Shown: positions 1 through 55,861 of the stretch, piece after piece
How the letters are laid out: each line of letters starts with the position of its first letter
Numbering within the stretch: the first letter of the stretch is position 1
Source: Candidatus Uhrbacteria bacterium
GTDB lineage: Bacteria; Patescibacteriota; Patescibacteriia; UBA9934; GWF2-40-263
Direction: 5' to 3'
Assembly: GCA_016235605.1 (NCBI GenBank)
Contig: JACRJW010000023.1
Coordinates: forward strand, 1-55,861
Length of the DNA stretch: 55,861 nt
Notes under the pieces: model-generated
What the model was told of the DNA's origin: nothing
The model's input: only the letters and a program-made list of their open reading frames with translations
The model's database searches: none
Position numbers and translations under genes: made by a program

Positions 1-68
1 ATAGATAGGACTAATAGTGCAGGCGTCACGCGGTCTTGTCAATCAAAAACTCATCCACATGGCTGTTG

Positions 69-97
69 TTGACAAGGGTGAAAGGGCAGGATAGCCT
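69..97 (+). promoter_or_regulatory. Candidate sigma70-type promoter for greA (TTGACA-N17-TAGCCT)
   Basis: TTGACA at 69-74, a hand-counted 17-nt spacer, then TAGCCT at 92-97. This TTGACA-N17-TAnnnT architecture recurs at several other loci in the window. Confidence 0.45.
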
Positions 98-144
98 ACA
101 GACACACTCGGCCAGATCGGCGGGTGTTCATTTTTTGAAAAATT

Positions 145-600
145 ATGCCATCCTATTTATCATCAAAGGGCCTGGAAGAAATCAAACAAGAACTCGAGCG
201 CAGACAAAAAATTACGCGTCGCGAAATTGCCGAAAAGATCGCCGGAGCCAAAGAGCTTGGGGACCTGTCGGAAAATTTTGAATATCAGGAAGCAAAAGAA
301 GAACAGGGGATGAACGAGGCGCGCATTGCCCAACTGGAGAACCAAATCCATGACGTCGTCGTGATTGATGTCTCCAGAGGCGCTTCATCGATCGGCATTG
401 GCACCATGTTCATTGCGCAGGTGAATGGTGAAAAAAGATCTTTCACGATGGTCGGGTCAAACGAAGCTAATCCATTGGAAGGGAAGATCAGTAACGAATC
501 ACCCATCGGGTTGGCATTTCTCGGTGCCCGCGAAGGTGACACTGTTTCCATTGAGGTCCCTTCTGGTACAATGAAATACAAAATAGTGGAGATTCATTAG
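145..600 (+). CDS. greA: Transcription elongation factor GreA
   Basis: 151-aa ORF with an N-terminal coiled coil (GDLSENFEYQEAKEEQ) and a C-terminal globular domain typical of GreA. Confidence 0.9.
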   Translation: MPSYLSSKGLEEIKQELERRQKITRREIAEKIAGAKELGDLSENFEYQEAKEEQGMNEARIAQLENQIHDVVVIDVSRGASSIGIGTMFIAQVNGEKRSFTMVGSNEANPLEGKISNESPIGLAFLGAREGDTVSIEVPSGTMKYKIVEIH

Positions 601-601
601 T

Positions 602-2086
602 ATGATTCAAGAAGAAAAAGATCGCTTGGGACGACTCACGAAACTGCGAGCCGCTCACATCGACCCGTATCCAACGCACGCTGAGCGAACGCACACGATC
701 CAAGAAGTCCTAAGGTCGTTTGATGGACTCCTGGAAAAGAAAACGTCTGTAAAGATCATCGGACGTGTCCGTCTTTTGCGCCGTCATGGAGGGCTTACAT
801 TTGCCCAGCTCCAAGACCAATCAGGAACCATCCAGGTGGCGCTACGCAAAGACATCCTGGGAGAAGAAGCCTATGATTTTTTCCACGGGACGATCGACGT
901 GGGCGATTTTCTTGAGGTGGGTGGCCAGGTGTTCCTGACGAAGAAAGGCGAGAAAACCGTTGAGATCGAGCGTCAGCGTCTCATCAGTAAATCCCTGCTT
1001 CCACTGCCTGAGAAATGGCACGGCCTGAGTGATGTCGAAGCGCGTTTCCGGAAACGCTATCTGGACCTGATCATGAGCGAGGAAGTCCGCAACCGGCTCG
1101 AGACCAGGTCAAAAATCATTTCTTCCATCCGATCGCTTTTGGACGGCCGCGGATTCCTTGAGGTCGAGACACCAACGCTCCAACCGGTGTACGGCGGCGG
1201 GTTTGCACGGCCTTTTGTCACGCATCACCATGCGCTCGATACGAATTTTTTTCTGCGTATTTCAGATGAGATGTATTTGAAACGTCTGCTCGTGGGTGGC
1301 TTTGAAAAGGTCTACGAGATCACCAAAGTTTTTCGCAATGAAGGACTGGATCGTGACCACAATCCTGAGTTCACGATGTTCGAAGCACAGGTTGCGTATG
1401 AAAATTATGAGTACGGGATGGACCTGTTTGAGGAAATTTTCGAGACGGCCGCGGTACAAACACTCGACGCTCCAGAAATCCAACACGGGGACGTGGTGGT
1501 GAGCGTGAAGCGTCCATGGAAACGCCTGCGGCTGATCGATGCGGTTGAACAACTGGGTGGTCTTCAAAAAGAAATTTGGTCTGATCGTAAAGGAGCTCAA
1601 CAGACACTACAAAAAAAACTCGGGAAGTCGGCAGCAGAAGAGCTCGCTCGCATCAAATCAACCGGTGAGCTCATGGCGTTTGCGTTTGAAACGCTCGTTG
1701 AAGAAAAACTGTTCCAACCCACCATCATCTACGACTATCCCGTAGAGGTTTCACCGCTCGCAAAAAAATGTCCATCGGATTCTCGATTCGTCGAGCGGTT
1801 TGAGGCGTTTGCCGTGGGAATGGAGATCGGGAACAACTACTCTGAACTCAACGATCCTGTCGATCTTGAAAGGCGATTCATGGACGAAAAAAATCGTGAG
1901 CAGGCTGGATTCGATGAAGCACACCAAACAGACACCGATTATCTGGAAGCCATCAAACACGGAATGCCTCCGGCGTGCGGACTTGGCATTGGGATCGACC
2001 GCATGGTGATGCTGCTCACAGGCGCCAAGAACATCAAGGAAGTGATTTGGTTTCCGACGCTCCGTCCCAATCGCGAAGGGGACTAA
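602..2086 (+). CDS. lysS: Lysyl-tRNA synthetase, class II
   Basis: 494-aa ORF with an N-terminal OB anticodon-binding region and class II core motifs (FRNEG..., GLGIGIDRMVMLL). Confidence 0.92.
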   Translation: MIQEEKDRLGRLTKLRAAHIDPYPTHAERTHTIQEVLRSFDGLLEKKTSVKIIGRVRLLRRHGGLTFAQLQDQSGTIQVALRKDILGEEAYDFFHGTIDVGDFLEVGGQVFLTKKGEKTVEIERQRLISKSLLPLPEKWHGLSDVEARFRKRYLDLIMSEEVRNRLETRSKIISSIRSLLDGRGFLEVETPTLQPVYGGGFARPFVTHHHALDTNFFLRISDEMYLKRLLVGGFEKVYEITKVFRNEGLDRDHNPEFTMFEAQVAYENYEYGMDLFEEIFETAAVQTLDAPEIQHGDVVVSVKRPWKRLRLIDAVEQLGGLQKEIWSDRKGAQQTLQKKLGKSAAEELARIKSTGELMAFAFETLVEEKLFQPTIIYDYPVEVSPLAKKCPSDSRFVERFEAFAVGMEIGNNYSELNDPVDLERRFMDEKNREQAGFDEAHQTDTDYLEAIKHGMPPACGLGIGIDRMVMLLTGAKNIKEVIWFPTLRPNREGD

Positions 2087-2087
2087 T

Positions 2088-2462
2088 ATGGCCGTGAAGC
2101 GCGTACTGGTCTTTGGGACCTTTGATGGATTGCATGCGGGACACCTGTTCTTCTTGCGGTCGGCCAAGGCAAAGGGAACGCATCTCATCGTCGCTGTGGC
2201 GCGCGATGCGCATATCAAAACACTCAAGGACAAACGCCCGATACTGAGTGAACAGAAACGTCTTGAGGCGGTGAAGCTTCTGAAGATCGTGGATGAAGCA
2301 TATCTGTGCGACGCAGAGCTGGGAAGTTACAGGATTCTTGAATCCGCAAAGCCAGATCTCATCGTGTTTGGTCATGATCAGCAAAACCTTGAACGTGATC
2401 TGGTACGCTTCATGAGCGAGCATGAACAATATCTGCCGTTGTCGAGAATGAAGAAAGTATGA
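2088..2462 (+). CDS. Small cytidylyltransferase-family nucleotidyltransferase (TagD/RibL-like)
   Basis: 124 aa. The N-terminal GTFDGLHAGH matches the HxGH nucleotidyltransferase signature, and the size matches single-domain cytidylyltransferases. Confidence 0.7.
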   Translation: MAVKRVLVFGTFDGLHAGHLFFLRSAKAKGTHLIVAVARDAHIKTLKDKRPILSEQKRLEAVKLLKIVDEAYLCDAELGSYRILESAKPDLIVFGHDQQNLERDLVRFMSEHEQYLPLSRMKKV

Positions 2463-2561
2463 AACCAGTCAAGGACCTTCCCATTGTTGTTGGCGTTTGT
2501 GAACGTGATGGACAAATTTTAATGCTGCAAGCGAACAACGATATCCTTAAAGCGTTTTTAC

Positions 2562-3701
2562 ATGAAACGGCATCGCACGTGGGTTGAGGTCAGTGAGCGA
2601 GCGCTCACGAACAATATCGAGACCTTGCGCTCACTGCTTGAGGATGAGGCACGTTTTTGTGCCGTGGTGAAGGCGAATGCCTATGGACATGGCCTCACAG
2701 AGGTCGCAAGCATTGCCGCGCGTGCAGGGGTTGATGCCTTTGCGGTTGATTCCATTGATGACGCGCTCCTCTTGCGGGAGATCTATCCTGGTGCGCTCAT
2801 CCTCACGTTAGGATTCACGCTGTCAGATCGGTTTCGGGAAGCGCTGAGCGCGAATATCCATCTGACCATCTCGGACCAGGAGGAAATTGAACAGGCCCAA
2901 TCCGTCGGCCGCGAACTCGCAAGGACGTTTCCCCTCCACCTGAAGGTTGAAACAGGGACCATGCGCCAAGGAGCGTCCCTCCCGGATCTTGCCGACATGG
3001 CCCTTCAACTATCACGATGTGATCGTGTGTCACTGGAAGGCGTCTCAACCCATTTTGCCAACATTGAGGATTCTGAAAATCCAGAATTTGCCGCCCACCA
3101 ATTTTCCTTATACGAGCAGGCTCTCGCCATTTTTGCAGAGCACCAGATCAACCCACCATGGCGGCACACTGCCTGTTCGGCCGCGATTATTTTGTATCCT
3201 CAGACCCACCAGACCCTTGTGAGGGCTGGGATCTCGATGTACGGCATTTGGTCCTCAGAACTCGTTGAAAATACCGTGAGACGTCTTAATCTTGGATGTG
3301 ACCTTCAACCAGTACTCACCTGGAAATCCCGCATCGGGCAGATAAAAACAGTCCCAATGGGGACGCCCATCGGATACGGTCTCACAGAGGTCATGAAGCG
3401 CAGCGGCAGGCTTGCGGTGGTTCCTGTGGGATACTGGGATGGCTACGACCGCCAGCTGTCCTCAAAAGGCGAGGTGCTTGTGAAGGGGATCAGATGTAAA
3501 GTGATGGGACGCGTGTGCATGAACATGATGATGGTGGATGTGTCACAAGTTCCGCAATTGCAGAAGGAAGATGAAGTTATTTTACTGGGAACGGATGGTC
3601 GCCATCGGGTCACGGCTGAAAACCATGCGCAGCTCACCCAGACGATTCCCTATGAAGTGCTCACACGGATCCATCCCTCAATTCCACGCGTGATCGTATG
3701 A
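2562..3701 (+). CDS. alr: Alanine racemase
   Basis: 379 aa with the PLP-lysine motif VVKANAYGHG and a conserved C-terminal beta domain. Confidence 0.9.
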   Translation: MKRHRTWVEVSERALTNNIETLRSLLEDEARFCAVVKANAYGHGLTEVASIAARAGVDAFAVDSIDDALLLREIYPGALILTLGFTLSDRFREALSANIHLTISDQEEIEQAQSVGRELARTFPLHLKVETGTMRQGASLPDLADMALQLSRCDRVSLEGVSTHFANIEDSENPEFAAHQFSLYEQALAIFAEHQINPPWRHTACSAAIILYPQTHQTLVRAGISMYGIWSSELVENTVRRLNLGCDLQPVLTWKSRIGQIKTVPMGTPIGYGLTEVMKRSGRLAVVPVGYWDGYDRQLSSKGEVLVKGIRCKVMGRVCMNMMMVDVSQVPQLQKEDEVILLGTDGRHRVTAENHAQLTQTIPYEVLTRIHPSIPRVIV

Positions 3702-4537
3702 GCAGACGAGATTTTTTTCGACACGCAGAGCGCAGGCAGTATCGCACAAGGGATCACGAAAATCCCTACTTTCGCCGCGTAAAGAAAATCCCGTGGAAGG
3801 CGCTGAGTCTTTTCGTGGGCACAACGATCGTCTTTTTGGGCTTCTTAACGTTTCTTTTAGCCCATCCCGCGCTTGCCATTCACGAAGTACAAATTGATGG
3901 ACTCACGCATATCGACCGAGAGGAGTTTCAAACAGAGGTTTCTGCCTATCTTCATGAACGGGTCCTCCTATTTTTCCACCGGAAGAATCAATTTCTCTTT
4001 TCGGATGAGGACCTCCGCAAAAAACTTGAGAAGAAATTTACGTTTGCCTCCCTCACGGTCTCACAAGAGGGGAAGAAGCTTTCTATCCATGTGGAGGAGA
4101 GGAATTCAAATTTGATTTGGATGACGGATCAGGAATATATCGTTGATGTGCATGGAGTGGTTGTCCGGCGGCTGAATAGGGAAGACGCAGCGGAGGCGAA
4201 CCTTGCCTCATTCCTGCCTTCATTTTACGACATAAATAAGGTCCCTGTTACGGTCGGTTCCACGGTACTCACAGAACAAGAGATCGAACGAGTCTTTGCG
4301 TTCCATAAAATCTTAAGTGAACAAGGGATCGGCTTCACGCAGACGCGTTTAAATCGTCTTGTAGGTGGTTGGATGAGTGTGGTGACACAGGAAGGCTACG
4401 AGATCTATTTTGACGTCACAGGAGATATTGAAGCACAGGGAGAGGCCTTGAAAATGGTCCTGGCAGAGCAAATAGAGGATCCAGGGGACCTTGAATACAT
4501 TGATGTGCGTTTTGGGGATCACGTATATTTTAAATAG
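3698..4537 (+). CDS. ftsQ: FtsQ/DivIB-like cell division protein
   Basis: 279 aa with an N-terminal TM helix followed by a POTRA-like segment (VQIDGLTHIDREEF). ATGA start/stop overlap with alr. Confidence 0.65.
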   Translation: MSRRDFFRHAERRQYRTRDHENPYFRRVKKIPWKALSLFVGTTIVFLGFLTFLLAHPALAIHEVQIDGLTHIDREEFQTEVSAYLHERVLLFFHRKNQFLFSDEDLRKKLEKKFTFASLTVSQEGKKLSIHVEERNSNLIWMTDQEYIVDVHGVVVRRLNREDAAEANLASFLPSFYDINKVPVTVGSTVLTEQEIERVFAFHKILSEQGIGFTQTRLNRLVGGWMSVVTQEGYEIYFDVTGDIEAQGEALKMVLAEQIEDPGDLEYIDVRFGDHVYFK

Positions 4538-4682
4538 AGGGCTGCATAATCGGCGAATTACGAATGGCTACGAATATACGAATCGACCGAGTGTTGTCGT
4601 ATAAGGCATATTGTGCGACACGCTTGTTCTCCTTCTCTTCAACAGACCGCTCGACGAAATTATTCTGTTTGTACGACTAGTT

Positions 4683-4886
4683 CTAAATAAAGTCTGTGAG
4701 ATAAATAAGTAAGAGCATGATCACGCCAATCAGAAAAAACGTAAGACCGATAAGTGAGAGGGCAAGGATAAGCTCATCATTCTCCCCTGCCCCGCGGACC
4801 ATGTTGATGCTCACTCCTAAAAAGACGGTGAGCGGAACAAGCGCGAACGTCCAGCCGAGAAATGTGAGGACGAATTCAAGCGTCAT
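4683..4886 (-). CDS. Small two-TM membrane protein, unknown function
   Basis: The internal Met (MTLEFVLTFLGW...) begins 5 nt after the stop of the upstream M23 gene. Two hydrophobic helices. The longer ORF-track start would overlap the M23 gene. Confidence 0.45.
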   Translation of the reverse strand: MTLEFVLTFLGWTFALVPLTVFLGVSINMVRGAGENDELILALSLIGLTFFLIGVIMLLLIYLTDFI

Positions 4887-4890
4887 AAGC

Positions 4891-6096
4891 TCAATATGAA
4901 ATAAGATAACTGAGTGGGTCTGTCGGAATGCCGTCTTTGCGAACTTCAAAGTGCAAATGCGGTCCAGTGGAAAGGCCTGTGCTTCCAACAGCCCCGATCG
5001 TGTCTCCGCGCGCGACAAACTGATCTGCCACCACATCGATCCTGGAAAGGTGCGCATAGAGCGTTGAAAGACCGTTTGTGTGGATCACCATCACATAATT
5101 TCCATACAGACGTCCCGTTTTGGTAAATGCGACGTAGCCAGTGGCAGCGACGCCCACAGGCGTCCCAGTCGCCGCTGGAAGATCAAGTCCTGAATGTTCA
5201 AACAGATTTCGGAACGGATAGGTGGGGTCATGGAAGTAGGTGGAGATACCACGAAGCGTCGGACTAAACGGCCACGAAAGCACGGATGAATCCCCTCCTT
5301 GGTCCGCTTCGCTGAGCTTCCCTTCGATCTCCTGCTGTAACAAAAGAATTTCTTGGTTGATGAATGTTTGTTCCTGTTTGACGTCCTGAAGGAGAGATTG
5401 AAATTCTGATTCTGATTGCTGGGTTTGGGTGATGAGGATCTCCTTTGATCCTGTTTCCTCAGAGAGTCGATCAAGGTCCTTATCCAGGCTGTCCTCCAAT
5501 GAAACGAGGTCTCCCTTTTTCGTTTCCTCATTCGCCACTTTTTCCTCGAGGGCCGCTTTCATGGAACGGGCCTCATCAACCGTTTTTTTTAAGTCCTCAG
5601 AGACATTCGAGAGACGTTCAAGATTGTCGAAGAGTTCGGAGAAGGAATCATTCCCAAAAAAAAGTTCAAGCGGGACGGCCGTGTCCTCTGTTTGGATTTG
5701 ACGCAGGACTTGTGCCATGAGCTCACGTTGATAGTTGAGCTTCTCCTGGATCGTTTTGATTTCCCCGTCAAGGGACGCAAGCTCGATGTTCACAAGATCG
5801 ATGGAAGCCTCGGCGGCTTCAATATCAAGCTTCGTTTTTGCAATCCGGTTTTCAAGCAGGTCAATTTCTCCGTACAACGAGGCCTCTTGTGCCTGAAGGT
5901 TCTCAATTTTGTCTTTATAGGAATCGATCTGGCTGTTTAGGGCATCGATCGCCTCGCGCTTCTCATCAATCTTTGAAGAGAGGTTGTCGATGTCTGAATC
6001 ACCCTGTGCCTTTGCAGTTTCAACATAAAATAACGGCAGACTCATAAGAGCCAACAGGAGTATCACACGGCAGATTCCAGACAGGTTGTGTCTCAT
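4891..6096 (-). CDS. Secreted M23 metallopeptidase with long N-terminal coiled coil (EnvC-like)
   Basis: 401 aa with a signal peptide, a coiled coil of about 230 aa, and a C-terminal M23 domain (HSGLDL..., GPHLHFEV). Confidence 0.85.
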   Translation of the reverse strand: MRHNLSGICRVILLLALMSLPLFYVETAKAQGDSDIDNLSSKIDEKREAIDALNSQIDSYKDKIENLQAQEASLYGEIDLLENRIAKTKLDIEAAEASIDLVNIELASLDGEIKTIQEKLNYQRELMAQVLRQIQTEDTAVPLELFFGNDSFSELFDNLERLSNVSEDLKKTVDEARSMKAALEEKVANEETKKGDLVSLEDSLDKDLDRLSEETGSKEILITQTQQSESEFQSLLQDVKQEQTFINQEILLLQQEIEGKLSEADQGGDSSVLSWPFSPTLRGISTYFHDPTYPFRNLFEHSGLDLPAATGTPVGVAATGYVAFTKTGRLYGNYVMVIHTNGLSTLYAHLSRIDVVADQFVARGDTIGAVGSTGLSTGPHLHFEVRKDGIPTDPLSYLISY

Positions 6097-7556
6097 GATG
6101 AAAGTTTATCAATCGCGGTTGAGAGTCGGGAAAGAGTTTCGTCCTTGCCGAGGATCCAGGCGATTTGAAACGGCCCTGCAGATTTGTCAAAGCCTGAGAG
6201 CGCCACGCGCATGGGCCAAAGGACGTTCCCATTTTGTAGACCCTTGGATTCAATATACCGCTTTACGTGCGATTCAATCAACACAGGATCATGAAAAACT
6301 TCAGGATCAAGATCTGTGATGAGTTCCAGCACACCCCGGAGCTGGGTGATCGCGTCTTCTTTGGTGGATTTTTTCCAAACAAGCATCTGTAGATCGTACG
6401 AGAGTGGTTGTGTATAGGGTTTAATGCGTTCAGGAATCTCGGCGAGCGTTACCAGTCGCTCACGTTCTACGACGAGGATCTTTTTTAGAAGCTCGTCACT
6501 GACCACTCCCCTCTCACAAAAAGGCTTTGCGCTTTCCATCAGCTCATCAATGTTCATGGATCGAATATACATCCCGTTCATCCAATTTAATTTTACGATA
6601 TCGAACACCGCACCGCTTTTGTTGACCTTCGAAAGGTCAAAAGCCTGCGTGAGCTCGTCTAGAGAGTACATCTCTCTGGCAGCCGACGGATTAAATCCTA
6701 AGAGCGCTACAAAATTTAACAGCGCCTCAGGAAGATAACCTTTTGCGAGATACTCCTCGACCGCCACGTCCCCTTGACGCTTCGAGAGCTTGGACTTGTC
6801 TGGATTCAATATGAGCGGCAGATGCGCAAAAACAGGGAGTGGAAAACCAAACGCCTTGTAGAGATGCACATGCTTGGGCACTGACGAAATCCATTCCTCG
6901 CCGCGGATGACATGCGTCACACCCATAAGATGATCGTCAACGACCATAGCGAGGTGGTATGTCGGGAATCCATCCGCTTTCATGAGTACCTGATCGTCGA
7001 TCTGTGCATTTTGGATCGTCACAGAACCGCGGATGACGTCCTCAAATGTCGTCTCCCCGTCTGGAATTTTTAAACGGATAACATGTTGTTCTTGAGCGTC
7101 GAGTCGAGCCTTAACTTCCTTTGCGGTGAGTTTTAGACACTGTCGATCATACTTGGTTGAGGCTTTGATCAGCTCTTGGGACTTCCTCAGTTCCTCAAGA
7201 CGTTCTTTTGTACAGAAACAATAATACGCATCGCCTTGGAGAACGAGTCGCAGTGTATGCTCGAGGTAGATCGGTAGACGCGCAGACTGAACGTATGGTC
7301 CGTTTTCACCTTTTTCCTTGAGTACGCCATCAACAAGAATCGGCCCTTCGTCATAGGAAAGACCCATGCGATCGAGAGTCGCAATAAGCGACTCTACGGC
7401 GCCCTCAACGTAGCGTGTGCGATCCGTATCTTCGATGCGGACAAGAAACGTGCCGTGATTTTTTTTGGCGAACAAAAAATTGTACAGCGCGGTGCGCAGT
7501 GATCCGACATGGAGGAATCCCGTTGGGGATGGTGGAAAGCGAGTTTTCACGTTCAT
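6093..7556 (-). CDS. gltX: Glutamyl-tRNA synthetase
   Basis: 487 aa with PSPTGFLHVGSLRTAL (HIGH region) and KLSKR (KMSKS). Confidence 0.92.
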   Translation of the reverse strand: MNVKTRFPPSPTGFLHVGSLRTALYNFLFAKKNHGTFLVRIEDTDRTRYVEGAVESLIATLDRMGLSYDEGPILVDGVLKEKGENGPYVQSARLPIYLEHTLRLVLQGDAYYCFCTKERLEELRKSQELIKASTKYDRQCLKLTAKEVKARLDAQEQHVIRLKIPDGETTFEDVIRGSVTIQNAQIDDQVLMKADGFPTYHLAMVVDDHLMGVTHVIRGEEWISSVPKHVHLYKAFGFPLPVFAHLPLILNPDKSKLSKRQGDVAVEEYLAKGYLPEALLNFVALLGFNPSAAREMYSLDELTQAFDLSKVNKSGAVFDIVKLNWMNGMYIRSMNIDELMESAKPFCERGVVSDELLKKILVVERERLVTLAEIPERIKPYTQPLSYDLQMLVWKKSTKEDAITQLRGVLELITDLDPEVFHDPVLIESHVKRYIESKGLQNGNVLWPMRVALSGFDKSAGPFQIAWILGKDETLSRLSTAIDKLSS

Positions 7557-8386
7557 AATCCTTTTAATTGACGATGGACCTCTGGAAAAACACGAGAGAC
7601 TGCTTTCAGGAATCTACGAGACCTTAGTGTACTCAATGCCACCGCGAAAGGAAAGATGATACTGGCATTTACAATGCGCCGTACGCGCCTTGGCTCACGA
7701 ATGAGTCTCCAAACGAATTCAAGACCGATTTTCTGCATCCAGGACGGCGAACGTCTTTTCGATCCTGAGAGCATGTCCAGAGCTCCACCAACGCCGATCC
7801 AGATTCGCACGTTTGGCAACACCTCTTTCGCCTGGAACATAAACGCCTCCTGTTTCCCCTGCCCCAGTGCAACAGCAACGACGTCAGGCGCTGTATTTTT
7901 TATTTGATCAAGAATGTTCTGCGTAATCGCGACGTCAGTTCCATTGTAGGAAATCACTCCAGGATCGATCGCAACGACATCCAACTCGAGCAGATGCTGC
8001 CTGAGCCTCATCGCCGTTGCCTGCGCAACTCCAGAATCGCCACCCAAGAGCAGAAGTCGCTTGCTATTTTGCAAACACAGCCGCGCAAGATCCTGGAGCA
8101 CGTCAACGCCGGGATGGCGATGTCCCAAATAAGAATCCGTCAGGGCAGCGACGGCGTAGCGAAGGCTCACAGAGTCCGGAAGCGAAAGGTCGCTCTGGTT
8201 GAGTCGGTCATGAAACGTTTTGTTTTTTCTTGTGAGGAGAAGAAACTCTGCGTTCGTCGTTACGATCATCTTCCATCTTTCATCACAAATCCAAGACTGG
8301 AGCTGCTGCTGGAGCTCCGCGCCCGAAATATCGTCTATTCTTACATCAAAAACGTAATGCGGCTTCACACAGCTGCATGATAGCAA
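7553..8386 (-). CDS. WecB/TagA/CpsF-family glycosyltransferase
   Basis: 277 aa with family-typical blocks (IVTTNAEFLL, LPDSVSLRYA, VGGALD). Confidence 0.75.
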   Translation of the reverse strand: MLSCSCVKPHYVFDVRIDDISGAELQQQLQSWICDERWKMIVTTNAEFLLLTRKNKTFHDRLNQSDLSLPDSVSLRYAVAALTDSYLGHRHPGVDVLQDLARLCLQNSKRLLLLGGDSGVAQATAMRLRQHLLELDVVAIDPGVISYNGTDVAITQNILDQIKNTAPDVVAVALGQGKQEAFMFQAKEVLPNVRIWIGVGGALDMLSGSKRRSPSWMQKIGLEFVWRLIREPRRVRRIVNASIIFPFAVALSTLRSRRFLKAVSRVFPEVHRQLKGL

Positions 8387-8406
8387 AAACTCGGGTTATT
8401 CACAGG

Positions 8407-8435
8407 TTGACAAACCCTCGTTAGCACTCTATCCT
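8407..8435 (+). promoter_or_regulatory. Candidate clpB promoter (TTGACA-N17-TATCCT)
   Basis: TTGACA at 8407-8412, a 17-nt spacer, then TATCCT at 8430-8435. The promoter overlaps the CIRCE operator. Confidence 0.6.
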
Positions 8436-8447
8436 TACGAGTGCTAA
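8421..8447 (+). promoter_or_regulatory. CIRCE operator (HrcA binding site)
   Basis: Perfect match to the consensus TTAGCACTC-N9-GAGTGCTAA, located 11 nt upstream of the clpB ATG. Confidence 0.9.
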
Positions 8448-8457
8448 CTATCTTTTT

Positions 8458-11115
8458 ATGATGCCGAATAATTTTACACATAAATCACAGGAGGCGATCC
8501 AGATGGCGCACCACATTGCCGTGGAGCATGGTCAGCAGACTCTTGAACCGATTCATCTTCTCTCTTCCCTGCTCACCCAAGACGACGGTGTGGTCGGTGC
8601 GATCGTGGACAAAATCACCCCTTCGCGCGCCACACTTCGCGGTGAGGTCGACGAGATCCTTAAGTCGCTTCCTCGAACCGGCGGAGCCTCTCCAGGCGAA
8701 CTTATACAGATTTACATGAGCCAACAGATGGCCAATGTCTTGGCGCAGGCCCACAAAAAAACAAAAGCCTTCAAGGACGAGTTTATTTCCACGGAGCATT
8801 TGTTCCTTGGACTGCTCACCAACAAAGCCATCAACCGTCTCCTGCTTGGCTACAACATCACCGAGGAAACCGTCATGGCGGCGCTCAAAGACATTCGTGG
8901 CAACCAGCGTGTTGATTCACCTGAACCAGAAGGTCGTTACCAGGCTTTGCAAAAATACGGTTTTGATTTGACGCAGGCAGCGCGCGACGGAAAGCTCGAT
9001 CCGATCATCGGTCGCGACATGGAGATTCGTCGGCTCATGCAAGTCCTCTCACGGCGCACCAAAAATAATCCTGTGCTCATCGGTGAGGCGGGCGTGGGAA
9101 AAACAGCGGTCGTCGAAGGGTTGGCGCAGCGCATTGTCTCAGGCGACGTTCCAGAATTGCTCAAAGAAAAGGTCGTCGTCTCTCTCGATCTCGGCGCACT
9201 TGTGGCTGGCACAAAATATCGTGGGGAGTTTGAAGATCGCCTGAAAGCCGTTATCAAAGAAATTGAAAACTCCAGCGGACGTATCATTTTGTTTATTGAT
9301 GAACTTCACACGATTGTCGGTACAGGAACCACCGAGGGAGGATCGTTGGACGCGTCAAACATTCTTAAACCCGCCCTGGCTCGCGGAAATCTGCGTGCCA
9401 TCGGTGCGACGACACTCAGGGAATACCAAAAACACATCGAAAAAGACGCCGCGCTCGAGCGACGGTTCCAACCTGTGATCGTTGAGGAACCGAGTGTCCA
9501 GGACACGATCGCGATCCTGCGAGGCATCAAAGAAAAATACGAAGTGCACCACGGCGTGCGCATTTCTGATCCGTCGATTGTTGCCGCCGCACAGCTCTCG
9601 CATCGCTACATTACCGATCGCAATCTTCCAGATAAGGCCGTTGATCTTATGGACGAAGCAGGATCAGCTCTGCGCATGCAGATAGATTCCATGCCCGAAG
9701 AGCTCGACAAACTCAAACGCGATCTCATGCGTCTGGAGATTGAACAAAAGGCTCTTCAAAAGGAAGAAGATCGCGAATCAAAGGAGCGATTACGTGATAT
9801 TGAAAAACAGATTGCTGATTTACGAGAAGCCACCTCTGGATTGGAAGGTCGCTGGCAAAACGAAAAGAAAAAAATTACCGAAATTCAAGAAGCAAAGTCA
9901 GAAATCGATTCCTTGCGTGCGCAGGCCGAGGCCGAAGAACGACGCGGCGATTTGGAAAAGGTCGCCGAGATTCGCTATGGAAAACTTCCCCAGGCTGAGA
10001 AGAAGCTACGCAAAATTGAATCTGAGCTCGTAGGTTTGCAAAAAGAACGAGGTCTTCTGAAAGAGGTTGTGGGTGAAGAAGACATCGCGCAAGTTGTTTC
10101 GCGCTGGACGCATATTCCTGTCTCCAAAATGCTTGAGTCAGAAATGGAAAAACTGGCGGACATGGAAACCGAATTGGTAAAACGTGTGGTGGGGCAGGAG
10201 GAAGCCATCAAGGCCGTGTCCAATGCCCTGCGTCGTTCACGTGCAGGCATCGGCGAGGAGAAACGTCCGATCGGTTCGTTCATTTTCTTGGGACCCACGG
10301 GCGTCGGCAAAACAGAACTTGCTCGCGCCTTGGCTGAGTTCATGTTCAATGACGAGTCGGCACTCGTAAGGCTCGACATGTCCGAGTACATGGAAAAACA
10401 TGCCGTCTCAAAAATCATTGGGTCCCCTCCTGGCTACGTCGGCTACGAAGAAGGTGGCCAGCTCACAGAGATTGTTCGACGCAAACCGTACGCGGTTCTC
10501 TTGTTCGACGAAATTGAGAAGGCGCATCCAGACACGTTTCACCTGCTCCTCCAGATCTTGGATGATGGACATCTCACGGACGCAAAAGGTCGCAAGGTGA
10601 ATTTCAAAAACACCATCATCATCATGACGAGCAACCTCGGCTCTGACGTGATTCTTTCTGCCGGCAATACAAAATCCGCTATGGGATTTGATGATGGCGA
10701 AGGCGTGTCAGAAGAAACTGATGTTCAGGATCGCGTCATGCAAATGCTCAAGGATGAATTCAAGCCAGAGTTTTTGAACCGCGTGGACGAAATTATCATG
10801 TTCCACTCCCTGTCCCCTGCGCATATTGCAAAGGTGGTCGAGCTTCAAATCGGCCTTGTCGAAAAACGGCTGAAGTCACAGCGCGGCATTACACTGAGCG
10901 TCACCGATTCTGCTAAGGAACTGCTCGCGACAAAAGGGTTTGATCCAGCCTACGGCGCGCGGCCACTCAAGCGCGTCATCCAGTCGTTGATTCTCGATCC
11001 CCTCGCGCTCAAAATTGTGAGCGGTGAAATCCACGAAGGCGAACGCGTCACCATCGGTTGCAAGGACGATGAGATCGCTTTCCAAACCAAAAAGCTGGCA
11101 AAAGTGAAGGCTTAA
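8458..11115 (+). CDS. clpB: ClpB disaggregase (two AAA+ modules plus middle coiled coil)
   Basis: 885 aa with Walker A GEAGVGKT (NBD1) and GPTGVGKT (NBD2) and a long coiled-coil M domain. Confidence 0.95.
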
Positions 11116-11121
11116 GGGAAA

Positions 11122-11130
11122 TGCTATAAT
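11122..11130 (+). promoter_or_regulatory. Extended -10 element (TGcTATAAT) 10 nt upstream of the next ATG
   Basis: tgctataat at 11122-11130, with the ATG at 11141. This implies a leaderless or very short-leader transcript. Confidence 0.45.
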
Positions 11131-11140
11131 AGCTGGGCGT

Positions 11141-12553
11141 ATGAAAAAGCTCAGCTATTTGGTTTTGGCCGCGATGGTCTTTTCGGTTCCCTCGCCAATT
11201 TTCGCGGCAGATGAAGTTTTGTTCAATCCCGATTTTTTGTTATCTGATGCAGATCTCCTGGATCCTGACAGCATGTCGCTCACAGACATCTCGCGTTTCC
11301 TGACGCGTGGCGGTCTTGCGTCCTACACCGACGAGGATGTGGACGGTGTTGAACGGACGGCAGGAGAAATTATTTGGAACGCGGCGCAGGAGTTTGAACT
11401 CAGTCCAAAGTTTTTGTTGACGCTCTTGCAGCGCGAGCAAAGTCTCGTGGAGGATCCAACGCCTTCAGACGATCAGCTCGCTTGGGCCATGGGCTACGCC
11501 GTGTGCGATGACTGTTCCAAGTCTGATCCTCGGATCCAAAAATTCAAGGGCTTTGCTTCGCAGGTTCACTATGCCTCTGAGCGTATTAGGGAATCCTATC
11601 TCACCGATCTTGAGAATCGCGGTTACACCGAAACCGGTGTCGGTCCTGGGATCGAAGTCACGATCGATAACACGACGGTCACGCCTGTGAACTTTGCCAC
11701 CTCGTCGCTGTACACCTACACACCACACCTTCACGGCAACGAAAACTTTGTGACGATCTGGGAACGCTGGTTCGGCCAGGAATACCTCACAGGCTCGCTC
11801 CTGCAAGACAAAGACACCGGCGGCATCTGGCTCATCCAGTACGGTGAACGTCGGCCGATTACGTCGCGCGCGGCGTTTTTTTCGCGCTTCAATGTGAACT
11901 CGGTGGTCGCGGTTAGTGGAACAACTCTTGAGCAATATCCGATCGGGGACGCGATCAGCTTCCCGAATTATTCCTTGCTGCGCTCACCAGGCGGAACGGT
12001 GTACTTGCTTGTCGACGACACGCGCCGCGGATTCACTTCCCAAGAAGCCTTCCGTTCACTCGGGTTTAATCCCGACGAGATCGTGGACGTCAGCTGGGAT
12101 GATTTGAATGTCTACACAGAAGCCACACCGATCAGTGTGGAAACCGTCTATCCTCAGGGTGCGCTTCTGCAGGACAACACCACAGGCGGCGTGTTCTACG
12201 TCGAGAATGGTGAGAAGCATCCGATCGTGTCTCGAGAAATCCTTGCCAACCGTTTTGAGAATCAAACCATCGTGCCGGTCGATCCCGAAAATCTCGACAG
12301 CTACCCACGTGGGGATGAAGTCGGTTTCGCCGATGGGACGCTGATCGGCGTCACTGGATCCCCAGATATTTTTGTTGTCTCGGAAGGCAACCGCCGTCCC
12401 ATTATCGATGAAGTGACCTTCTTCACCTACGGCTGGAGTTTTGACCAAGTCGTCTGGACCAACGAGCGCTCCGTCCTCTTGCATCCGCTGGGTGAGCCCG
12501 TATCAACCGATCTCGATGAAAATGCTGAGGTCGAAATTGCTGTAACGGAATGA
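11141..12553 (+). CDS. Secreted protein with four internal repeats of about 60 aa, unknown function
   Basis: Signal peptide (MKKLSYLVLAAMVFSVPSPIFAADE). Four repeats share G-x-[IVF]-[WYF]-x-[IV]-x(2)-G-x-[RK]-[RH]-[PG]-I...YP-x-G. Confidence 0.7.
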   Translation: MKKLSYLVLAAMVFSVPSPIFAADEVLFNPDFLLSDADLLDPDSMSLTDISRFLTRGGLASYTDEDVDGVERTAGEIIWNAAQEFELSPKFLLTLLQREQSLVEDPTPSDDQLAWAMGYAVCDDCSKSDPRIQKFKGFASQVHYASERIRESYLTDLENRGYTETGVGPGIEVTIDNTTVTPVNFATSSLYTYTPHLHGNENFVTIWERWFGQEYLTGSLLQDKDTGGIWLIQYGERRPITSRAAFFSRFNVNSVVAVSGTTLEQYPIGDAISFPNYSLLRSPGGTVYLLVDDTRRGFTSQEAFRSLGFNPDEIVDVSWDDLNVYTEATPISVETVYPQGALLQDNTTGGVFYVENGEKHPIVSREILANRFENQTIVPVDPENLDSYPRGDEVGFADGTLIGVTGSPDIFVVSEGNRRPIIDEVTFFTYGWSFDQVVWTNERSVLLHPLGEPVSTDLDENAEVEIAVTE

Positions 12554-12620
12554 GTCACTGCCGTGCAGGAGAAGGTCTATAGCAAACTCGATGGCTTTAT
12601 GGATAGATGTCATTATTTTG

Positions 12621-12650
12621 AAAAAAATACGGGCTTTCCGAGAGAGCCCG
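12621..12650 (-). terminator. Candidate intrinsic terminator for the 12692-13630 gene
   Basis: Stem cgggct/agcccg followed on the minus strand by a T-rich run (tattttttt). Confidence 0.5.
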
Positions 12651-12691
12651 CAGTAGGTGGAGTGATCCGTGCGTCGGAGCGGCATCACGGA

Positions 12692-13630
12692 TTAAAGACT
12701 AGCAGCAATGGCCATGATGATGGCAATAATCGCTACCAGGAGCGTCAGACACAGGAGAAGGTCCGTGCCGCCTCTGTCTATTTGGACTACCATGAGTCCT
12801 TCAACCAGACCCGCCCCAGTGATGAAGGCTCCTACGATCAAGGGGCCGAAGTCGACATCAAGCGGATGTGCGGCATCGATGGGATTTTGCTTGGTCACCA
12901 ACCTCCAGTGTTCGGCGGCCATACGAGCCTCTCGTTCAGCCCGTGCACTCAACGAGAGCATGCCCGTTTTGTGCCCCCTGCGCGCAACGTCCTCTGCGCG
13001 CCGATGGAGTTTGTCCAGGCGACGCTCGAAACTTTTGAGGACAGAATCACCACCGTCCCGTGCGATTCGGTCGCGCAATTTTTTGACGGAGTCTGCGATC
13101 TGATCACGCATTTCGCGTGGAAAGATAGCGGCCTTCGGCGATTCGATATCTGTCGCGAAGGAAGCCGTTGCGAACTCGAGGACACGATGGATTTCACCTG
13201 CGTCCATGTGTTCACGTGCCTTGCGGAAGATGTCCCTGGCGGCGAACGAGGCACGACCGATACGGATGGCAGCTTCCTTCGTGACCTTCTGCATGGCAGG
13301 GTGCGCCTGGTGGGCGATCGGAGTGTTGGCGACTCCGTGTACGGCGGTGAGGCTCCCAAGCGAGTCACAGATGGTGTCCATGGCCGTGCGGTCTGCATGG
13401 GCAGGTAGCCCTCCTTCCTCACTGATCCGCCTCTTGCTGTGCACAGAGATTTCCTCTGACGCGCACTCGAGGTACCATGCGGAACGTTCGATCGCATCCT
13501 GCTGGGCTGCGAGCGTTTCGGTGGCGTTGTCGTCTCCCTCAAGATCCGACGGGGTTGATGCGGCGGCCTGAGTGAGCAGTGAAGATGCGGGGAAAATGAT
13601 TCCGCCGGCGAGAAAGTCTCGACGATGCAT
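12692..13630 (-). CDS. Orphan protein with twin-arginine-type signal and C-terminal hydrophobic anchor
   Basis: 312 aa. The N-terminus MHRRDFLAGGIIFPASSLLTQAAA fits the Tat motif (RRxFL plus an h-region plus AxA), and the C-terminus is LLLCLTLLVAIIAIIMAIAASL. A strong SD (AGGAGGG) lies 4-5 nt upstream. Chosen over two overlapping shadow ORFs. Confidence 0.55.
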   Translation of the reverse strand: MHRRDFLAGGIIFPASSLLTQAAASTPSDLEGDDNATETLAAQQDAIERSAWYLECASEEISVHSKRRISEEGGLPAHADRTAMDTICDSLGSLTAVHGVANTPIAHQAHPAMQKVTKEAAIRIGRASFAARDIFRKAREHMDAGEIHRVLEFATASFATDIESPKAAIFPREMRDQIADSVKKLRDRIARDGGDSVLKSFERRLDKLHRRAEDVARRGHKTGMLSLSARAEREARMAAEHWRLVTKQNPIDAAHPLDVDFGPLIVGAFITGAGLVEGLMVVQIDRGGTDLLLCLTLLVAIIAIIMAIAASL

Positions 13631-13647
13631 GTTACCCTCCTGTCATC

Positions 13648-13676
13648 ATTGGACACTTTTGCCTCTACCCTGTCAA
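13648..13676 (-). promoter_or_regulatory. Candidate promoter (TTGACA-N17-TCCAAT) for the Tat-signal orphan
   Basis: On the minus strand: TTGACA (13676-13671), a 17-nt spacer, then TCCAAT (13653-13648). Confidence 0.35.
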
Positions 13677-13736
13677 GTGCCTGTTTTTTAATTTTTAGGT
13701 GGCGCAAATGACCAATATCACTTACGATATCTGTGT

Positions 13737-14534
13737 ATGCTCGTCTTTGCCGCCATTACTCCCCACACACCGCTTCTGATCCCGACGATCGGGTAAGAGA
13801 ATCTCAAGGCCATGAGTCTCACAACAAAAGCCTTGGAGCATCTTGCCGAGGATTTTTATCTTTCACGTCCCGACACCGTGATCGTCATCTCAAGCCACGC
13901 CACCCAGTATCCAGACGCCTTTGCGATCAACTTGCACGACGAGTACCTGATTGATTTCAAAGACTTCGGCGACTTGTCAGCCCACAAAAAACTCGTACCT
14001 GATGTTGAAACCATCACGCAGATCCAACGCGCCGCGCGCGAACAGCACATCCTGCTCACCCTGGACTCTGACTCAGCGCTTGATTATGGGACCGGGGTGC
14101 CGCTCACGTTCTTATTGGAAAAATTACCTGATGTACAGATCGTCCCCGTTTCCCATTCAGGCCTTCCGCCGCGCGATCAGGTCCGATTCGGAAATTTTTT
14201 AAAAGATGCCATCGACGCTTCGCCAAAACGTATTGCGGTCATTGCCTCAGGTGACCTCTCGCATTGCCTTTCTTCAGACTCCCCGCTTGGGTTCCGCCCT
14301 GAGGGTGAAGCGTATGATGCAGACGTTTTAGCATCCGTAAAAAACCAATCTCTCTCAACGCTCCTGAAGCTCGAAGAAGGGATGCTCATAAAAGCCGGCC
14401 AGTGTTTCCATGAACAGCTCCTCATCTTGCTTGGGATCCTTGAGAAAAAAGCTGCGCGTCCAGAAGTCCTCAGCTACGAACATCCCTTCGGCGTCGGCTA
14501 CCTCGTGGCGGAATTTCATTTAACCGACCTATGA
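13737..14534 (+). pseudogene. LigB-type (class III extradiol dioxygenase-like) gene interrupted by an in-frame TAA
   Basis: ATG 13737 encodes MLVFAAITPHTPLLIPTIG, then TAA at 13794-13796. The same frame continues ENLKAMSLTTKALEHL... into ORF 13812-14534. This N-terminus is the typical start of the family. Confidence 0.6.
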
Positions 14535-16357
14535 TCGCCGAGGTCTATCCACTCAAACGGATGAGCCGCGGACTGTCCGCGTTTGATTATCTTGTGCCTG
14601 AAACGTGGAGCGTGGAGCGTGGAGCGTTTGTGCATATTCCCTATCGTCGATCGTTTGTGAACGGTGTGGTGAAACGGGTAAAGGACAAACCGATTCGGGG
14701 AATCCAGCTGAAAACAATCGATCAGCTCTATAAAGGGATACGACTCAGGGAGGAAGAACTCTCTTTTTTTGAATCGCTTGCCAAGGACCTTTTCCAGTCT
14801 CCGGCCACGATGTTGTTCAGCGCGTTTCCACAGTTGCCAAAACAGGAAGATGCACACGGCGCCTCCGCGTCATTTGCTTGGTTGCCACTCACCCTCCCAA
14901 GATCTGAAGCGGAAACCGTCGTGCGGCTCGTGGAACACCTACGGGAGCGATCGCTGGCATTCGTGCAGGCTCCTGACATTCGCCGCGCCACGGCGATTAT
15001 TCTCGGGTACATCCAGAGCAGTGAAAAACAAAAGGTGTTGATCTTGGCGCCGACGATCCGTGACGTGCGGCAGATCCGTTCCCGACTCTCTGGCCTGGAT
15101 CCATGGACCATCACGGGTGAGGAAACAGCGATCGAAAGGTTCAGGCGTTGGAGCGCGTTTCACAGCGCTTCCTCAGGAGTCTTGTTGGGAACACGAACGG
15201 CTGGACTCATGATCGACTCTTCAGTTACCACCATTTTTCTTGTCCGATCAGGAGACGTAAACCACAAACAAGAAGACCGAAACCCGCGATATGATGTGCG
15301 GGAGCTCGTATGGAATCTCCACGAGTCGTTTTCGACGAATCTTTTTTGTCTGGATGTCGTCGCACGTCCACAAACCTTTTCCCGTTTCTCTGCCTCAGAG
15401 ATCCTGAGTTGGCCGATCACCTCCAAGACCGACGTAATCGACGTCAACAAAGATCAAGACCATCGAGGAAAATCAATCACGTACCAAGCTGAGCAGTTGA
15501 TCCAAGAACGTCTCGCCCATGGCCGCATCCTCATCGTCCACAACCAGAAAGGCATTGCGAAACTTTTGTTGTGCCGCGCGTGTGGACATCGACCTGTGTG
15601 TAGGGCGTGCGCAACATCGCTCAGTGCGTTTTCCCATACCCTTGAGTGCGCTCGTTGCCACCGGAGGGAACCGATGATCTTCCGTTGTCCGAAATGCCAC
15701 AGTGGCGACCTCGTCCGTGTTGGTCCTGGGAATCAAGAAGTGGCGCAGGAAGTGAAAAAACTCTTTCCAGCGTGTTCTATCTCTATTATCGATCGCGACC
15801 ACCAGGGCGACGACGGAGCAAAGATCCTCGTGGTGACCTCTTTTTTCCTTGAACAGGTCCATGACGCCTTTCGTCCCGAGCCTTTTTCCCTCGTTCTGCT
15901 CGTAAACGTCGACGCGCCGCTGTTTGGGGACCACCCATCGGCCCTGGAATCGCTCACACACGAACTGTGGCAATGGCGATGGCTCGCGCACGTCAGCCAT
16001 GCTCCCTTCCTTGTGCAAACGGGAAGTCCCTCACTCATCGCAAAGGCGCTTGAGGATCCAGAAGCCTTACTGCGAGAAGACCTCACCTGCCGTGAGTCCT
16101 ACCACCTGCCACCCTTTTACCAATGGCTGTGTCTCACGCTCAAAGAAGAAGAACCGCGCAAGGCGCAACTCGAGATCACACAGCTGAAGGATCGCATCGC
16201 TCAAATTCCAGGCGCGCTGTTCGGGGCGATGGCACACAACCAAAACGAAGGGGCTGTCCTCCAGTTCGGGATCCCTATCCATCACAAAGAGGACCTCCAG
16301 TCGCTCTTCACTTCCCTTCCCGACCGATATATTATTGACACAAGTTTATTTTCGTGA
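14531..16357 (+). CDS. priA: PriA-like primosomal protein N' with degenerate helicase motifs
   Basis: 608 aa with a PriA-type N-terminal region and a CxxC zinc cluster (CRACGHRPVCRACA...CARCH...CPKCHSGDL). No GxGK[ST] Walker A and no DEEH box were found by eye. Confidence 0.7.
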   Translation: MIAEVYPLKRMSRGLSAFDYLVPETWSVERGAFVHIPYRRSFVNGVVKRVKDKPIRGIQLKTIDQLYKGIRLREEELSFFESLAKDLFQSPATMLFSAFPQLPKQEDAHGASASFAWLPLTLPRSEAETVVRLVEHLRERSLAFVQAPDIRRATAIILGYIQSSEKQKVLILAPTIRDVRQIRSRLSGLDPWTITGEETAIERFRRWSAFHSASSGVLLGTRTAGLMIDSSVTTIFLVRSGDVNHKQEDRNPRYDVRELVWNLHESFSTNLFCLDVVARPQTFSRFSASEILSWPITSKTDVIDVNKDQDHRGKSITYQAEQLIQERLAHGRILIVHNQKGIAKLLLCRACGHRPVCRACATSLSAFSHTLECARCHRREPMIFRCPKCHSGDLVRVGPGNQEVAQEVKKLFPACSISIIDRDHQGDDGAKILVVTSFFLEQVHDAFRPEPFSLVLLVNVDAPLFGDHPSALESLTHELWQWRWLAHVSHAPFLVQTGSPSLIAKALEDPEALLREDLTCRESYHLPPFYQWLCLTLKEEEPRKAQLEITQLKDRIAQIPGALFGAMAHNQNEGAVLQFGIPIHHKEDLQSLFTSLPDRYIIDTSLFS

Positions 16358-16371
16358 TAGTTTCATCACCT

Positions 16372-16842
16372 ATGAATCTCCGAGCTGTCCTCAAGAATCC
16401 AAATGAACGTCTTCGCAGAAAAGCGAAGAAGGTTTCGGTTGAAGACATCCATTCACCCGAGATCCAGACCCTCATCGACGACCTCATCGAAACCATGCAA
16501 GTGGAAAATGGTGTTGGGATTGCGGCCACACAAATCGGATCAGACAAACGCGTGATCATTGTGGACGTGAACGGCGTCCTCCCACTCATCAATCCCGAGA
16601 TCGTGGGGAAGTCACTACGCAAAATCGAATTTGAGGAAGGCTGCCTCTCAGTCCCGGGCGTCACGGGCATCGTAAAGCGCCATAAAGAGGTAAAGCTCAA
16701 GGCCTACGATAGAAACGGCGAACCTCTCACGATCCATGCCAAGGGTTTGCTCGCAATTGTTCTCCAACACGAAACCGACCATCTCGATGGCATCTTGTTC
16801 ATCGACAAAGTCATCCGTTACACCAACCCTCCACGCATGTGA
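16372..16842 (+). CDS. def: Peptide deformylase
   Basis: Motifs EGCLSVPG and HETDHLDG. Start set at the ATG giving MNLRAVLKNPNERLRRKAK, which aligns with canonical Def N-termini. The ORF track begins at GTG 16354. Confidence 0.88.
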   Translation: MNLRAVLKNPNERLRRKAKKVSVEDIHSPEIQTLIDDLIETMQVENGVGIAATQIGSDKRVIIVDVNGVLPLINPEIVGKSLRKIEFEEGCLSVPGVTGIVKRHKEVKLKAYDRNGEPLTIHAKGLLAIVLQHETDHLDGILFIDKVIRYTNPPRM

Positions 16843-17792
16843 AAATCGTTTTTTTCGGAACCCCAAGTTTCTCTGTCCCATTCCTCCAAGCCCTCATCGA
16901 CGACCCTGACACACAGGTCGTCGGTGTTGTGTCTCAAGGCGATAAACCAGTCGGTCGCGGCGGTGAAATCCAAGCCTCACCGGTGAAGACCTTGGCTCTC
17001 TCACGCGCCATCCCAGTCTTTACACCAGCATCGCTGAAGACCAATTCTCACATCCACGATCAGCTGCGCGAGCTTAGTGCCGACGTTTTTGTTGTGGTCG
17101 CGTATGGCAAACTTATTCCGCAGTCTATTCTGGACATTCCTCCCCATGGAGTCGTAAACGTTCATCCGTCCCTCCTACCACGTCATCGAGGACCTTCTCC
17201 GATGCAGTTTGCGATCGCACAGGGCGACGTCTTCACCGGCGTGACGATCATGCTCTTGGACGCTGGCATGGACACGGGGCCGATTCTTTCGTTTGAACGG
17301 ATTGATCTGAGCGCGGAGGAAACCTACACAACCCTTTCTCAAAAAGTTCAGGTGACAGGTTCCCGACTTCTCATTCAGACGCTCAGGCGCCACCTGCACG
17401 GTGAGATTGTCCCTCTGCCTCAGGATGATTCCAAATCTCCGGCGACGGTCACTCGCCTACTTGATCGAGAGGACGGTCACATAAACTGGACAGAGTCGAT
17501 GGAAACACTCGAACGCAAGTCCCGCGCCTACATCGAGTGGCCAGGATTGTGGTCTGTGTGGACACGCTCAACCGATGAACAGCTGCGCCTCAAGCTCCTT
17601 TCCATCCGCCCATCTGATTTTACGGCTGACGATCATCCTGGAACCGTGACGATCAAGGACAGCCGTCTGTTCATCGACTGCGCCGACGGCACGCTTGAAA
17701 TTCTCGAGATCCAGCCGGAGGGGAAACCAAAAATGCAGGCAAAGGCTTTCGTGGCAGGCTATTTAGATATCAACAGCGCTGTGCTGAAGTAG
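16839..17792 (+). CDS. fmt: Methionyl-tRNA formyltransferase
   Basis: 317 aa with HPSLLPRHRGPSP and a C-terminal tRNA-binding domain. GTGA overlap with def. Confidence 0.9.
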   Translation: MKIVFFGTPSFSVPFLQALIDDPDTQVVGVVSQGDKPVGRGGEIQASPVKTLALSRAIPVFTPASLKTNSHIHDQLRELSADVFVVVAYGKLIPQSILDIPPHGVVNVHPSLLPRHRGPSPMQFAIAQGDVFTGVTIMLLDAGMDTGPILSFERIDLSAEETYTTLSQKVQVTGSRLLIQTLRRHLHGEIVPLPQDDSKSPATVTRLLDREDGHINWTESMETLERKSRAYIEWPGLWSVWTRSTDEQLRLKLLSIRPSDFTADDHPGTVTIKDSRLFIDCADGTLEILEIQPEGKPKMQAKAFVAGYLDINSAVLK

Positions 17793-18496
17793 CGGTAGTG
17801 GGGTCAGGTCTGGCTATCTCTGAATTCAAATATCCACAACGAATCCTTGCAAGGATAATGGCATCGTTACGTTCCTGCTTCGTTTTTACATCGGCAAAAA
17901 TCTCCTCAAGACTCAAGCGACCAACGATACGTTCATCACGAGGATGCTCCTTGAGTTTTTCTGATCCATTTGTCTTTTCCCAAATCCAATTCACAAACTG
18001 TGGACTCCCCAAAAGAAATCCATTGGTCACCTCATCATAAGGATTTTTGCCACCGATCCCCTCCTCTACAAATGTTCTGTAATCTTGTTGGGCGTCTCGT
18101 TTTTGTTTTGAAAAATTTCCGAGCAACCAATCAACGTACAACCACTCCGGAACACGTCCGGCTCCCGACGTTGCCCGATAACTGCTCCATTTCCAATCTT
18201 TTGGATGTACAACCAAATCTGCACGCACAGCGTTAAGCACGATGTACCTAGCCACTTCAAGAAAATACGTTTCCCTCTCAATGACAAACGCTCTATAACG
18301 CCCTTGAAAGAGATGCCCCACGCGATCGTGTACGACATTAAACCATTGTGAAAAATTCCCATTCAAATCGCGCATCGCGACGGAGAGATTGGCATCGATG
18401 ATCGTGGTCGTTTAAAAAAATATCTTGTTTAGCATTTCCACGGGCGATCACATGATAGAGCGCTCCTGGATATTCAACACGAAGTGGACGGGACAT
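17770..18496 (-). pseudogene. Decayed Y1 (IS200-like / REP-associated RayT-like) transposase
   Basis: An N-terminal fragment from ATG 18496 (MSRPLRVEYPGALYHVIARGNAKQDIF) lies in a different frame from ORF 17770-18375 (GHLFQGRYRAF...WKWSSYRA). The HUH-containing segment expected between them is absent. Confidence 0.6.
17799..17818. repeat. Left arm of a perfect 20-bp inverted repeat flanking the transposase remnant
   Basis: tggggtcaggtctggctatc, preceded by GTAG (17795-17798). It is the exact reverse complement of 18529-18548. Confidence 0.85.
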
Positions 18497-18528
18497 AAAT
18501 TGATATAGTGATCATTTTTGAAAAAGCC

Positions 18529-18548
18529 GATAGCCAGACCTGACCCCA
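18529..18548. repeat. Right arm of the perfect 20-bp inverted repeat flanking the transposase remnant
   Basis: gatagccagacctgacccca, the exact reverse complement of 17799-17818. Confidence 0.85.
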
Positions 18549-18553
18549 TACTC

Positions 18554-20077
18554 TCAACGCTTGGACGCAAGAACAGACGCTTCTTTTCTCTGGAGAACGC
18601 GGGAAAATGGACTAACAGCAGCTCCAGCCTCGGCTGGTTTTTTTATTGGCAGGAATGGCACGAGAAAAAGCATGTACCCAAGGCCGATTGGGTGGTTCAG
18701 GTACGGCGAGAAAAAATGTGTGGCAAAGATAAAAACAAGTCCGGCCATAAGTCCAAAACCAAGCCAGGCTTGGTCCGTCCATCGGTAGGCCCACAGACGT
18801 TTGAGGAACTCATAGGCAGCATAGAGAAACGCAGCAGGACCCAGGATTCCCATCTTGATCCAGAGCTCAAGCCAGCCCCACTCCATCGAGGATGTCGTCC
18901 AGGTTCCGTCTGGATGAATTTCTCGCACCCGCGGATCATCCGTGACAAACGTGACGGATGCGCCGAAGCCGTGGCCTATCAGTGGACTTTCAAAAATTTT
19001 ATTGACCATGGGCGTGAGGAGATTCCAACGGCTCACGATCGCTACGTCGTCTGAGTCGGTCGTGCGATCGCGCAGCGTGAGAGCGAGGTCTGATCCTGTG
19101 AGATCTTGTGATGGAATCGGGAATAGAATCACGACGGTGATGAGGAGCACGGAGAGCATCACGACGGACAAGCTCGATCCGATGAATCGTGCGCCCTGCT
19201 TGAATGTGGGACGCAGATGTTTCCAAAGGAGCATCAAGATGAATACGACACTCGGGACAAGACCCATCCAGAAACTGCGTGAGAGCGCGAGGATCGTCGT
19301 CGCGACGAGAAGGCTTGAAAGCAGCAGGAACCATCGGCGATTTTTTGTGAAGACCGCAAACGAGAGTAAGAGGAAGCCGAAAATAATCGAGAAGACTTGA
19401 GACTGAATAAACACGCGATAGACACCAGTGCCAAGGCCCGTAATTTCCGCGATGCGTAGATCACGAAAAAAATAATACGTCACTTGCAGGACGCTCTCGC
19501 CAAAGTGCGTGAAGATGTACAGCAAGACCAACGACAACGAGCAGATCCACACGGCGCCAGCGGCCAGGACTTGGAGAAGCTCACCGCGGCGGGTCATGTT
19601 CCAGTCCACGCTCAGGATCGGCAACAGGTACAACAGATAAAGATACGCGTTGCCATCTCCAAAGACCAACGGTGGATCTCGACGTAAAACGCCGACGATC
19701 AGTCCGAGCGCAGCGGCAAGGGCAAGAAGGAAAAAAATCTGTATACGGCTGTCTTTGACCTCCAGACGATATCGTTTGGTGAGAACACCCATCCCCCACC
19801 CAAGCATGACGCCGATAAAAATTGCCATGCGCAGGGTGAGAGAAAATCCGCCGATGGTTTGGCTCAGCAGGATGCCGTGGGGATTTGAGAACAGCTCGAT
19901 GAAGACGAGCAGGAGCGCGTGATCAAGGCGTTTGTAGGCGAGCACAGCCGCACCAGCGGCGAGTCCCAACAAGATGAACACGTCCACGTCGGATCCATAT
20001 CCAAGCAGAGCGAGTCCATACAGAATCGCGATGACCATGAGCGCCCGCCAAAATGTCTGTCCAAAAAATTGAGTCAT
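18554..20077 (-). CDS. O-antigen ligase/polymerase-like polytopic membrane protein
   Basis: 507 aa with more than 10 predicted TM helices and a Wzy_C-like block (ALSRSFWMGL). Confidence 0.65.
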   Translation of the reverse strand: MTQFFGQTFWRALMVIAILYGLALLGYGSDVDVFILLGLAAGAAVLAYKRLDHALLLVFIELFSNPHGILLSQTIGGFSLTLRMAIFIGVMLGWGMGVLTKRYRLEVKDSRIQIFFLLALAAALGLIVGVLRRDPPLVFGDGNAYLYLLYLLPILSVDWNMTRRGELLQVLAAGAVWICSLSLVLLYIFTHFGESVLQVTYYFFRDLRIAEITGLGTGVYRVFIQSQVFSIIFGFLLLSFAVFTKNRRWFLLLSSLLVATTILALSRSFWMGLVPSVVFILMLLWKHLRPTFKQGARFIGSSLSVVMLSVLLITVVILFPIPSQDLTGSDLALTLRDRTTDSDDVAIVSRWNLLTPMVNKIFESPLIGHGFGASVTFVTDDPRVREIHPDGTWTTSSMEWGWLELWIKMGILGPAAFLYAAYEFLKRLWAYRWTDQAWLGFGLMAGLVFIFATHFFSPYLNHPIGLGYMLFLVPFLPIKKPAEAGAAVSPFSRVLQRKEASVLASKR

Positions 20078-20087
20078 AATTCAGTTA

Positions 20088-20183
20088 CCGATCGACGAGC
20101 CTCGCCACGGTGCAGACCCCGTCGGTGCTCGCTGACGCTGCGCTAGCCGGCCGGGGTCAGACACTGTGTCACTCATCGATCGG
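20088..20183 (+). repeat. Rod-like palindromic intergenic element, family 2, copy A
   Basis: A 96-nt imperfect hairpin (outer stem ccgatcga/tcgatcgg). It shares blocks of 35 nt and 17 nt with the reverse complement of 41152-41250. Confidence 0.8.
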
Positions 20184-20190
20184 CACTCGA

Positions 20191-22017
20191 TCACAATTTA
20201 TGCTTCACAACAATGATCTCTCGGGCAGACCGATAATCCTTGATAGCTCGTGGCGTCCAGCCGATGCGTTTCCACGGAATCCGATACATGAACGACGGCA
20301 ACCAAGTAGAAATCCCGCGGCGTCCACCATCTTGTTGAACCGTGAACAGGAACGCGTCGACGAAGACACCCGTATGTCCTTGCTCAAGCATCGTAAGCCA
20401 GAGATCCCAATCTTGAAAGCGTTTGAGGGAAGGATCAAATCCAGGGAAGTGCTCACGCCGGATGAGTGACATGGTGTTGATGTAGTTATTTTTTCGCAGA
20501 GCATTCGCATCGAAAGCGTGTGAGGCAAACCATCGATGCCCCCAGAAAAAACTGGAGTAGGCATACGAAGCTTCTGGATGTGCACTCAGTGCCTGCTCCA
20601 ATGTCTCCAGCATCGTCGGTTCAGCTACCACGTCGGCATCACAAAAAAAGAGCAAGGATCCTGTCGAGCGTCCAAAGCCTGCCATGCGTGCGGCAGGTGC
20701 GCCTTGGTTTTCTTGAAAGTCGAGATAGACGATCCGATCGAGATACGGTTCAAGTCGTGAGCGAGTATCGTCCGTGGAGCCATTGTTAACCACGATGATC
20801 TCGTCTGGGCGCCGTGTCTGAGCAAGGAGAGAATCTAGGCACGCCGTAATCGTCTTGCCATGCTGGTAGGTTGGGATGATGACCGAGATGCCAAGGGGCA
20901 TAGGTTGTAGGGATGAGGTTGTAGGGAGTAGGTAGGCCTTCAACTTTCTGAATTGCTCCTCACAAGTAAATTTCGCGGCGTGGTCGTAGGCTGCGAGTCC
21001 AAGCTTGATTCGAAGTTCTGCGTTGCGCGAGAGCTCAAGAATCTCTTGCGCAAGGTGCTGTTCATCTTGATCTCTCAGCACGATTCCCGTCTCACGATCG
21101 ACCACAGCCTCCGTTACACCTGTGACGTTGGTGGTGATGCTGGGAACGGCGTACTGAGCGGCCTCCAAAAAGACAAGTCCAAATCCTTCCTTGTCGACAG
21201 GATCATTTGAAACGGGCATCACAAACACATCCGCCACGGCGTAGAGCTGGCTTTTTGTTGTGCGGTCGACTCGACCGTGAAAACGCACAGAGTCTTGGAG
21301 TCCAAGTTCACTCACCATTTCTTTCAGTGTTCCTTCCTCTGGTCCCTCGCCTGCGATGTCGTAAACGAAATTCTCCAGCAGGCCTTGGCGGCGCAGGAGT
21401 GACAAGGCGGTGAGCACATGGGCATGGCCCTTACGTTTTACGAGTCGGGAAACGGTCAACAGGTGGAATCGTCCGTCAGATGCAGGTTTGGTCGGCAGAG
21501 GCACCGTGGGCAAACAGGGATACACCACAAGAAGCTCTGTCACTCCAAAAACCTTTGCGACTTCTTGCGCAAGCGCCTGCGAATTACAAACAACGACACG
21601 TGCATATTTCAGAACCTGCGTCGCCATCGCTCTTTTTCGTGCTGACTGCTGTGCAAGCCGAATATCCATCCCATGCACAAACACGACATACGGCGTCTTC
21701 GTCTTTTTCATCGCAACCATGGCGGCTGTTCCAAACGGAAGAACATGACTGGTCAAAATCAATCGGTAACGATCTTGATAGCTTTTGAGGATCCTGACCA
21801 TCTTCCACCAGCGCGGAAAAATCCACTTGAACAAGAGTGGGCTGCGATACACGGGATAGCCAGCGCTGGGATCGGACGACTGCCAGGCAGGATTGGGCAC
21901 TGTGAGAACCTCGATGTCGTCCTTAAAAAAGGTCGCGAGTTCACTCAGGTAGCGCGCCACGCCGCCTTCCATGGGCGGAAAATCTGGAGTGATGAGGAGC
22001 ATTTTTTTTTGGTTCAT
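20191..22017 (-). CDS. Two-domain glycosyltransferase (N-terminal GT4, C-terminal GT2)
   Basis: Start set at MNQKKMLLITPDFPP (ATGA overlap with the flippase stop). GT4 E-x7-E block (EGFGLVFLEAAQYAVP), then GT2 blocks (VIIPTYQHGKT, VVNNGSTDDT, FCDADV). Confidence 0.75.
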   Translation of the reverse strand: MNQKKMLLITPDFPPMEGGVARYLSELATFFKDDIEVLTVPNPAWQSSDPSAGYPVYRSPLLFKWIFPRWWKMVRILKSYQDRYRLILTSHVLPFGTAAMVAMKKTKTPYVVFVHGMDIRLAQQSARKRAMATQVLKYARVVVCNSQALAQEVAKVFGVTELLVVYPCLPTVPLPTKPASDGRFHLLTVSRLVKRKGHAHVLTALSLLRRQGLLENFVYDIAGEGPEEGTLKEMVSELGLQDSVRFHGRVDRTTKSQLYAVADVFVMPVSNDPVDKEGFGLVFLEAAQYAVPSITTNVTGVTEAVVDRETGIVLRDQDEQHLAQEILELSRNAELRIKLGLAAYDHAAKFTCEEQFRKLKAYLLPTTSSLQPMPLGISVIIPTYQHGKTITACLDSLLAQTRRPDEIIVVNNGSTDDTRSRLEPYLDRIVYLDFQENQGAPAARMAGFGRSTGSLLFFCDADVVAEPTMLETLEQALSAHPEASYAYSSFFWGHRWFASHAFDANALRKNNYINTMSLIRREHFPGFDPSLKRFQDWDLWLTMLEQGHTGVFVDAFLFTVQQDGGRRGISTWLPSFMYRIPWKRIGWTPRAIKDYRSAREIIVVKHKL

Positions 22018-23453
22018 ACGCGTGGACGCACGGATTTCAATAAAAAGCGGAGGTCGTCCAGGTGCAGGGACTTGGTAAAAAGGAGCAAGGCAAGGTAGAT
22101 CGCTGCTCCCAACGGAATGACGAAGATCCAACCGACGAATGGTTTTGTGAGCAGAACCGCCAGGAACATCACAACGCCCGAGGAAAAGATAGGCAACAGG
22201 ATCCCTGCCAAGTGCCGGAGTCGAAAGGTCGGGATGAGTTTTGGCACAAAAAATAATCCCGCCACAAACATAAAACAAAAACACGCCAGGGCCGCAGTGA
22301 CAGCGCCCATGATGCCAAGACGTGGAACGAGCAAGAGATTCAAGACGACGTTAATGAGCATGGTGACACCCATGATAGCCGTTTTGGTTGCCTGGCGACC
22401 TGAGGCATTCAAGAGACTCCCGACGGGAAAATCGAGGAAGATCGGGATCAAGACAAAGACAAGCACAGAGAGCACCATCGCCGCCTGGGAATATCCTTCG
22501 CCCGCCAGGCGTACGACCTCAGGAGCAATCGCGGAGAGTCCCAGCACGATGGGCGTGGCGAGCATGGCCATGTACCACATGCCTTTTAAAAAAATGCGCT
22601 CAAGCTCGGCAGGATCCTTCCCGATGACCGCGCTCATCCCGGGATACAACGCCGCCGTGAACGCCAACGGAAGAAACTGGAACGCGTAGGTGAATTTGTA
22701 GGCGAGTGCGTAGATGCCCACCGCTGTGGTATCGAGGAACTTCGAGATAAGGATCGAGTCGACGTAGGAATACATTTTGACAAAAAGCGCGGCAAGGGCG
22801 AACGGAAACGCGGCGATGAGTATCCGTCTACAAGCGATGCGATCAAAGGCTGGTTGAAGCGCACGAGCACCGAGCCGTTTGACAATGTTGTAACCCGCGA
22901 CGACCACGTTTGTCAGCGATCCTGCCATGAGCGCGACAACCAACAGCGGGAGCGACGGCGCGCGCCACAGGACAATTCCGCCCACAAGACCTGTGACAAG
23001 CTGTCCGGTAAACACGCCAAGTGATTCATAACGCAGCCGTTGGAACCCACGCAGGACGCCGTAAAACAGAAGATGGAGTGCGTCCAGGGACAATACGACG
23101 CACGCAAGCAAGATCAAATATTGGAGCTCAGGGCTGTAGTTAAGCAGGCGTCCGGTGACCACCGCACCGACAGAAGCGAGCACAAGCAACGGCAGTTTGA
23201 TCGAGAGCGCCTGCGAAAGAAGTTTGGCTGCGTGCGCCGGATCTTTCGCGACCTCGCGGATCACCACCGGCGTGACGCCCAGATCTGCCACCACGGTATA
23301 GATGACGGTGATCGATACGGCGAGGAAGTATTCCCCTGTTGCCTGTGGCATCATCACGCGAGCCACGAACAAAAAGTAGACAAAAGCGATGATCTTTTGT
23401 CCGACAGAGGCGAGGGTGAGGAAAGCGGTGTTTTGGGCGACTTGGTGAGTCAC
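22014..23453 (-). CDS. Wzx-like polysaccharide/oligosaccharide flippase
   Basis: 479 aa, about 12-14 TM helices, family-like N-terminus. GTG start, with a TACAAT box about 10 nt upstream. Confidence 0.7.
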   Translation of the reverse strand: MTHQVAQNTAFLTLASVGQKIIAFVYFLFVARVMMPQATGEYFLAVSITVIYTVVADLGVTPVVIREVAKDPAHAAKLLSQALSIKLPLLVLASVGAVVTGRLLNYSPELQYLILLACVVLSLDALHLLFYGVLRGFQRLRYESLGVFTGQLVTGLVGGIVLWRAPSLPLLVVALMAGSLTNVVVAGYNIVKRLGARALQPAFDRIACRRILIAAFPFALAALFVKMYSYVDSILISKFLDTTAVGIYALAYKFTYAFQFLPLAFTAALYPGMSAVIGKDPAELERIFLKGMWYMAMLATPIVLGLSAIAPEVVRLAGEGYSQAAMVLSVLVFVLIPIFLDFPVGSLLNASGRQATKTAIMGVTMLINVVLNLLLVPRLGIMGAVTAALACFCFMFVAGLFFVPKLIPTFRLRHLAGILLPIFSSGVVMFLAVLLTKPFVGWIFVIPLGAAIYLALLLFTKSLHLDDLRFLLKSVRPRV

Positions 23454-23485
23454 AGTGTGGACATTGTATCGAACTCGCAGGGATT

Positions 23486-23516
23486 AGAAAACCCACCTCG
23501 AACGGATCGGGTGGGT
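23486..23516 (-). terminator. Intrinsic terminator after the orphan gene 23523-24431
   Basis: Stem acccacc/ggtgggt followed on the minus strand by tttct. Confidence 0.55.
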
Positions 23517-23522
23517 AGATGT

Positions 23523-24431
23523 CTAGCGCTGCGGGAACAAGTCAGGCCCAGTCCATGGGCGCATGGACGACTTCCCGTGAGCAGAACGTACGACTCCCAG
23601 ATGTCCTCTCTGACTGGCCTGCGCACGCAGTTGGGCGTTCAACTCTTCCCTTCGACCAAACTGCGCTTGCCAGAGCTGGGAGAGGACAAGATGCAGGTCC
23701 ATGACAAGGCTGGCTTCCGCCGGCGAGTACAGTTCGCTCTTTGACGATGATGGCTCCCAAACCGCGCTACCCTCGCGCCAATGTTTCCAAGCGCCTGCAA
23801 ATCGCTTGGTAATCGTCCATCCGTTTTGCTTGGTGAGTGGACCACTGACCTTCAAATCCCAGACAACCTTGGTCAGGTTCAACCTGTCGGACGTCGTGTC
23901 CGGCCCTTGATCGCGCTGATACCCCATGGAGATGCAGGCGATGAAGCTCGATCCTTCTTCGACACGTTCACGCGGAAAAAGATTTACGGCCCTGATGCAG
24001 GCCGTAAAGAGCTTGTCGGCAATGGCGCCTTGCCGGAGCATCTCCAACAACTCCGTCTGTGCAGGAAAAAGATGGATCTCGATATCGACCTCTTCTTCGT
24101 TGGTCGAGGGATCGATCCTGAAATCAACAATCGTTCCACGCAACGCGACGATGTTGGGGATCCAACGCTCAGGCTCCATGAGCCCGCTCACGTCCACCCA
24201 AGCGATTTCCGGGAAAGAACTCCGGCTTGGAAGAATGACTGGCGCCGTTGAATGGACCTGCGGAAATTCGACGAACACCTGTCTCCAGTCTTTCTCGCCG
24301 AGCTCTGTTCCTTCCTCTTCATTGAACGTGTCGCCATGGTCGTTCAAGACGTGGACGGCCACTGCGCTTCCGTTTGTCTTCCCAACCTGCGTGCGTGTAG
24401 TTGCCACGCGAATGCGTGTGACATCACCCAC
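23523..24431 (-). CDS. Orphan protein B (302 aa), no recognisable domain
   Basis: GTG start preceded by GGAGG at a 5-nt spacing. It has its own candidate promoter and terminator. No motif recognised. Confidence 0.55.
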   Translation of the reverse strand: MGDVTRIRVATTRTQVGKTNGSAVAVHVLNDHGDTFNEEEGTELGEKDWRQVFVEFPQVHSTAPVILPSRSSFPEIAWVDVSGLMEPERWIPNIVALRGTIVDFRIDPSTNEEEVDIEIHLFPAQTELLEMLRQGAIADKLFTACIRAVNLFPRERVEEGSSFIACISMGYQRDQGPDTTSDRLNLTKVVWDLKVSGPLTKQNGWTITKRFAGAWKHWREGSAVWEPSSSKSELYSPAEASLVMDLHLVLSQLWQAQFGRREELNAQLRAQASQRGHLGVVRSAHGKSSMRPWTGPDLFPQR

Positions 24432-24452
24432 ATGAACCTCCGTGAGCCACCT

Positions 24453-24482
24453 TATCTAAACATGTAGCGATGTATCTGTCAA
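24453..24482 (-). promoter_or_regulatory. Candidate promoter for orphan B (TTGACA plus a weak -10)
   Basis: Minus-strand TTGACA (24482-24477), then TTAGAT or TAGATA after 17-18 nt. Confidence 0.4.
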
Positions 24483-24493
24483 TTGATCCGAAC

Positions 24494-24515
24494 AAAAAAC
24501 GGGTGAATGTCACCC
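24494..24515 (-). terminator. Intrinsic terminator overlapping the stop codon of orphan A
   Basis: Minus strand gggtga-cat-tcaccc followed by gttttttg. The TGA stop lies inside the 5' arm. Confidence 0.65.
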
Positions 24516-25511
24516 GCCGTGATGCGTGAGTCGAGCGATGTACTCAGGCCCCAGTTCTTCCAGAAGATCTGGAGTTCCCAGTTGCGTCAGATTCCCTGAC
24601 CGACGATTTTCACGCATGAGTTCCCGCAGGGGCCCTACACCCATGCGCGTGGCCTCCAAGTGGTCGAGGTCGTAGCCAGCCGCGCGAAGCTGTACGGCGG
24701 CTCTTCCCTCCCTTCCCTGTTCACCGTCCTGGAAGAATGCGGCCTTCCAGAGGCTTTCCAGGATCGGAGCAAATTCACGGGCCACGACGTCTCCGATCGC
24801 CTCCCAGTACACTCCCCCTGGTTCCCAGGGGTCGCTCAGCGGCAGTGCCGGGACATCCCAGAGGTGAAGAGGCTCAACACTCCACCATGGATAGAACTGA
24901 CGATCCAGAAGACGAACAGGGCCTTTCAGGGGCCAGTGAGCTGCTGCGTATTTCTCTTGTTCCCGGATGTTGTGGTTCACGGCCTGGCTGGTGAGCGTGC
25001 GCAGGAACTGCGTTGAGCTTGCTTGATAGCCCATCACGCGTGTGAGGTCCTGCGTGATCGCGAAGGTGACCTCCACAACCGTTCCCTCCGTTGGGCACAG
25101 GGCTGAGAAAGGTTCGTGGGCCTGTCTGATGGCTGCGAGTGCATCATAGCGGGCCTCCAGGGCTTGCGGGATTGGCGCGTCGTATGCCCCGAGTTGGACA
25201 CGGCCCTTCGCGTCGTGTGGATTGCGTTTGGCGTGCAAACGACGAAGAAGCGCGTTATCGAATGGCGAAATCGTCACGTGCCAGTGGTCGGTCACGTAGG
25301 AGTCAGACGGCGTCTGTTTTGTGACCGTCGTACGCAAGCCGATGGCCGCTGGGATCCTGGAACCGTTTGAGAGCCGCACGATCGCGATTCTCTGTTGCCG
25401 TGCGAAGTCGAGATCAGGTTTGACTTCTTTTCTCCCCTGTTGGCTCGTGAGCTGGTCTCGAAACGAAACCTGTGCGAGGTGCCTGAGTGGGATTGGCGTC
25501 TGTGGTGGCAT
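24510..25511 (-). CDS. Orphan protein A (about 333 aa), no recognisable domain
   Basis: Start set at the second ATG of AAGGAGGaaATGATG (5-nt spacing). The ORF track extends to 25553. Trp-rich sequence with no motif recognised. Confidence 0.55.
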   Translation of the reverse strand: MPPQTPIPLRHLAQVSFRDQLTSQQGRKEVKPDLDFARQQRIAIVRLSNGSRIPAAIGLRTTVTKQTPSDSYVTDHWHVTISPFDNALLRRLHAKRNPHDAKGRVQLGAYDAPIPQALEARYDALAAIRQAHEPFSALCPTEGTVVEVTFAITQDLTRVMGYQASSTQFLRTLTSQAVNHNIREQEKYAAAHWPLKGPVRLLDRQFYPWWSVEPLHLWDVPALPLSDPWEPGGVYWEAIGDVVAREFAPILESLWKAAFFQDGEQGREGRAAVQLRAAGYDLDHLEATRMGVGPLRELMRENRRSGNLTQLGTPDLLEELGPEYIARLTHHGG

Positions 25512-25549
25512 CATTTCCTCCTTCCCCCGAGAATTGAAGCATGCAGAGT

Positions 25550-25591
25550 CCAAAAAGTCAAAACCACCCAGGCTGATGCGAGAGTGGTTTT
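25550..25591 (-). terminator. Intrinsic terminator ending the ribosomal protein operon after rpsI
   Basis: An 8-bp stem aaaaccac/gtggtttt followed on the minus strand by gacttttt. Confidence 0.7.
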
Positions 25592-25598
25592 TTCCCTT

Positions 25599-26003
25599 TT
25601 AACGCTTTGACCACTGCGGTGACCGGCGCGCGGATTTTTTTCCTGGCTTTTTGCGTTCGCGTCTTCGGGCGTCCTGGCTGAGGAAGCCAAGTTTTTTCAA
25701 GACACTGCGAAACTCTGGATTGAATTCAATGAGGCCTCGGGCAATGCCCAACCGAATGGCGTCTGCCTGTCCGCGGACACCTCCACCGGTCACATGCACC
25801 GTGATGTCAAACGTGTCCTGCACGCCTGTCTGTTTCAAAGGCGCCATCACACTCTCACGCAGGGTGATGAGCGGAAGATACTCACTGAGTCCACGTTCGT
25901 TGATGACAATCTTTCCCGATCCACCGTGATGCAACCGAACACGTGCCGTCGCGGCCTTGCGTCGTCCAAGGGATTCAATGTATTTGCCCGTCAGTGCTGC
26001 CAT
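25599..26003 (-). CDS. rpsI: 30S ribosomal protein S9
   Basis: 134 aa with the canonical basic C-terminus (...RRRERKKPGKKSARRSPQWSKR). Confidence 0.95.
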   Translation of the reverse strand: MAALTGKYIESLGRRKAATARVRLHHGGSGKIVINERGLSEYLPLITLRESVMAPLKQTGVQDTFDITVHVTGGGVRGQADAIRLGIARGLIEFNPEFRSVLKKLGFLSQDARRRERKKPGKKSARRSPQWSKR

Positions 26004-26004
26004 A

Positions 26005-26361
26005 CTAATTTTTGATCGTCAAACGTTTAAGGCGCGGGGAACGCTGTTTATTTTTGGGAAGCATACGCGAGACGGCTTCCCGCAAGACCTTGGAAGGGTC
26101 ACTCGCCATGAGACCCTTGAGCGTTCTCATCTTGAGACCGCTCGCGTAGGTGGTATGACGATAATAAATCTTCGCCTCTTTGACAGGATGGATCTTCATT
26201 TTGGAAGCATTCGTCACTTGCACGTAGTCGCCCGCGTCCACGTTTGGGGTAAATGACGGTTTATGTTTTCCGATCAAAAGATGCACAACCGTGGTCGCAA
26301 GACGACCAGGGACTTTCCCTTGCGCATCGATGGTGTGAATGTCACGTTCCAAGGTTTTCAT
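26005..26361 (-). CDS. rplM: 50S ribosomal protein L13
   Basis: 118 aa, L13-like throughout, in the rplM-rpsI arrangement. Confidence 0.9.
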   Translation of the reverse strand: MKTLERDIHTIDAQGKVPGRLATTVVHLLIGKHKPSFTPNVDAGDYVQVTNASKMKIHPVKEAKIYYRHTTYASGLKMRTLKGLMASDPSKVLREAVSRMLPKNKQRSPRLKRLTIKN

Positions 26362-26708
26362 ACAAGTTCAATGTGGACCATTTCAGCCGCATCGTTTTTT
26401 CGGGGACCAATTTTGCTGATGCGCGTATAGCCACCGGGTCGCCCGTCGTAACGGGGCGCCAAGACTTCAATAATTTTTTTGACCGGATGGTCGGTATAAA
26501 ACACGGACAGGAGTTTACGACGTGAAGCGAGGGTTGGCTTTTTCCCAACCGTAATCGCCCGCTCAACCAATGGGCGCACAGCCTTTGCGCGAGCCAGGGT
26601 GGTTTTTACCTTTTCGTGCAGGATGACACTTGTGGCAAGATTACGAAGCATGGCCTCACGCGGGGCTTTTTCTCGATCCAAAATTTTTCCTTTGTTTCGA
26701 TGTCTCAT
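26358..26708 (-). CDS. rplQ: 50S ribosomal protein L17
   Basis: 116 aa with the N-terminus MRHRNKGKILDR typical of L17. It follows rpoA. Confidence 0.93.
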   Translation of the reverse strand: MRHRNKGKILDREKAPREAMLRNLATSVILHEKVKTTLARAKAVRPLVERAITVGKKPTLASRRKLLSVFYTDHPVKKIIEVLAPRYDGRPGGYTRISKIGPRKNDAAEMVHIELV

Positions 26709-27427
26709 ACGTCGCGCGAGAGCTCTTGTGACGATCCACTTGTTTGGGGCATCAGCAGCGCGAAAGAATCAATGAGGATTTTCGCTGATTGCTCAACGGC
26801 CTCTTGGGGAGTGAGTGTGCCATCTGTTTCAATCGTCATGATGAGTTTGTCGAAGTTGGTGATTTCACCCACGCGGGTATTTTCCACGCGGTACCCAACG
26901 TTGCGGATCGGGGAAAAAAGCGAGTCAATCGCAATCGTCCCAAGCTCCTGGACTTCGTTCACACGCTCTTCGGTTGGAGAGTAGCCACGGCCCTTTCGGA
27001 CGGTCAGTTCCATATCAAGGATGGCGGAATCTTCGGTGACAGTGGCAATCACCAAATCTGGATTCATGATTTCAATGTCGGCATTTGGCGCAATGTCAGC
27101 GGCGGTCACGATTTTTGCCCCCTTCACATGCAAAGACAACTTTACGGGCTCATCGGAAAAACATTTAAGCCGCAGGGCTTTCAAATTCAAAATAATTTCG
27201 AGGGCATCTTCCTTGATCCCTTTCACGGCCTGAAATTCGTGGTTCACGCCCTTCATTTTGACGGCCGTGACCGCCGCTCCCGGGAGAGAAGAAAGAAGCA
27301 CACGACGCAGGGCGTTGCCAAGCGTGGTTCCGTATCCATGGAAACAAGGCTCAACAACCAACACCCCTTCGTGAGGGCGGCTGCCGGCTTCGTACTGAAT
27401 ACGCGATGGAAGAAGGATGTTCTCCAT
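26705..27427 (-). CDS. rpoA: RNA polymerase alpha subunit, N-terminal domain only (no alpha-CTD)
   Basis: 240 aa with alpha-NTD motifs (GYGTTLGNALRRVLLSSLPG). The gene ends in an overlap with rplQ, leaving no room for a CTD. Confidence 0.88.
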   Translation of the reverse strand: MENILLPSRIQYEAGSRPHEGVLVVEPCFHGYGTTLGNALRRVLLSSLPGAAVTAVKMKGVNHEFQAVKGIKEDALEIILNLKALRLKCFSDEPVKLSLHVKGAKIVTAADIAPNADIEIMNPDLVIATVTEDSAILDMELTVRKGRGYSPTEERVNEVQELGTIAIDSLFSPIRNVGYRVENTRVGEITNFDKLIMTIETDGTLTPQEAVEQSAKILIDSFALLMPQTSGSSQELSRDV

Positions 27428-27445
27428 ACGAAAGATAAAAAATAA

Positions 27446-28060
27446 CTAACGAGAGTAAAATTCGACAATGAGTGTAGGAGCAAATCCCTGATCCAAATCT
27501 TCTCCTTCTGGCAGAGCCGTGACCTTCCCACTGAGCGCTTTGTCGTCACGCACCAACCACTTAGGCATGGTCGCGAGTTTCATGGTCTCTGGGATCATTT
27601 TCACGAGCGGCTTTTCCAGCTTGGTTTCCTTCACGGCGATCACGTCGCCAACACCGACCATGAAGGATGGAATATCGACGCTCTCACCATTCACAAGGAT
27701 GAATCCATGGCCCACCATCTGGCGCGCTTGGCGGCGTGTTTTTGCCCAACCGAGACGATACACGACGTTATCAAGCCGCATCTCAAGCATGCGGACGAGC
27801 ATTTCAGCGGTGTTGCCCTTGCTCCCAGAGGCTTTGACGAAGATGTTTCGAAACTGGCGCTCGAGGATCCCATAGAGCGCCTTGGCTTTTTGCTTCTCAC
27901 GAAGCTGCTCGCCATACGCCGACATGCGGGGCCGCATTTTTGCCTGCTTGGGCCCGTGGACGCCTGGCGGATACGCACGCCGACGCGCGAACTTTTCTTT
28001 CCCAAGGACCAAACCAAGCCGGCGGGAGCGTTTGACGATTGAGTCGGTATTTCTTGCCAT
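27446..28060 (-). CDS. rpsD: 30S ribosomal protein S4
   Basis: 204 aa with S4 N-terminal and S4-domain blocks. Confidence 0.95.
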   Translation of the reverse strand: MARNTDSIVKRSRRLGLVLGKEKFARRRAYPPGVHGPKQAKMRPRMSAYGEQLREKQKAKALYGILERQFRNIFVKASGSKGNTAEMLVRMLEMRLDNVVYRLGWAKTRRQARQMVGHGFILVNGESVDIPSFMVGVGDVIAVKETKLEKPLVKMIPETMKLATMPKWLVRDDKALSGKVTALPEGEDLDQGFAPTLIVEFYSR

Positions 28061-28166
28061 ACCCAGTAGGACAACGTTGATGAATAAACCTGATTATGTG
28101 TCAAAGAAAGACCAACCGTCTGTGCCGATGCTGCGTGAGGTCACTGTTGTCCTCACTGGGCATAGG
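28061..28166 (-). promoter_or_regulatory. Structured 106-nt rpsK-rpsD spacer (candidate S4 autoregulatory leader)
   Basis: Long-range pairing cccagtgaggacaac/gttgtcctactggg abuts the rpsD ATG. It competes with the local hairpin gtgagg-N10-cctcac. Other junctions in this operon are 0-20 nt. Confidence 0.4.
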
Positions 28167-28586
28167 CTAGACGCGACGTGGCTTAGGCGCACGGCAACCA
28201 TTGTGGGGAAGCGGGGTGATATCCTTGATCGAAAGCACTTGGAACCCATTGGCATTCAAGGCACGGATCGCGGAGTCGCGTCCGGTTCCAACACCCTTCA
28301 CGTACACATTCACCTCCCGCAAACCACTTTCTTTGACACGGTCGGTCGCCGTTTTCACGACCACGCTTGCCGCGTAAGGCGTTGATTTCTTTGGACCCTT
28401 AAATCCGCAGTTTCCCGCACTCGACCACGCAAGGGTATTGCCGTTCAAGTCCGTGAGCGTGACGATGGTGTTGTTGTACGTAGCCTGAATATACGCAGAT
28501 CCTTGTGAGACCTGAGGCATGGCTTTTTTCTTTTTTGCCCGCGCGAGCGGAGCATCGGCAACAAGAGGTTTCACGTCAGTAGTCAT
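28167..28586 (-). CDS. rpsK: 30S ribosomal protein S11
   Basis: 139 aa with a canonical S11 core. Confidence 0.95.
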   Translation of the reverse strand: MTTDVKPLVADAPLARAKKKKAMPQVSQGSAYIQATYNNTIVTLTDLNGNTLAWSSAGNCGFKGPKKSTPYAASVVVKTATDRVKESGLREVNVYVKGVGTGRDSAIRALNANGFQVLSIKDITPLPHNGCRAPKPRRV

Positions 28587-28592
28587 ACGTCT

Positions 28593-28979
28593 TTAGGTCT
28601 TTGTAAGCGCACGTCTACCGCTTCCCATCGTCTTGCGCATATTGCCTCGCACCGTCCGAGAGTTCGTCTTCGTCCGTTGGCCGCGTACCGGGAGATGTTT
28701 CGTGTGCCGAGCTCCGCGATACGAACCGATCTCTTTTAACCGTTTGATGCTTGCCAGCCGATCCCGTCGCAAGTCCCCTTCCAGTCGGCGGCCTTTTTCG
28801 ATCAGCGTCCGGATGGTGTTCACCTGATCGTCCGTTAAATCCTTCACACGGATATCTTCACTCACACCCGCTTCCTTCAGGACGCGTACCGCGGTGGGTT
28901 TGCCAATACCGTAAACATACGTCAGGGCAATCACGACGCGTTTTTGAGTTGGGATAGTAATGCCTGCAATGCGTGCCAT
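28593..28979 (-). CDS. rpsM: 30S ribosomal protein S13
   Basis: 128 aa starting [10 protein letters not shown]... Confidence 0.95.
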
Positions 28980-28981
28980 AA

Positions 28982-29095
28982 TTATCCTTGCCGTTGTTTA
29001 TGTCGTGGATTCCTGCAAGCCACAACCACACGTCCGTGGCGTCGACTGACTTTGCACTCACGACAAATTTTTTTGGCTGAAGATCTGACTTTCAT
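28982..29095 (-). CDS. rpmJ: 50S ribosomal protein L36
   Basis: A 37-aa ORF not in the ORF track: [37 protein letters not shown]. Found by translating the rpsM-infA gap. Confidence 0.9.
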
Positions 29096-29105
29096 AGTGA
29101 GAACG

Positions 29106-29139
29106 ATAGAATGGACGAGACTGGCCTCGTCCATTCTAT
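29106..29139 (-). other. Perfect 14-bp stem-loop between infA and rpmJ
   Basis: atagaatggacgag / ctcgtccattctat with a 6-nt loop. It starts 1 nt after the infA stop and has no U-run. Confidence 0.7.
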
Positions 29140-29361
29140 TCAAAAACGATACACCACACGTCCCTTGGTCAAATCGTACGGACTGATCTCGACTTTGACC
29201 TCGTCGCCAGGAAGAAGACGGATCCGAAACTTTCGCATCTTCCCCGAGAGATGGCCGGTGATCGTTTGATCATTTTCGAGCTTAATTTTGAAGGTGGCGG
29301 ACGGAAGAAGCTCCTCAACCGTGCCCCGCATCTCAATGAAATCTTTTGTCCCCTTGTCCAT
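29140..29361 (-). CDS. infA: Translation initiation factor IF-1
   Basis: Internal start [20 protein letters not shown]... gives a 73-aa S1-like OB protein of canonical IF-1 length. Confidence 0.92.
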
Positions 29362-29434
29362 AATGAAATAGCGCCCAAATACTAGCATTGGCCGTTCCAA
29401 ATGGCAAGGAAACGCAGAGTTTTAAGGCGCCGGT

Positions 29435-29463
29435 ATTGTACTGATCGCCTCCTTGCGTGTCAA
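29435..29463 (-). promoter_or_regulatory. Near-consensus sigma70 promoter for the infA-rpmJ-rpsM-rpsK-rpsD-rpoA-rplQ-rplM-rpsI operon
   Basis: Minus-strand TTGACA (29463-29458), a 17-nt spacer, then TACAAT (29440-29435). Confidence 0.7.
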
Positions 29464-29474
29464 GAAATGCACTT

Positions 29475-29600
29475 AGACCGTTGCAAAACTCGCGATCTTG
29501 CGACTTGCGGGCCCCGCCACCTCCTCAACGTAATTTCCACTACGTCTCGGAGGCTGGCTTCCCCGCGCATCGCAATCTCATCGAGTTTTGTAACGGTCTC
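29475..29600 (-). repeat. Rod-like structured element, family 1, copy D (126 nt)
   Basis: Read on the minus strand it aligns with 35310-35440 read on the plus strand. Both share the same five-helix rod, with conserved loops and compensatory stem changes. It abuts the alaS stop codon. Confidence 0.85.
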
Positions 29601-31538
29601 TTAGTCTAAAACCGCCTTTATCCGTCGAACTCCGCTTGCCACGGCTTCTTCTTTTTGGATCTTAAACCTCCCCAACTCTCCTGTTTTTTCCACATGCGGT
29701 CCCCCACAGACTTCGCGGCTAAACGACTCGACTGAGACGTCACCGCCGATGAAATAGACTTTGATCTTTCCTCCGAGTTGCGCATACTTGTCTTCAAATA
29801 ATCCAATCGCCCCGCGCCGCTTCGCTTCGTCCAAATCCAGGATCTCAAAATGCACAGGCAAATCTTTTTTGATCTGTTCGTTCACGATGGCCTCCACGCG
29901 TTGTTTTTCGTCATCAGTCATTTTTTGCGGATGGGAAAAATCAAACCGCAGACGTTCAGGGGTGATATTGGATCCTTTCTGCTGTACGTGAGATCCCAGG
30001 ACACTCCGCAGAGCCTGATGCAACAAGTGCGTGGCGGTGTGGAGTCGCACAACTTTATCAGAATGATCCGCAAGGCCTCCCGCAAATTTCTGTCCTGACC
30101 CCGAGCGTGAAAGGTCTTGATGCTTGCTAAACTCCGATTGAAACACTGCGCGATCGATTTTCTGACCATGCTCCCGAGCCAACTCCTCGGTCAACTCCCA
30201 AGGGAAACCGTAAGACTGGTAGAGATTAAACGCGTCGACTCCAGAGACGGCACTGGATCTTGTAAAGAGTTTCTCAAATTCTTTCAGCCCTTTCCCCAAC
30301 GACGCCTTGAATTTCGTTTCTTCTTTTGTGAGTTCCTCGATGATCGTCTTTTCCTTTTCTGCAAGCTCGGGATAGGCGGCTGTATACTCACGCACATACG
30401 CCTGTGCCACAGCTCCACAAAATGCTCCTTGAACGCCAATCGTGTTTGCAAATCGCACAGCGCGTCGAATAAGACGGCGCACATAGTAACCCTGATCCTT
30501 GTTTGAGGGAAACACGCCGTCGGCGACCAAAAAAGTCGCGGCACGCAAATGGTCCAAGATAACGCGGAAGGCATAGGACCTATGAGCCTCGCCCGTGGGC
30601 CGGCTCGCCCGTTGGGCTATGCCCAAAGAGGCATGGCCGAGGGACGAATAGGTCGTATTGGACTTCTGCTCGATCACTTCTCGCGCGAGGTGAAAGACAT
30701 CAATCAAGAACATGTCCGGATCGTCCAGGACCGCGGAGGCGAGACGTTCAAGCCCTCCGCCGAAATCGACGTTTGCCTTTGGAAGCAACTCGAACCCTGT
30801 TGCGGTTTTCTTGTACTGCATGAACACGTTGTTTCCAATTTCAGCAAACCGTCCACAATCACAATTTACGTGACAGACGTCTTTTGCAAAAGCCGATTTC
30901 TCATGAAGCCCACGCTCAATTCCAAAATCCCAAAACATTTCCGAGTCTGGTCCACCCGGCTCCCCAACGGGCATCTTTTCTGGGGAGCCTGAACGTGACC
31001 ACCAATTCTTCTTTTCGTCATAGTAAAAGATGCGACCGCCTTGCATGCCATCGCGCTTTGAAAAATCCACGTCCTTTGCGGAAACTCCGACAGAGGCAAA
31101 TGCGTCCTTCCAGTACCCGACCGTTTCTTCATCGCGTGGAACCTGCGCGTTGCCACGAAACACGGTCACATACAGGCGATAGGGATCGAGCCTAAGTTCA
31201 TGCGTGAGAAATTCAAACATCCACGCGACCTGTTCCTTCTTGAAATAGTCTCCCAGTGACCAGTTTCCAAGCATCTCAAAAAATGTCGTGTGCCGATTAT
31301 CGCCAACTTCGTCGATGTCTTGTGATCGAAAGCATTTTTGTGCGTCGACAATCCTCGTGCCTTTGGGATGCGTTTCTCCCAAAAGATATGGCACCATCGG
31401 TTGCATGCCAGACCCTGTAAAGAGCGTCGTCGGATCATTTTCAGGCAAGAGCGAGGCGGAAGGGACGAGCTTGTGGCCGCGGAAAACAAAAAAATCAAGG
31501 TATTTCTGTCGAATCTCGTGAGTGGTCATAATGGTCAC
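29601..31538 (-). CDS. alaS: Alanyl-tRNA synthetase, short form lacking the C-Ala domain
   Basis: 645 aa with the class II catalytic core plus editing-domain motifs HTATHLLHQAL and CGGPHV. It ends soon after the editing domain. Confidence 0.88.
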   Translation of the reverse strand: MTIMTTHEIRQKYLDFFVFRGHKLVPSASLLPENDPTTLFTGSGMQPMVPYLLGETHPKGTRIVDAQKCFRSQDIDEVGDNRHTTFFEMLGNWSLGDYFKKEQVAWMFEFLTHELRLDPYRLYVTVFRGNAQVPRDEETVGYWKDAFASVGVSAKDVDFSKRDGMQGGRIFYYDEKKNWWSRSGSPEKMPVGEPGGPDSEMFWDFGIERGLHEKSAFAKDVCHVNCDCGRFAEIGNNVFMQYKKTATGFELLPKANVDFGGGLERLASAVLDDPDMFLIDVFHLAREVIEQKSNTTYSSLGHASLGIAQRASRPTGEAHRSYAFRVILDHLRAATFLVADGVFPSNKDQGYYVRRLIRRAVRFANTIGVQGAFCGAVAQAYVREYTAAYPELAEKEKTIIEELTKEETKFKASLGKGLKEFEKLFTRSSAVSGVDAFNLYQSYGFPWELTEELAREHGQKIDRAVFQSEFSKHQDLSRSGSGQKFAGGLADHSDKVVRLHTATHLLHQALRSVLGSHVQQKGSNITPERLRFDFSHPQKMTDDEKQRVEAIVNEQIKKDLPVHFEILDLDEAKRRGAIGLFEDKYAQLGGKIKVYFIGGDVSVESFSREVCGGPHVEKTGELGRFKIQKEEAVASGVRRIKAVLD

Positions 31539-31565
31539 ATTCTACAAAATCCACGGGGAAACCGT

Positions 31566-33179
31566 CTAGCTTGGGTTCGTCGTGGCGGCTTCAGATGGTT
31601 GGGCGCGCCGCAGGATATTGCGTTTGAGGGAAGCAAAAAATTGCTTCTGCTCTTCGAGCTGAAAAATTTTTCCCACAACGAGGTAGGCAACCAATCCAAG
31701 CCCGCCAGCAATGAGTCCTTGCGAGAGCACGCCAAAAAAAGAATCCAAAGAAATGAGCGAGACCACCACAGGTTTCGCGCCCTGCGCCACGACCGCACAG
31801 GCCAAAGAAGCGGCGATGATCTTGTAGGCAAAGCGGACGAGATCAGATTCATGGAAGGACCCGAGCCTCTGTCGCAGGAGGAACCACAAAAGACTCATGT
31901 GGACAAGGGCAGAGATGGAGTATCCAATCCCCAAGGCGATCACGCCAAGCTCTGGAGCCAGGAGCATGGCGGTGAGCACGCCGACGAGCGCGGCAACGGC
32001 TCCTGTTAACAGTGGAGTGGTCGTGTCCCTCAGGGCAAAATAGCTTCGTGCAAACAAGTAAATGAGCGACTGGGGAATAAACGTCAGCGCAAAAAAGGCG
32101 AGCGTGTCGGCGGTCGCTATGGTCGCCGCCCAGTCAAACTCCCCGGCTCCAACGACCACACGGACGACTTGGGCGCGCAGGATCAGGAACAAAATGGTCA
32201 TGGGAGCAAGCAGGTAGACCATCTGTCGCGTGGTTGAAAGCAGGACACCCATAAACGCCGCCGGTTCTTTTTCTTCTATTTTTTCCGAAAGCGCGGGGAA
32301 CGCCGCGATCGCAAAGGCGACCCCAATGATGCCAACGGGGAAAAATTGGATGTTGTAAGCAAATTGGAAAACGGTCAGGTTTCCGGGAGAGAGCGTAGTG
32401 GCCAGGGCTCCAAGCACGACAAACAAAAGCTGGCTCACGGCAAGACCAAGGGTACGGGGGACCATCATCGCAAGCATGGAACGCGTGTCGCGGTCAAACA
32501 GGTTGAACCGCCAGGCATACCGATACCCACAGCCACGCAGCCCAAGGAGTTGGATGAGCAGATGCAGGCCCGCGCCAAACACTACTCCCCACGCCAGTCC
32601 GATGGTTCCAAACACTCCGACAAACCAGATAGCTCCGACGATGAGACCGACATTATAAAAAATCGGCGCGAGCGAATAAAAGAAAAACCGTTTAAGGCTT
32701 TGCAGGACAGACCCGTACACGAGCGAGATCGCCAGCAGGATCTGAGACAGGAACATGACGCGCATGGACACAGCGACTTGGTCCTGTTTGTACGCGGCAA
32801 ATCCAGGGGCAATAAGGGACGCGAGTGGATGGGCAAACAAGGCAAGCACGATCGAAACGGCGATCATGGCAACGGCGATCAGATGCACGGCATTATTCGT
32901 AAACTGCCAGGCTTTCGCCCGTGCCTCCGGATGCGTCCAATGCGAAAGAAACAGCGGAATGAAACTCGCTGAAAGGGCGCCAACCACGATGAGCGTAAAC
33001 AACACATCGGGAATTTTGAACGCCGCGTAGTAGATGTCCAACGTGTCGCCAGCTCCAAACGCCCCGGCAAGGATACGGTCTCGGATCAGTCCCACCAAAC
33101 GGCTCACAAACGAAAGCACACCAACGAGGGTTGCGGCGCCGATGATGGTTTTCGATTCTCGGTTCAGGAATGTCAGCAT
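31566..33179 (-). CDS. murJ: Lipid II flippase MurJ/MviN
   Basis: 537 aa, about 14 TM helices, with an MviN-like N-terminus (SRLVGLIRDRILAGAFGAG). Confidence 0.85.
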   Translation of the reverse strand: MLTFLNRESKTIIGAATLVGVLSFVSRLVGLIRDRILAGAFGAGDTLDIYYAAFKIPDVLFTLIVVGALSASFIPLFLSHWTHPEARAKAWQFTNNAVHLIAVAMIAVSIVLALFAHPLASLIAPGFAAYKQDQVAVSMRVMFLSQILLAISLVYGSVLQSLKRFFFYSLAPIFYNVGLIVGAIWFVGVFGTIGLAWGVVFGAGLHLLIQLLGLRGCGYRYAWRFNLFDRDTRSMLAMMVPRTLGLAVSQLLFVVLGALATTLSPGNLTVFQFAYNIQFFPVGIIGVAFAIAAFPALSEKIEEKEPAAFMGVLLSTTRQMVYLLAPMTILFLILRAQVVRVVVGAGEFDWAATIATADTLAFFALTFIPQSLIYLFARSYFALRDTTTPLLTGAVAALVGVLTAMLLAPELGVIALGIGYSISALVHMSLLWFLLRQRLGSFHESDLVRFAYKIIAASLACAVVAQGAKPVVVSLISLDSFFGVLSQGLIAGGLGLVAYLVVGKIFQLEEQKQFFASLKRNILRRAQPSEAATTNPS

Positions 33180-33197
33180 GTCATTTTTGTTCCGGTG

Positions 33198-34370
33198 TTA
33201 GGACGGCCGCATAGGCATTCGTCGCTTGAAGAAGCCTGATCCTAAAGTAGCCAAAGCGATCAAAAGCAGAAGCGACAAAAAAACCACGGCCACCAAGACA
33301 ACGGGATTCTGTAGGCTGAAGAATGGGACACGGACGATCGTCTGTTCGCTCACGGTTTCCCCTGCCGCGTCCTTGAGCGTGAGTGTGGCTGTGTAGGTAC
33401 CGGAAGCGCCGTACGTATGCACCACAACAGACTTGGACGAGGTGACGCCGTCGCCAAAATCCCAGAAAAGGATGCGATCGTCATCAACGGAACCGACCTC
33501 CATAAACGTAAAGGTGTTCCACGCGTCTCGTGTATAGCGAAAAATCGCATTCGGGGAAACGGTCATCTCTGCCGTCTCAAGGCCCTCTTCTGGAGCCGAT
33601 GTTGTCGCTTGCGATCCTTCAACCTCATCAGGCTCATCTGTTGAGGACTCTTGGATCGTTTGCGCGACCTGGGAGATGAGTTCTTTGAAGGTCACACTCG
33701 CGCCCTCCTCTTGTTTCTGCTCTTGTCCCTGCTCCGCTTCCTCTTGTTCGCTCACGCGTTCAGGATCTGTCGGAAACGCATCGCTTTGGTCTTCCACACC
33801 GTCGCCATCGGTATCTGTCATGAGCGAGTTGGTCCCAATCTCTGTTTCAATTTCATCGGAAAGTCCATCGTTATCGTCATCTGTGTCACACAGGTCTCCA
33901 AGCCCATCACCGTCTGAATCCGCTTGCGACGCATCGGCGATCGTTGGACAATCATCGTCTCCATTGGCCACTCCATCGCGATCATCATCGAGGATAGGCT
34001 GGTACAGGGAGGTGATGGCGACATTATTGCTTTCGTCTTCGTCGGTAGGATCTGTCCCTTCTACCTGGGCTTGGATATTGAACGAACTCGACGGGACGAT
34101 AAAATCGATGTAGACCTCTTCCGCGCTTCCATTGGCAAGGACGGAAATGACTTGCGAGGCGCCGACGAGATTCGATCCCTGATAAAATGTGACGTATCCA
34201 GAAACGTCTTCATCACCGATGTTATGCACCGATGCATACAACCGGACTTGATCACCTGCGACGATCGTCTCGCGCGATAAACGGATGTCGTTTTGTTCGA
34301 TTTTCAAATCAGCCTTTGCGAAAGCGATCGAAGGCAACAGGAGCGCAATAAAAATGACCAATACTTTCAT
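33198..34370 (-). CDS. Cell-surface protein with an Asp-rich calcium-binding repeat region and a PKD-like domain
   Basis: Start set at MKVLVIFIALLLPSIAFA (ATGA overlap with corA). Thrombospondin-type-3-like DxDxDG repeats, a PKD-like block (WDFGDGVTS...YTATLTLKD) and a C-terminal TM anchor. Confidence 0.7.
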   Translation of the reverse strand: MKVLVIFIALLLPSIAFAKADLKIEQNDIRLSRETIVAGDQVRLYASVHNIGDEDVSGYVTFYQGSNLVGASQVISVLANGSAEEVYIDFIVPSSSFNIQAQVEGTDPTDEDESNNVAITSLYQPILDDDRDGVANGDDDCPTIADASQADSDGDGLGDLCDTDDDNDGLSDEIETEIGTNSLMTDTDGDGVEDQSDAFPTDPERVSEQEEAEQGQEQKQEEGASVTFKELISQVAQTIQESSTDEPDEVEGSQATTSAPEEGLETAEMTVSPNAIFRYTRDAWNTFTFMEVGSVDDDRILFWDFGDGVTSSKSVVVHTYGASGTYTATLTLKDAAGETVSEQTIVRVPFFSLQNPVVLVAVVFLSLLLLIALATLGSGFFKRRMPMRPS

Positions 34371-35284
34371 AAGCGTTTTCGACGCACTATCCCCATCAGA
34401 ACAAACACCATCCCAAGCATCCCAAGGACATACAGCAGGGTGATGACCTTTGGACTCTCTACAAAGGGAAGCCATGAAGCATTCATCCCGTAAAAACCGG
34501 CAATGAGCGTGGGAACCATCAGCGCCGCAGAGAGAAAGGTGAGGATGGTGATGATCTGATTTGTCTTGTGGGAAATGAGCGCCTCATTCACGTCAAAAAG
34601 CCCATCGATGAGCAGTTTCAAATTATCCGTCGAGAGCCAGATCGTATCGAGGATGTCATGGAGATCATCAAAATACACGAGGATGTCTTCCGGAATAAAC
34701 GACCGTGTCGTATGCCGCAAACTCAAAAGCATACTGCGCTGGGGATCGACGAGATGGCGCAAGAACAACACATTACGCCGAGCATGTCCTAGGTCGACGG
34801 TGAGCCGTTTGTCATGGTTGTGTTCGATGGATTCTTCAAGACGATTCACCTCTTGCGTGAGCTTCCCAATAATATGAAGGGAGCCATGGAACAGGTGCGA
34901 AATGATTCGATACATGGCAAATGAGGTCCCCTTTCCCAGGACGACGGAACGGAATTTTGCGTTCTGGGACATCCGCTCAAAATACGCATCGAGTTCCTGA
35001 AAGGGTTTATAGGTCACGGTGACCAGATCTTCTGTTGAGAGAAAAACATAAACGGGTTCACCGTAGATATTTCCAGAGGTCTCATGGACACTCGGCACGT
35101 GGAACAGGAAAAAAATATAGTGCTTGTATGCGTCCATTTTTGAAATCGGTGATTCGTTTCTGATGTCTTCGTAATCGAGATGATGAAACTTAAATTTTTC
35201 CTGAAGCGCCTTCAGATCTTTTTCGGCAACGCCACTGACGTGATGCCAGTTGACGCCCTTGGCTTCGATGGTTTTTGTCCCCAT
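34367..35284 (-). CDS. corA: CorA-family magnesium/cobalt transporter
   Basis: 305 aa with a YGMN motif (GFYGMN) before the last TM helix. Confidence 0.9.
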   Translation of the reverse strand: MGTKTIEAKGVNWHHVSGVAEKDLKALQEKFKFHHLDYEDIRNESPISKMDAYKHYIFFLFHVPSVHETSGNIYGEPVYVFLSTEDLVTVTYKPFQELDAYFERMSQNAKFRSVVLGKGTSFAMYRIISHLFHGSLHIIGKLTQEVNRLEESIEHNHDKRLTVDLGHARRNVLFLRHLVDPQRSMLLSLRHTTRSFIPEDILVYFDDLHDILDTIWLSTDNLKLLIDGLFDVNEALISHKTNQIITILTFLSAALMVPTLIAGFYGMNASWLPFVESPKVITLLYVLGMLGMVFVLMGIVRRKRL

Positions 35285-35309
35285 ACCTAATGGGTATGCT
35301 CCCCCTTAT

Positions 35310-35440
35310 GAGACCTCTCTCAAAAGTCGATGAGATTGCGGTGCACGGGCTGTCGAGCCCCACGAAACGTAGGTTCTCTACGTAGAGTGGGGTCGACGGG
35401 CGCCCGTAAGCCGCAAGATCACGACTTTTGCAGAGGTCTC
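35310..35440 (+). repeat. Rod-like structured element, family 1, copy C (131 nt)
   Basis: A five-helix hairpin homologous to 29475-29600. It is flanked by TTAT on both sides, and its right arm supplies the last codons and the stop of the GT2 gene. Confidence 0.85.
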
Positions 35441-36135
35441 TTATGACCAAACGTATAGTGGAAATAGTTGTGCCTCACCGGACCCAAAATCGCCAAATGC
35501 ACTTCAGCCAGCAGATACTTGACGGCGATCGTCCATCGACCGTCTCGATCGAGTCGACGGATGGAAACCGGAATCTGTGTGGATCTCAAAAAACCAAATC
35601 GACCTACCGATCGAAACCGTCGTGCGTAATCGTGGTCTTCACAAAACACCACGCTCTCATCAAAGCCCCCAAGCTTGTCGTGCAAATCTTTCCGCACGAT
35701 CATACAAAACCCAGGTGCGTGCGGAAACAACGATCCACAGACATGGACATAGGCATTGTACGCCCTGTGCAAAAAATGATCGATGCGAGCGTGCGAGAGC
35801 GGGACGACATCGCACGTCGCAAGGTCAAATTTTCTCTCGAACATCTCTTTGACCGATTTCTCCAAAAACTCTGGGTCGAGAAGTTCGACGTCTGCATCTA
35901 AAAAAAGCATCAGGTCGGTCGTGGCATGGGCGGCGCCACGGTTGCGGGCAATGGCAACCGGTCCTCCCTCAACCACTTTTGCGCCGAACGACCTCGCGAT
36001 TTCTCGCGTGCGATCGGTTGACTGTGCATCAGCAACAATAATTTCAAACGGTTGAACCGTTTGGTGTTTGATGGACGATAGGAGTCGAGGAAGATACGCT
36101 TCCTCGTCCTTTGTTGGAATGACAATGGTCAACAT
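35419..36135 (-). CDS. Family 2 glycosyltransferase
   Basis: 238 aa with IVIPTKDEE, IIVADAQSTDRT and FLDADV (DxD). Confidence 0.85.
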   Translation of the reverse strand: MLTIVIPTKDEEAYLPRLLSSIKHQTVQPFEIIVADAQSTDRTREIARSFGAKVVEGGPVAIARNRGAAHATTDLMLFLDADVELLDPEFLEKSVKEMFERKFDLATCDVVPLSHARIDHFLHRAYNAYVHVCGSLFPHAPGFCMIVRKDLHDKLGGFDESVVFCEDHDYARRFRSVGRFGFLRSTQIPVSIRRLDRDGRWTIAVKYLLAEVHLAILGPVRHNYFHYTFGHKRPLQKS

Positions 36136-36194
36136 GGGGTTATCTTAACGGTTTTTTTGCACGAGGGCAAACAGTACGATAGAGTGCTGAGGCT

Positions 36195-37325
36195 ATGATG
36201 AGCTGTCCTCAAAAAGAGATCTGCGGATCGTGTTCCTGGTCACACATTCCCTATGACAAACAGTTGAAGGCAAAGCTGTCTGACATCAACGGATCGTTTG
36301 GTTTGAAAAAGCTCAACCTAAAATGCGATACGATCATCTCCTCACCTAAGACTTCGCACTATCGCAACCGAATGGATTTTGCGATCGATTGGGAAGGACG
36401 TGTCGGGCTGAAGGAAAAAGGCAAGTGGTGGAAAGTGATCGACGGCCACGCGTGTTTTCTCGCGGACGAGCGAATCGACGAACTATTTGTCGCTGTCAGG
36501 TCCTGGGCCCAAACGTGTGGTCTCAGTTTCTTCGATCGCAAAGCACACACAGGACTGTTGCGCTATGCGGTGATTCGGTGTACCTCACTGGTCGAAACCA
36601 TGATTACGATAGTCACGAGTGTTCCAAAGTCGACAGAGGCTGCAGATAAGGTCCGATCGAATCTTCTGTGCATCCTCGATACGGCACGACCAACGACCCT
36701 TATGTGGGCGCAGAATTCGACGATCACGGGCGTGAGCTACGGTGACAGACTTGAGACGCTCGCCGGTCCAGGCTTTATCGAGGAAGGAATCAACGGTTTC
36801 CGCTACCGCGTGAGTCCCCAGGCCTTCTTCCAAACAAATTCTTACGCCGCGCCCACCTTGCAAAAAACCGTCCAAGAATTCTGTGGCGACCTCACGAACA
36901 AAACTCTTCTCGATCTTTACTGCGGGACGGGCTTCTTCTCCGTCGCTCTTGCCAATCAGGCAGCTCGCACGATCGGAGTCGAGATGGTTCCAGAAGCCAT
37001 TGTTGACGCCAGAATAAACGCATCTTTGAACGCTTCACGATCCACGTTCTACGATGCACGAACCGAGGAATTCGACTGGGCGGCCTTTGGCGCCGACGTC
37101 GTCATCCTTGACCCGCCTAGAGTTGGGATGCATGATGGTACCCTGCAAGACATTCTTGCTACCAAACCACCCGTGATTGTCTACGTTTCCTGCAATCCCA
37201 AAAACTTTGCTCGCGAGATGGTTCTCCTGCAAAATACCTATCGTGTTGAACAGATGCGTGCCATCGACATGTTCCCTCACACGCCGCATGTGGAGCTTGT
37301 TTCAAAGCTGATAGTTCGTAGGTAG
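36195..37325 (+). CDS. RumA/TrmA-family RNA (uracil-5)-methyltransferase
   Basis: 376 aa with SAM motif DLYCGTGFFS, VILDPPRVGM and the catalytic YVSCNP. Confidence 0.8.
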   Translation: MMSCPQKEICGSCSWSHIPYDKQLKAKLSDINGSFGLKKLNLKCDTIISSPKTSHYRNRMDFAIDWEGRVGLKEKGKWWKVIDGHACFLADERIDELFVAVRSWAQTCGLSFFDRKAHTGLLRYAVIRCTSLVETMITIVTSVPKSTEAADKVRSNLLCILDTARPTTLMWAQNSTITGVSYGDRLETLAGPGFIEEGINGFRYRVSPQAFFQTNSYAAPTLQKTVQEFCGDLTNKTLLDLYCGTGFFSVALANQAARTIGVEMVPEAIVDARINASLNASRSTFYDARTEEFDWAAFGADVVILDPPRVGMHDGTLQDILATKPPVIVYVSCNPKNFAREMVLLQNTYRVEQMRAIDMFPHTPHVELVSKLIVRR

Positions 37326-37382
37326 TAGGTTATAGGGGAAAAACTACTACCTAAAACCTACCACCTACAACCTTCCACCCCT
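37320..37382 (+). other. Hairpin over the methyltransferase stop, followed by a 44-nt G-free leader with a CCTACAACC motif before era
   Basis: 9-bp stem aggtagtag/ctactacct. Positions 37339-37382 contain no G (hand-checked) and include acctaccacctacaacc. Confidence 0.7.
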
Positions 37383-38234
37383 ATGCCCAAATCCGGTTTC
37401 GTTGTCATGATCGGGAGATCCAATGTCGGGAAGTCGACGCTTCTCAATGCTTTAGTTGGATCCAAGATCGCGATCACCACTCCCAAACCGCAAACCACCC
37501 GCCTCCCCATCCAAGGCATCGTCACACGCGACGAAGGCCAGATCGTCTTTATCGACACGCCAGGAGTATTGAAGGGCGCACGCGACATGCTTTCCAAAAA
37601 ACTCGGACAGATGGTGCGCGCCTCCCTCTGTCATGTGGACGTCATTGCCTACGTCGTGGATCCATCGCGCGAGATCGGCGACGAAGAACGCGAAGTCATG
37701 CGACTCATTGAATCCATCGACAAGCCAAAAATTCTTGTCATCAACAAAATGGATCTGGACAAAAAACCCTTTCTTGATTTTTACAAGGACCTTGCTGCAT
37801 ATTTTACCAGCGTGATCGAAGTCTCCGCACTGCGCGGGACACAGGTAGGACAATTGATCCAGGAGATCTTCACTCATCTGCCTGAGGGGGAGGCGTACTA
37901 CCCCGAGGACCAACTCACCAACGTGCCAAACAAATTTTGGCTCGCAGAACTCATCCGTGAAAAACTCTTTTTGCGCCTGCGTCAAGAAGTCCCATACACG
38001 ACCCACGTCGAGGTCGAAGATGTTGATGAACGCGAGAACGGCGTGATCTACATCAAGGCGACAATCTTTACGACCGAGGAACGCTACAAACGGATGATCA
38101 TCGGCGCCAAGGGGCAAGGCATCAAAGAAATCGGCCAAAGCGTCCGCCACGAACTCGAACTCGCCATGGACGCCAAAGTCTTTCTCGATCTCACGGTAGA
38201 CGTGGATCCACACTGGATGCAGCGATACGAATAA
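37383..38234 (+). CDS. era: GTPase Era
   Basis: 283 aa with G1 GRSNVGKST, G3 DTPG, G4 NKMD and a C-terminal KH domain. Confidence 0.93.
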   Translation: MPKSGFVVMIGRSNVGKSTLLNALVGSKIAITTPKPQTTRLPIQGIVTRDEGQIVFIDTPGVLKGARDMLSKKLGQMVRASLCHVDVIAYVVDPSREIGDEEREVMRLIESIDKPKILVINKMDLDKKPFLDFYKDLAAYFTSVIEVSALRGTQVGQLIQEIFTHLPEGEAYYPEDQLTNVPNKFWLAELIREKLFLRLRQEVPYTTHVEVEDVDERENGVIYIKATIFTTEERYKRMIIGAKGQGIKEIGQSVRHELELAMDAKVFLDLTVDVDPHWMQRYE

Positions 38235-38236
38235 AA

Positions 38237-38259
38237 CAAAACGGGCTAGCTGCCCGTTT
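38237..38259. terminator. Bidirectional terminator hairpin between convergent genes
   Basis: aaaacgggc-tagct-gcccgtttt, with A/T runs on both sides. It overlaps the stop codon of the minus-strand gene. Confidence 0.7.
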
Positions 38260-39190
38260 TCAAATTGATCTGTGAAACCTCGTAGCCACCAAACCCTTCA
38301 ATGAAGCCGCTTGGACTGAGCACTTCCAGATTCCCTTGCGAGAGCGGTGTGAGGCGGAGTTCCAGGATGAGGGGATTCTCAGGATTGGCGAGGATGGTGT
38401 AGGTGGCAAACACGTTTTTCGCTTCGATCGTTTGGACCGTGGTGCGCGTGCCGTCCACAAGCAGCGTGTACTCTCCCCAATCTGCTTTTGCCTGCACCGT
38501 GAGAAGATCATCTGCCTGAGTCTGTGCAGGCGTCCCAGTCGCATTCCCAGGCCAGAGGCTCTTGATTCTGTCTAGATACGACGTAAGTTGGTCTGTGACC
38601 TCTTGGACCTGCAGGATGGACTCGTCGAATAATCCCAGAGAGAGTTTCGTCCTGCGCGTTGACACAAGCTCGTCATAGTGCGCTTTTGAAATCCAGATGA
38701 GCGACGTATCACTTACTCCCCCATCACCTTCGCTCCACAACTCCGGGAGCTCGAGCATCGTGGCACCTGCAAGAGACGCACTGCCCAGACTCCCGCTCTT
38801 GATTGTGTCCTCGTAGATTGGCTCAGGAGCGTCAGGGACATCCTCACCGATCGCCGTTTCGCCATACTGTGCCGCATACGCTTCGCGCGCCGCAACGGAC
38901 GCAGCCGTTTCTGTTTGGGTGGTGATACTCCAGCTGAGGTCCACCGATATTCCTGGCGTCCACTGGGTGATCTTGATCGTCCGTTCATCTGCCTCACCAC
39001 CAAGCAGGTCAACAATTTTCCCTCCGATTCCCAGTACGGTCGGGCGAAGGACAATCTCGTTGTCGATCGCAAGACCAAGGGAAGCCGAGGCTTCTTCAGG
39101 TGTGAGATCCGAAACAGGCGTGGAGTCACAACCAAACCCAAGAAGCATGAGCGCCAAGATCACCGACCATGTCCTTGGTTGCCTGTTCAT
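38246..39190 (-). CDS. Lipoprotein, unknown function
   Basis: Start set at MNRQPRTWSVILALMLLGFGC (lipobox LGFGC), which gives an ATGA overlap with the upstream thioredoxin-fold gene. Confidence 0.6.
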   Translation of the reverse strand: MNRQPRTWSVILALMLLGFGCDSTPVSDLTPEEASASLGLAIDNEIVLRPTVLGIGGKIVDLLGGEADERTIKITQWTPGISVDLSWSITTQTETAASVAAREAYAAQYGETAIGEDVPDAPEPIYEDTIKSGSLGSASLAGATMLELPELWSEGDGGVSDTSLIWISKAHYDELVSTRRTKLSLGLFDESILQVQEVTDQLTSYLDRIKSLWPGNATGTPAQTQADDLLTVQAKADWGEYTLLVDGTRTTVQTIEAKNVFATYTILANPENPLILELRLTPLSQGNLEVLSPSGFIEGFGGYEVSQINLKTGS

Positions 39191-39444
39191 ACTTTTCCAG
39201 CGGCCCAATCACGGACACGGTCCTCATCCGTGGCTCCACAAATAAACTGGCCGGATTCATCATTCCAAAAGAATGGCACCCCCCCGCACTTGCCGCTATC
39301 GGCTTTCTCTTGGAGTTTGGCATTCTCTTTGTTATGCCACGTCTCGCGTTTTTCGATCGTGATTCCCTCCTTGATCAACTTGTCCACAATCGGCATCATG
39401 TGATGGCAGTGCGGACATTCTTCACCGTAGTAGAAGTACAGCAT
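39187..39444 (-). CDS. Glutaredoxin/thioredoxin-fold protein (CPHC)
   Basis: Internal start MLYFYYGEECPHCHHM gives an 85-aa protein. It is preceded by the G-free CCTACAACC leader. Confidence 0.7.
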   Translation of the reverse strand: MLYFYYGEECPHCHHMMPIVDKLIKEGITIEKRETWHNKENAKLQEKADSGKCGGVPFFWNDESGQFICGATDEDRVRDWAAGKV

Positions 39445-39489
39445 AGAGAAAGGTCGTAGGTTGTAGGTGTTAGGTGATAGAATCTTAGC

Positions 39490-40092
39490 ATGTCGATTCG
39501 TGTTCTGACAGTCGTGGTCTTTCTGGGGGTCATGGGGTTGCTCGCGCTCCAGCGGTTTTCTGGTACGCCTGAGTTGACCGTCGTGGTCGCGGCTGTCAGC
39601 GAAGAAAGTAACTTCCACACGGGTGAAGAGCTGCGACGCGGGGAGGTCGTATCGACTCCGAGTGGTTTTCTGGAACTTTTGATCGGAAACGACACGCATG
39701 TTTATCTTGCGGCACAGACACAGATCGAACTTCACCGAATTTTCGAGGATGAGATTATCGTGAAACTGAAAAAAGGTCGCATCGTTGTCTCAACAGAATC
39801 TGAAACGCCCGTGCGGATCATAACCAACCAAACAGAATCACTCATCCACAAAAGCGCCGCCTCGTTTGTGAACTACGACTTTTTACAAACCGTCCACGTG
39901 ATTCCCCTTTCCGGCTCTGTCCAGCTGACGCTCGGCGACGAGTATCTACTGACACCTGTTCCCATTTCGATCACAGAAACCGATCCCGTGAGCTACGCAA
40001 CACTCGAGGTAAATCTGGAAGCTGGCGACAGTAAAACGTTCTACGAATGGACCGGGGTATTATCCACAGACGTACTTGACTTTAGTCGATGA
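39490..40092 (+). CDS. Membrane-anchored protein with a FecR-like beta domain
   Basis: 200 aa with an N-terminal TM helix. The weak FecR-like pattern is a low-specificity call. Confidence 0.4.
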   Translation: MSIRVLTVVVFLGVMGLLALQRFSGTPELTVVVAAVSEESNFHTGEELRRGEVVSTPSGFLELLIGNDTHVYLAAQTQIELHRIFEDEIIVKLKKGRIVVSTESETPVRIITNQTESLIHKSAASFVNYDFLQTVHVIPLSGSVQLTLGDEYLLTPVPISITETDPVSYATLEVNLEAGDSKTFYEWTGVLSTDVLDFSR

Positions 40093-41143
40093 TGCCGCCG
40101 CCAAGGACGGTTTCGCCGTCGTAAAAAACGATGGACTGACCTGGCGTGACGGCGCGCTGAGGTTCCTTAAATTGGACCGATAGGACATCTTCGTCCAATG
40201 AACTGATTGTGCAAAATTGCAAAGGTTGCCTATACCGAATTCTTGCCAGACACGTGCGTGGCGATTCTATTTTTTCAAACCAGTTGAGTTGCGACGCGGT
40301 CAGTTCTGACTTGAACAGCGCTGGATGAAAATTACTCGAGACGACCAACTCTTTTGTCTGTGGCCGTTTCTCAACAACGTAATACGGCTCTCCACCGCCG
40401 ATTTTGAGTCCCTGCCTTTGACCGATCGTGTAAAACGCCAGGCCTTCGTGTGTACCGATTACCCTTCTGTCTGTTGTGACGACATCGCCAGGGTCCTGTG
40501 GAATCCGCTGCTGAAGGAACTCCCGCATCTCCACTTCACCGACAAAACAAATTCCTGTGGAATCTTTTTTGTCTGCGACAGAGAGTCCAGCCCGTCGAGC
40601 GCGCTCCCGAACCTGTGGCTTTGTCATCTCACCGATCGGAAACAAGATACGGGACAACATCTCTGGCTTCATCGCCCAGAGGAAGTAGGACTGGTCTTTG
40701 TTCTTGTCGAGTCCGGCGAGCAGATGACCATCTTGCACTCGAGCATAGTGGCCTGTCGCGACGAAGTCACACCCGAGCCGATCCGCTTCCCGAACAAAAC
40801 GATCGAACTTGATGAACTTATTGCACAGGACGTCAGGATTTGGCGTGCGACCCGCCGCGAACTCGTCAAACATATTCTCCACAACCTTTGCCCGATACTC
40901 GTCCTCGAAATCAAACGTCACAAACGGAATGCCGAGCTTGGCCGCCACTCGCGCCGCATCGCGCCGTTCCGCCTTCCATCCGCATTCTTCAAACTCATCA
41001 TCGTCCGTGCGGCGACACACCGATCCTGACCAGTTTTTCATGAACGCGCCGATCACCTCGTATCCCGCCTCCAATAACAAAACCGCGGACACGGACGAGT
41101 CCACGCCTCCGGACATGCCGAGGAGAACTTTTTCCTTTGCCAT
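40082..41143 (-). CDS. mnmA: tRNA 2-thiouridylase MnmA
   Basis: PP-loop GMSGGVDSS. Start set at MAKEKVLLGMSGG; the ORF track begins at GTG 41155. Confidence 0.9.
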   Translation of the reverse strand: MAKEKVLLGMSGGVDSSVSAVLLLEAGYEVIGAFMKNWSGSVCRRTDDDEFEECGWKAERRDAARVAAKLGIPFVTFDFEDEYRAKVVENMFDEFAAGRTPNPDVLCNKFIKFDRFVREADRLGCDFVATGHYARVQDGHLLAGLDKNKDQSYFLWAMKPEMLSRILFPIGEMTKPQVRERARRAGLSVADKKDSTGICFVGEVEMREFLQQRIPQDPGDVVTTDRRVIGTHEGLAFYTIGQRQGLKIGGGEPYYVVEKRPQTKELVVSSNFHPALFKSELTASQLNWFEKIESPRTCLARIRYRQPLQFCTISSLDEDVLSVQFKEPQRAVTPGQSIVFYDGETVLGGGIID

Positions 41144-41151
41144 ACGAATCA

Positions 41152-41250
41152 ACACGTGAGTGGCACGGCGTCTGGTTCCGGCCGGCTAGCGCAGTCGAGC
41201 TCAGCTCGACGAGCACCGACGGAGCCTGCGCCGTGACGAGGCTCACGTGT
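41152..41250 (-). repeat. Rod-like palindromic intergenic element, family 2, copy B
   Basis: Its reverse complement aligns with 20088-20183. It carries an extra internal hairpin, gtcgagc-tga-gctcgac. The outer stem acacgtgag/ctcacgtgt overlaps the HD gene stop. Confidence 0.8.
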
Positions 41251-42553
41251 GAACCGTTCCTAAGATTCTCTGAAATTTTTCAACATCTTCTCTCTGAACA
41301 AACACATCCACGAACCTCAGCTTCTCGTTGTACTTCATGAGAAGATCCGAATATTCCATCATCGGCACGATGCGCGAACCACCCAAAATCTTTTTCTCGA
41401 CAAACAAATCGTGGGACGCATCCGATCCAAGACTGGTGAGCTCCTTGCCGGCGCGATGGGTGAACCAGTGGATGTTGTTGCTCTCGCACAGCAGACGAAT
41501 TTTTTCAAGCGTCTCTTGGTCCTCACGCACGCCCTCCTGCAGACGTAAAATCCGTAGGGCAGGAATGCGAGAAAGGATATGCCGCGACCAATAATTTTTT
41601 TCCTCCTTTGCTGCGGCAAACAGTTGCTCGATCACGGCGCCGTCATGCAGTGCTGCGTAGGCATGAGGATCGGTGGGGATCGTGAGGGGCACTTCGCGCG
41701 AAGCGATCGCCTGTTCAAGATAGTGGATGAAACCAGCCTTTGTTTTGTGAAAGTAGACTTGATCGAACATGTGATAGCGGGCGAGAAGAAACGCCTCAAA
41801 CGCCCGCACACCGTTTTCTGCCAGAGTCAAAACGAATCGACCGTCATGCTCCTGCGCGCTCATGCTGGAGACCAGCCAATCGAGATCAAACGCCCCATAC
41901 GCCACGCCGCAAAAGTAACTGTCACGCAAAAGATAATCCATGCGGTCTGCATCCGCTTCGCCAGAAATCAACTGACGTAGCAGGGCGTGCAATGATGGGA
42001 CACGCTGTTCGATTTCGCTCATCCAAGATGATGGAGTGACGCCGGCATGGATGAGTGAACCAATGTCTTGCGCCAGGACAGAATCAATCGCTCCGTCTTT
42101 TGCCATCGTCTGGAGCAGCAGAACGCTGTAATCTTCGTGATGCGCCTGCCTGTTTTCTTTGTCGTGCCACCACGTCCAATCCATGGGCAGTGCCTCACGC
42201 ATCGGAAAAATACTCTCACACTCGTGCGAAAACGGGCCGTGGCCAATGTCGTGCAGAAGCCCGGCAAGCCGTATGCGTGAGCGCAGGCCGTCTATCTCCT
42301 CCATCGCCAACCTTTCAACCATCGCAGGCGTTCCCTCAACGACTTTTCCAAAGAGTCGCCCAGCCACGTGCATTGCGCCAAGGCCATGCATAAACCGCGT
42401 GTGGACGGCGCCGGGATAGACGTAGGTTTGTAAAAAAGAAAGTTGGGAAATAAAACGCAGCCGTTGAAAAAACGGATGGTCGATAATCTTCCGCTCGAAT
42501 TCATCAAACGCAATACGTTTATGAATCGGATCTCGAATCTCGTAGGGCTGCAT
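41243..42553 (-). CDS. HD-domain dNTP triphosphohydrolase-like protein
   Basis: 436 aa with HTRFMHGLG and AGLLHDIGHGPFSH, typical of the dGTPase/SAMHD1-type HD family. Confidence 0.75.
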   Translation of the reverse strand: MQPYEIRDPIHKRIAFDEFERKIIDHPFFQRLRFISQLSFLQTYVYPGAVHTRFMHGLGAMHVAGRLFGKVVEGTPAMVERLAMEEIDGLRSRIRLAGLLHDIGHGPFSHECESIFPMREALPMDWTWWHDKENRQAHHEDYSVLLLQTMAKDGAIDSVLAQDIGSLIHAGVTPSSWMSEIEQRVPSLHALLRQLISGEADADRMDYLLRDSYFCGVAYGAFDLDWLVSSMSAQEHDGRFVLTLAENGVRAFEAFLLARYHMFDQVYFHKTKAGFIHYLEQAIASREVPLTIPTDPHAYAALHDGAVIEQLFAAAKEEKNYWSRHILSRIPALRILRLQEGVREDQETLEKIRLLCESNNIHWFTHRAGKELTSLGSDASHDLFVEKKILGGSRIVPMMEYSDLLMKYNEKLRFVDVFVQREDVEKFQRILGTVHT

Positions 42554-42582
42554 AGAACCCTATCCTAGTACGGCTTACGACT

Positions 42583-43290
42583 TCATGGCAAACGCTCGAT
42601 GAGATCTTTCAAAAGACTCGGATCAGCATCAATCATGTCTGTTCCATGTCCAATCCCTGAGCGTTCAATCAAGGTTGTGAATGTCGGGTTGAGTTCGTGG
42701 AGCTTCAGGATCGACTTGTAGGATTCGCGGTCCTCATCGCTGGCAACCAAGATCACCTTCTGTGACGGTTGAAGTTTCGTGACCAACTCATCCGTCTTGA
42801 TCCCGCGATAATCAAGTCCAGGAGAGAGCGCGAGAGCGATGGGAAGTTCTGGGTGGCGCGTGAGTTCCTCGATCGCAAGGTTCGCTCCGATCGAGGCGCC
42901 GACGACCACAATGTTCTCTTTGGAAAATCCCTCCCCTTCCAGATAGGCAAGAGCCGCCTCTACATCCAAAATCTTTGCCTGCTGCTGTTCATCCGTAAAA
43001 TTTTTGTAGTTGAGCGTCCCGTTCATCGTACTCTCTCCGTGCCCGCGCTCATCAATGGCAAGCGAGGCGTAACCAATCCCATTGAGTGCCTTGGCAAATG
43101 ATGACCAACTGGTCCTGTCCGCCGGCATCATGTGCAACAGGATCGCCGCTTTCTGGTCATTGTTGCGAACAAAACTCCCGACGATTTCCACGCCGTCGGT
43201 CGTTGTCATGGTCACGCGATCTGGCATAGGAGTTTGAGCAGGCGTGCATCCCAAGCCAACAAGCATGAGGGCAAGGATGAGTCTGTGCAT
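42583..43290 (-). CDS. Alpha/beta hydrolase lipoprotein
   Basis: Start set at MHRLILALMLVGLGC (lipobox). Nucleophile elbow GASIG. The ORF-track start would overlap the upstream gene. Confidence 0.65.
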   Translation of the reverse strand: MHRLILALMLVGLGCTPAQTPMPDRVTMTTTDGVEIVGSFVRNNDQKAAILLHMMPADRTSWSSFAKALNGIGYASLAIDERGHGESTMNGTLNYKNFTDEQQQAKILDVEAALAYLEGEGFSKENIVVVGASIGANLAIEELTRHPELPIALALSPGLDYRGIKTDELVTKLQPSQKVILVASDEDRESYKSILKLHELNPTFTTLIERSGIGHGTDMIDADPSLLKDLIERLP

Positions 43291-43291
43291 A

Positions 43292-45391
43292 TTAATCAAA
43301 CCGAATCGTTTGGCCTGATCGGACCGTGCCGGCGCTCGGTGGCGGAGACACAGGCGGAGGGACCGGCACGGGAGCCACTGGGCGTGGTGTTGCGGCAGGT
43401 TCACGGACAACCGCTGGCGGTGCGCTCACTCTACGAGCAGCCTCATCGCCTCCAGTACCCTTCTTTCCACGCCGTCGCCGTTTCTTTTTGTTCGGATCGC
43501 CCTGTGGCTCTTGTGGATGAACTGAGGCAACGAGCGCTGGTTGTGGCGCGGGAGCCACATTCACCTTGCGCGCTTCACGGATTTTCTTGAGGCAGTCCTC
43601 GCAAAAAACAGGACGCGAGCGATCGAGCTTGATGTTTGTCGAAAAATCTTTTTTGCAGTCTGAACAGGTGTACGTTTCGCCTTGTGCGACAGGTTTCTCG
43701 TGGGCGACCTCTTGCTTCACAGGCATAGGAGCTTCTTGTTTGTGAACGACAGGAGCCTCAGACATAGGCGCAGGTTTGGGTGGGACGAGCGCCGCGAGTG
43801 TCACCGCGGGCTCCATAGAAACCTTTTCCACAGGCTTCCCTTCCGTCGGTTTTGGCACGGGAAGAGGCTCAGGCTTTGGCACAAACGGCTTGGATTTTTT
43901 ACCGCCCTTACGTTCCTCACGCACGATCTCAATGCAATCATCACAATAAATCGGTCGTGAACGATCGAGCTCCACGGGCAAAATAACTTCCTTGGCACAA
44001 CGCGAGCATTTGTATTCAAATCGCGGCTTCTTGCTCTCCTTGCTCGCTTTCTTTTTCGCCTCTGCGGCTTCCAAGAGCGTATCCATGTCCGCGCCCTCCA
44101 TGCCGCTCCATTGCAAAATCTTTTCTTCGATCACCCCACGAGGCTGGGCATAACGCTCTCGCGAAACCTTAATGACCTTCTCTTCAGAACCCGTCACCTG
44201 CGCAATCGGCGGCAGGGTGAGAGCAGAAAACGGTTGACTCGTGACTCCGTCGATCAAGAGCTTAATGTACACGTTGTACTTTGGCAGGTTGATGATGTCC
44301 TCGGGCGTGAAGCGCGGCATGAACTCGGTTTCCATGAACGTGGCATCCGGCGAGCCTACACGGAACGTGATAATCGTTCCCACGTTGCCAAACACGGCAT
44401 CGCGCACTTCTTCACTCAACTGCGCCACATATTGATGCGCCATGGTGAGACACAATCGATACTTACGCGCCTCGGACAAGATACTCGCGAACGACTCAAC
44501 GGCAAAATTTTGGAACTCATCCACGTACAGGTAAAAATCCTTGCGCTCTGTCTCGGGAATTTCCACGCGCTCCATGGCCGCCAGCTGCATCTTGGTGATC
44601 AAGAGTCCCCCGAGCAAGCGCGAATTATCTTCCCCGATCCTGCCCTTGGAGAGATTGATGATGAAGATTTTTTCGCTGTCCATGATCTCGCGCACGTTGA
44701 TGGTGGACTTTACTTGCGCCACAATGTTGCGGATGACCACGGCCGACAAAAACTGACCGATCTTATTTTGAATCGGCGCCACGGCTTCCTGCGCGTATTT
44801 TTCGTTATACGAAGCAAACTCCACCAACCAAAACTGTTTCACCACCGGGTCTTTCACGTTGCCGACGATGCGTTTGCGAAAGTCGGCATCGGAAAGCATG
44901 CGGTTGATCCCCAACAGTGTCTGTCCGGGATTGTCCAGAAGCGCCAAAAGGGTGTTGTTCAAAATGTACTCCATGCGGCTGGACCACATGTTTTCCCAAA
45001 TTTTTTGGAACACGCCCATCATGCCTGACACCACCAGATGTTTGTGGCTCTCACTCACGGCTTCCAAAATATTGAACCCGACGGGAAACTCCATGTCCGC
45101 CGGATTGAAATACACGACGTCGTTCATGCGCCAGCTGGGAATGAAGTTGATGAGACGCTCGGCCGTGTCCCCGTGGGGATCAACGTACGCACAGCCGTGG
45201 CCGGCATAGATGTCGGACAAAATCAAATTCTCCAGAAGCACGGTTTTCCCCATGCCTGTTTTCCCAATCACATAAACATGGCGGCGTCGGTCGTCGGTCT
45301 TGATGCCGAACTTCGTCATCTTGTTGCGAAAATTTGTTTTCGCAAAATAGTTGACCTCATGGTCGTGATCGTGGTTGTACGACATACTCAC
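43292..45391 (-). CDS. VirD4/TraD-like coupling-type ATPase with two C-terminal CxxC-x17-CxxC zinc ribbons and a Pro-rich tail
   Basis: Walker A GKTGMGKT, Walker B LYVDEFQNF, MAHQYVAQL. The C-terminus carries CSRCAKEVILPVELDRSRPIYCDDC and CSDCKKDFSTNIKLDRSRPVFCEDC. An alternative start is ATG 45385. Confidence 0.75.
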   Translation of the reverse strand: MSMSYNHDHDHEVNYFAKTNFRNKMTKFGIKTDDRRRHVYVIGKTGMGKTVLLENLILSDIYAGHGCAYVDPHGDTAERLINFIPSWRMNDVVYFNPADMEFPVGFNILEAVSESHKHLVVSGMMGVFQKIWENMWSSRMEYILNNTLLALLDNPGQTLLGINRMLSDADFRKRIVGNVKDPVVKQFWLVEFASYNEKYAQEAVAPIQNKIGQFLSAVVIRNIVAQVKSTINVREIMDSEKIFIINLSKGRIGEDNSRLLGGLLITKMQLAAMERVEIPETERKDFYLYVDEFQNFAVESFASILSEARKYRLCLTMAHQYVAQLSEEVRDAVFGNVGTIITFRVGSPDATFMETEFMPRFTPEDIINLPKYNVYIKLLIDGVTSQPFSALTLPPIAQVTGSEEKVIKVSRERYAQPRGVIEEKILQWSGMEGADMDTLLEAAEAKKKASKESKKPRFEYKCSRCAKEVILPVELDRSRPIYCDDCIEIVREERKGGKKSKPFVPKPEPLPVPKPTEGKPVEKVSMEPAVTLAALVPPKPAPMSEAPVVHKQEAPMPVKQEVAHEKPVAQGETYTCSDCKKDFSTNIKLDRSRPVFCEDCLKKIREARKVNVAPAPQPALVASVHPQEPQGDPNKKKRRRRGKKGTGGDEAARRVSAPPAVVREPAATPRPVAPVPVPPPVSPPPSAGTVRSGQTIRFD

Positions 45392-46980
45392 GTCGGTAAA
45401 TTCGGTGGAACAAACCCCTTGTCTTGTGTCTCTTCCCTCGCGTGGGTCGGCGCGGCAGGATGGGGAAGTGTCTCGTGAAGCGGCTCGTCGGATGCAGGCT
45501 CAGCAATGCCAAATCCTGTTCCGGCCAAGGGACGTTCTTCTTCCTCTGGAGCAAAAATAGCTTCTGCTCCAGGCAAGGACTGCTCGGCAAAGGTGACCGG
45601 AAGCCCTACCGGCGGTTCACCACGCTTGGATTCGCTCTTCTTCACAAGCGGCGCCTTGATATAGACCGCCGGGAAATGCCACAAGGTAGCCAGCTCTTCC
45701 GAGTTCAACACAACGGGCGTGGCGCCGATGGACCAGCTACGGTTCTTAAACGCTTTCATGAGCGTATGTTGTTTTTTGGTATACACCCAGCGCATCCAAA
45801 AATAATCATCCTTGGGCACCTGCGGGATAAACAACGTAAACTTATTCAGGTTTAAATTCGTGTACTGGTTCCAAATGCCCTTCACAATGCCCGTACGCTC
45901 CACTTTGACAAACACGTTCTTTTTTGCCATGTAGATGACCCGGATCTTTGCGCCAAGCCCAACTTTGCTGGCTTTGAGCACGATCGCCTCGGCTTCCTGC
46001 TTTTGCACAGGCGAAATTTTGAACGCCTTCCAAATATCCTTGACCTCTGTCTCTGCCCCGGGAGTCAACAGGCCGCTCAAATCCACGTCGAGCGCTTCTT
46101 TGAGCAGTTCGTTTGGAAGCGTGAGAAGCGACTCACCCGCTGATTCAATCAATCCCTTTTTCTTTTTTTCCTCAACGCCGTAGATCGTATTCACATACTT
46201 GATGCCTTTTTTCATCCAATCGTTGTTTGAGGGCTGGACGACCATCTGTATCCAAAAATGTTCACCCGGACGCATCGTGCCAAGCTGTTCAAGAGTGTAC
46301 CCCAGCGGGTCTTTAATTTCCTGCGAGATCCGATCTTCAAAATCCACATAGGTGCGGATCGGGTACATGGAATCGCGATCGAGTGTCATCTCACCGCCCC
46401 ACATTTCATATTCCGCATCAGGATAATCCATCGGAAAAGGTTTTGTGTAATCTTCAATCTCAGAAATTTGCGCGTCTGGATAATGGGCGTAGATCCCAGC
46501 CTCAATCACATCGCGGAACCTCGTTTGGGTACGGATGACAAATTGGATATATCCTTCCGTGGAAACAATCTCAAACGAAAAAACAGGGTAGAGCTTGCCA
46601 TCCATCCAAATTTCCTTCCACGTAAGGGTGGATTTTGTGCCATACAAGTTGGCGAAAAAATTCTCCATGGCCTTTGGCGTCTGTTCCGTCATCGAAGGGA
46701 CATCCACGGCCAAGTAGGTGTACTTCAACTTGGCCGAATACAGCCTACGCCGGTAGTCCCGCCACACTTCGGTAAACCCCCAGGCGAGCGTCACGGCAAT
46801 CGGCAGCCATCCAAACCAAATCAAGATATCAAAAAGGATCACATCGAGCGGCTGGTCGAAATAGGAACTGGTGTGTGCGACAGCCGTCGTCGCTTGTGCG
46901 ACAATCGGGATCGCAAAGAGTGGAAACATAACCGCAACCATTGTACCAAAAAAATGACCATGCACCCAGTGCATGGTCAT
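45388..46980 (-). CDS. Membrane protein translationally coupled to the VirD4-like ATPase, unknown function
   Basis: 530 aa with N-terminal TM helices and then a large soluble region. 4-nt overlap with the ATPase ORF. Confidence 0.6.
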   Translation of the reverse strand: MTMHWVHGHFFGTMVAVMFPLFAIPIVAQATTAVAHTSSYFDQPLDVILFDILIWFGWLPIAVTLAWGFTEVWRDYRRRLYSAKLKYTYLAVDVPSMTEQTPKAMENFFANLYGTKSTLTWKEIWMDGKLYPVFSFEIVSTEGYIQFVIRTQTRFRDVIEAGIYAHYPDAQISEIEDYTKPFPMDYPDAEYEMWGGEMTLDRDSMYPIRTYVDFEDRISQEIKDPLGYTLEQLGTMRPGEHFWIQMVVQPSNNDWMKKGIKYVNTIYGVEEKKKKGLIESAGESLLTLPNELLKEALDVDLSGLLTPGAETEVKDIWKAFKISPVQKQEAEAIVLKASKVGLGAKIRVIYMAKKNVFVKVERTGIVKGIWNQYTNLNLNKFTLFIPQVPKDDYFWMRWVYTKKQHTLMKAFKNRSWSIGATPVVLNSEELATLWHFPAVYIKAPLVKKSESKRGEPPVGLPVTFAEQSLPGAEAIFAPEEEERPLAGTGFGIAEPASDEPLHETLPHPAAPTHAREETQDKGFVPPNLPT

Positions 46981-47007
46981 CCTGAGCGAAGCGAAGGATC
47001 ACAGAAG

Positions 47008-47907
47008 CTAGGCTCTCTTGATCCACTGCTCCCACGCAACCAGGGCGGGACTTGCAAAGAAAATCGAAGAATAGGTTCCCACCGCAATACCGATGATGAG
47101 CGCCAGGGCAAACGGTCGTGTGGACTCGCCACCGAAGAAAAAGATCGCGGCCAAGGCCAGCAAGGTGGTCAAGGACGTGTTCACAGAACGCACGAAAGTC
47201 TGGCGGATGCTTTTTTCCACAACGACAGGAAAGGCTTCGCCGGTGTGATGCGACAAGTTCTCACGGGTGCGATCAAACACGACAACGGTGTCAGAAATGG
47301 AATACCCAAGAATCGTCAGAATCGCCGCCACAAACCCTGATCCGACTTCCCAATGATAAAAATGGCCGAGAACCGCAAACGCTCCAAGCGGGATGATGAC
47401 ATCATGGGCGGCGCATAACACGGTGATGAGGCCATACTTCCAGGAAGCGATCGGGTCTGAGACTTTCCGGAATGCCCACGAGATGTACAACCCGATCAAC
47501 AACAGTGTCAGTCCCACGCCGATGAGCGATGAGCGCCGCAATTCATTGCCGACGGTCGGACCAATCGAATCAAAACGCAATTCCGTGAACGCCCCAAACG
47601 TCTCTGCCAATTTCAGGAGCGTACTCTGATGGGTCGCCTCGTCCTGCATTTGTGTACGGACAATCAGCTTTTGGTTTTTGTCGGCAGATTGCACAGACAC
47701 GCTCTCAAGGGACGCAAGAGCCTCTTTCACGTCCTGGGTGGAGGGCGCTCCATCGGCAAACTCAAGCTCCATGAGGGAGCCTCCGGTAAAATCCACACCA
47801 AATTTCAGTCCGAAGAGAAAGAGGGCGACAATGCTTGCGACAATCAAGATCGCTGAAAGGACGAACCAGTGTTTCCGCCAACCGACGAAGCTAAATGAAG
47901 TTGTCAT
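47008..47907 (-). CDS. secF: Protein translocase subunit SecF
   Basis: Start set at MTTSFSFVGWRKHWF, 5 nt after the secD stop. Six TM helices, SecF-like. Confidence 0.88.
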   Translation of the reverse strand: MTTSFSFVGWRKHWFVLSAILIVASIVALFLFGLKFGVDFTGGSLMELEFADGAPSTQDVKEALASLESVSVQSADKNQKLIVRTQMQDEATHQSTLLKLAETFGAFTELRFDSIGPTVGNELRRSSLIGVGLTLLLIGLYISWAFRKVSDPIASWKYGLITVLCAAHDVIIPLGAFAVLGHFYHWEVGSGFVAAILTILGYSISDTVVVFDRTRENLSHHTGEAFPVVVEKSIRQTFVRSVNTSLTTLLALAAIFFFGGESTRPFALALIIGIAVGTYSSIFFASPALVAWEQWIKRA

Positions 47908-47911
47908 AAGA

Positions 47912-49978
47912 TTATTTACGTTTGAGACCGTAAAGTGATGGAGCCTGCAGGGCATGGATGCCACGGATATTTTTCATGTAGGTCCGAGTGACCGTGATCG
48001 CCGTGAAGAGTGACAACAGGACGCCCACGGCAAGGGTGAGCGCAAACCCTCTCACAAAACTCGAAGTGAAGCTGTACAGGACACTGGCGGAGATGAGCGT
48101 CGTCAAGTGCCCATCACGGATCGGCGCCCACGCGCGCTTGAAACCTTCATCCATTGACGAGATCAAATCACGGCCGCTTCGAAATTCATCCTTGATGCGT
48201 TCAAAGATAAGCACATTGGCGTCCACCGCGATTCCCAGCGAGAGGATGAGTCCTGCAATTCCTGAAAGCGTAATCGTCACACCGAACAATCGATACGCGG
48301 CCATGTTGAGGACGACGTATAAGATCAGCGCCAGCACAGCCAGCACGCCAGGAAGACGATAGAGCGCAACCATGAACAGCGCCACGAACAAAAATCCCAG
48401 ATAGGCGGCCGTCAAACTTTTGTGCAAAGACGCAAGACCAAGCGTCGGGCCAATCGTTTCCTGTGAGAGCAGGTCCACAGGAACCGGAAGCGCTCCTGCG
48501 TTCAATCTCTGGGCAAGGACTTTTGCTTCTTCCAAGGTGAAGTCGCCTGTGATGACCGCCTTGCCGCCGTAGATGGCCTGTTGGACCGTGGGGGTGGAAA
48601 TTGGCGTGCCATCCAGAAAAATGGCAATAGGCTGACCGACATACTGCTCGGTGAGTTTGCCAAACAGGTCTCCGCCTTCGCTGTTAAACGTGAGCGCGAC
48701 AAACGGGGAACCCGTGTTCTGGTCAAATTGCACCGCCGCGCGTTCAAGGTCTTTGCCAGAAAGCTCAGAGTTCACCCACGGCGAGGCTTCCGGAATGATG
48801 TCGAACGTGTCGGAAAGTTCCATGAGGATCCGCGAAATGGTATACGTCGGGATCGTCCGTTCCTCTTGTTTATAAATCAAGTGATAGCCGAAGTCCGTTT
48901 CAACGATATCAGAAATACCACCGACCGGAAGCGCTGTGGCCGCAAGCCCAAACGCAGGGACATAATTTTCAGCGATCGCAAAACCAAGGTCACCCTTGTT
49001 GGTAGCGGCTGATGGATCTGTGGAGTTCTCAAGGGCAAGCTCTGCAAAATTTTCTGGCGTGGCCTCCTTTTTAAGTTTCCCGATCTGGATAGATGCGTCC
49101 AGTTGTGAAAGGCCGCTCTGGCACCCTGTTTTCCCTTCAAAACAAATGAGGATATGCGAAAGGTGCATCTCCTTTTTGTCTTCCTGGCTCACATATTTGA
49201 ACACGCTCACGCCGTCTTCATTCTCCAGAAGATTCTTGTACAACTGTCCAGGGACCATCCCGCGCTCGATCAAAGCGGCATACTCGGCAAAATAGGAACC
49301 GTCGGTAATCCCAGCGACCACTCCCTTGGTGGTGTCTTTATTTTTCTCAATGCTGTTCTCGGCCACCAACGCATCAAAATCTTCTCCGGCAAGAGCCCGG
49401 TTCAGCACCGAGCGAGCGGCCGTGCGCTCAGCTTCGTTTGCCGTATCAAGTTGCGCTTGCTCCTCAGCCGTCAAATCACGGTCGACTTCCTGTCCTGGTG
49501 TTTTGAACTCAAGCACCGGTGTTTCACCGATCAAGGTGATCGCCTCGGTGACATCGAGCACGCCGGCCAGTTCAATGATGACCCGATACGTCCCGCCCGT
49601 GGTCGTTGTCTGCACGACAGGCTCAGAAACACCAAACGCGTTTACTCGACGTTCAATCACATCGCGCACGCCTTCCAGAGCCTCGTTGCGGTCTCCCTCC
49701 GCTATCTGGCTCATGTCTGCCTCGTAGATGAGGTGCGTGCCCCCTTGCAGGTCAAGACCGAGCTTGAATGGAACCTCAGAAAAGGTCGGCGGCGCCCAGC
49801 CGACCTGAGCCTGGACAAAAGAGACTCCTTTATTCCACACAGACGGAAAATCATAGACTCCCACCACAACGGTAAGCACGAGCAAGAGGATGGCTGTCAT
49901 CCGCATCCCCCAAGGATTTTGTGAACTTTTCTGCATCGCGCGTTTCTTGAGCTTCCACGTTTGCATAGGATCAATCAA
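47912..49978 (-). CDS. secD: Protein translocase subunit SecD with an inserted tandem parvulin-like PPIase module
   Basis: 688 aa. SecD blocks (GLDLQGGTHL, PIAIFLDGTPISTP, the C-terminal 6-TM bundle) flank about 215 aa containing HLSHILICFEG...NKGDLGF...FGYHLIYK. Confidence 0.85.
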   Translation of the reverse strand: MIDPMQTWKLKKRAMQKSSQNPWGMRMTAILLLVLTVVVGVYDFPSVWNKGVSFVQAQVGWAPPTFSEVPFKLGLDLQGGTHLIYEADMSQIAEGDRNEALEGVRDVIERRVNAFGVSEPVVQTTTTGGTYRVIIELAGVLDVTEAITLIGETPVLEFKTPGQEVDRDLTAEEQAQLDTANEAERTAARSVLNRALAGEDFDALVAENSIEKNKDTTKGVVAGITDGSYFAEYAALIERGMVPGQLYKNLLENEDGVSVFKYVSQEDKKEMHLSHILICFEGKTGCQSGLSQLDASIQIGKLKKEATPENFAELALENSTDPSAATNKGDLGFAIAENYVPAFGLAATALPVGGISDIVETDFGYHLIYKQEERTIPTYTISRILMELSDTFDIIPEASPWVNSELSGKDLERAAVQFDQNTGSPFVALTFNSEGGDLFGKLTEQYVGQPIAIFLDGTPISTPTVQQAIYGGKAVITGDFTLEEAKVLAQRLNAGALPVPVDLLSQETIGPTLGLASLHKSLTAAYLGFLFVALFMVALYRLPGVLAVLALILYVVLNMAAYRLFGVTITLSGIAGLILSLGIAVDANVLIFERIKDEFRSGRDLISSMDEGFKRAWAPIRDGHLTTLISASVLYSFTSSFVRGFALTLAVGVLLSLFTAITVTRTYMKNIRGIHALQAPSLYGLKRK

Positions 49979-50040
49979 TCAATAAAATCGTCGCCAGTGT
50001 AAACAACTAGACCAAGGCTGGCAAGTGGACAAACGGCTCC

Positions 50041-51252
50041 TCACTTTTTGCGCGGGACGGTCGCCTCGAGAGTTCCTTGAGCTTTCCCAAACACTTTTTT
50101 GTCAGGCCAATGGTGTCTGGAGCGTAGAAAAAAGAGATGTTTCTCAGACTGTTTGTCCAAATGAACGTCCACACCAGACAAGAACGTGAGACGATCCTCC
50201 AGACCCAAAATCCGCGCCATACCATTCAGCGCCCGAGCATAATTGATTGCGTTCAAAAAATCACTCCCGGCCAGCGTATCCACACGCGTGGACCCAAGAA
50301 GTCGCTGTGCGACGTCTCGCACCCCCGTCCATTCGATATCAGCAAACGGATCGACGATCAAGTACGTCCACTTCCCTTCGTTATTTTTGTACACGCGTAC
50401 ATTCCCCCCTCCAGCAAGATCAAGCATCTTGTCACTCGTCTTTGTAAACGTGATCATGTGTTGGACCATGTCGCGAAGCCTATTTGCTAGATCCTGATCT
50501 TTGTATGAATCTTCAAGAAGTCTGACGGTTCCAACATGCAAAAAGCCATAAAAAAGTCTTGCGTCAAACGGTTCCCTCTCACCGAACGTCATCCGGTTCA
50601 GGCGTTGATACTCATTGAGTGGAATATCAAAACGCTCCACGTATCGAAACCCAAACGAATGCATGTCGTGATTTTCTCCACCTTCTTTTTTGAGCATCCT
50701 CGCACGCTCAGGAATCATCTCTTGATACCGCACGATCGTTGGGACACGGACGGTTGAGGAGGACGCAAGGTCTTTGAGATCTTCCCGCCCAAGAATTTCA
50801 CAAGCGACTTCAGGTGTCACTGGCACCTCTGAAATCACCGTGCGTGTCGGAAGAATCTGGTCAGAGGGAAAAGAACGGAGCAAAGCTTTCATAAAATCTG
50901 CCTCACGATCAAGCACGTCCTCCATCCCGATGGAATCGTCTTCTTGCTCATGCATGGCTTTTGCGCCTTCCTGAATCCTCTCGTCATTGGAAGTGGTGCG
51001 TGGACGCGTTTCCCAACGCGTATAGGCATCACGAAGAAGACCCCGTTTCAAATAATGCATATCAGCCTTTAACACCAGACGTCGATGCGTCCCTTCCCGA
51101 CCTTCTTTTGGACCCACCCGAAACACCACGCTCTCCCCGCCGTGACCGGCGTACTGCAAATCCGCCGGAAGCAGCGGATCGTCCTTGCGCTCCTTTGCAT
51201 ACTTGCCCGCGAGTTCAGGGATCTGTCGGGAGAGAGGAGGATGCTCCGTCAT
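50041..51252 (-). CDS. Orphan protein with protein-kinase-like motifs
   Basis: Start set at MTEHPPLS, 6 nt after the hicA stop. Gly-rich GHGGESVVF, LVLKAD, LDLAGGGNV, LIVDPF. The motif spacing is not canonical. Confidence 0.5.
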   Translation of the reverse strand: MTEHPPLSRQIPELAGKYAKERKDDPLLPADLQYAGHGGESVVFRVGPKEGREGTHRRLVLKADMHYLKRGLLRDAYTRWETRPRTTSNDERIQEGAKAMHEQEDDSIGMEDVLDREADFMKALLRSFPSDQILPTRTVISEVPVTPEVACEILGREDLKDLASSSTVRVPTIVRYQEMIPERARMLKKEGGENHDMHSFGFRYVERFDIPLNEYQRLNRMTFGEREPFDARLFYGFLHVGTVRLLEDSYKDQDLANRLRDMVQHMITFTKTSDKMLDLAGGGNVRVYKNNEGKWTYLIVDPFADIEWTGVRDVAQRLLGSTRVDTLAGSDFLNAINYARALNGMARILGLEDRLTFLSGVDVHLDKQSEKHLFFLRSRHHWPDKKVFGKAQGTLEATVPRKK

Positions 51253-51257
51253 ACGGC

Positions 51258-51473
51258 TTACTCGACAAAATTTTCTTGGCTTAATCCAGACTGACGAAGA
51301 ATTGAACGAAAGGTTCCGTGTGGAACTTCTCTCCCGTGAACGGGTACAATGACGTTGAATGCTGAACGGCCGTTCCTGCGATATTTCATGTGACTTCCGT
51401 TCTGCGAGACAAAATAAAAGCCCTTGTTTCCAAGGACTCTCAAAATACGTTTCAGCCATACCGGCTTAGGCAT
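51258..51473 (-). CDS. hicA: HicA-family mRNA interferase toxin
   Basis: 71 aa, HicA-like (LGNKGFYFVSQNGSHMKY...PVHGREVPHGTFRSILRQ). Confidence 0.8.
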   Translation of the reverse strand: MPKPVWLKRILRVLGNKGFYFVSQNGSHMKYRRNGRSAFNVIVPVHGREVPHGTFRSILRQSGLSQENFVE

Positions 51474-51684
51474 AGCTTACGTGCATCGGGATGATTTCTG
51501 GACGTTCAATTTTTTGGACATTCCTCTTTGGTGCATCTTCAAAATAAAGTTCAAGAGCCTCATCTAAATAAGCGATGACTTCTTTTTTTGTCTTTCCAAA
51601 ACTAGACACATCGATATTCAAGCACTGAGCAACGAAATATTTTCCTTCTTTCCAGACGATTGTTTTGAGATTGAGACGTGTCAT
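51466..51684 (-). CDS. hicB: HicB-like antitoxin (short form without a DNA-binding domain)
   Basis: 72 aa with the HicB N-terminal fold pattern (VWKEGKYFVAQCLNIDVSSFGKTKKEV). 8-nt overlap with hicA. Confidence 0.75.
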   Translation of the reverse strand: MTRLNLKTIVWKEGKYFVAQCLNIDVSSFGKTKKEVIAYLDEALELYFEDAPKRNVQKIERPEIIPMHVSYA

Positions 51685-51714
51685 ATATGGCTAGTATACA
51701 CTGTTTGAAGAGGG

Positions 51715-52282
51715 TCACAACTGAACCTTCTCGATCATCTCCTGCGTCTTCTTTTTTGGCAAACCCATGAGGCTTTCCATCTCGCCGTCAAAATGGACGT
51801 AGGGCAGGAACGATGGGTGCTCAGCCGCAAGGCCGCCAGCCTAGCGAAGCGCTTCGCCAGATTCGACAAACGCGTTCACACGCTCTTGGGGAACGGGATC
51901 CATAGTTAACGGTAACCTCATCGATCGCACTCACTCGTTTGCCGGTTGCTGTGTTGCACACAACCGTACAAGAGGTCGCCGTCTGTGGTTGCGTCGAGAA
52001 CGTCGAGAGAAACGCGTAGGCTTCTTCTTTTGAGCTCGGCTTCTCGCGGACTTTTCCACCCACGACCATCACCTGATCGGAACAAATAACGATCGCTTCG
52101 CTATCGACTTTTTGCAAAACCGCGTCCATCTTTGCCTGCGCAATCAACGAGACGAGTTCTCGTGGATCATCACTTCGGATCGTCTTCTCGTCGATGTCTG
52201 GTGAAATCACCGTGAACGCAAACCCCATGCTCGTGAGCACGGCTTTTCTGCTTGGTGAACCTGAGCCAAGAATGATGGTCAT
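51715..52282 (-). pseudogene. maf: Maf-like nucleotide pyrophosphatase gene with a 1-nt frameshift and an in-frame TAG
   Basis: The N-terminus MTIILGSGSPSRK... is in one frame. The C-terminal homology (QERVNAFVESGEALR*AGGLAAEH...SLMGLP) is in another frame. The TAG is at 51841-51843. Total length is 568 nt, i.e. 189 codons plus 1 nt. Confidence 0.65.
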
Positions 52283-52286
52283 ACAG

Positions 52287-52829
52287 TTAATACCCTCTCG
52301 TGTCCTTGCGCATTTTGTACAGTCGCTCAGTAAAGCCACCATCCACCATGAACTGACGCTCGAGCGCGCGCAGTTGCTGGTCGAGTAAATAGTTCGCTTG
52401 ATGAATAAGACAGATGGCAGTGTTGGCAGCGGATTCAGGTTTCTCACAATAGGACTTATAGGTCGAATAGGACCTATCCTCGAGGTAGGCGAGCTTTCGA
52501 ATTTTGAAAACCTCTGTGTGTGCTTTGTCCCATAATACCAGCTGTCGTTGACGAAGGTAATCCTCAAAGTCGAGTAACAACTCTTCCAGGCTCGCACAGG
52601 CCACACCGATCAACTTCAGTTCTGTTTTCTTGGATGTCCCAGACGCCTGACAACCTTCCGCAATGTTCTGGCGTCCCGAGCGCGCAGCCTGAACCATCTG
52701 ATCTTTCATGCGGTAGTCTTTCACAAAACGACCACAAAAATCTACCGTAAGATCGTAGACAATAGTCGTGGTCTGAAACGATTTCAGATCACGGTAACCA
52801 CCATGCGCAGGAATAAGGTTTTCCTCCAT
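52287..52829 (-). CDS. Four-helix-bundle protein (family first seen in 23S rRNA intervening sequences; Avd-related)
   Basis: 180 aa with HGGYRDLKSFQ...DQMVQAARSGRQNIAEG...SLEELLLDFEDYLRQR, as recalled for this family. Confidence 0.7.
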   Translation of the reverse strand: MEENLIPAHGGYRDLKSFQTTTIVYDLTVDFCGRFVKDYRMKDQMVQAARSGRQNIAEGCQASGTSKKTELKLIGVACASLEELLLDFEDYLRQRQLVLWDKAHTEVFKIRKLAYLEDRSYSTYKSYCEKPESAANTAICLIHQANYLLDQQLRALERQFMVDGGFTERLYKMRKDTRGY

Positions 52830-53044
52830 AGGTCGTATTGGTCCTATTCGACCTATGTACCGTGACAGCGCTTAAACTTGTCGAATGTGCCATGCGGTTG
52901 AGAACGCCGTTTTACGCGCCTAGGAGCCTTTTGAGAAGCTCGCCTCTATCTCACAGCTTGTCTCCTCAGGGATTTAACCCTAGGGAGGCGAGCTGTTAAT
53001 TGTGAAGGAACTTTACATGTACTTTATCAAACCTCAACACCATG

Positions 53045-53218
53045 TCAAGCACCATCTCCTGCTGATTTTTCCACAGATCGCCCAGACTCTCTCTCGTATA
53101 TTTCCCAAGCGGCTCGCACATCAATGTTAAAAAAATCAGCGAGCTGCCGGAAAGACCACCCTTCATTTTTCAGCTTTACCAGCATATCGTTTCGTTCTTG
53201 TTTCGGAGGATTCGCCAT
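53045..53218 (-). CDS. Small helix-turn-helix protein
   Basis: Internal start MANPPKQERNDMLVKLKNEGWSFRQLADFFNID gives 57 aa with an HTH-like segment. Confidence 0.45.
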   Translation of the reverse strand: MANPPKQERNDMLVKLKNEGWSFRQLADFFNIDVRAAWEIYERESGRSVEKSAGDGA

Positions 53219-53346
53219 AACAATAATCCTTATACTAACAAAACCCTCAAAAGACAACAAACCCACCACTCTTGACTGCCTGTTGATAACATGATAAGAA
53301 ATTCTCTCTCTATTTGCTAGAATGTAGCAAGATATAGGTGAGGGGT

Positions 53347-53433
53347 GGTACGCCGGACGGGATTTGCACCCGTATGTCCGCCCGGACGCTGCTTTTCAAG
53401 AGCAGTGCGTATGCTAGTTCCACCACCGGCGCT
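53347..53433 (-). tRNA. Type II (long variable arm) tRNA with UGA anticodon (Ser-type), non-canonical features
   Basis: Hand-folded 87 nt. Acceptor GCGCCGG/CCGGCGU (G1-U72), anticodon stem-loop CUGCU-CUUGAAA-AGCAG, a 15-nt variable arm, T arm ACGGG-UGCAAAU-CCCGU, and an encoded ACCA. The D loop lacks GG and T-loop position 55 is G. Confidence 0.55.
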
Positions 53434-53568
53434 CGACTTTTCACCTGTAAACACCACCCCACCATCACCGTTCGTTCGCTTTGGAAGTTCTACCAGATTG
53501 CAGGTTTCCCTCCGCAAGAGAAGAGACCTTCTGCTGATCGAACCTCTAAAATGAGCGAGCGGATTTTG

Positions 53569-53946
53569 TTACTCCATTGGCAATACAGCGGAACGGTATT
53601 TGCCATACTCCGCTTTTACAAGCAGACCGACTGTGGGTCGAACGGCATAGACCATTTTGTTTGCAATCACCTTCCTATCAATGTCTGGCCTAAATCCTGC
53701 AACAGCCTCAACAATGTCCTTGACTTGAAGAGGTTGGTTGGCATTTACCTCAAAAACCCGCTTGATTTCCTCTCGAATGTCCACACTGCGTGAGGAAGCT
53801 CCATTTACGATGGATTTTCCACCCACACGCTCTTGCCGATAAGCCCCAAGAAGTTTTTGTAGAGCCTCCATTTTTTGATCTAGTAGAGCACGTTTCTCGG
53901 TCAGCTCTTTGAGTTCCTGGTTTATTGTGGCTATGTTTAGACTCAT
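53569..53946 (-). CDS. Hypothetical protein (coiled coil plus a possible winged helix) downstream of the integrase
   Basis: Internal start MSLNIATINQELKEL..., 125 aa, no specific motif. Confidence 0.4.
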   Translation of the reverse strand: MSLNIATINQELKELTEKRALLDQKMEALQKLLGAYRQERVGGKSIVNGASSRSVDIREEIKRVFEVNANQPLQVKDIVEAVAGFRPDIDRKVIANKMVYAVRPTVGLLVKAEYGKYRSAVLPME

Positions 53947-53980
53947 ATATTGGGAAGTATAAGTGCAAGTGATTCTGATG

Positions 53981-54946
53981 TCAAATGTTCCTATACAAGA
54001 CTTCCCTGCCAATGTGTCGAACCCGTCTTTTGAATGGAGACTTAATTTGGCGGTATCTCGCCTCCAACTCGATGTCCGTCATCATCGTATAAATCGTCGA
54101 ACTTGCGAGACTTGAGTGACCAAGAATGTTCATCACGTCTGCTGCGCTTCCACCCCTCTTGATAACGTCATGCCCCATGTGATGTCGAAAGGCGTGCGCA
54201 TTGATGTACGGAATACCCGCACGATTGCAATAACGTCTCAACATTTCACCCACGCCCTTGATGGTAAATCGCCCTCCGGACGTGTCATGTGGCCCACCAC
54301 AAATTGAAATGAACAGTGCATCGGGTTCTTTGAGAATGAGTTGACCTGCTAAGCGTTTCCGTTTCTCGATCCATCGTACAAGTGCGTCATTGGTATCCCG
54401 CGTCCAAAAGATTTCTCGAATCGGGCGACGTCCTCGTGACTTCTCCGTCCGTATGATCGCTCGCATTCTCTCCAGATCAAGATCATTGACATCCAAGGAC
54501 ATGATCTCCCCGTTTCGTGCCCCAGAGTCCCAAAGCATCATCACGATCGCACGATTTCTTAAATGCCGACCATCATTTGTTTTTGAAGGTATCGCGGCTA
54601 GTAATTTCTTGAAACTTTCATCATCAACCACACGAGGTATCTTGTACTCCTTTCTAGGGATCGGGATCAGCTCAGGATCAATCACGGAAAGTCCTCTCAA
54701 CTGCCAGAACTCAAAAAATTTTCTAAACGACATGCACCGACCCACAAAACTATTTTCCTCCCAACCAATATCGCGCATCAAATTCAGATGCTCCATGACA
54801 TCCTGAAGCAAAATTGATTCAATGTCTGGATTCCGCAAAAACACACACAAATGTTTCAACGAAAATTCATAACCTTTTACGGTATTCTTTTTGACCTTAA
54901 ACTTTCGCCACTCACTGAACTCTTTGATTGCATCACTCATCAACAT
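53981..54946 (-). CDS. Tyrosine recombinase / phage-type integrase
   Basis: 321 aa with an N-terminal SAM-like core-binding region and catalytic blocks ARNGEI, HAFRHHMGH and LGHSSLASSTIY. Confidence 0.88.
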   Translation of the reverse strand: MLMSDAIKEFSEWRKFKVKKNTVKGYEFSLKHLCVFLRNPDIESILLQDVMEHLNLMRDIGWEENSFVGRCMSFRKFFEFWQLRGLSVIDPELIPIPRKEYKIPRVVDDESFKKLLAAIPSKTNDGRHLRNRAIVMMLWDSGARNGEIMSLDVNDLDLERMRAIIRTEKSRGRRPIREIFWTRDTNDALVRWIEKRKRLAGQLILKEPDALFISICGGPHDTSGGRFTIKGVGEMLRRYCNRAGIPYINAHAFRHHMGHDVIKRGGSAADVMNILGHSSLASSTIYTMMTDIELEARYRQIKSPFKRRVRHIGREVLYRNI

Positions 54947-55152
54947 AAGCCGCCCACACTACTCCTACCTCGGCTTGTAGACCTTAGCAGTTTCGGTGAA
55001 CGGCTTATGGATCGCAACACACTCGTATCTTTGCGTTGTGACCTATATTGAGAATACACCCAAAAATGGGCTTTCAAAAGCCGACCACCTCGTCTACAAG
55101 TACCCTATTGGGCTGCCAAAATGGCACGAGGGATCACTTAATGTGACTGTTC

Positions 55153-55193
55153 AAGGTAGCGATATTGACAAACATTGTCAAGTATTGTACGCT
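55153..55193. promoter_or_regulatory. 17-bp palindrome TTGACAA-ACA-TTGTCAA providing back-to-back -35 boxes for divergent promoters
   Basis: Palindrome at 55165-55181. On the plus strand, TTGACA-N17-TACGCT (55188-55193) points toward the RHH gene. On the minus strand, TTGACA-N17-TACCTT (55158-55153) points toward the integrase. Confidence 0.45.
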
Positions 55194-55215
55194 AAAATTG
55201 TAATTGATCTTTTTT

Positions 55216-55377
55216 ATGCGAAAAGTAAAAACTGTTTGTATCACATTGCCACAAGAACTGATCGTACTCGTCGATAAGGAGCGCGTGCGTTTGCGAATGG
55301 CATCAAGGAGCGAGTACTTTCGACACATCATCCGACTTTGTTCTGAAAACAGGACTACTAAAAAAGGATATGCCTAA
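55216..55377 (+). CDS. Ribbon-helix-helix (CopG/Arc-like) protein
   Basis: A 53-aa ORF not in the ORF track: MRKVKTVCITLPQELIVLVDKERVRLRMASRSEYFRHIIRLCSENRTTKKGYA. The beta-strand plus two helices fit the RHH family. Confidence 0.6.
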   Translation: MRKVKTVCITLPQELIVLVDKERVRLRMASRSEYFRHIIRLCSENRTTKKGYA

Positions 55378-55597
55378 CTACTTCTTCGACACCCCAGCTA
55401 ATCAAAAGACACCGGTGACCCAAGAGCAGTACGCACCTGCCTATAGAGCCTCTCCTACTTACGCCATGAGAATTGCGGCAGCCAAGTCGATCCCTCAGAA
55501 GGATGAACGCGAGAAGGCTTTGGAACAAGCAGAGGAACTCACCGATTTCGATAACAACATGCTCTTTGGGAGGATTGAGTACAATGAAAATGATTAG
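55370..55597 (+). CDS. Hypothetical 75-aa protein overlapping the RHH gene by 8 nt
   Basis: ORF-track entry with operon-like overlap. No motif recognised. Confidence 0.4.
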   Translation: MPNYFFDTPANQKTPVTQEQYAPAYRASPTYAMRIAAAKSIPQKDEREKALEQAEELTDFDNNMLFGRIEYNEND

Positions 55598-55854
55598 CTA
55601 TGTCCCAAAATAAAATTGAACTGTTCAATGGACAGACCCCGGGGGAATTGCTTCAGACTCTGGGTATACCCAAGGACTTTCATGTGACTCATATGCTCGG
55701 CGTAGCCATTGAGGACGTACCAAGACGCTATCTGACCGTATTCCTTGAGGGTGCCATCTTCGAGGCTCGAAGCATCCGTAAGCGTCTCGAAGAGGCATTT
55801 GAGCTCGGAGATAAACTCGAAAAGGATGCAGGTCTTAAAGAAGAAATCATACAA
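55594..55854 (-). CDS. Hypothetical protein, possibly N-terminally truncated by the window edge
   Basis: An 86-aa ORF convergent with 55370-55597, reaching within 7 nt of the window end. Confidence 0.3.
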   Translation of the reverse strand: MYDFFFKTCILFEFISELKCLFETLTDASSLEDGTLKEYGQIASWYVLNGYAEHMSHMKVLGYTQSLKQFPRGLSIEQFNFILGHS

Positions 55855-55861
55855 AAAAATG

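Follow-up and report, generated by a model that had tools for sequence, protein, structure and literature searches.

Two self-contained, probably paralogous gene cassettes with a proposed adaptor role between rpsI and a flippase gene in Candidatus Uhrbacteria

What are the two orphan genes that separate the ribosomal operon from the cell-surface glycan cluster in Candidatus Uhrbacteria (CPR/Patescibacteria), a tiny, uncultured groundwater bacterium, and were they acquired or inherited? The window analyzed here is a stretch of 55,861 nucleotides, in which the genes lie on the minus strand in the order rpsI-A-B-flippase. Orphan A (24510..25511) encodes a 333-aa soluble protein, the A-type member of an Uhrbacteria-restricted family, and orphan B (23523..24431) a 302-aa soluble protein, its diverged B-type paralog. 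Upstream of A is rpsI (ribosomal protein S9; 25599..26003; Pfam Ribosomal_S9, E 1.8e-44), the last gene of the ribosomal operon, with synteny in all relatives. Downstream of B is a Wzx-type polysaccharide flippase gene (22014..23453; Pfam Polysacc_synt, E 1.9e-29), the first of the glycan cluster. The initial annotation described A and B as a horizontally acquired two-gene module of unknown function. Our best explanation, which we regard as probable, is that they are inherited paralogous cassettes with a proposed membrane-proximal adaptor role; the evolutionary and anatomical parts of this explanation are far firmer than the mechanism.

Gene models and expression signals

A and B are genuine protein genes. 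Ortholog substitutions in their minus-strand frames follow the codon-position order 3 > 1 > 2, and both genes are conserved at full length among orthologs, with in-frame indels and conserved columns. A most likely starts at its second ATG (25511); a TTG further upstream, at 25553, is the less probable start. On the plus strand, both genes are overlapped by long ORFs, some of which have BLAST matches in relatives; the annotated frames could therefore be wrong, with the true genes or a non-coding function on the other strand. Since the 3 > 1 > 2 pattern agrees with coding on the minus strand, the plus-strand shadow ORFs are not the genes, and we count the pattern as a refutation of that reading, to which we assign next to no probability. 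The full-length conservation argues the same way, as do the Shine-Dalgarno (SD), promoter, and terminator signals, all of which are on the minus strand, and an Rfam scan of the region found no RNA family.

The signals suggest that A and B form two monocistronic cassettes, each with a promoter, a short SD-bearing leader, the gene, and an intrinsic terminator. Terminator hairpins were scored by their folding energy against shuffled sequences (z), and each of the three is much more stable than its shuffled counterparts and precedes a U-run. The intrinsic terminator of rpsI (25560..25591, minus strand; −18.1 kcal/mol, z −3.9) lies ahead of A, and its stem varies in sequence yet keeps its pairing through compensatory changes in seven genomes. 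The U-tract of this terminator overlaps the −35 box of the predicted A promoter (25533..25561, minus strand), which consists of TTGACT (25561-25556), a 17-nt spacer, and the extended −10 element TGcTTCAAT (25541-25533). All seven aligned genomes (genus g1 and three further genera) keep the −35 box, and six of them (genus g1, G076, and G032) also keep the spacing and the −10 element; for G062, the remaining genome, the alignment reached only as far as the TG of the extended −10. The terminator hairpin of A (24498..24518, minus strand; −12.9 kcal/mol, z −3.4) overlaps the TGA stop and is followed by UUUUUUGUU. It is kept in G001 and G003, and a different hairpin is present in G002.

The predicted promoter of B (24454..24482, minus strand) has the same architecture, with TTGACA (24482-24477), a 17-nt spacer, and the extended −10 element TGtTTAGAT (24462-24454). 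Its TTGACA box and 17-nt spacing are invariant in the four genomes of the genus (G000-G003), where the TGtTTAGAT element is conserved as well. The terminator hairpin of B (23491..23516, minus strand; −17.8 kcal/mol, z −4.2) is followed by UUUUCUAA, with equivalent hairpins in G001-G003. The promoter pattern shared by A and B is TTGAC[T/A], 17 nt, TGnTTnnAT, and neither promoter was picked up by a generic scan, as an A at position 2 is missing from their −10 boxes. The flippase gene has a −10 box of its own, TACAAT (23463..23468, minus strand), 9 nt before the GTG start, implying a leaderless or near-leaderless transcript; TACAAT-like boxes occur at the equivalent place in G002, G003, and G008. 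These signals bear out the initial description of a pair insulated from its neighbors by the rpsI terminator, by a hairpin and U-run over the stop of A, and by a TTGACA box and terminator for B. Each gene appears to be an insulated transcription unit in its own right.

The SD sites also agree with the initial annotation, which had placed GGAGG at 5-nt spacing upstream of both genes. For A, AAGGAGG lies at 25517..25523 (minus strand), and 5 nt separate its GGAGG from the ATG. This spacing is kept in G001 and G003, and a GGAGG-like site is also present in the aligned G002, G076, and G032. For B, GGAGG lies at 24437..24441 (minus strand), 5 nt from the GTG at 24431, and the B orthologs in G001-G003 have GAGGAG or GGAG 3-6 nt before the start. 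No SD-like site was found at the starts checked in the neighborhood, namely those of rpsI, rplM, rplQ, rpoA, rpsD, rpsK, rpsM, and the flippase gene; the initial annotation had likewise noted none at the ribosomal genes and other housekeeping starts. The 3' end of the 16S rRNA has CCUCC. Strong SD sites are rare in this genome (~4-6% of genes): GGAGG precedes the first start in 39 of 989 crude gene calls, against a chance expectation of ~1%, and a 6-mer SD is present at 57 genes. A conserved promoter and a strong SD among SD-less housekeeping genes suggest that A and B are expressed independently and probably at a high level.

Family relationships and predicted structure

The initial annotation had found no recognizable motif in either protein, and profile searches agreed. 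Scans of Pfam-A and NCBIfam gave no score above the gathering cut-off for A or B; the best sub-threshold matches were NdhN (14.2 bits, cut-off 25) and PRK02821 (12.7 bits, cut-off 106). When 39 members of the family were scanned with Pfam, one gave a sub-threshold match, to DUF3087. In PADLOC-DB 2.0, the catalogue check proposed for a defense function, no defense family matched A or B at E <= 1, and PHROGs likewise gave no match. The only match of the family profile among PDB sequences was OmpA at E 2.4, which we discarded as noise.

A and B themselves are, judging from profile comparison, related: B is an ancient, deeply diverged paralog of A. Hhalign aligned the A family with the B family over 199 columns at 95.9% probability (E 5.9e-9). 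Of the controls, the reversed alignment reached 0.4%, column-shuffled alignments no more than 0.5%, and block-shuffled alignments no more than 34%. BLASTP aligned equivalent C-terminal positions. The match of A to the profile of 39 A-type sequences reached E 3e-104, and a HMMER search of the organism's own genome with the broad A profile recovered neither B nor any further paralog. The "two-gene module" of the initial annotation does not combine two different functions, as the genes appear to be paralogs that are transcribed separately. A type II toxin-antitoxin pair was considered and rejected, given two paralogous proteins of 333 and 302 aa with a terminator and a promoter between their genes.

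The AF2 model of A is moderately confident (pLDDT 72, pTM 0.70), and that of B is poor (pLDDT 43). Since the B model is poor, a common fold rests on the profile comparison together with the order of secondary-structure elements, which is equal in the two models. In A, beta-hairpins are predicted to lead into long helices, and this arrangement occurs twice. Foldseek searches with the A model found no match below E 0.25 in either PDB or BFVD, and the B model returned a mixed, uninformative list from PDB. Among the best 50 PDB matches of the A model, about three quarters were MHC class I-like alpha1-alpha2 platforms (MHC-I, CD1, MR1, FcRn, EPCR, and MICB), aligned over ~120-130 residues. However, the best E was 0.25, with probability <=0.10, TM <=0.25 (mostly <0.2), and RMSD of 8-12 A, below our threshold for such a fold (TM > 0.5 or Foldseek E < 1e-3). 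The likeness of the predicted A structure to MHC-I is a topological impression, not membership.

The family-wide invariant residues are few and mostly aromatic or structural (W78, P141, W230, W256, L276, and G280). R92 and D228 are the only charged ones, and no nucleotide-binding or metal-binding motif is present. B lacks several A-type invariant residues, namely W78, R92, D228, and W230. Both proteins end in a conserved tail that is predicted to be disordered and carries PDL[LF]. PDL[LF] lies near the C-terminal end of seven long open frames of the genome, of which A and B are the only recognized genes. PDL[LF] as a docking motif common to other proteins was rejected, as it is not enriched in the genome's other proteins.

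Neither A nor B has a transmembrane segment by the criterion of a hydrophobic stretch of ~19 residues with a Kyte-Doolittle mean >= 1.6; the maximum means are 1.05 (A) and 0.95 (B). Membrane anchors are present in six distant members of the ~58 family clusters scanned (P0044, P0047, P0049, P0055, P0058, and P0062), which tether the domain in two ways, by a C-terminal anchor or by an internal hydrophobic insert. An aromatic-rich loop, WP..GP....PWW, sits where relatives have the hydrophobic insert. The anchors are confined to the most distant branches and may reflect neofunctionalization.

Occupancy of the rpsI-flippase junction and inheritance

As far as the searches indicate, the family hardly occurs outside one GTDB family of Candidatus Uhrbacteria. 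Its members form 48 clusters in a set of 1.84 billion representative proteins, and a phylum-wide sample of 400 genomes contained one marginal match. A-type orthologs occur in 20 of 72 genomes of the GTDB family, spanning 11 genera. Outside genus g1, a B-type gene was found only in G027, where it encodes a 429-aa form; orthologs of B within the genus are present in G001-G003. These three other species share an identical rpsI-A-B-flippase layout. The gene order is also conserved in G032, G008, G062, and G076, and G010 differs only by an additional gene, on the opposite strand, that separates rpsI from A. An A-type gene occupies the equivalent slot in at least five genera inspected. Three g1 relatives have an assembled slot, and each of them carries A or B there; in G004, rpsI is missing as well, so that the absence of the slot is an assembly gap. 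G027, which has B only, and G062, which has A only, are sister species.

Other relatives carry different content 3' of rpsI. In G006 and G007, rpsI is followed directly by the flippase-glycosyltransferase (GT) cluster, without A or B, and the slot holds a restriction-modification pair in G009 and a HicA toxin in G005. The slot occupants of G005, G009, and G010 are unrelated to the A and B profiles. The junction is thus a recurrent landing site, or hot spot, for accessory genes, and the conserved-operon boundary named in the initial annotation proved to be a truly recurrent insertion point.

The same annotation took A and B for recent foreign arrivals, and their hot-spot position, SD-led starts amid SD-less neighbors, and slightly raised GC favor such an island. 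The local rise in GC is real but modest (0.56-0.57, or at the widest 0.56-0.60, versus 0.534 for the genome). Relative to the genome, the GC z-scores are only +1.5 (A) and +0.75 (B), the GC3 z-score is +0.6, and codon-usage distances fall at the 67th (A) and 9th (B) percentiles. By all three measures, the composition is genome-typical. No flanking repeats, tRNA, integrase, or other mobility genes were found around A and B. Synteny is identical across the genus and, for A, extends across several genera; at the level of the genus, this distribution with typical composition is what the initial annotation itself had named, for the whole lineage, as contrary to its proposal. Two genes that are paralogs of each other also fit such an island poorly, and there is no plausible donor because the family is essentially absent outside the lineage. 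We therefore consider a recently acquired foreign two-gene island very improbable.

In the preferred explanation of inherited cassettes, both genes encode fast-evolving proteins, the A-type gene was transmitted vertically at the rpsI terminator/Wzx flippase junction in a subset of genera, and the B-type gene is an ancient, strongly diverged duplicate retained beside A in genus g1. In a second genus, one species has A alone and its sister species B alone. A and B are long-resident occupants of the junction in the genomes that carry them. For A, a single gain is indistinguishable from ancestral presence followed by losses, because the backbone of the species tree lacks resolution. In tree comparisons, the species grouping was not rejected for A (AU p 0.10) and was marginally rejected for B (AU p 0.021), a weak discordance. 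Some exchange of B within the genus is possible, judging from its tree; these values are too weak to build on as proof of within-genus exchange.

Possible functions and significance

Two alternatives assign A and B a more specific role. They could be dispensable, self-contained conflict cassettes, accessory genes with a role against phages or mobile elements, or in the host-cell interaction of a probable episymbiont. As such, they would sense a foreign ligand, bind it, or act as decoys, which would explain their fast evolution. The family is patchy, with sister species differing in which gene they keep (G027 and G062), and the branches of A and B are ~2.5-6x as long as those of flanking genes. 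Restriction-modification and HicA genes take the same slot in G009 and G005, and the Foldseek list of A consists mostly of ligand-presenting MHC-I-like platforms, none significant. The layout also resembles phage "morons" and similar self-contained cassettes: A and B are each one ORF with a sigma-70-type promoter and an intrinsic terminator, wedged between units (rpsI and the flippase gene) that are directly adjacent in G006 and G007. Unlike morons, A and B lie outside any prophage and match no phage family, and they appear to be long-resident and vertically inherited, with host-typical composition. A conflict role is opposed by the lack of PADLOC and PHROG matches, by the absence of a nuclease, ATPase, or other effector-like motif, and by the lack of neighboring defense genes within the window. 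A single copy at a fixed position over long evolutionary time, with A or B in every assembled g1 slot, is also unexpected for such a cassette. We regard the conflict role, including the ligand-binding detail, as unlikely.

The second alternative is that A, and B with it, work with the Wzx flippase and glycosyltransferases as envelope-glycan accessories, for example as a cytoplasmic adaptor or a chain-length/assembly factor for a lipid-linked glycan. In every carrier genome inspected, A or B lies directly upstream of the flippase gene in the same orientation. The membrane anchors of distant relatives and the position of the WP..GP....PWW loop are consistent with such a role. Against it, G006 and G007 have the flippase-GT cluster right after rpsI without A or B, and the promoters and terminators of A and B, together with the −10 box of the flippase gene, separate the units. 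Distant family members, moreover, reside in unrelated contexts: P0055 has a giant protein, a TPR protein, and a Ser/Thr kinase as neighbors, P0043 is surrounded by housekeeping genes, and no common neighborhood was found between them (the P0049 contig is too short to show one). A glycan role seems to us distinctly unlikely.

For the inherited cassettes, the function we would guess first is that of a binding or adaptor protein without enzymatic activity, which may work close to the membrane. Binding or scaffolding is suggested over enzymatic activity because the invariant residues are mostly aromatic or structural and lack a nucleotide- or metal-binding motif. The tails, conserved, predicted to be disordered, and bearing PDL[LF], are candidate partner-docking peptides. 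Since distant relatives tether the domain in two different ways, it may act at the cytoplasmic face of the membrane, and B, having lost W78, R92, D228, and W230, may serve A as a degenerate partner. A membrane-proximal binding/adaptor pair is a tentative proposal at this stage. A bolder version would make A and B a new fold-level family of cytoplasmic "platform" binders, with a beta-sheet floor and two long helices, forming an A/B hetero-pair that docks through its PDL[LF] tails to a membrane-proximal partner and has a lineage-specific accessory role, for example in sensing or sequestering a phage- or host-derived ligand; the differential retention of A and B would then reflect ongoing conflict. 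This version is a long shot.

The locus is an ordinary find for CPR genomes and opens no long-standing question. In ultra-small prokaryotes, 75-93% of transcription is reported to map to genes without functional assignment (PMC9938205). A and B come from the same habitat and clade as the highly expressed lineage-specific genes of groundwater Patescibacteria described there, and their signals are consistent with strong independent expression. Unlike for those genes, expression of A and B is deduced from sequence signals, and their family is in no library searched. The locus also documents a lineage promoter consensus and a split between SD-led accessory and SD-less housekeeping genes. Although CPR/Patescibacteria have small genomes, genes lacking an assigned function account for much of their transcription (PMC9938205), and A and B are a clean, comparatively well-delimited example of such genes: ~50 sequence clusters without detectable relatives and, for A, a moderately confident AF2 model without a structural neighbor. 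At a single fixed chromosomal site, alleles with A alone, B alone, both, or neither form a natural series, and the family is a tractable target for structure determination and heterologous tests.

Gene order and expression signals

Contig C111 (55.9 kb), which the window takes in completely, is one of 111 contigs in the 1.21-Mb genome. On its minus strand, the ribosomal operon ends with rpsI (S9; Pfam E = 1.8e-44), followed by orphan A (24510-25511, 333 aa), orphan B (23523-24431, 302 aa), a Wzx-type flippase gene (Polysacc_synt E = 1.9e-29), and a GT4-GT2 glycosyltransferase gene. Both ORFs, A and B, were present as initially annotated. Close homologs of their proteins lie in groundwater MAGs named Candidatus Uhrbacteria, which places the genome in the CPR/Patescibacteria. 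The GT4 and GT2 glycosyltransferases form a single fused 608-aa ORF at 20191-22017; they are two ORFs (~363 and ~235 aa) in the relatives G001, G003, G032, G008, G027, and G062. The orthologs of A and B align from end to end; many columns are invariant, and indels stay in frame. In the minus-strand frames, differences per site fell from codon position 3 to 1 to 2 (for example, 0.58/0.24/0.17 in A and 0.55/0.33/0.29 in B), a pattern that identifies the minus-strand A and B as the real genes and the plus-strand shadow ORFs as by-products.

Upstream of A lies AAGGAGG, whose GGAGG is 5 nt from the second ATG (25511), and B has a GGAGG 5 nt from the GTG at 24431, in agreement with the initial annotation. 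The AGGAGG-5 nt-ATG arrangement at A was also seen in G001 and G003, two other species of the genus. No Shine-Dalgarno (SD)-like site was found before any of eight neighboring starts (rpsI, rplM, rplQ, rpoA, rpsD, rpsK, rpsM, and the flippase gene), in line with what had been noted for the neighboring ribosomal genes. The 16S rRNA 3' end is the canonical CCUCC, so SD sites are usable in this genome. They are rare: GGAGG occurs 4-16 nt upstream of the first start in 39 of 989 crude gene calls, versus ~1% by chance, and a 6-mer SD (AGGAGG, GGAGGT, or GGAGGA) in 57 genes, or only ~5%. Given this rarity and the SD-less neighbors, two adjacent SD-led genes beside the operon represent a real contrast. 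Many SD-led genes are orphans or have signal-peptide-like or lipobox-like N-termini; the strong-SD set includes a ClpB-like gene at 8502 (+) and no ribosomal gene. These observations suggest that initiation modes are split between accessory or secreted genes and housekeeping genes.

The 16S rRNA match itself (contig C109:235-1837) has model positions 9-546 spread over ~1400 nt, a span implying a putative ~870-nt insertion in the 5' domain. Insertions and introns in rRNA are often reported in CPR bacteria, and this one would be of that kind.

Hairpins followed by U-runs were found after rpsI (-18.1 kcal/mol, z = -3.9), over the stop codon of A (-12.9 kcal/mol, z = -3.4), and after B (-17.8 kcal/mol, z = -4.2); all three fold far better than the dinucleotide shuffles from which the z-scores were derived. 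The pairing of the rpsI hairpin is kept while its sequence varies across seven aligned genomes, and an invariant TTTGAC[T/A]TT comes after it. In six of the seven (the genus and two further genera), this is succeeded by a 17-nt spacer, TGCTT[C/A]AAT, and a GGAGG-like site; the aligned stretch of the seventh, G062, stopped right after TG. Upstream of B, TTGACA-17 nt-TGnTT[A/T/G]NAT is kept in all four genomes of the genus. A generic promoter scan of the region reported no promoter because it demands A as the second base of the -10 box. The comparative alignment thus strengthened the promoter and terminator signals noted earlier, and the view of A and B as insulated orphan cassettes was upheld. 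At the start of the flippase gene (23451-23468), which has no SD, a conserved TACAAT box ends 9 nt upstream of the GTG, and G002, G003, and G008 have a similarly placed box of this type; the flippase mRNA probably has little or no leader.

Relationship between A and B and their possible role

BLASTP aligned A 250-293 with B 249-286 at equivalent positions (E = 0.009). A narrow A profile scored 51% against the B profile, and a 39-sequence A-family profile matched the B family with 95.9% probability (E = 5.9e-9) over 199 columns (A 30-290, B 64-282). The controls gave 0.4% for the reversed B alignment, ≤0.5% for 30 column shuffles, and ≤34% over ≤64 columns for 30 block shuffles. The AF2 models share their order of elements: an N-terminal strand, a long beta-hairpin, helices, a second beta-hairpin, and long helices (~237-260 and ~262-278). 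Both tails contain PDL[LF], which occurs near the C-terminal end of seven long open frames in the genome, A and B being the only recognized genes among them. B retains the structural residues PA..LR, LFP, A(H/C)..L.P, G..F, SLW/QLW, and QL, and the A-type invariants W78, R92, D228, and W230 are gone. Together, the profiles and models show that B is a paralog of A, which argues against a module of two functions.

As the initial annotation had stated, neither protein belongs to a recognizable family: Pfam, NCBIfam, PADLOC, PHROGs, and PDB sequences yielded no match. The A model was of moderate confidence (pLDDT 72, pTM 0.70) and had no significant Foldseek neighbor in the PDB or BFVD. About three quarters of its best 50 PDB matches were MHC-I-like platform chains, a topological impression only, since all had E ≥ 0.25 and TM-scores ≤0.25. 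The B model was poor and its Foldseek search uninformative. Residues that are nearly invariant across the family are for the most part aromatic or structural and form no constellation that looks catalytic. No signal peptide or hydrophobic segment was found in A or B (maximum Kyte-Doolittle 19-residue mean ~1.0). Six distant members have membrane segments, as a C-terminal anchor (n = 3) or an internal hydrophobic insert in place of the aromatic-rich loop of A (n = 3), and the genomic contexts of distant members are unlike one another. We tentatively favor, as a weak reading, that A and B are a pair of binding or adaptor proteins, not enzymes, that act near the membrane. An accessory factor of the adjoining glycan cluster, whose flippase gene follows B, seems improbable. 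One tail-anchored distant member (P0055; metagenome contig L036:4255-12801, JGI) is encoded divergently beside genes for a Ser/Thr protein kinase and for a 776-aa TPR protein, and a protein of >2153 aa is encoded nearby; the same arrangement occurs in two samples.

Distribution and origin of the pair

Three other species of the genus (G001-G003) have the same order, rpsI-A-B-flippase-GT. In a fourth, G004, A and B are absent; because rpsI is also missing, this absence is an assembly gap. Five genomes of other genera (G032, G008, G010, G062, and G076) carry an A-type gene in the same slot between rpsI and the flippase gene, without B. Profile searches found A-type genes in 11 genera of the GTDB family (20 of 72 genomes), with one marginal match in the other 89 genomes of the order and only one, also marginal, among 400 genomes sampled across the phylum; an exhaustive search of 1.84 billion representative proteins returned only 48 clusters. 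Among 162 genomes of the order, B-type genes occur only in the genus and in G027, where a 429-aa protein is the sole occupant of the slot. G062, which has only an A-type gene, is the sister species of G027: a tree built from rpsI, rplM, rplQ, and the flippase joins the two at 100/100, and their branches are short.

The flippase gene lies directly 3' of rpsI in G006 and G007. Elsewhere the slot holds an N6_N4 DNA methylase with an MvaI/BcnI restriction endonuclease (G009, L044:1673-3281), a HicA toxin with a 140-aa neighbor (G005, L045:6288-6951), or an additional 459-aa orphan on the opposite strand (G010, L019:8439-9818). Since the slot is empty or differently filled in relatives, accessory genes have landed repeatedly at the 3' edge of the ribosomal operon, the boundary pointed out initially. 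Beside such occupants, A and B might form an accessory conflict cassette, although this is unlikely; PADLOC, the defense catalog checked as initially proposed, matched neither.

The pair had been read as horizontally acquired, partly from a locally higher GC content. Regional GC is raised only modestly. Relative to 1091 crude gene calls from this genome, composition is not atypical: GC is 0.600 in A (z = +1.5) and 0.567 in B (z = +0.75), GC3 is 0.650 in both (z = +0.6), and codon-usage distances lie at the 67th (A) and 9th (B) percentiles among genes of the same size. The pair has no flanking repeats, and no Rfam match was found in the region. Neither composition nor structure points to recent import, and with the same gene order in G001-G003, that part of the interpretation is not supported, nor is the two-function module, while orphan, insulated cassettes at a hot spot stand. 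In part of the family, A and B have occupied the slot for a long time and been stably inherited there.

The two genes differ from their neighbors in rate. Identities of the source genome's proteins to those of G001, G002, and G003 are 86%, 78%, and 93% for S9, 72%, 71%, and 80% for the flippase, 68%, 63%, and 58% for A, and 50%, 51%, and 49% for B; terminal branches measure ~0.09-0.22 in flanking genes, against 0.23-0.55 in A and 0.44-0.65 in B. The most divergent A belongs to G003, even though no species is closer. In AU tests, the grouping of the species was not rejected for A (p = 0.10) and was marginally rejected for B (p = 0.021). The B tree (23523-24431 with orthologs in L014-L016) groups the source genome with G002 (97/98), and the flanking-gene tree groups it with G003 (100/99). 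This discordance is taken only as an unexplained hint of rate shifts or of exchange inside the genus.

In ultra-small groundwater prokaryotes, genes with no assigned function account for 75-93% of transcription (PMC9938205), so orphans with strong expression signals are the norm there. The A/B family is a well delimited, but ordinary, CPR orphan family.

Follow-up and report, generated by a model that had tools for sequence, protein, structure and literature searches.

Two hairpins on one contig of a Candidatus Uhrbacteria MAG raise the question of whether they represent a structured RNA preserved by selection or copies of a mobile repeat. The window, which is the whole contig of 55,861 nt, carries one of them (copy D) beside alaS and the other (copy 2) beside a family-2 glycosyltransferase (GT2) gene. 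The initial annotation favoured selected structure over a repeat. The evidence presented here indicates that the hairpins are very probably copies of a MITE, an imperfect palindrome over its whole length and a mobile repeat of Candidatus Uhrbacteria.

Two rod-shaped hairpins and their gene neighbourhood

The two copies, their conserved blocks and the adjoining features are as follows.

29474 to 29600, minus strand: copy D of the rod element, with a subfamily A apex, by its fold and a covariance-model match (127 bits, E 8e-32); minus-strand reading GAGACCGTTACAAAACTCG...CGAGTTTTGCAACGGTCT(A)
29571 to 29584, minus strand: conserved 5′ block TCGATGAGATTGCG of copy D (A bulge, U.G/G-C/A-U helix and first half of the GA/GA loop)
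29482 to 29502, minus strand: conserved 3′ block CGCAAGATCGCGAGTTTTGCA of copy D
29601 to 29604, minus strand: upstream target-site copy CTAA of copy D, including the alaS stop codon TAA (29601 to 29603)
29601 to 31538, minus strand: alaS
29463 to 29435, minus strand: promoter of the infA-rpsM operon, TTGACA-N17-TACAAT (11/12 consensus matches), given as context and outside the element
35310 to 35440, plus strand: copy 2 of the rod element, with a subfamily B apex (covariance-model match of 115 bits); sequence GAGACCTCTCTCAAAAGTCG...CGACTTTTGCAGAGGTCTC
35327 to 35340, plus strand: conserved 5′ block TCGATGAGATTGCG of copy 2
35412 to 35432, plus strand: conserved 3′ block CGCAAGATCACGACTTTTGCA of copy 2
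35306 to 35309, plus strand: left target-site duplication TTAT of copy 2
35441 to 35444, plus strand: right target-site duplication TTAT of copy 2
35419 to 36135, minus strand: GT2 ORF
35419 to 35440, minus strand: element-derived end of the GT2 ORF, with the tail ...FGH-KRPLQKS (stop) instead of the ...FGHAPRE (stop) of a relative
34367 to 35284, minus strand: corA

Alignment of 29465 to 29610 (minus strand) with 35300 to 35450 (plus strand) gave a mean column identity of 79%, and the elements alone are 74% identical globally. Each is an imperfect palindrome of ~130 nt that folds into one unbranched rod. The fold of copy D reaches -80.2 kcal/mol (z = -13.3), a value equalled by 0 of 200 shuffles, and copy 2 has the same layout at -85.5 kcal/mol (z = -9.7). 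The complementary strands fold less well (-68.8 kcal/mol for copy D and -80.6 kcal/mol for copy 2). Both alignment and folding therefore confirm that these are two divergent copies sharing a common rod. A search of the window with the conserved blocks and the covariance model found no rod beyond copy D and copy 2.

From the base upwards, both copies have an outer stem of 17-19 bp and share the block 5′-UCGAUGAGAUUGCG / CGCAAGAUC(G/A)CGA-3′. A paired ACGGG/CCCGU in one copy stands against GCGGG/CCCGC in the other, and the apical stems (GCCA-G-CCUCC vs CUGUCGA-G-CCCCAC) are unrelated in sequence. The terminal hairpin is ACGUAG. A single bulged G is present in both apical stems despite their different sequence, as had been proposed, and is seen in both folds; the tally of 10 or more positions changed on both sides between the copies is likewise correct. 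The five helices of the initial annotation are all present, whereas its first junction, drawn as AUGA opposite 1 nt, is rendered differently in the minimum-energy fold, namely as a 1-nt A bulge, a 3-bp U.G/G-C/A-U helix and a 2x2 GA/GA loop.

The order of features at copy D is alaS, element, promoter, followed by infA, rpsM, rpsK and rpsD. The element abuts the alaS TAA, as first described, and lies 11 nt upstream of TTGACA-N17-TACAAT. At copy 2 the order is GT2, element, corA, and here the element is antisense to the flanking genes. With all flanking genes on the minus strand, the opposite orientation that had been reported for the two copies is evident. Copy 2 is located inside the 3′ end of the GT2 gene, following the ...FGH codon, and supplies its last 7 codons; the duplication that reads TTAT on the plus strand is ATAA/ATAA on the gene strand. 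At copy D the downstream target-site copy is degraded (junction GGTCT^AAG). The site can alternatively be taken as a direct repeat of 5 nt, CTAAG, that overlaps each terminus (29472 to 29476 and 29600 to 29604).

Copy number, termini and empty sites across the family

One genome per GTDB species was scanned for the two conserved blocks, which returned 76 stretches. About 50 of these are genuine rods, which come almost without exception from Candidatus Uhrbacteria MAGs, several to a genome; the remainder are chance matches in unrelated phyla and show no fold. A covariance model was built from 50 aligned copies and searched in the same loci and in 21 metagenome contigs. Additional diverged copies were found in both, giving 74 distinct copies from the genome scan, covariance-model and metagenome searches together, again almost entirely in Uhrbacteria MAGs. 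Viral contigs scanned with interior-based and terminus-based patterns gave no match.

The copies are 126-132 bp long, and the ORFs that run across them are only the tails of host genes, with no transposase gene. Up to 20 copies were present in the loci sampled from one MAG (nzgw366), with pairwise identities of 57-98%, so that old and recent copies coexist. Some copies within a genome are 95-98% identical. There are at least four apical subfamilies, and the window copies fall into different ones that coexist in several other genomes, in keeping with the earlier view that the two are not recent duplicates of each other.

Three rods of the genome scan were on contigs binned as Lentisphaerae, Gammaproteobacteria and Bacteriovoracales (L002, L071/L106, L042), and these are either mis-binned contigs or cases of a transferred element. 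The L042 copy has GTAAC termini and an 8-bp duplication with a 7/8 match. Longer relatives of up to ~190 nt (L096 2799 to 2926, L090 3499 to 3627, L041 5981 to 6103 and L045 1175 to 1339) retain the GAUGAGAU...AGAUCGC motif and the apical CCGAGACGUAG...CUACGUUGAGG, with outer stems that are longer and wholly different. In L014, a 345-nt non-coding stretch without an Rfam match (2740 to 3085) adjoins a rod; at its end stands a solo right terminus of rod-like sequence, CGACTTTTGCAGAGGTCCC, with two TGTGAAT motifs ahead of it. This stretch may represent one end of a related element of larger size.

The outer stem of 17-19 bp constitutes a terminal inverted repeat, the commonest form being GAGACCTCTGCAAAA / TTTTGCAGAGGTCTC. 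At the canonical boundary (GAGACC...GGTCTC) an exact 4-bp direct repeat flanks 16 of 59 copies, compared with 0.49 expected and a maximum of 4 in 2000 permutations of flank pairs. The same was found for 5 of 14 new metagenome copies, and an exact duplication is present in only about a third of copies. The duplicated sequences vary and are AT-rich (TATT, TTAT, GTTA, CCTA and others), often T-A-T-T-like.

The outer ~12 nt of the stem are diverse (GAGACCTCTGC, GGGTCTGTTCC, GGGGTTATCTC, GTAAAACTTAT, CTGTGAATGAGG, TATACCTATGC and others), nearly always perfectly complementary and constant in length. Termini of the TGAAT type are associated with a 10-bp duplication, in 10 of 10 cases in L031 and, confirmed by an empty site, in L030; three other terminus types have 5-bp duplications. 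Moreover, one interior subfamily occurs with canonical and TGAAT-type termini within a single MAG. Since one interior is found on termini with 4-, 5- and 10-bp duplications, more than one transposase is needed, which suggests that several transposases act on elements with a common interior.

Among copies found via the interior-block pattern, the outermost ~12 nt vary more than the interior, a biased contrast that is partly built in because the search patterns fixed the interior blocks. Transposase-bound terminal repeats usually show the reverse, their ends being more conserved than their interior. Covariance-model matches outside the search pattern, including the ~190-nt relatives, still keep the interior motif.

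These observations bear on the idea of a mobile hairpin known by its shape, to which we give only a very slim chance. Here an enzyme would bind the interior block and cut the base of the stem at a fixed distance, any complementary outer stem would serve, and the strand asymmetry described below would reflect a single-stranded intermediate. Many unrelated outer stems, perfectly complementary and constant at about 18-19 bp, are what this idea predicts, and it also draws on the strand asymmetry and on the persistence of GAUGAGAU...AGAUCRC in distant ~190-nt relatives with other outer stems. However, the higher conservation of the interior is partly a product of the search, ~60% of copies have one terminal sequence (GAGACCTCTGC) in common, as an ordinary terminal repeat would, and the length of the duplication (4, 5 or 10 bp) tracks the terminus type, which points to several ordinary transposases and not to a single enzyme measuring like a ruler.

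Relatives with 75-78% AlaS identity keep the gene order corA-PKD-murJ-alaS-infA-rpmJ-rpsM. The alaS-infA spacer is 238 nt in the window vs 92-126 nt in four of them, and alignment of the spacers yields a single clean gap that coincides exactly with copy D, the promoter beyond the gap being conserved. The GT2-corA spacer is 134 nt in the window vs 8 nt in the relative L085, which is without copy 2. A covariance-model search of the syntenic loci of relatives found no rod copy. Two additional pairs of filled and empty sites, between L030 and L103, bring the total to 4. In L028 (4048 to 4251) a canonical rod is nested in the apical stem of a TGAAT-type rod. Clean empty sites, duplications and nesting are the defining signs of a non-autonomous transposon.

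The initial annotation had read the compensatory changes as a sign of selected structure rather than of a repeat, and this is not supported: the copies are dispersed and have target-site duplications, and both window sites are empty in relatives. Near-identical copies across a genome together with target-site duplications, the combination it had itself set against a novel structured element, are essentially what was found, with some copies 95-98% identical.

In many copies the adjacent ORF terminates 1-3 nt into the element. Because GAGACC is read inward from either end, the junction becomes TAG or TGA wherever the target ends in TA or T, and with a stop codon created in this way an insertion at a stop codon is harmless. 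Survivors in these genomes, which are nearly without intergenic DNA, are insertions at stop codons and gene tails. A TGAAT-type rod with a 10-bp duplication (L030 5963 to 6094) lies in frame within a 933-aa P-type cation ATPase, to which it adds ~47 residues; the orthologous site in L103 has no rod.

Covariation, strand asymmetry and the structured-RNA alternative

Over the 50 aligned copies, 96.9% of cells are paired and 21 of 34 pairs have changed on both sides, which was equalled in 0 of 500 shuffles; slid controls reach only 31-46% pairing. The arms are thus kept complementary across the family, and the shared fold and compensatory changes first noticed in the window copies hold family-wide. 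As the copies are related by descent, these fold and pair counts, and those given below, are not independent observations. Furthermore, the element is a palindrome over its full length, and covariation therefore cannot separate pairing in RNA from pairing or copying between DNA arms.

With RNA parameters, 59 of 59 copies gave a more stable fold for the strand defined by GATGAGATTGCG than for its complement (-84.4 vs -73.5 kcal/mol, with 3.2 vs 1.0 G.U pairs), and with DNA parameters 74 of 74 copies did so. The source of this asymmetry is largely the conserved U.G pair (found in 48/50 copies), a second frequent U.G and the tandem G.A loops. Outer-stem G.U and A.C mismatches, on the other hand, are about equal in number (20 vs 15).

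Such features could be expected of a non-coding or cis-regulatory RNA in which the sense-strand rod is maintained by selection on its fold, such as a protein-binding rod carrying tandem G.A loops, and in which the repeats are gene copies. The covariation is strong, the asymmetric A bulge, the U.G pair, the GA/GA loops and the bulged G are conserved, and the sense strand is the more stable in every copy. As the initial annotation had anticipated, the rod also belongs to no known Rfam family: the whole window gave no Rfam match at gathering thresholds, and the two copies searched at E values of up to 10 gave only noise (sX5 at 13.9 bits and STAXI at 10.8 bits, both E > 3). Nevertheless, we consider a selected RNA very improbable indeed, the least probable of the readings weighed here. 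Both window copies are insertions missing from syntenic relatives, and target duplications are present. No promoter was found in or next to the window copies, and no terminator-like site (a G+C-rich hairpin followed by a U tract) was found at either, their tails being AAGUGCAUUU and UUAUGACC. Copies also occur inside coding regions, one of them in frame in the P-type ATPase.

The orientation of the copies is a further point against it. Between co-directional genes the sense strand is antisense to its neighbours in 37 copies and sense in 17 (p = 0.009), in a test that relied on crude gene calls and on copies that are incompletely independent. Divergent genes flank another 11 copies and convergent genes another 4. 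Replication-strand bias, judged by flanking GC skew, was not significant (32 vs 42). Finally, the divergence between two orthologous copies, which occupy one site in the closely related metagenome contigs L095 and L090, is similar to that of the non-coding DNA next to them. The elements differ by ~8%, mostly uncompensated, compared with 7% in the non-coding flank and a coding flank that is ~99% identical; this is a single pair of copies. Because of the orientation, the absent signals, the divergence in place and the copies within genes, compensation is therefore a property of proliferating lineages and not of individual insertions.

Several known motifs were considered by eye and rejected. A hammerhead core would read CUGAUGA, whereas the sequence is CGAUGAG and the three-way junction is missing. 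In a canonical kink-turn or box C/D motif the GA of the non-bulged strand would adjoin a canonical stem, which it does not here. An attC site would have core sites (RYYYAAC...GTTRRRY); there are none, and the flanking genes are housekeeping genes.

Candidate enzymes and comparison with known elements

If the rods are a MITE, then an enzyme would act on them in trans. No autonomous parent with rod termini was found in ~0.9 Mb of flanking DNA around the copies. Matches to the terminal repeat outside known copies, with up to 2-3 mismatches allowed, were only solo or chance occurrences. Inverted repeats spaced 0.5-3.5 kb apart in all loci sampled belonged to Y1-transposase units only, and an all-against-all blastn for repeated segments of >250 nt revealed no insertion sequence. 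The genes between inverted rod pairs (L065, L025, L016 and L030) include no transposase; they encode an ECF sigma factor, a metallo-beta-lactamase-fold protein, a uridine-kinase-like protein and a P-type ATPase.

RAYT-like tyrosine (Y1) genes, which match Pfam Y1_Tnp and NCBIfam NF047646, were the sole transposase genes observed. The match to NF047646 is 94 bits in L014, above the 80-bit cutoff, and 77 bits in L065, just below it. The distance between the RAYT-like unit and a rod is 63 nt in L065 and 1.2 kb in L014. The window itself contains what looks like a third, decayed unit of this kind.

17799 to 18548: apparent degraded RAYT-like unit of 750 nt, with inverted repeats of 20-35 nt (TGGGGTCAGGTCTGGCTATC...)
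17770 to 18375, minus strand: truncated ORF of 201 aa, 54% identical to the full-length 285-298-aa RAYT-like proteins of L014 and L065 and without ~80 N-terminal residues

These genes make it necessary to weigh a REPIN-like mechanism, in which a doublet of inverted blocks is moved strand-specifically as a single-stranded DNA hairpin by a RAYT (Y1/HUH) encoded by one gene per genome. REPINs likewise consist of two inverted conserved blocks with a compensated, variable hairpin interior and have a single-stranded intermediate (PMC3116915). The rods resemble them in these blocks, in the compensated interior, in the presence of RAYT-like genes in the same genomes and, at L065 and L014, close by, and in a fold that is better on one strand in all copies, with DNA parameters too. 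They differ in that the RAYT-like genes are flanked by another repeat: all three units are bounded by TGGGGTCAGGTCT... and not by rod sequence. Local alignment of the unit ends with all rod arms scored 22-26, where shuffles reached 22 at the 99.9th percentile and 26 at maximum; with scores this marginal and matches that are not collinear, a relationship between the two repeats was judged not significant. The inverted rod pairs examined enclose no Y1 gene. In addition, the rods have 4-bp target duplications of variable sequence, and their blocks are situated 18 nt inside the ends as opposed to at them. Target duplication is not known for Y1 or IS200/IS605-type transposition. An IS200/IS605-type element was also rejected by eye, as the flanking tetranucleotide should be constant and here it varies. 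Given the different flanking repeat, the marginal similarity and the target duplications, a REPIN/RAYT origin appears very improbable, and we infer a transposase that makes staggered cuts.

Other repeats were observed near the Y1 units or in the window. In L065, inverted rods bracket a 1-kb segment with an ECF-type sigma factor and a small ORF (3135 to 4435), an arrangement like that of a composite transposon and directly beside the Y1 transposase unit at 4498 to 5413. A second, unrelated family of hairpin repeats is represented in the window by an inverted pair at 20097 to 20175 and 41157 to 41244, which is 84-89% complementary and folds at -54 and -66 kcal/mol (z of -4 and -5). This repeat contains GGGGTCAGAC, like the inverted repeat of the Y1 unit, and so could be the cognate repeat of that enzyme. 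Short AGGTTGTAGG-type repeats, both direct and inverted, occur at 20893 to 20931, 37304 to 37379 and 39449 to 39480, with a local inverted pair at 37306 to 37366, just after a trmA-like gene.

Among known mobile repeats, the rods are most readily compared with MITEs that are palindromic from end to end, such as Neisseria Correia/nemis, enterobacterial ERIC, Bacillus bcr1 and Coxiella QMITE2. They are likewise non-coding elements in the range of 100-200 bp with terminal inverted repeats, short target duplications, dispersed copies that are intergenic or at gene 3′ ends, and stable long stem-loops. In particular, bcr1 forms long RNA or DNA stem-loops with 5-bp direct repeats and base-pair compensation (PMC3184786), and QMITEs of Coxiella overlap the 3′ ends of genes by 1-50 bp (PMC5896051). 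The likeness is drawn from traits, and similarity in sequence is not expected. Unlike those MITEs, the rods reside in a CPR/Patescibacteria lineage, combine several terminus types and duplication lengths with one interior, and have a conserved, asymmetric interior motif (A bulge, U.G, tandem G.A).

Two further systems share some of these traits. Rickettsia palindromic elements (RPE) are palindromic repeats of ~100-150 bp that can be in frame within protein-coding genes. The in-frame rod in the P-type ATPase of L030 is alike, whereas most rods are intergenic or at gene ends. The attC sites of integrons are imperfect palindromes of 57-141 nt that conserve their structure, extrahelical bases and strand asymmetry but not their sequence; however, no cassette array or integrase is present in the region of the window, and the rods are dispersed singly with target duplications. 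Among the papers searched, nothing was found on such repeats in Uhrbacteria or CPR. The rod is a previously uncatalogued family of MITEs, a kind of element that is itself well known, and not a new class of structured RNA.

Taken together, the data describe an element that inserts with a 4-bp AT-rich target duplication and that comprises several subfamilies, near-identical and old copies occurring side by side in a genome. It would be moved in trans by a DDE-type transposase making staggered cuts. Complementarity of the arms may be kept in proliferating lineages because folding back or cruciform extrusion brings the ends of a short element together; alternatively, the folding may make the element tolerable within transcripts. 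It would not be kept for a service of each copy to its host, and the single orthologous pair fits this. In the window, copy D rides as a passenger in the interval from the alaS stop codon to the infA promoter, and copy 2 has rewritten the last GT2 residues and widened the GT2-corA spacer from 8 nt (as in L085) to 134 nt. Some observations run against a MITE of the ordinary kind. The strand asymmetry in every copy is not predicted by a purely double-stranded mechanism, nor do the 4-, 5- and 10-bp duplications, the variable yet complementary ends and the incomplete duplications fit easily. The failure to find an autonomous parent in the ~0.9 Mb searched also counts against it.

It is conceivable, though unlikely, that the interior is a portable module which is read single-stranded and which spreads by way of a strand-specific hairpin recognised by its shape. 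The module consists of GAUGAGAU(U)GCG paired with CGCAAGAUCRC, and includes the A bulge, the conserved U.G and the tandem G.A loops. If true, this would account for the unrelated complementary stems, for the interior shared between termini with 4-, 5- and 10-bp duplications and for the strand asymmetry, and it would amount to a mode of mobility, or a functional hairpin that hitch-hikes, not described for MITEs.

For the biology of the hosts, the rods mean that the tiny, tightly packed genomes of CPR/Patescibacteria still carry proliferating MITEs. These elements rewrite the tails of proteins, as in the GT2 of the window, and have placed a 47-residue in-frame insert in a P-type ATPase of another MAG. 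The covariance model can flag rods and so prevent them from being mistaken for novel RNA genes in Uhrbacteria MAGs, and their filled and empty sites are usable as strain markers.

Follow-up and report, generated by a model that had tools for sequence, protein, structure and literature searches.

We found that a 131-bp block between a family-2 glycosyltransferase gene (GT2) and the Mg2+ channel gene corA of a Candidatus Uhrbacteria bacterium is very probably an IS5-type MITE whose insertion at the 3′ terminus of GT2 duplicated the tetranucleotide TTAT; the kind of transposase that moved it and any effect on corA expression are inferred. The window analyzed here is a 55,861-nt stretch of DNA, and its source genome (CPR/Patescibacteria) amounts to 1.21 Mb in 111 contigs, with 53% G+C.

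The block occupies positions 35310..35440, starts with GAGACC and ends with GGTCTC, and a direct reading of the sequence places TTAT on both sides (35306..35309 and 35441..35444), as the earlier note had reported. It lies in the family-consensus orientation on the plus strand and is an imperfect palindrome over its whole length. An alignment of 24 copies places a left terminal inverted repeat (TIR) of the IS5-family type (GAGACCTCTCTCAAAAGTCG) at 35310..35329 on the plus strand and a right TIR (GAGACCTCTGCAAAAGTCG on the minus strand) at 35422..35440, and the pattern GAGACC..TG.AAAA.TCG is kept at both ends of the 24 copies. At 131 bp the element falls within the 50-1000 bp of MITEs, and it is non-coding, with no ORF of its own and no Rfam match. 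Both neighboring genes are on the minus strand: the GT2 gene (35419..36135; 238 aa; Pfam Glycos_transf_2, 1.8e-25) and, downstream of the insertion, corA (34367..35284; 305 aa; Pfam CorA, 8.4e-44). The GT2 frame runs ...TTT GGT CAT AA|G AGA CCT CTG CAA AAG TCG TGA, and the protein ends ...FGHKRPLQKS. The right-hand TTAT falls, on this strand, within the codons CAT AAG; the element contributes part of the K codon, the six codons RPLQKS, which are encoded by the right TIR, and the stop codon. The ORF list puts this TGA at 35419..35421, inside the right arm of the element, consistent with the previous claim that the right arm encodes the last GT2 residues and the stop. The coordinates of corA likewise agree with the claim that only 25 nt (35285..35309) lie between the element and the corA ATG.

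The orthologous junctions of relatives bore out the proposal that a MITE-like mobile hairpin had inserted in the GT2 3′ end with duplication of TTAT. The junction in Candidatus Uhrbacteria nzgw366 (G003), whose CorA protein is 89% identical to that of the window, reads ...tttggtcATAAgggggagcacacaccgtccccgtagctATG / ...cattacacgtttggtcATAAgggggagcacacaccgtccccgtagctATGggg, with a single ATAA (TTAT on the plus strand of the window) and no element. Its GT2 tail is ...FGHKGEHTPSP*, as against KRPLQKS* in the window, and its TAG lies 2 nt before the corA ATG. The junction is also empty in G001, where GT2 ends ...FGHSSKKDVR*, 6 nt before corA. An element-free junction in the window's own genome would be ...CCCCTTAT joined directly to GACCAAAC; the joined flanks read ...TTT GGT CAT AAG GGG GAG CAT ACC CAT TAG gt ATG and encode ...FGHKGEHTH*, homologous to the G003 tail and with a stop 2 nt before corA. 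Since joining the flanks restores a frame homologous to that of G003, the 25-nt spacer (35285..35309, minus strand; AA GGG GAG CAT ACC CAT TAG gt, or ..K G E H T H *) is a leftover of the former GT2 terminus, stranded by the insertion. The G001 contig that carries the junction (L002; G001:C14, CAYHRJ010000014.1) is labeled "uncultured Gammaproteobacteria bacterium," but, judged by its GT2-corA locus and its kinship at the genome level, it belongs to the genus of the window's genome, and the label is probably wrong.

No copy of the element was found at the GT2 loci of any of 13 relatives, representing 13 genera or lineages. The adjacency of GT2 and corA is kept in 7 of the 13 (G001, G002, G003, G008, G010, G012, and G014), where the GT2 stop lies anywhere from 26 nt inside corA to 158 nt upstream of it, and within 8 nt or overlapping in 6 of the 7; the corresponding distance in the window's genome is 134 nt. 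The 158-nt spacer belongs to G010 (L082, G010:C9), compared with -26 to +8 nt in the other relatives, and shows no match to the MITE family of the window. The conserved core of GT2 ends ...(F/H)Y(T/S/Q)FGH, and beyond it both length and sequence vary among the relatives. The element-encoded tail thus replaces a freely varying part of the protein, a change that is probably neutral.

The element belongs to a large repeat family, with about 25 full copies and a few fragments identified in the 1.2-Mb genome by BLAST and iterated nhmmer. A repeat finder (seed 12, minimum 40 nt) missed the family, since its copies differ by indels, and the nhmmer iteration recovered them. The window contains two copies, the second of which, of a different subfamily and in the opposite orientation, lies at 29474..29600 and abuts the alaS stop codon; its site is empty in G003, G002, and G001. 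The copies form subfamilies, and the one at 35310..35440 is 93 to 95% identical to four others, on contigs C56, C53, C44, and C10, which places it in a young group. The insertion is recent, given this identity to the four sister copies and its being private to the window's genome. Whole-element BLAST matches were present in 16 of 41 related genomes, with 2 to 34 matches in each congener. Of 151 sampled genomes of the order, 68 contained the 18-nt terminus pattern, mostly within one taxonomic family (44 of 65), and a control pattern gave near-zero counts.

The family also shows target-site duplications far beyond this single junction. With copy ends set uniformly from the profile before counting, exact abutting direct repeats of at least 4 nt were found at 7 of the 24 copies (TTAT, CATA, TGAT, TATC, TCAG, ACTTC, and AGGTTC), whereas over 20,000 permutations of left and right flanks the number averaged 0.37 and did not exceed 4 (P<5e-5). 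In G001, G003, and G004 together, 27 copies were inspected, of which about half had exact repeats of 3 to 5 nt (for example, CATG, ACTA, TGTA, TAGA, TATG, CCTT, TCGCT, ACTGT, and ATAGT), and across the family the duplication measures 3 to 6 bp, mostly 4. Empty sites were sought with the concatenated joined flanks of the 24 copies against four congeners, each flank being aligned locally and separately, in place of a MAFFT pairwise alignment of filled and empty sites that had put the large gap in the wrong place. At about nine further sites of the window's genome, the congener alignments cross the junction uninterrupted, at the element-free length. The site at C34:14692 is filled in G001 (probably in G004 too) and empty in G002 and G003, marking an older, common insertion. 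The duplications, together with the presence/absence polymorphism among related genomes, point to cut-and-paste or copy-in transposition with staggered target cleavage; numerous dispersed copies, such polymorphism, and a duplicated target that is single at the empty site are what is expected of a MITE. The copies showed no orientation bias, with 11 antisense and 7 sense to transcription among those between codirectional genes, and the consensus strand on the G-rich strand, by GC skew, in 11 of 24.

Several other features of the copies were observed. A long ORF has its stop codon inside the element or within 8 nt of its end in at least 15 of the 24 copies, among them C53:10288, C56:20489, C111:29474, C16:12076, C54:15516, and C53:5196, and at C109:9500 an ORF extends 62 nt into the element; this placement could reflect a preference for AT-rich or stop-codon-like targets, or survival only in tiny intergenic gaps. 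A truncated copy, consisting of a solo left arm of about 36 nt (G000:C13:12337-12370), is located some 85 nt upstream of a pair of tRNA genes, and a 43-nt mini-palindrome (G000:C60:1669-1711) consists of two facing MITE termini (AGACCTCTGAAAAACGCG) with nothing between them. Longer variants of 164 to 238 bp have the same ends with extra interior sequence (G002:C5:94843-95080, G004:C11:8348-8511, G004:C12:32528-32723, and G004:C55:3809-3972), and G011 has 21 terminus matches and no BLAST match to the interior of the window's element. From the longer variants and the G011 termini, it follows that several MITE families have these IS5-type ends.

The 18-nt termini of the element, GAGACCTCTGCAAAAxTC, also bound full-length IS5-family elements of 1,213 to 1,338 bp in other genera of the same taxonomic family. 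These were located by scanning fetched DDE_Tnp_1 (PF01609) loci for the MITE terminus, DDE_Tnp_1 matches being present in 18 of 70 other genomes of that taxonomic family. The element in G011 (L054:1313-2527, about 1.2 kb) has ends GAGACCTCTGAAAAAATC / GAGACCTCTGCAAAACTC, a 4-bp duplication (AATA), and an intact 334-aa transposase with Pfam DUF772 and DDE_Tnp_1 domains, which scores 265 bits over the full NCBIfam model NF033581, "IS5 family transposase" (cut-off, 140). The one in G017 (L059:1308-2621, about 1.3 kb) has ends of the same type, a 5-bp duplication (TGAGA), and a 376-aa transposase ORF, also a DUF772 and DDE_Tnp_1 gene, that is a more distant IS5/IS1182-like relative below both cut-offs; G017 holds both this full-length IS and the MITE family of the window. 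A degraded 1,338-bp copy in G150 (L072) has a frameshifted transposase gene and no clear duplication, and in G019 and G090 solo ends adjoin truncated transposase genes. The MITE thus has its TIRs in common with full-length IS elements (L054 and L059), and its duplications, mostly of 4 bp, are like the 4 and 5 bp of the IS. The TIR of ISNme1, of the IS5 family, is GAGACCTTTGCAAAA (PMC4596501), and several copies in the window's genome match it letter for letter.

IS5-family elements with identical ends are the likely source of mobility, to judge from the sequence comparison. No transposase was found inside or adjoining the copies, and a PF01609 search found no DDE_Tnp_1 gene in the window's genome or its four congeners (G000 to G004). 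Repeats are often unassembled in MAGs. The parent IS may have been lost from the genus, or it may be missing from the draft assemblies.

In the mechanism that we propose, the element is a nonautonomous DNA transposon of about 130 bp, with IS5-family TIRs around a conserved, self-complementary interior. Before the insertion, the GT2 product had the tail ...FGHKGEHTH*, and only 2 nt lay between the TAG and the corA ATG, in a tightly packed and probably translationally coupled pair. A DDE transposase acting in trans would have cut a staggered break at TTAT near the GT2 end, the element would have been inserted, and repair would have doubled the TTAT. GT2 now reads RPLQKS to a TGA within the element, its old tail has become a corA leader of 25 nt, and any read-through transcript of GT2 and corA would include the hairpin of about 51 bp. 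Some observations fit the IS5-MITE account less well. No DDE_Tnp_1 gene was found in the window's genome or its congeners despite the 2 to 34 BLAST matches that each contains; the likeness to the IS is confined to the outer 18 nt, the conserved interior of about 95 nt being unrelated; the length of the duplication is not fixed; and the structural features of the interior described below, namely, compensatory changes and an asymmetry of mispairs, are not ones that a plain transposase substrate would need or that DDE transposition alone would account for.

The element folds as one long hairpin with about 51 predicted pairs on either strand. The earlier note had described a rod of roughly 45 bp; the single long hairpin was recovered, at a slightly larger size. 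The folding energies were -86.9 (minus strand) and -89.2 kcal/mol (z = -8.5 and -8.3, respectively, versus dinucleotide shuffles). For a 42-pair consensus structure, 97.4% of the cells of the 24-copy alignment were standard pairs, and changes on both sides were seen in 22 of the 42 pairs. The covariation score was 0.40, compared with 0.15 for shuffled partners and at most 0.09 for slid partners. These two-sided compensatory changes indicate that the hairpin shape has been maintained during sequence change, something beyond the needs of a bare transposase substrate. G-T pairs are much more numerous than A-C mismatches on the consensus strand (about 98 and about 9 cells, respectively), most of the G-T pairs falling at four inherited positions. 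The fold may help two ends only 130 bp apart to meet; alternatively, the RNA duplex may be tolerated or put to use by the host. That the interior hairpin is more than a passenger, either meeting a single-stranded or cruciform need of an IS5-type transposase or providing the host with an RNA duplex as an RNase III site or 3′-end protector, we put forward only tentatively and consider rather unlikely.

The structure raises the question of whether the element could instead be a REPIN-like hairpin repeat moved on single-stranded DNA by a RAYT/IS200-type Y1 (HUH) tyrosine transposase. Such an origin would fit the whole-element hairpin, its strong covariation, and the strand asymmetry of G-T and A-C, and Y1_Tnp homologues of about 290 to 300 aa are present in G000 (one cut to 158 aa), G001, G003, and G004; a copy of the element lies about 95 nt from the 3′ end of one G003 Y1 gene, and copies in G004 lie 1.1 to 1.2 kb away. 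However, the genes in G001, at G000:C56, and at G003:C3 lack a copy within 3 kb (the nearest, at G003:C3, is 2.9 kb away), G002 has copies of the element and no Y1 match, and there is no orientation bias with respect to GC skew. Y1 transposases (IS200/IS605 and RAYTs) produce no duplications, whereas the element has flanking direct repeats of variable sequence far above chance, with one repeat copy at the empty site, and its termini are IS5-family TIRs present on intact IS5-family elements. We therefore consider a Y1-driven origin very improbable, and the family was not assigned to the REPIN/RAYT class, given its duplications and the lack of consistent flanking of Y1_Tnp genes by copies. The opposite history, which the earlier note had left open, would make the element ancestral at the GT2-corA junction, where it defined how GT2 originally ended, and would require its precise loss from the relatives; this is barely conceivable. 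Precise excision of elements between short direct repeats can happen, but the GT2 loci of all 13 relatives are free of the element, and the joined flanks restore the open frame GEHTH*, homologous to GEHTPSP* of G003, as expected of a recent insertion; moreover, the sister copies are 93 to 95% identical, while the flanking genes are only 72 to 89% identical to their orthologues. The distribution and the reconstructed frame contradict such a loss.

The remaining alternative concerns what the element does rather than where it came from, and it would be a possible consequence of the insertion and not a different origin. In this case, RNase III would cleave the duplex of about 51 bp in the GT2-corA transcript, or exonucleases or polymerase would stall at it, and the hairpin would uncouple the expression of GT2 and corA as an attenuator, processing site, or stabilizer. 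The duplex on the transcribed minus strand is long and stable, its shape covaries across subfamilies, RNase III is encoded in the genome, and the insertion destroyed a 2-nt stop-start junction; the GT2 stop now falls within the 5′ arm, and 25 nt lie between the 3′ arm and the start of corA. On the other hand, a scan of both strands of 35310..35440 found no sigma-70-like promoter and no terminator-like site, and no U-tract follows the stem on either strand (the minus strand continues as AUAAGGGGG), unlike an intrinsic terminator or attenuator with a G+C-rich stem and a U-tract. An Rfam search of 34000..37000 at E<=1 gave no match. Copies lie in both directions relative to transcription, as noted above, and the transcript at this locus bears the strand that turns the conserved G-U pairs of the family into A-C mismatches. 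The junction is free of the element in every relative examined, so corA does not need it, and the element is not a conserved corA regulator. The suggestion of a dedicated corA attenuator or processing site was therefore not upheld for what is a private insertion of a family found at about 24 unrelated sites in both orientations, without promoter or terminator signals. An effect of the duplex on expression is a real but doubtful possibility; by analogy with other hairpin elements, processing or changed stability of the GT2-corA message is plausible.

A few further candidates were considered and set aside. An IS6/IS26 origin was rejected: PF13610 matches were below threshold and corresponded to an IS481-like rve transposase on G000:C43, and IS6 duplications are 8 bp, unlike those of the element; the IS6/IS26 TIR is GGCACTGTTGCAAA. 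This 2.7-kb contig (G000:C43:1-2744) carries, in order, a 3′ segment of an IS30-like transposase gene and an intact 353-aa IS481-like (rve) transposase, whose element has 28-nt TGT... inverted repeats (TGTCCAGGTTCAGATACATATGAGACAG) unrelated to the MITE ends; its ownership is uncertain, the genome bin being rated 8% contaminated. A hammerhead-like core (GTC GATGAG ... CGAAAC) lacks the CUGAUGA box and matched no Rfam hammerhead model. Small GIY-YIG genes (an Ssn-like lead) are present in all five genomes, G000 to G004. The Y1_Tnp genes (L023 to L027; G000:C56:10000-10480), one to three per genome of the genus, begin MSRPLR(V/I)EYPGALYHV..., and one of them is syntenic beside a GT4 gene in G003 and G000.

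Several known repeats are comparable with the element. Imperfect palindromes of about 127 bp are also found as ERIC and the enterobacterial and Yersinia palindromic intergenic repeats, which lie in transcribed intergenic regions in either orientation and differ in copy number among relatives. These repeats differ from the element in sequence and termini, the Rfam search gave no match, and to our knowledge they have no IS5 parent. Rickettsia palindromic elements (RPE) are likewise mobile palindromes that enter coding sequence and change the protein without destroying the gene, but RPE insert in frame within genes and add an internal peptide, whereas the Uhrbacteria element replaces only a variable C-terminal tail and supplies the stop. 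Correia elements have a TA duplication, Correia-type TIRs, and promoter and IHF sites. The element of the window resembles the Neisseria Correia elements (CREE/NEMIS) in being a whole-length palindrome of about 100 to 155 bp, situated between genes or at their ends; Correia elements are cotranscribed with these genes. It was not counted among the Correia elements, because of its 3- to 6-bp duplications of varied sequence, its IS5-type TIRs, and its lack of a promoter-like site. PMC2649163 describes Correia elements as RNase III substrates, either cut or protected, that change the expression of neighboring genes.

Also among the closest counterparts are BrickBuilt, MITE293, and MITE700 of Porphyromonas gingivalis and the Neisseria ATR element, with termini GAGACCTTTGCA(AAA) (PMC4596501). 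The Porphyromonas MITEs are IS5 derived, with the TIR GAGACCTTTGCA, and ATR has been proposed as an ISNme1 derivative (PMC4596501). As in these elements, the resemblance to the parent is limited to the TIRs ("type II" MITE), with no transposase remnant, the flanking duplications are short and variable, and there are tens of copies per genome. Unlike them, the element of the window resides in an uncultured CPR/Patescibacteria host with a 1.2-Mb genome, has a covarying whole-length hairpin as its interior instead of tandem repeats or AT-rich DNA, and has a parent IS that was not found in the same genus. IS5-derived MITEs are a well-known kind of element, and a rewritten gene end and a split operon junction are well-known consequences of insertion. 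What the present analysis adds is a clean empty site for this copy, a reconstruction of how GT2 originally ended, statistics on the duplications, and IS5-family elements whose ends are identical. We found no paper on MITEs in the Uhrbacteria lineage in open-access full text, and the family appears to be undescribed there.

The window also contains repeats of other kinds. Runs of (GTAGGTT)-like heptads and their complement form an imperfect palindrome at 37306..37379, between a tRNA U5-methyltransferase-like gene, which ends at 37325, and era, which starts at 37383, and related heptad runs occur at 20893..20931 and 39449..39480. A second, unrelated repeat family is represented at 20097..20175 and 41157..41244 by inverted arms of about 80 nt that lie 21 kb apart and are 84 to 89% complementary. 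Inverted repeats of 35 nt, 80% complementary, surround a 680-nt stretch at 17799..17833 and 18514..18548.

The GT2-corA junction offers a textbook-clean CPR case of a MITE that rewrites a gene end and splits a tight gene pair; filled and empty sites are both available for this one insertion, as is the ancestral reading frame in reconstructed form. The case also connects a hairpin repeat that is widespread in Uhrbacteria with a concrete parent, namely, an IS5-family IS with identical ends, and it calls for caution in annotation, as C termini and stop codons beside these repeats are element derived. If the reading in which the host uses the RNA duplex is true, the family would be portable punctuation between once translationally coupled genes in ultra-small genomes, here GT2 and corA.

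Follow-up and report, generated by a model that had tools for sequence, protein, structure and literature searches.

What does an ATPase with the motifs of a type IV coupling protein do behind secDF, on a contig without matches to the T4SS ATPases that such proteins usually accompany? This question is raised by a locus on the minus strand (43292-46980) of a contig from a Candidatus Uhrbacteria bacterium (GCA_016235605.1, JACRJW010000023.1:1-55861; the whole stretch of 55,861 nucleotides is referred to here as the window). The locus consists of two overlapping genes, which together with their surroundings comprise the following features:

49996..50024, minus strand: weak match to a sigma-70-like promoter, just upstream of secD
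47008..49978, minus strand: secD (with PPIase insert) and secF, assigned to the Pfam SecD/SecF families, directly upstream and in the same orientation
45388..46980, minus strand: gene for the DUF8128 membrane protein (530 aa; N-terminal two-TM anchor, cytoplasmic alpha/beta domain, disordered C-terminal tail)
45388..45391, minus strand: GTGA overlap of the membrane-protein stop and the ATPase start, read from the sequence
43292..45391, minus strand: gene for the TrwB/VirD4-type ATPase (699 aa, GTG start, soluble, zinc-ribbon C-terminal tail)
42583..43290, minus strand: alpha/beta-hydrolase lipoprotein gene (Hydrolase_4, Abhydrolase_1), its ATG at 43290 being 1 nt past the ATPase stop

On the minus strand the genes run in the order secD, secF, the 530-aa gene, the ATPase gene and the alpha/beta-hydrolase gene, and the pair is therefore transcriptionally downstream of secDF, not upstream of it as the initial annotation had stated. 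The gap between secF and the DUF8128 gene is 27 nt, and secDF, the DUF8128 gene and the ATPase gene probably form one operon led by secDF. The promoter match is a lead only, because the region yielded 4 such sites where chance alone would give 6.0. The 4-nt overlap noted earlier was found again at the junction, which reads ...CCG ACG TGA, with GTG overlapping as GTGA. An alternative ATPase start, the ATG two codons further in, gives a 2-nt gap and the 697 aa of the database copy; judged from the sequence, translational coupling of the pair would be compatible with either the GTG or the ATG. A Pfam scan of the five neighbours identified SecD, SecF, the alpha/beta hydrolase, an HD-domain protein and MnmA, and a hydrolase homologue lies 3' of the ATPase gene in 2 of 20 loci from other genomes.

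Motor, membrane anchor and zinc-ribbon tail

The ATPase scored above the cut-offs of TrwB_AAD_bind (PF10412; 44.2 bits, cut-off 20.5) and TraG-D_C (PF12696; 26.1, cut-off 22) and slightly below that of PF02534 (18.4, cut-off 20.1), while in the profile search every score against the NCBIfam TraD/VirD4 equivalogs was far under the cut-off. Its best PDB sequence matches were TrwB and DotL, and all three coupling-protein-type motifs on which the initial annotation was built were found:

45242..45265, minus strand: Walker A GKTGMGKT (residues 43-50), aligned with the TrwB P-loop
44504..44521, minus strand: Walker B region DEFQNF (residues 291-296), aligned with TrwB FIDELASL
44417..44437, minus strand: HQYVAQL, the conserved Q-containing coupling-protein motif (residues 319-325); AHQY is invariant in the paralogue family

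With Walker A, Walker B and the Q motif all recognisable, the protein can by its sequence be placed among the motors of the FtsK/HerA superfamily. Hydropathy analysis predicted no TM segment in the ATPase, the TM helices being located on the separate 530-aa protein:

46876..46959, minus strand: predicted TM segment 1 (residues ~8-35; Kyte-Doolittle windows of at least 1.6, AF2 confidence low here)
46771..46851, minus strand: predicted TM segment 2 (residues ~44-70; hydropathy), at the start of a long AF2 helix (45-84)
45658..46728, minus strand: DUF8128 globular domain (residues ~85-441), collinear with residues 95-405 of a fused paralogue
45391..45657, minus strand: disordered linker-like tail (residues 442-530; pLDDT below 50), ending in FVPPNLP[TV]

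Two N-terminal TM helices are thus predicted by hydropathy, as had been proposed, and the large domain that previously could not be assigned is DUF8128: precomputed annotation assigns PF26449.1 to the identical protein, to 119 of the 120 homologues listed and to the fused paralogue family. The domain contains many invariant columns across 30 homologues, in which P525, L528 and P529 of the C-terminus are also invariant and P526 and N527 nearly so. The AF2 model of the 530-aa protein has a mean pLDDT of 71 with a confident core at residues ~40-440, and in the fold search its DUF8128 part had TrwK/VirB4 (7o42_A) as best PDB match (E 2.7e-4, TM 0.31). VirB4 (TrwK of R388; PDB 7O42, 7O43, 8RTD) follows the same plan of an N-terminal membrane-side alpha/beta domain and a C-terminal FtsK/HerA-type ATPase. 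The likeness of DUF8128 to VirB4 is confined to the fold level (TM about 0.3): PF03135 is absent from the pair, and hhalign of DUF8128 with the genome's own VirB4 returned nothing. Moreover, the motor of the pair is nearer in sequence to coupling proteins than to VirB4, and a true VirB4 is separately encoded. The description of the locus as a two-protein, coupling-type membrane ATPase is borne out, and the pair lies among housekeeping genes.

The remainder of the ATPase is a tail of 269 residues (P 40, K 31, A 27, V 27) with two putative zinc ribbons:

43295..44101, minus strand: Pro/Lys/Ala-rich tail (residues 431-699), with both ribbons and a KKKRRRRGKKG patch
43934..44008, minus strand: zinc ribbon 1, CSRC-x17-CDDC (residues 462-486); PF23477 match at 43931-44023, 23.9 bits, cut-off 27
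43592..43666, minus strand: zinc ribbon 2, CSDC-x17-CEDC (residues 576-600); PF23477 match at 43580-43675, 19.3 bits

The CxxC-x17-CxxC spacing is exact in both copies, as initially noted, while the profile scores of the protein stay under their cut-offs (TIGR04272 27.3, cut-off 36; PF23477 24.9, cut-off 27). Both copies share LDRSRP[IV][YF]C, the core ..RP.[VI][YF]C..C of which also occurs in a strong PF23477 member of the same genome (C71, 54.9 bits). Only 6 ORFs in the 1.2-Mb genome carry a CxxC-x17-CxxC module, so that two in one tail are not due to chance. A PDB search with the tail gave no significant match, and ATPase orthologues differ in tail length and ribbon number. The possibility that the zinc-ribbon region is a separate gene created by misassembly was ruled out, as it lies within the same ORF and recurs in orthologues from other genomes.

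Fused paralogue and spread through the Patescibacteria

The same genome encodes, on another contig (C59), a fused paralogue of 849 aa that combines PF26449 and PF10412 and carries TM helices and motor on one chain. Residues 104-461 of the anchor protein align by blastp with residues 95-405 of the fused protein (E 6e-24), and ATPase residues 8-421 align collinearly with its residues 409-826. Both window proteins also match phrog_5156, in order, the DUF8128 region at positions 60-200 and the ATPase at positions 402-806 (E 9e-58). Because of this phrog_5156 order, the fused paralogue and the collinear alignments, the pair is read as the fission of a single-chain protein that persists as a paralogue in the genome. 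Between its two domains the fused protein has the linker PAPANVP, against which a PPVGLP stretch related to the FVPPNLP[TV] motif is aligned. In the model of the fused protein the motor half can be superposed on TrwB (TM about 0.5) and on Cag-beta, and the best full-length fold matches are TrwK/VirB4 (E 2e-12). In the tree the two paralogues form separate groups, with a support of 100/99 for the fused clade.

Of the 301 Patescibacteria genomes sampled, 296 contained DUF8128, usually twice, as did 252 of the 253 high-quality ones, which does not fit the earlier term "lineage-specific" if it is taken in a narrow sense. The identity of the ATPase core across the phylum is 58-74%, as compared to 38-54% for the neighbouring SecD, SecF and MnmA. 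ATPases of this type have already been counted as orphan T4CP homologues (Quinonero-Coronel 2025, PMC12102498), of which 5,713 were found in 2,918 of 3,035 Patescibacteria genomes and just 148 near virB4. Family and behaviour are the same, as those homologues also number about two per genome and lie apart from virB4; that work does not mention that there is a DUF8128 partner or a zinc-ribbon tail, nor that the gene was split and that two lineages of paralogues exist.

This conservation bears on the reading that the ATPase belongs to an integrated plasmid or ICE as an ordinary coupling protein, or else to an anti-phage defence system as a MADS mad8-like or HerA-like ATPase, as its PF10412 and TraG-D_C domains and a padloc mad8 match (E 1e-18) might suggest. 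That reading is close to refuted: the pair occurs almost throughout the phylum, where it is largely syntenic and evolves slowly, it has housekeeping neighbours (secDF, the HD-domain gene and mnmA), G+C is even throughout the region, and no relaxase match was obtained in the genome. The mad8 match is limited to the shared P-loop, the anchor protein has no padloc match, and no other mad genes occur among the five neighbours, and a MADS system was accordingly rejected.

The gene order secDF-DUF8128-ATPase recurs in 14 of the 20 loci sampled over the phylum. The upstream position of secDF in these loci, together with the co-directional arrangement and tiny gaps at the present locus, might reflect an accessory role of the pair in the moving or quality control of secreted proteins, for example by feeding particular substrates to the membrane, and some coupling proteins do recruit protein effectors (PMC12857230). 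Such a role appears very improbable, however, as streamlined genomes often keep gene order without functional coupling, the ATPase is unlinked from secDF-DUF8128 in two genomes, and neither protein has a Sec-related domain. Moreover, S. epibionticum has two T4CP-like genes although its annotation tables list neither SecD nor SecF.

Relation to conjugation systems and to the chromosomal T4SS

TrwB (R388, PDB 1E9R/1GKI), DotL and Cag-beta share with the pair the Walker A, Walker B and HQ motifs and a two-helix anchor in the unit. In TrwB the N-terminal TM segment is on the motor's own chain, whereas the window anchor is a separate polypeptide, and about 360 DUF8128 residues that are absent from TrwB lie between anchor and motor. 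The pair further differs from the TrwB family in its zinc-ribbon tail and in belonging to the chromosomal core genes, with neither a relaxase nor neighbouring T4SS genes found; coupling proteins are encoded with a T4SS channel and usually with a relaxase.

Closer in domain plan are one-chain proteins that combine a DUF8128-like domain with a T4CP motor, namely an 812-aa protein of Embleya sp. (plasmid NZ_CP108778) and an 885-aa 'DUF87' protein of B. subtilis (NZ_CP154917). Bacillus phages encode relatives with the same domain order (phage G gp156 and SPO1 gp27.4, phrog_5156), and by tblastn the plasmid and phage proteins align over ~80% of the fused paralogue. All of these are very distant from the window proteins (branch lengths above 5 changes per site): the identity of the ATPase is 32% with the Embleya protein and 27% with that of Bacillus, and DUF8128 matches the Bacillus one-chain relatives weakly (E 3e-4 and 2e-7) and the Embleya protein not significantly. 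The Embleya and Bacillus plasmid proteins lie in T4SS operons, with replication-relaxation, VirB4-like, PrgI and cell-wall hydrolase genes adjoining. Because these relatives adjoin conjugation genes, the pair probably descends from coupling proteins of monoderm conjugation systems, and it now has no relaxase and lies outside any mobile element. The initial annotation had named, as evidence against its own view, a clustering with ordinary plasmid coupling proteins combined with a full T4SS elsewhere on the contig; relatives in conjugation operons do exist, and no T4SS ATPase match was found on the contig.

Genome-wide searches with PF03135 and AAA_10 gave no match to T4SS ATPases on the window's contig, and relaxases (PF03432, PF13814) had no match genome-wide, the PF13814 search being weak in that it missed all control genomes too; for T4SS ATPases and relaxases the earlier statement that no other conjugation or T4SS genes are visible nearby was upheld. 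A VirB4-like T4SS gene is present on contig C25, and VirB4 was found in 296 of 300 Patescibacteria genomes at least 95% complete. The phrase "not a classical T4SS" therefore holds for the locus, and independence of the pair from a T4SS does not follow from it.

The explanation considered best, with a probability of slightly over one half (about 0.55), is that the pair is a split, domesticated type IV coupling-type (TrwB/VirD4) ATPase that probably serves the phylum's chromosomal T4SS. The 530-aa protein provides a predicted two-helix anchor and a cytoplasmic DUF8128 domain with a fold like the N-terminal, membrane-complex-docking half of VirB4, and the 699-aa protein a P-loop motor with a variable, basic, proline-rich tail bearing the two predicted zinc ribbons. 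Both halves would be co-produced through the GTGA overlap and the probable secDF-led operon and, by analogy with TrwB, would come together again as a membrane-bound ring. They may be held to each other by the conserved PPNLP peptide at the C-terminus of the anchor, the counterpart of the stretch that links the two domains in the one-chain form. As one of two ancient paralogues retained in nearly all Patescibacteria, the unit would most likely be the ATPase that feeds substrates to the chromosomal T4SS on its cytoplasmic side, where a macromolecule would be moved, in whichever direction, across the single membrane; as cargo, nucleic acid is favoured over protein. Against a link to the T4SS counts that the pair and virB4 are on different contigs, with no physical or genetic tie, and since both are near-universal their co-occurrence is uninformative. 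In S. epibionticum the T4CP-like SEML1_0293, one of two and possibly but not necessarily the orthologue of the pair, is non-essential, although the T4SS is essential.

A translocase that operates without a T4SS, in which anchor and ATPase ring pump DNA or RNA like FtsK/SpoIIIE or Streptomyces TraB for host nucleic-acid uptake or chromosome handling, is a possible but rather unlikely alternative. Coupling proteins are members of the FtsK/HerA DNA-pump superfamily (PMC12857230), and the basic zinc-ribbon tail would suit nucleic-acid binding. Here, as in about 97% of cases in the phylum, a long distance separates the pair from virB4, and in two distant genomes dnaX is linked to the fused paralogue. 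DUF8128 is also present in four genomes of at least 95% completeness that gave no VirB4 match (G117, G058, G135, G276), although they may hold a divergent VirB4. No coupling protein is known to act as a channel by itself, however; two TM helices per subunit are the usual coupling-protein anchor, the relatives outside the phylum are all within T4SS operons, and the genome already has a separate FtsK and two ComEC genes.

A bolder version of the T4SS reading, in which the split motor pulls host-derived RNA or DNA into the cell via the T4SS pilus conduit while the basic zinc-ribbon tail grips the polynucleotide, is improbable. Host-RNA feeding has been reported for a cultivated member of the Patescibacteria (bioRxiv 10.64898/2026.06.21.733656). 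If this version were true, the pair would be the missing uptake machine for such feeding.

Coupling-type motors in the biology of the Patescibacteria

Patescibacteria account for much of bacterial diversity. They are unable to synthesise nucleotides, lipids and most amino acids for themselves, and they take macromolecules from their hosts. S. epibionticum, so far the only species in which the T4SS was put to the test, cannot do without it (PMC10633639), although the published cluster was said to lack a recognisable coupling protein. The pair and its fused paralogue are coupling-type motors that equal VirB4 in their universality across the phylum, and if both feed the T4SS, its energy and substrate-selection module would be identified, with the zinc-ribbon tail as a handle for the cargo search. 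Finally, the split form indicates that a coupling-protein anchor with a VirB4-like docking domain can be supplied in trans, which bears on the docking of coupling proteins to T4SS inner-membrane complexes generally.

Gene order and domain order at the locus

The locus comprises two genes:

43292-45391, minus strand: ORF with a GTG start, encoding a 699-aa coupling-type ATPase
45388-46980, minus strand: ORF encoding a 530-aa membrane protein

Read along the coding strand, the genes are secD, secF, the 530-aa gene, the ATPase gene and an alpha/beta hydrolase gene, which places the pair downstream of secDF and not upstream of it, as the initial annotation had stated. The intergenic distances are 27 nt (secF/530-aa gene), -4 nt (530-aa gene/ATPase gene) and 1 nt (ATPase gene/hydrolase gene), and the pair and secDF probably belong to one operon. 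The membrane-protein stop codon and the GTG start of the ATPase overlap as GTGA; an alternative ATG two codons inward would leave a 2-nt gap, and the ATPase as deposited in the database has 697 aa. A promoter scan placed a weak promoter-like site directly before secD, while the number of sites in the promoter and terminator scan of the region was not above chance, and Rfam and tRNA scans of the window returned nothing relevant to the locus of the pair. The neighboring SecD (47912-49978, minus strand) carries a parvulin-type PPIase insert in its periplasmic P1 region (Pfam Rotamase, residues 275-370, 78.8 bits), and the 472-aa ORF upstream of secD (50041-51459, minus strand) has no Pfam match at E <= 0.001.

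Judged from sequence comparison, the pair is a single protein split in two, on which three lines of evidence agree. The viral family phrog_5156 (824 positions) is matched by the 530-aa protein at positions 60-200 and by the ATPase at 402-806. Moreover, contig C59 of the same genome encodes an 849-aa paralogue in which a TM segment, the domain DUF8128 (PF26449) and the ATPase form one chain, and whose family carries PF26449 and PF10412. Finally, the alignment is collinear, residues 104-461 of the membrane protein corresponding to residues 95-405 of the fused paralogue and ATPase residues 8-421 to its residues 409-826 (41% identity), and the break therefore lies in the inter-domain linker. Past the break, the split anchor has ~70 extra disordered residues ending in a nearly invariant FVPPNLP[TV], a motif reminiscent of PAPANVP, the linker in the fused form. 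As a co-translated two-gene unit, the pair restores the domain order of TM anchor, DUF8128 and type IV coupling protein (T4CP) motor.

On C59 (locus L002) the fused gene (205-2754) is followed by a gene for a 206-aa protein with an acidic N-terminus and no Pfam match (2757-3377) and by dnaX (3322-end). The order of fused gene, small protein (194 aa) and dnaX is shared by the distant genome G042 (locus L029).

Structure and family of the two halves

The 530-aa protein contains two hydrophobic segments (residues ~8-35 and 44-70) and matches nothing in the local copies of Pfam and NCBIfam. Its large domain, previously described as unassignable, was indeed so with these collections but not with the newer model PF26449, by which the identical protein in the database and its homologues are assigned to DUF8128. 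An AlphaFold2 model built from 30 homologues (mean pLDDT 71) has a confident core at residues ~40-440, with a disordered N-terminus and a disordered stretch at 442-530, and its top PDB matches are TrwK/VirB4 chains of the R388 type IV secretion system (T4SS; E 2.7e-4, probability 1.0, TM 0.31). TrwK/VirB4 is also the top full-length PDB match of the fused-paralogue model (pLDDT 73.6; E 2e-12, about 800-940 columns), with a full-length TM of only about 0.3 because the inter-domain geometry of the model differs from that of TrwK/VirB4. The ATPase half of this model superposes on TrwB (TM about 0.5, 18-19% identity), Cag-beta and the VirB4 C-domain 4AG5. Comparison of DUF8128 with the genome's own VirB4 by hhalign gave nothing, and the resemblance to VirB4 is therefore one of architecture and fold rather than demonstrated homology.

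The ATPase, which lacks hydrophobic segments, contains all of the motifs reported for it earlier (GKTGMGKT at residue 43, DEFQNF at 291, HQYVAQL at 319). The Pfam search proposed at that stage placed it above the cut-offs of TrwB_AAD_bind (44.2 bits, cut-off 20.5) and TraG-D_C (26.1, cut-off 22), and TrwB and DotL are its top solved relatives by sequence; scores for the NCBIfam TraD and VirD4 equivalogs were far under their cut-offs. At the level of sequence families, the ATPase falls within the coupling-protein superfamily, but distantly and outside its named subfamilies.

The two exact CxxC-x17-CxxC modules noticed initially, each with an LDRSRP[IV][YF]C core, lie at residues 462-486 and 576-600 within a 269-residue Pro/Lys/Ala/Val-rich tail that also contains a KKKRRRRGKKG patch. 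Only six ORFs genome-wide have this spacing. The zinc ribbon is accessory: it is present as a single copy in 8 of 18 sampled ATPase orthologues, doubled in the window's ATPase and absent from the fused clade. Among solved structures, the tail has just an insignificant likeness to the RPB12/RpoP zinc ribbon (E 0.9), which accounts for misleading 'RpoP' annotations.

Outside the window, contig C23 encodes three paralogous Cys-rich proteins of 558-605 aa (1168-2844, minus strand; 3511-5292 and 6053-7870, plus strand), none with an obvious signal peptide. Their C-terminal CxxC-x17-CxxC, with a ..DRPE[IV]VYCE[EQ]C core, is the module doubled in the ATPase tail. The three proteins may interact with the ATPase as its partners or clients, or the likeness may be no more than a shared common zinc module. 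The genome's only strong PF23477 (zf_Tbcl_2) member, a basic protein of 143 aa (54.9 bits), is encoded on C71 (9094-9525, minus strand), a few kb from a DEAD-box helicase gene.

Distribution, ancestry and relatives

The family itself is already known and catalogued as orphan T4CP homologues: Quinonero-Coronel et al. (2025) reported 5,713 VirD4-type homologues in 2,918 of 3,035 Patescibacteria genomes and raised possible exaptation, in an account from which DUF8128, the fission, the two lineages and the ribbons are absent (PMC12102498). In the literature searched, no description was found of the split architecture, the DUF8128 partner, the paralogue structure or the ribbon tail.

By the source names of its closest homologues, the pair comes from a Candidatus Uhrbacteria-like member of the Patescibacteria. 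The pair had been regarded as lineage-specific; phylogenetic profiling instead detected DUF8128 in 296 of the 301 genomes of a sample spread evenly over the Patescibacteria, and in 252 of 253 high-quality genomes, mostly in two copies. When 1.84 billion cluster representatives were searched with a profile, 2,683 clusters were recovered. In 20 loci sampled from the same order, the same class and other classes, the ATPase gene directly follows DUF8128 in 18, and the two remaining genomes encode an orthologous ATPase (70-71% identical) elsewhere. The ATPase core is 58-74% identical across the sampled loci, compared with 38-54% for SecD, SecF and MnmA and 27-41% for DUF8128. The ATP site of the unit is intact, and the unit, a part of the core genome, evolves under strong purifying selection. 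In 14 of the 20 loci secD-secF lies just upstream, and mnmA is often downstream. A Sec-related role, or yet others, receives the small share of probability left by the two readings weighed below.

In the ATPase-core tree the fused paralogues form a clade (100/99 support), two members of which, from this genome and G042, have dnaX nearby after the small protein. They stand apart from a slowly evolving group that holds the window's ATPase; in this group most of the sampled classes have the split form, and three other lineages still encode a single chain of 735-975 aa. The two separate groups and the one-chain members of the slow group imply that the duplication is old and the fission later. G192, a complete genome of the same class, encodes two additional TM-less ATPase paralogues (contig C1, 1898-3136, minus strand, and 135995-137227, plus strand; open frames of 494 and 514 aa) that are 45% identical to the window's core, besides an unlinked orthologue and a fused paralogue; the family has thus expanded in some lineages.

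Searches by tblastn with the fused paralogue recovered full-length relatives at 21-28% identity on plasmids of Embleya, Streptomyces, Bacillus, Staphylococcus, Clostridium, haloarchaea and Sulfolobus, and in phages, including Bacillus phage G (gp156) and SPO1 (gp27.4). Gene context was read in two plasmid records. The Embleya plasmid has, in order, a PrgI-family protein, an ATP-binding protein, the T4CP relative, a replication-relaxation protein and NlpC/P60, and the 27-kb B. subtilis plasmid has a 'DUF87' relative, a replication-relaxation protein, conjugal transfer proteins, an 847-aa ATP-binding protein and a lytic transglycosylase/C40 peptidase. Since both contexts are conjugation modules, the family provides the coupling protein in conjugation systems of the monoderm type, which fits the published derivation of the Patescibacterial T4SS from the monoderm-type conjugation class (PMC12102498).

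A mobile element or ICE was ruled out by near-universality, synteny, slow evolution, even base composition and the lack of a relaxase match in the genome, and the padloc mad8 and HerA matches that would indicate a defence system are limited to the shared P-loop. For the pair, an origin in a mobile element or a defence system is all but excluded.

Transfer genes elsewhere and the proposed mechanism

The assembly (97.5% complete, 8% contamination) contains a VirB4-like gene (P-loop_TraG, AAA_10) at the edge of contig C25, FtsK on contig C76 and two ComEC genes. On C25 (locus L004) the VirB4-like gene (1-1935), cut by the contig start, precedes genes for a 193-aa protein with a hydrophobic N-terminus (1932-2513) and a ComF-like double-zinc-ribbon protein (2483-3082); the remaining T4SS cluster was not assembled with it.

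We favor a T4SS-linked role for the pair, at slightly better than even odds (about 0.55). The two halves would come together at the membrane as a TrwB-like ring, and the FVPPNLP[TV] peptide may help to keep them together. By analogy with the VirB4 N-domain in R388, the VirB4-like DUF8128 would dock this ring to inner-membrane parts of the T4SS, and the variable basic zinc-ribbon tail may bind cargo or an adaptor. Alternatively, the pair could be a nucleic-acid pump that operates independently of a T4SS, which we consider rather unlikely. Only 148 of the 5,713 catalogued homologues are near virB4 (PMC12102498). VirB4 was detected in 296 of 300 near-complete Patescibacteria genomes, and because it is near-universal, co-occurrence cannot separate these two readings; the published VirB4 figure of 80% is probably due to MAG incompleteness or to the use of a stricter profile.

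Two such T4CP-like genes of S. epibionticum are listed in the Tn-seq data of Wang et al. (2023), the essential SEML1_0142 (1019 aa) and the non-essential SEML1_0293 (921 aa, PF10412), either of which may be the orthologue of the pair; the gene neighborhoods of G042, a candidate relative of the S. epibionticum strain ML1, do not match those of ML1. Recent work has proposed T4SS-mediated import of host material and has shown that a cultivated member takes up host RNA, by machinery not identified there. The pair would be of high value only if its cargo proves to be host nucleic acid.
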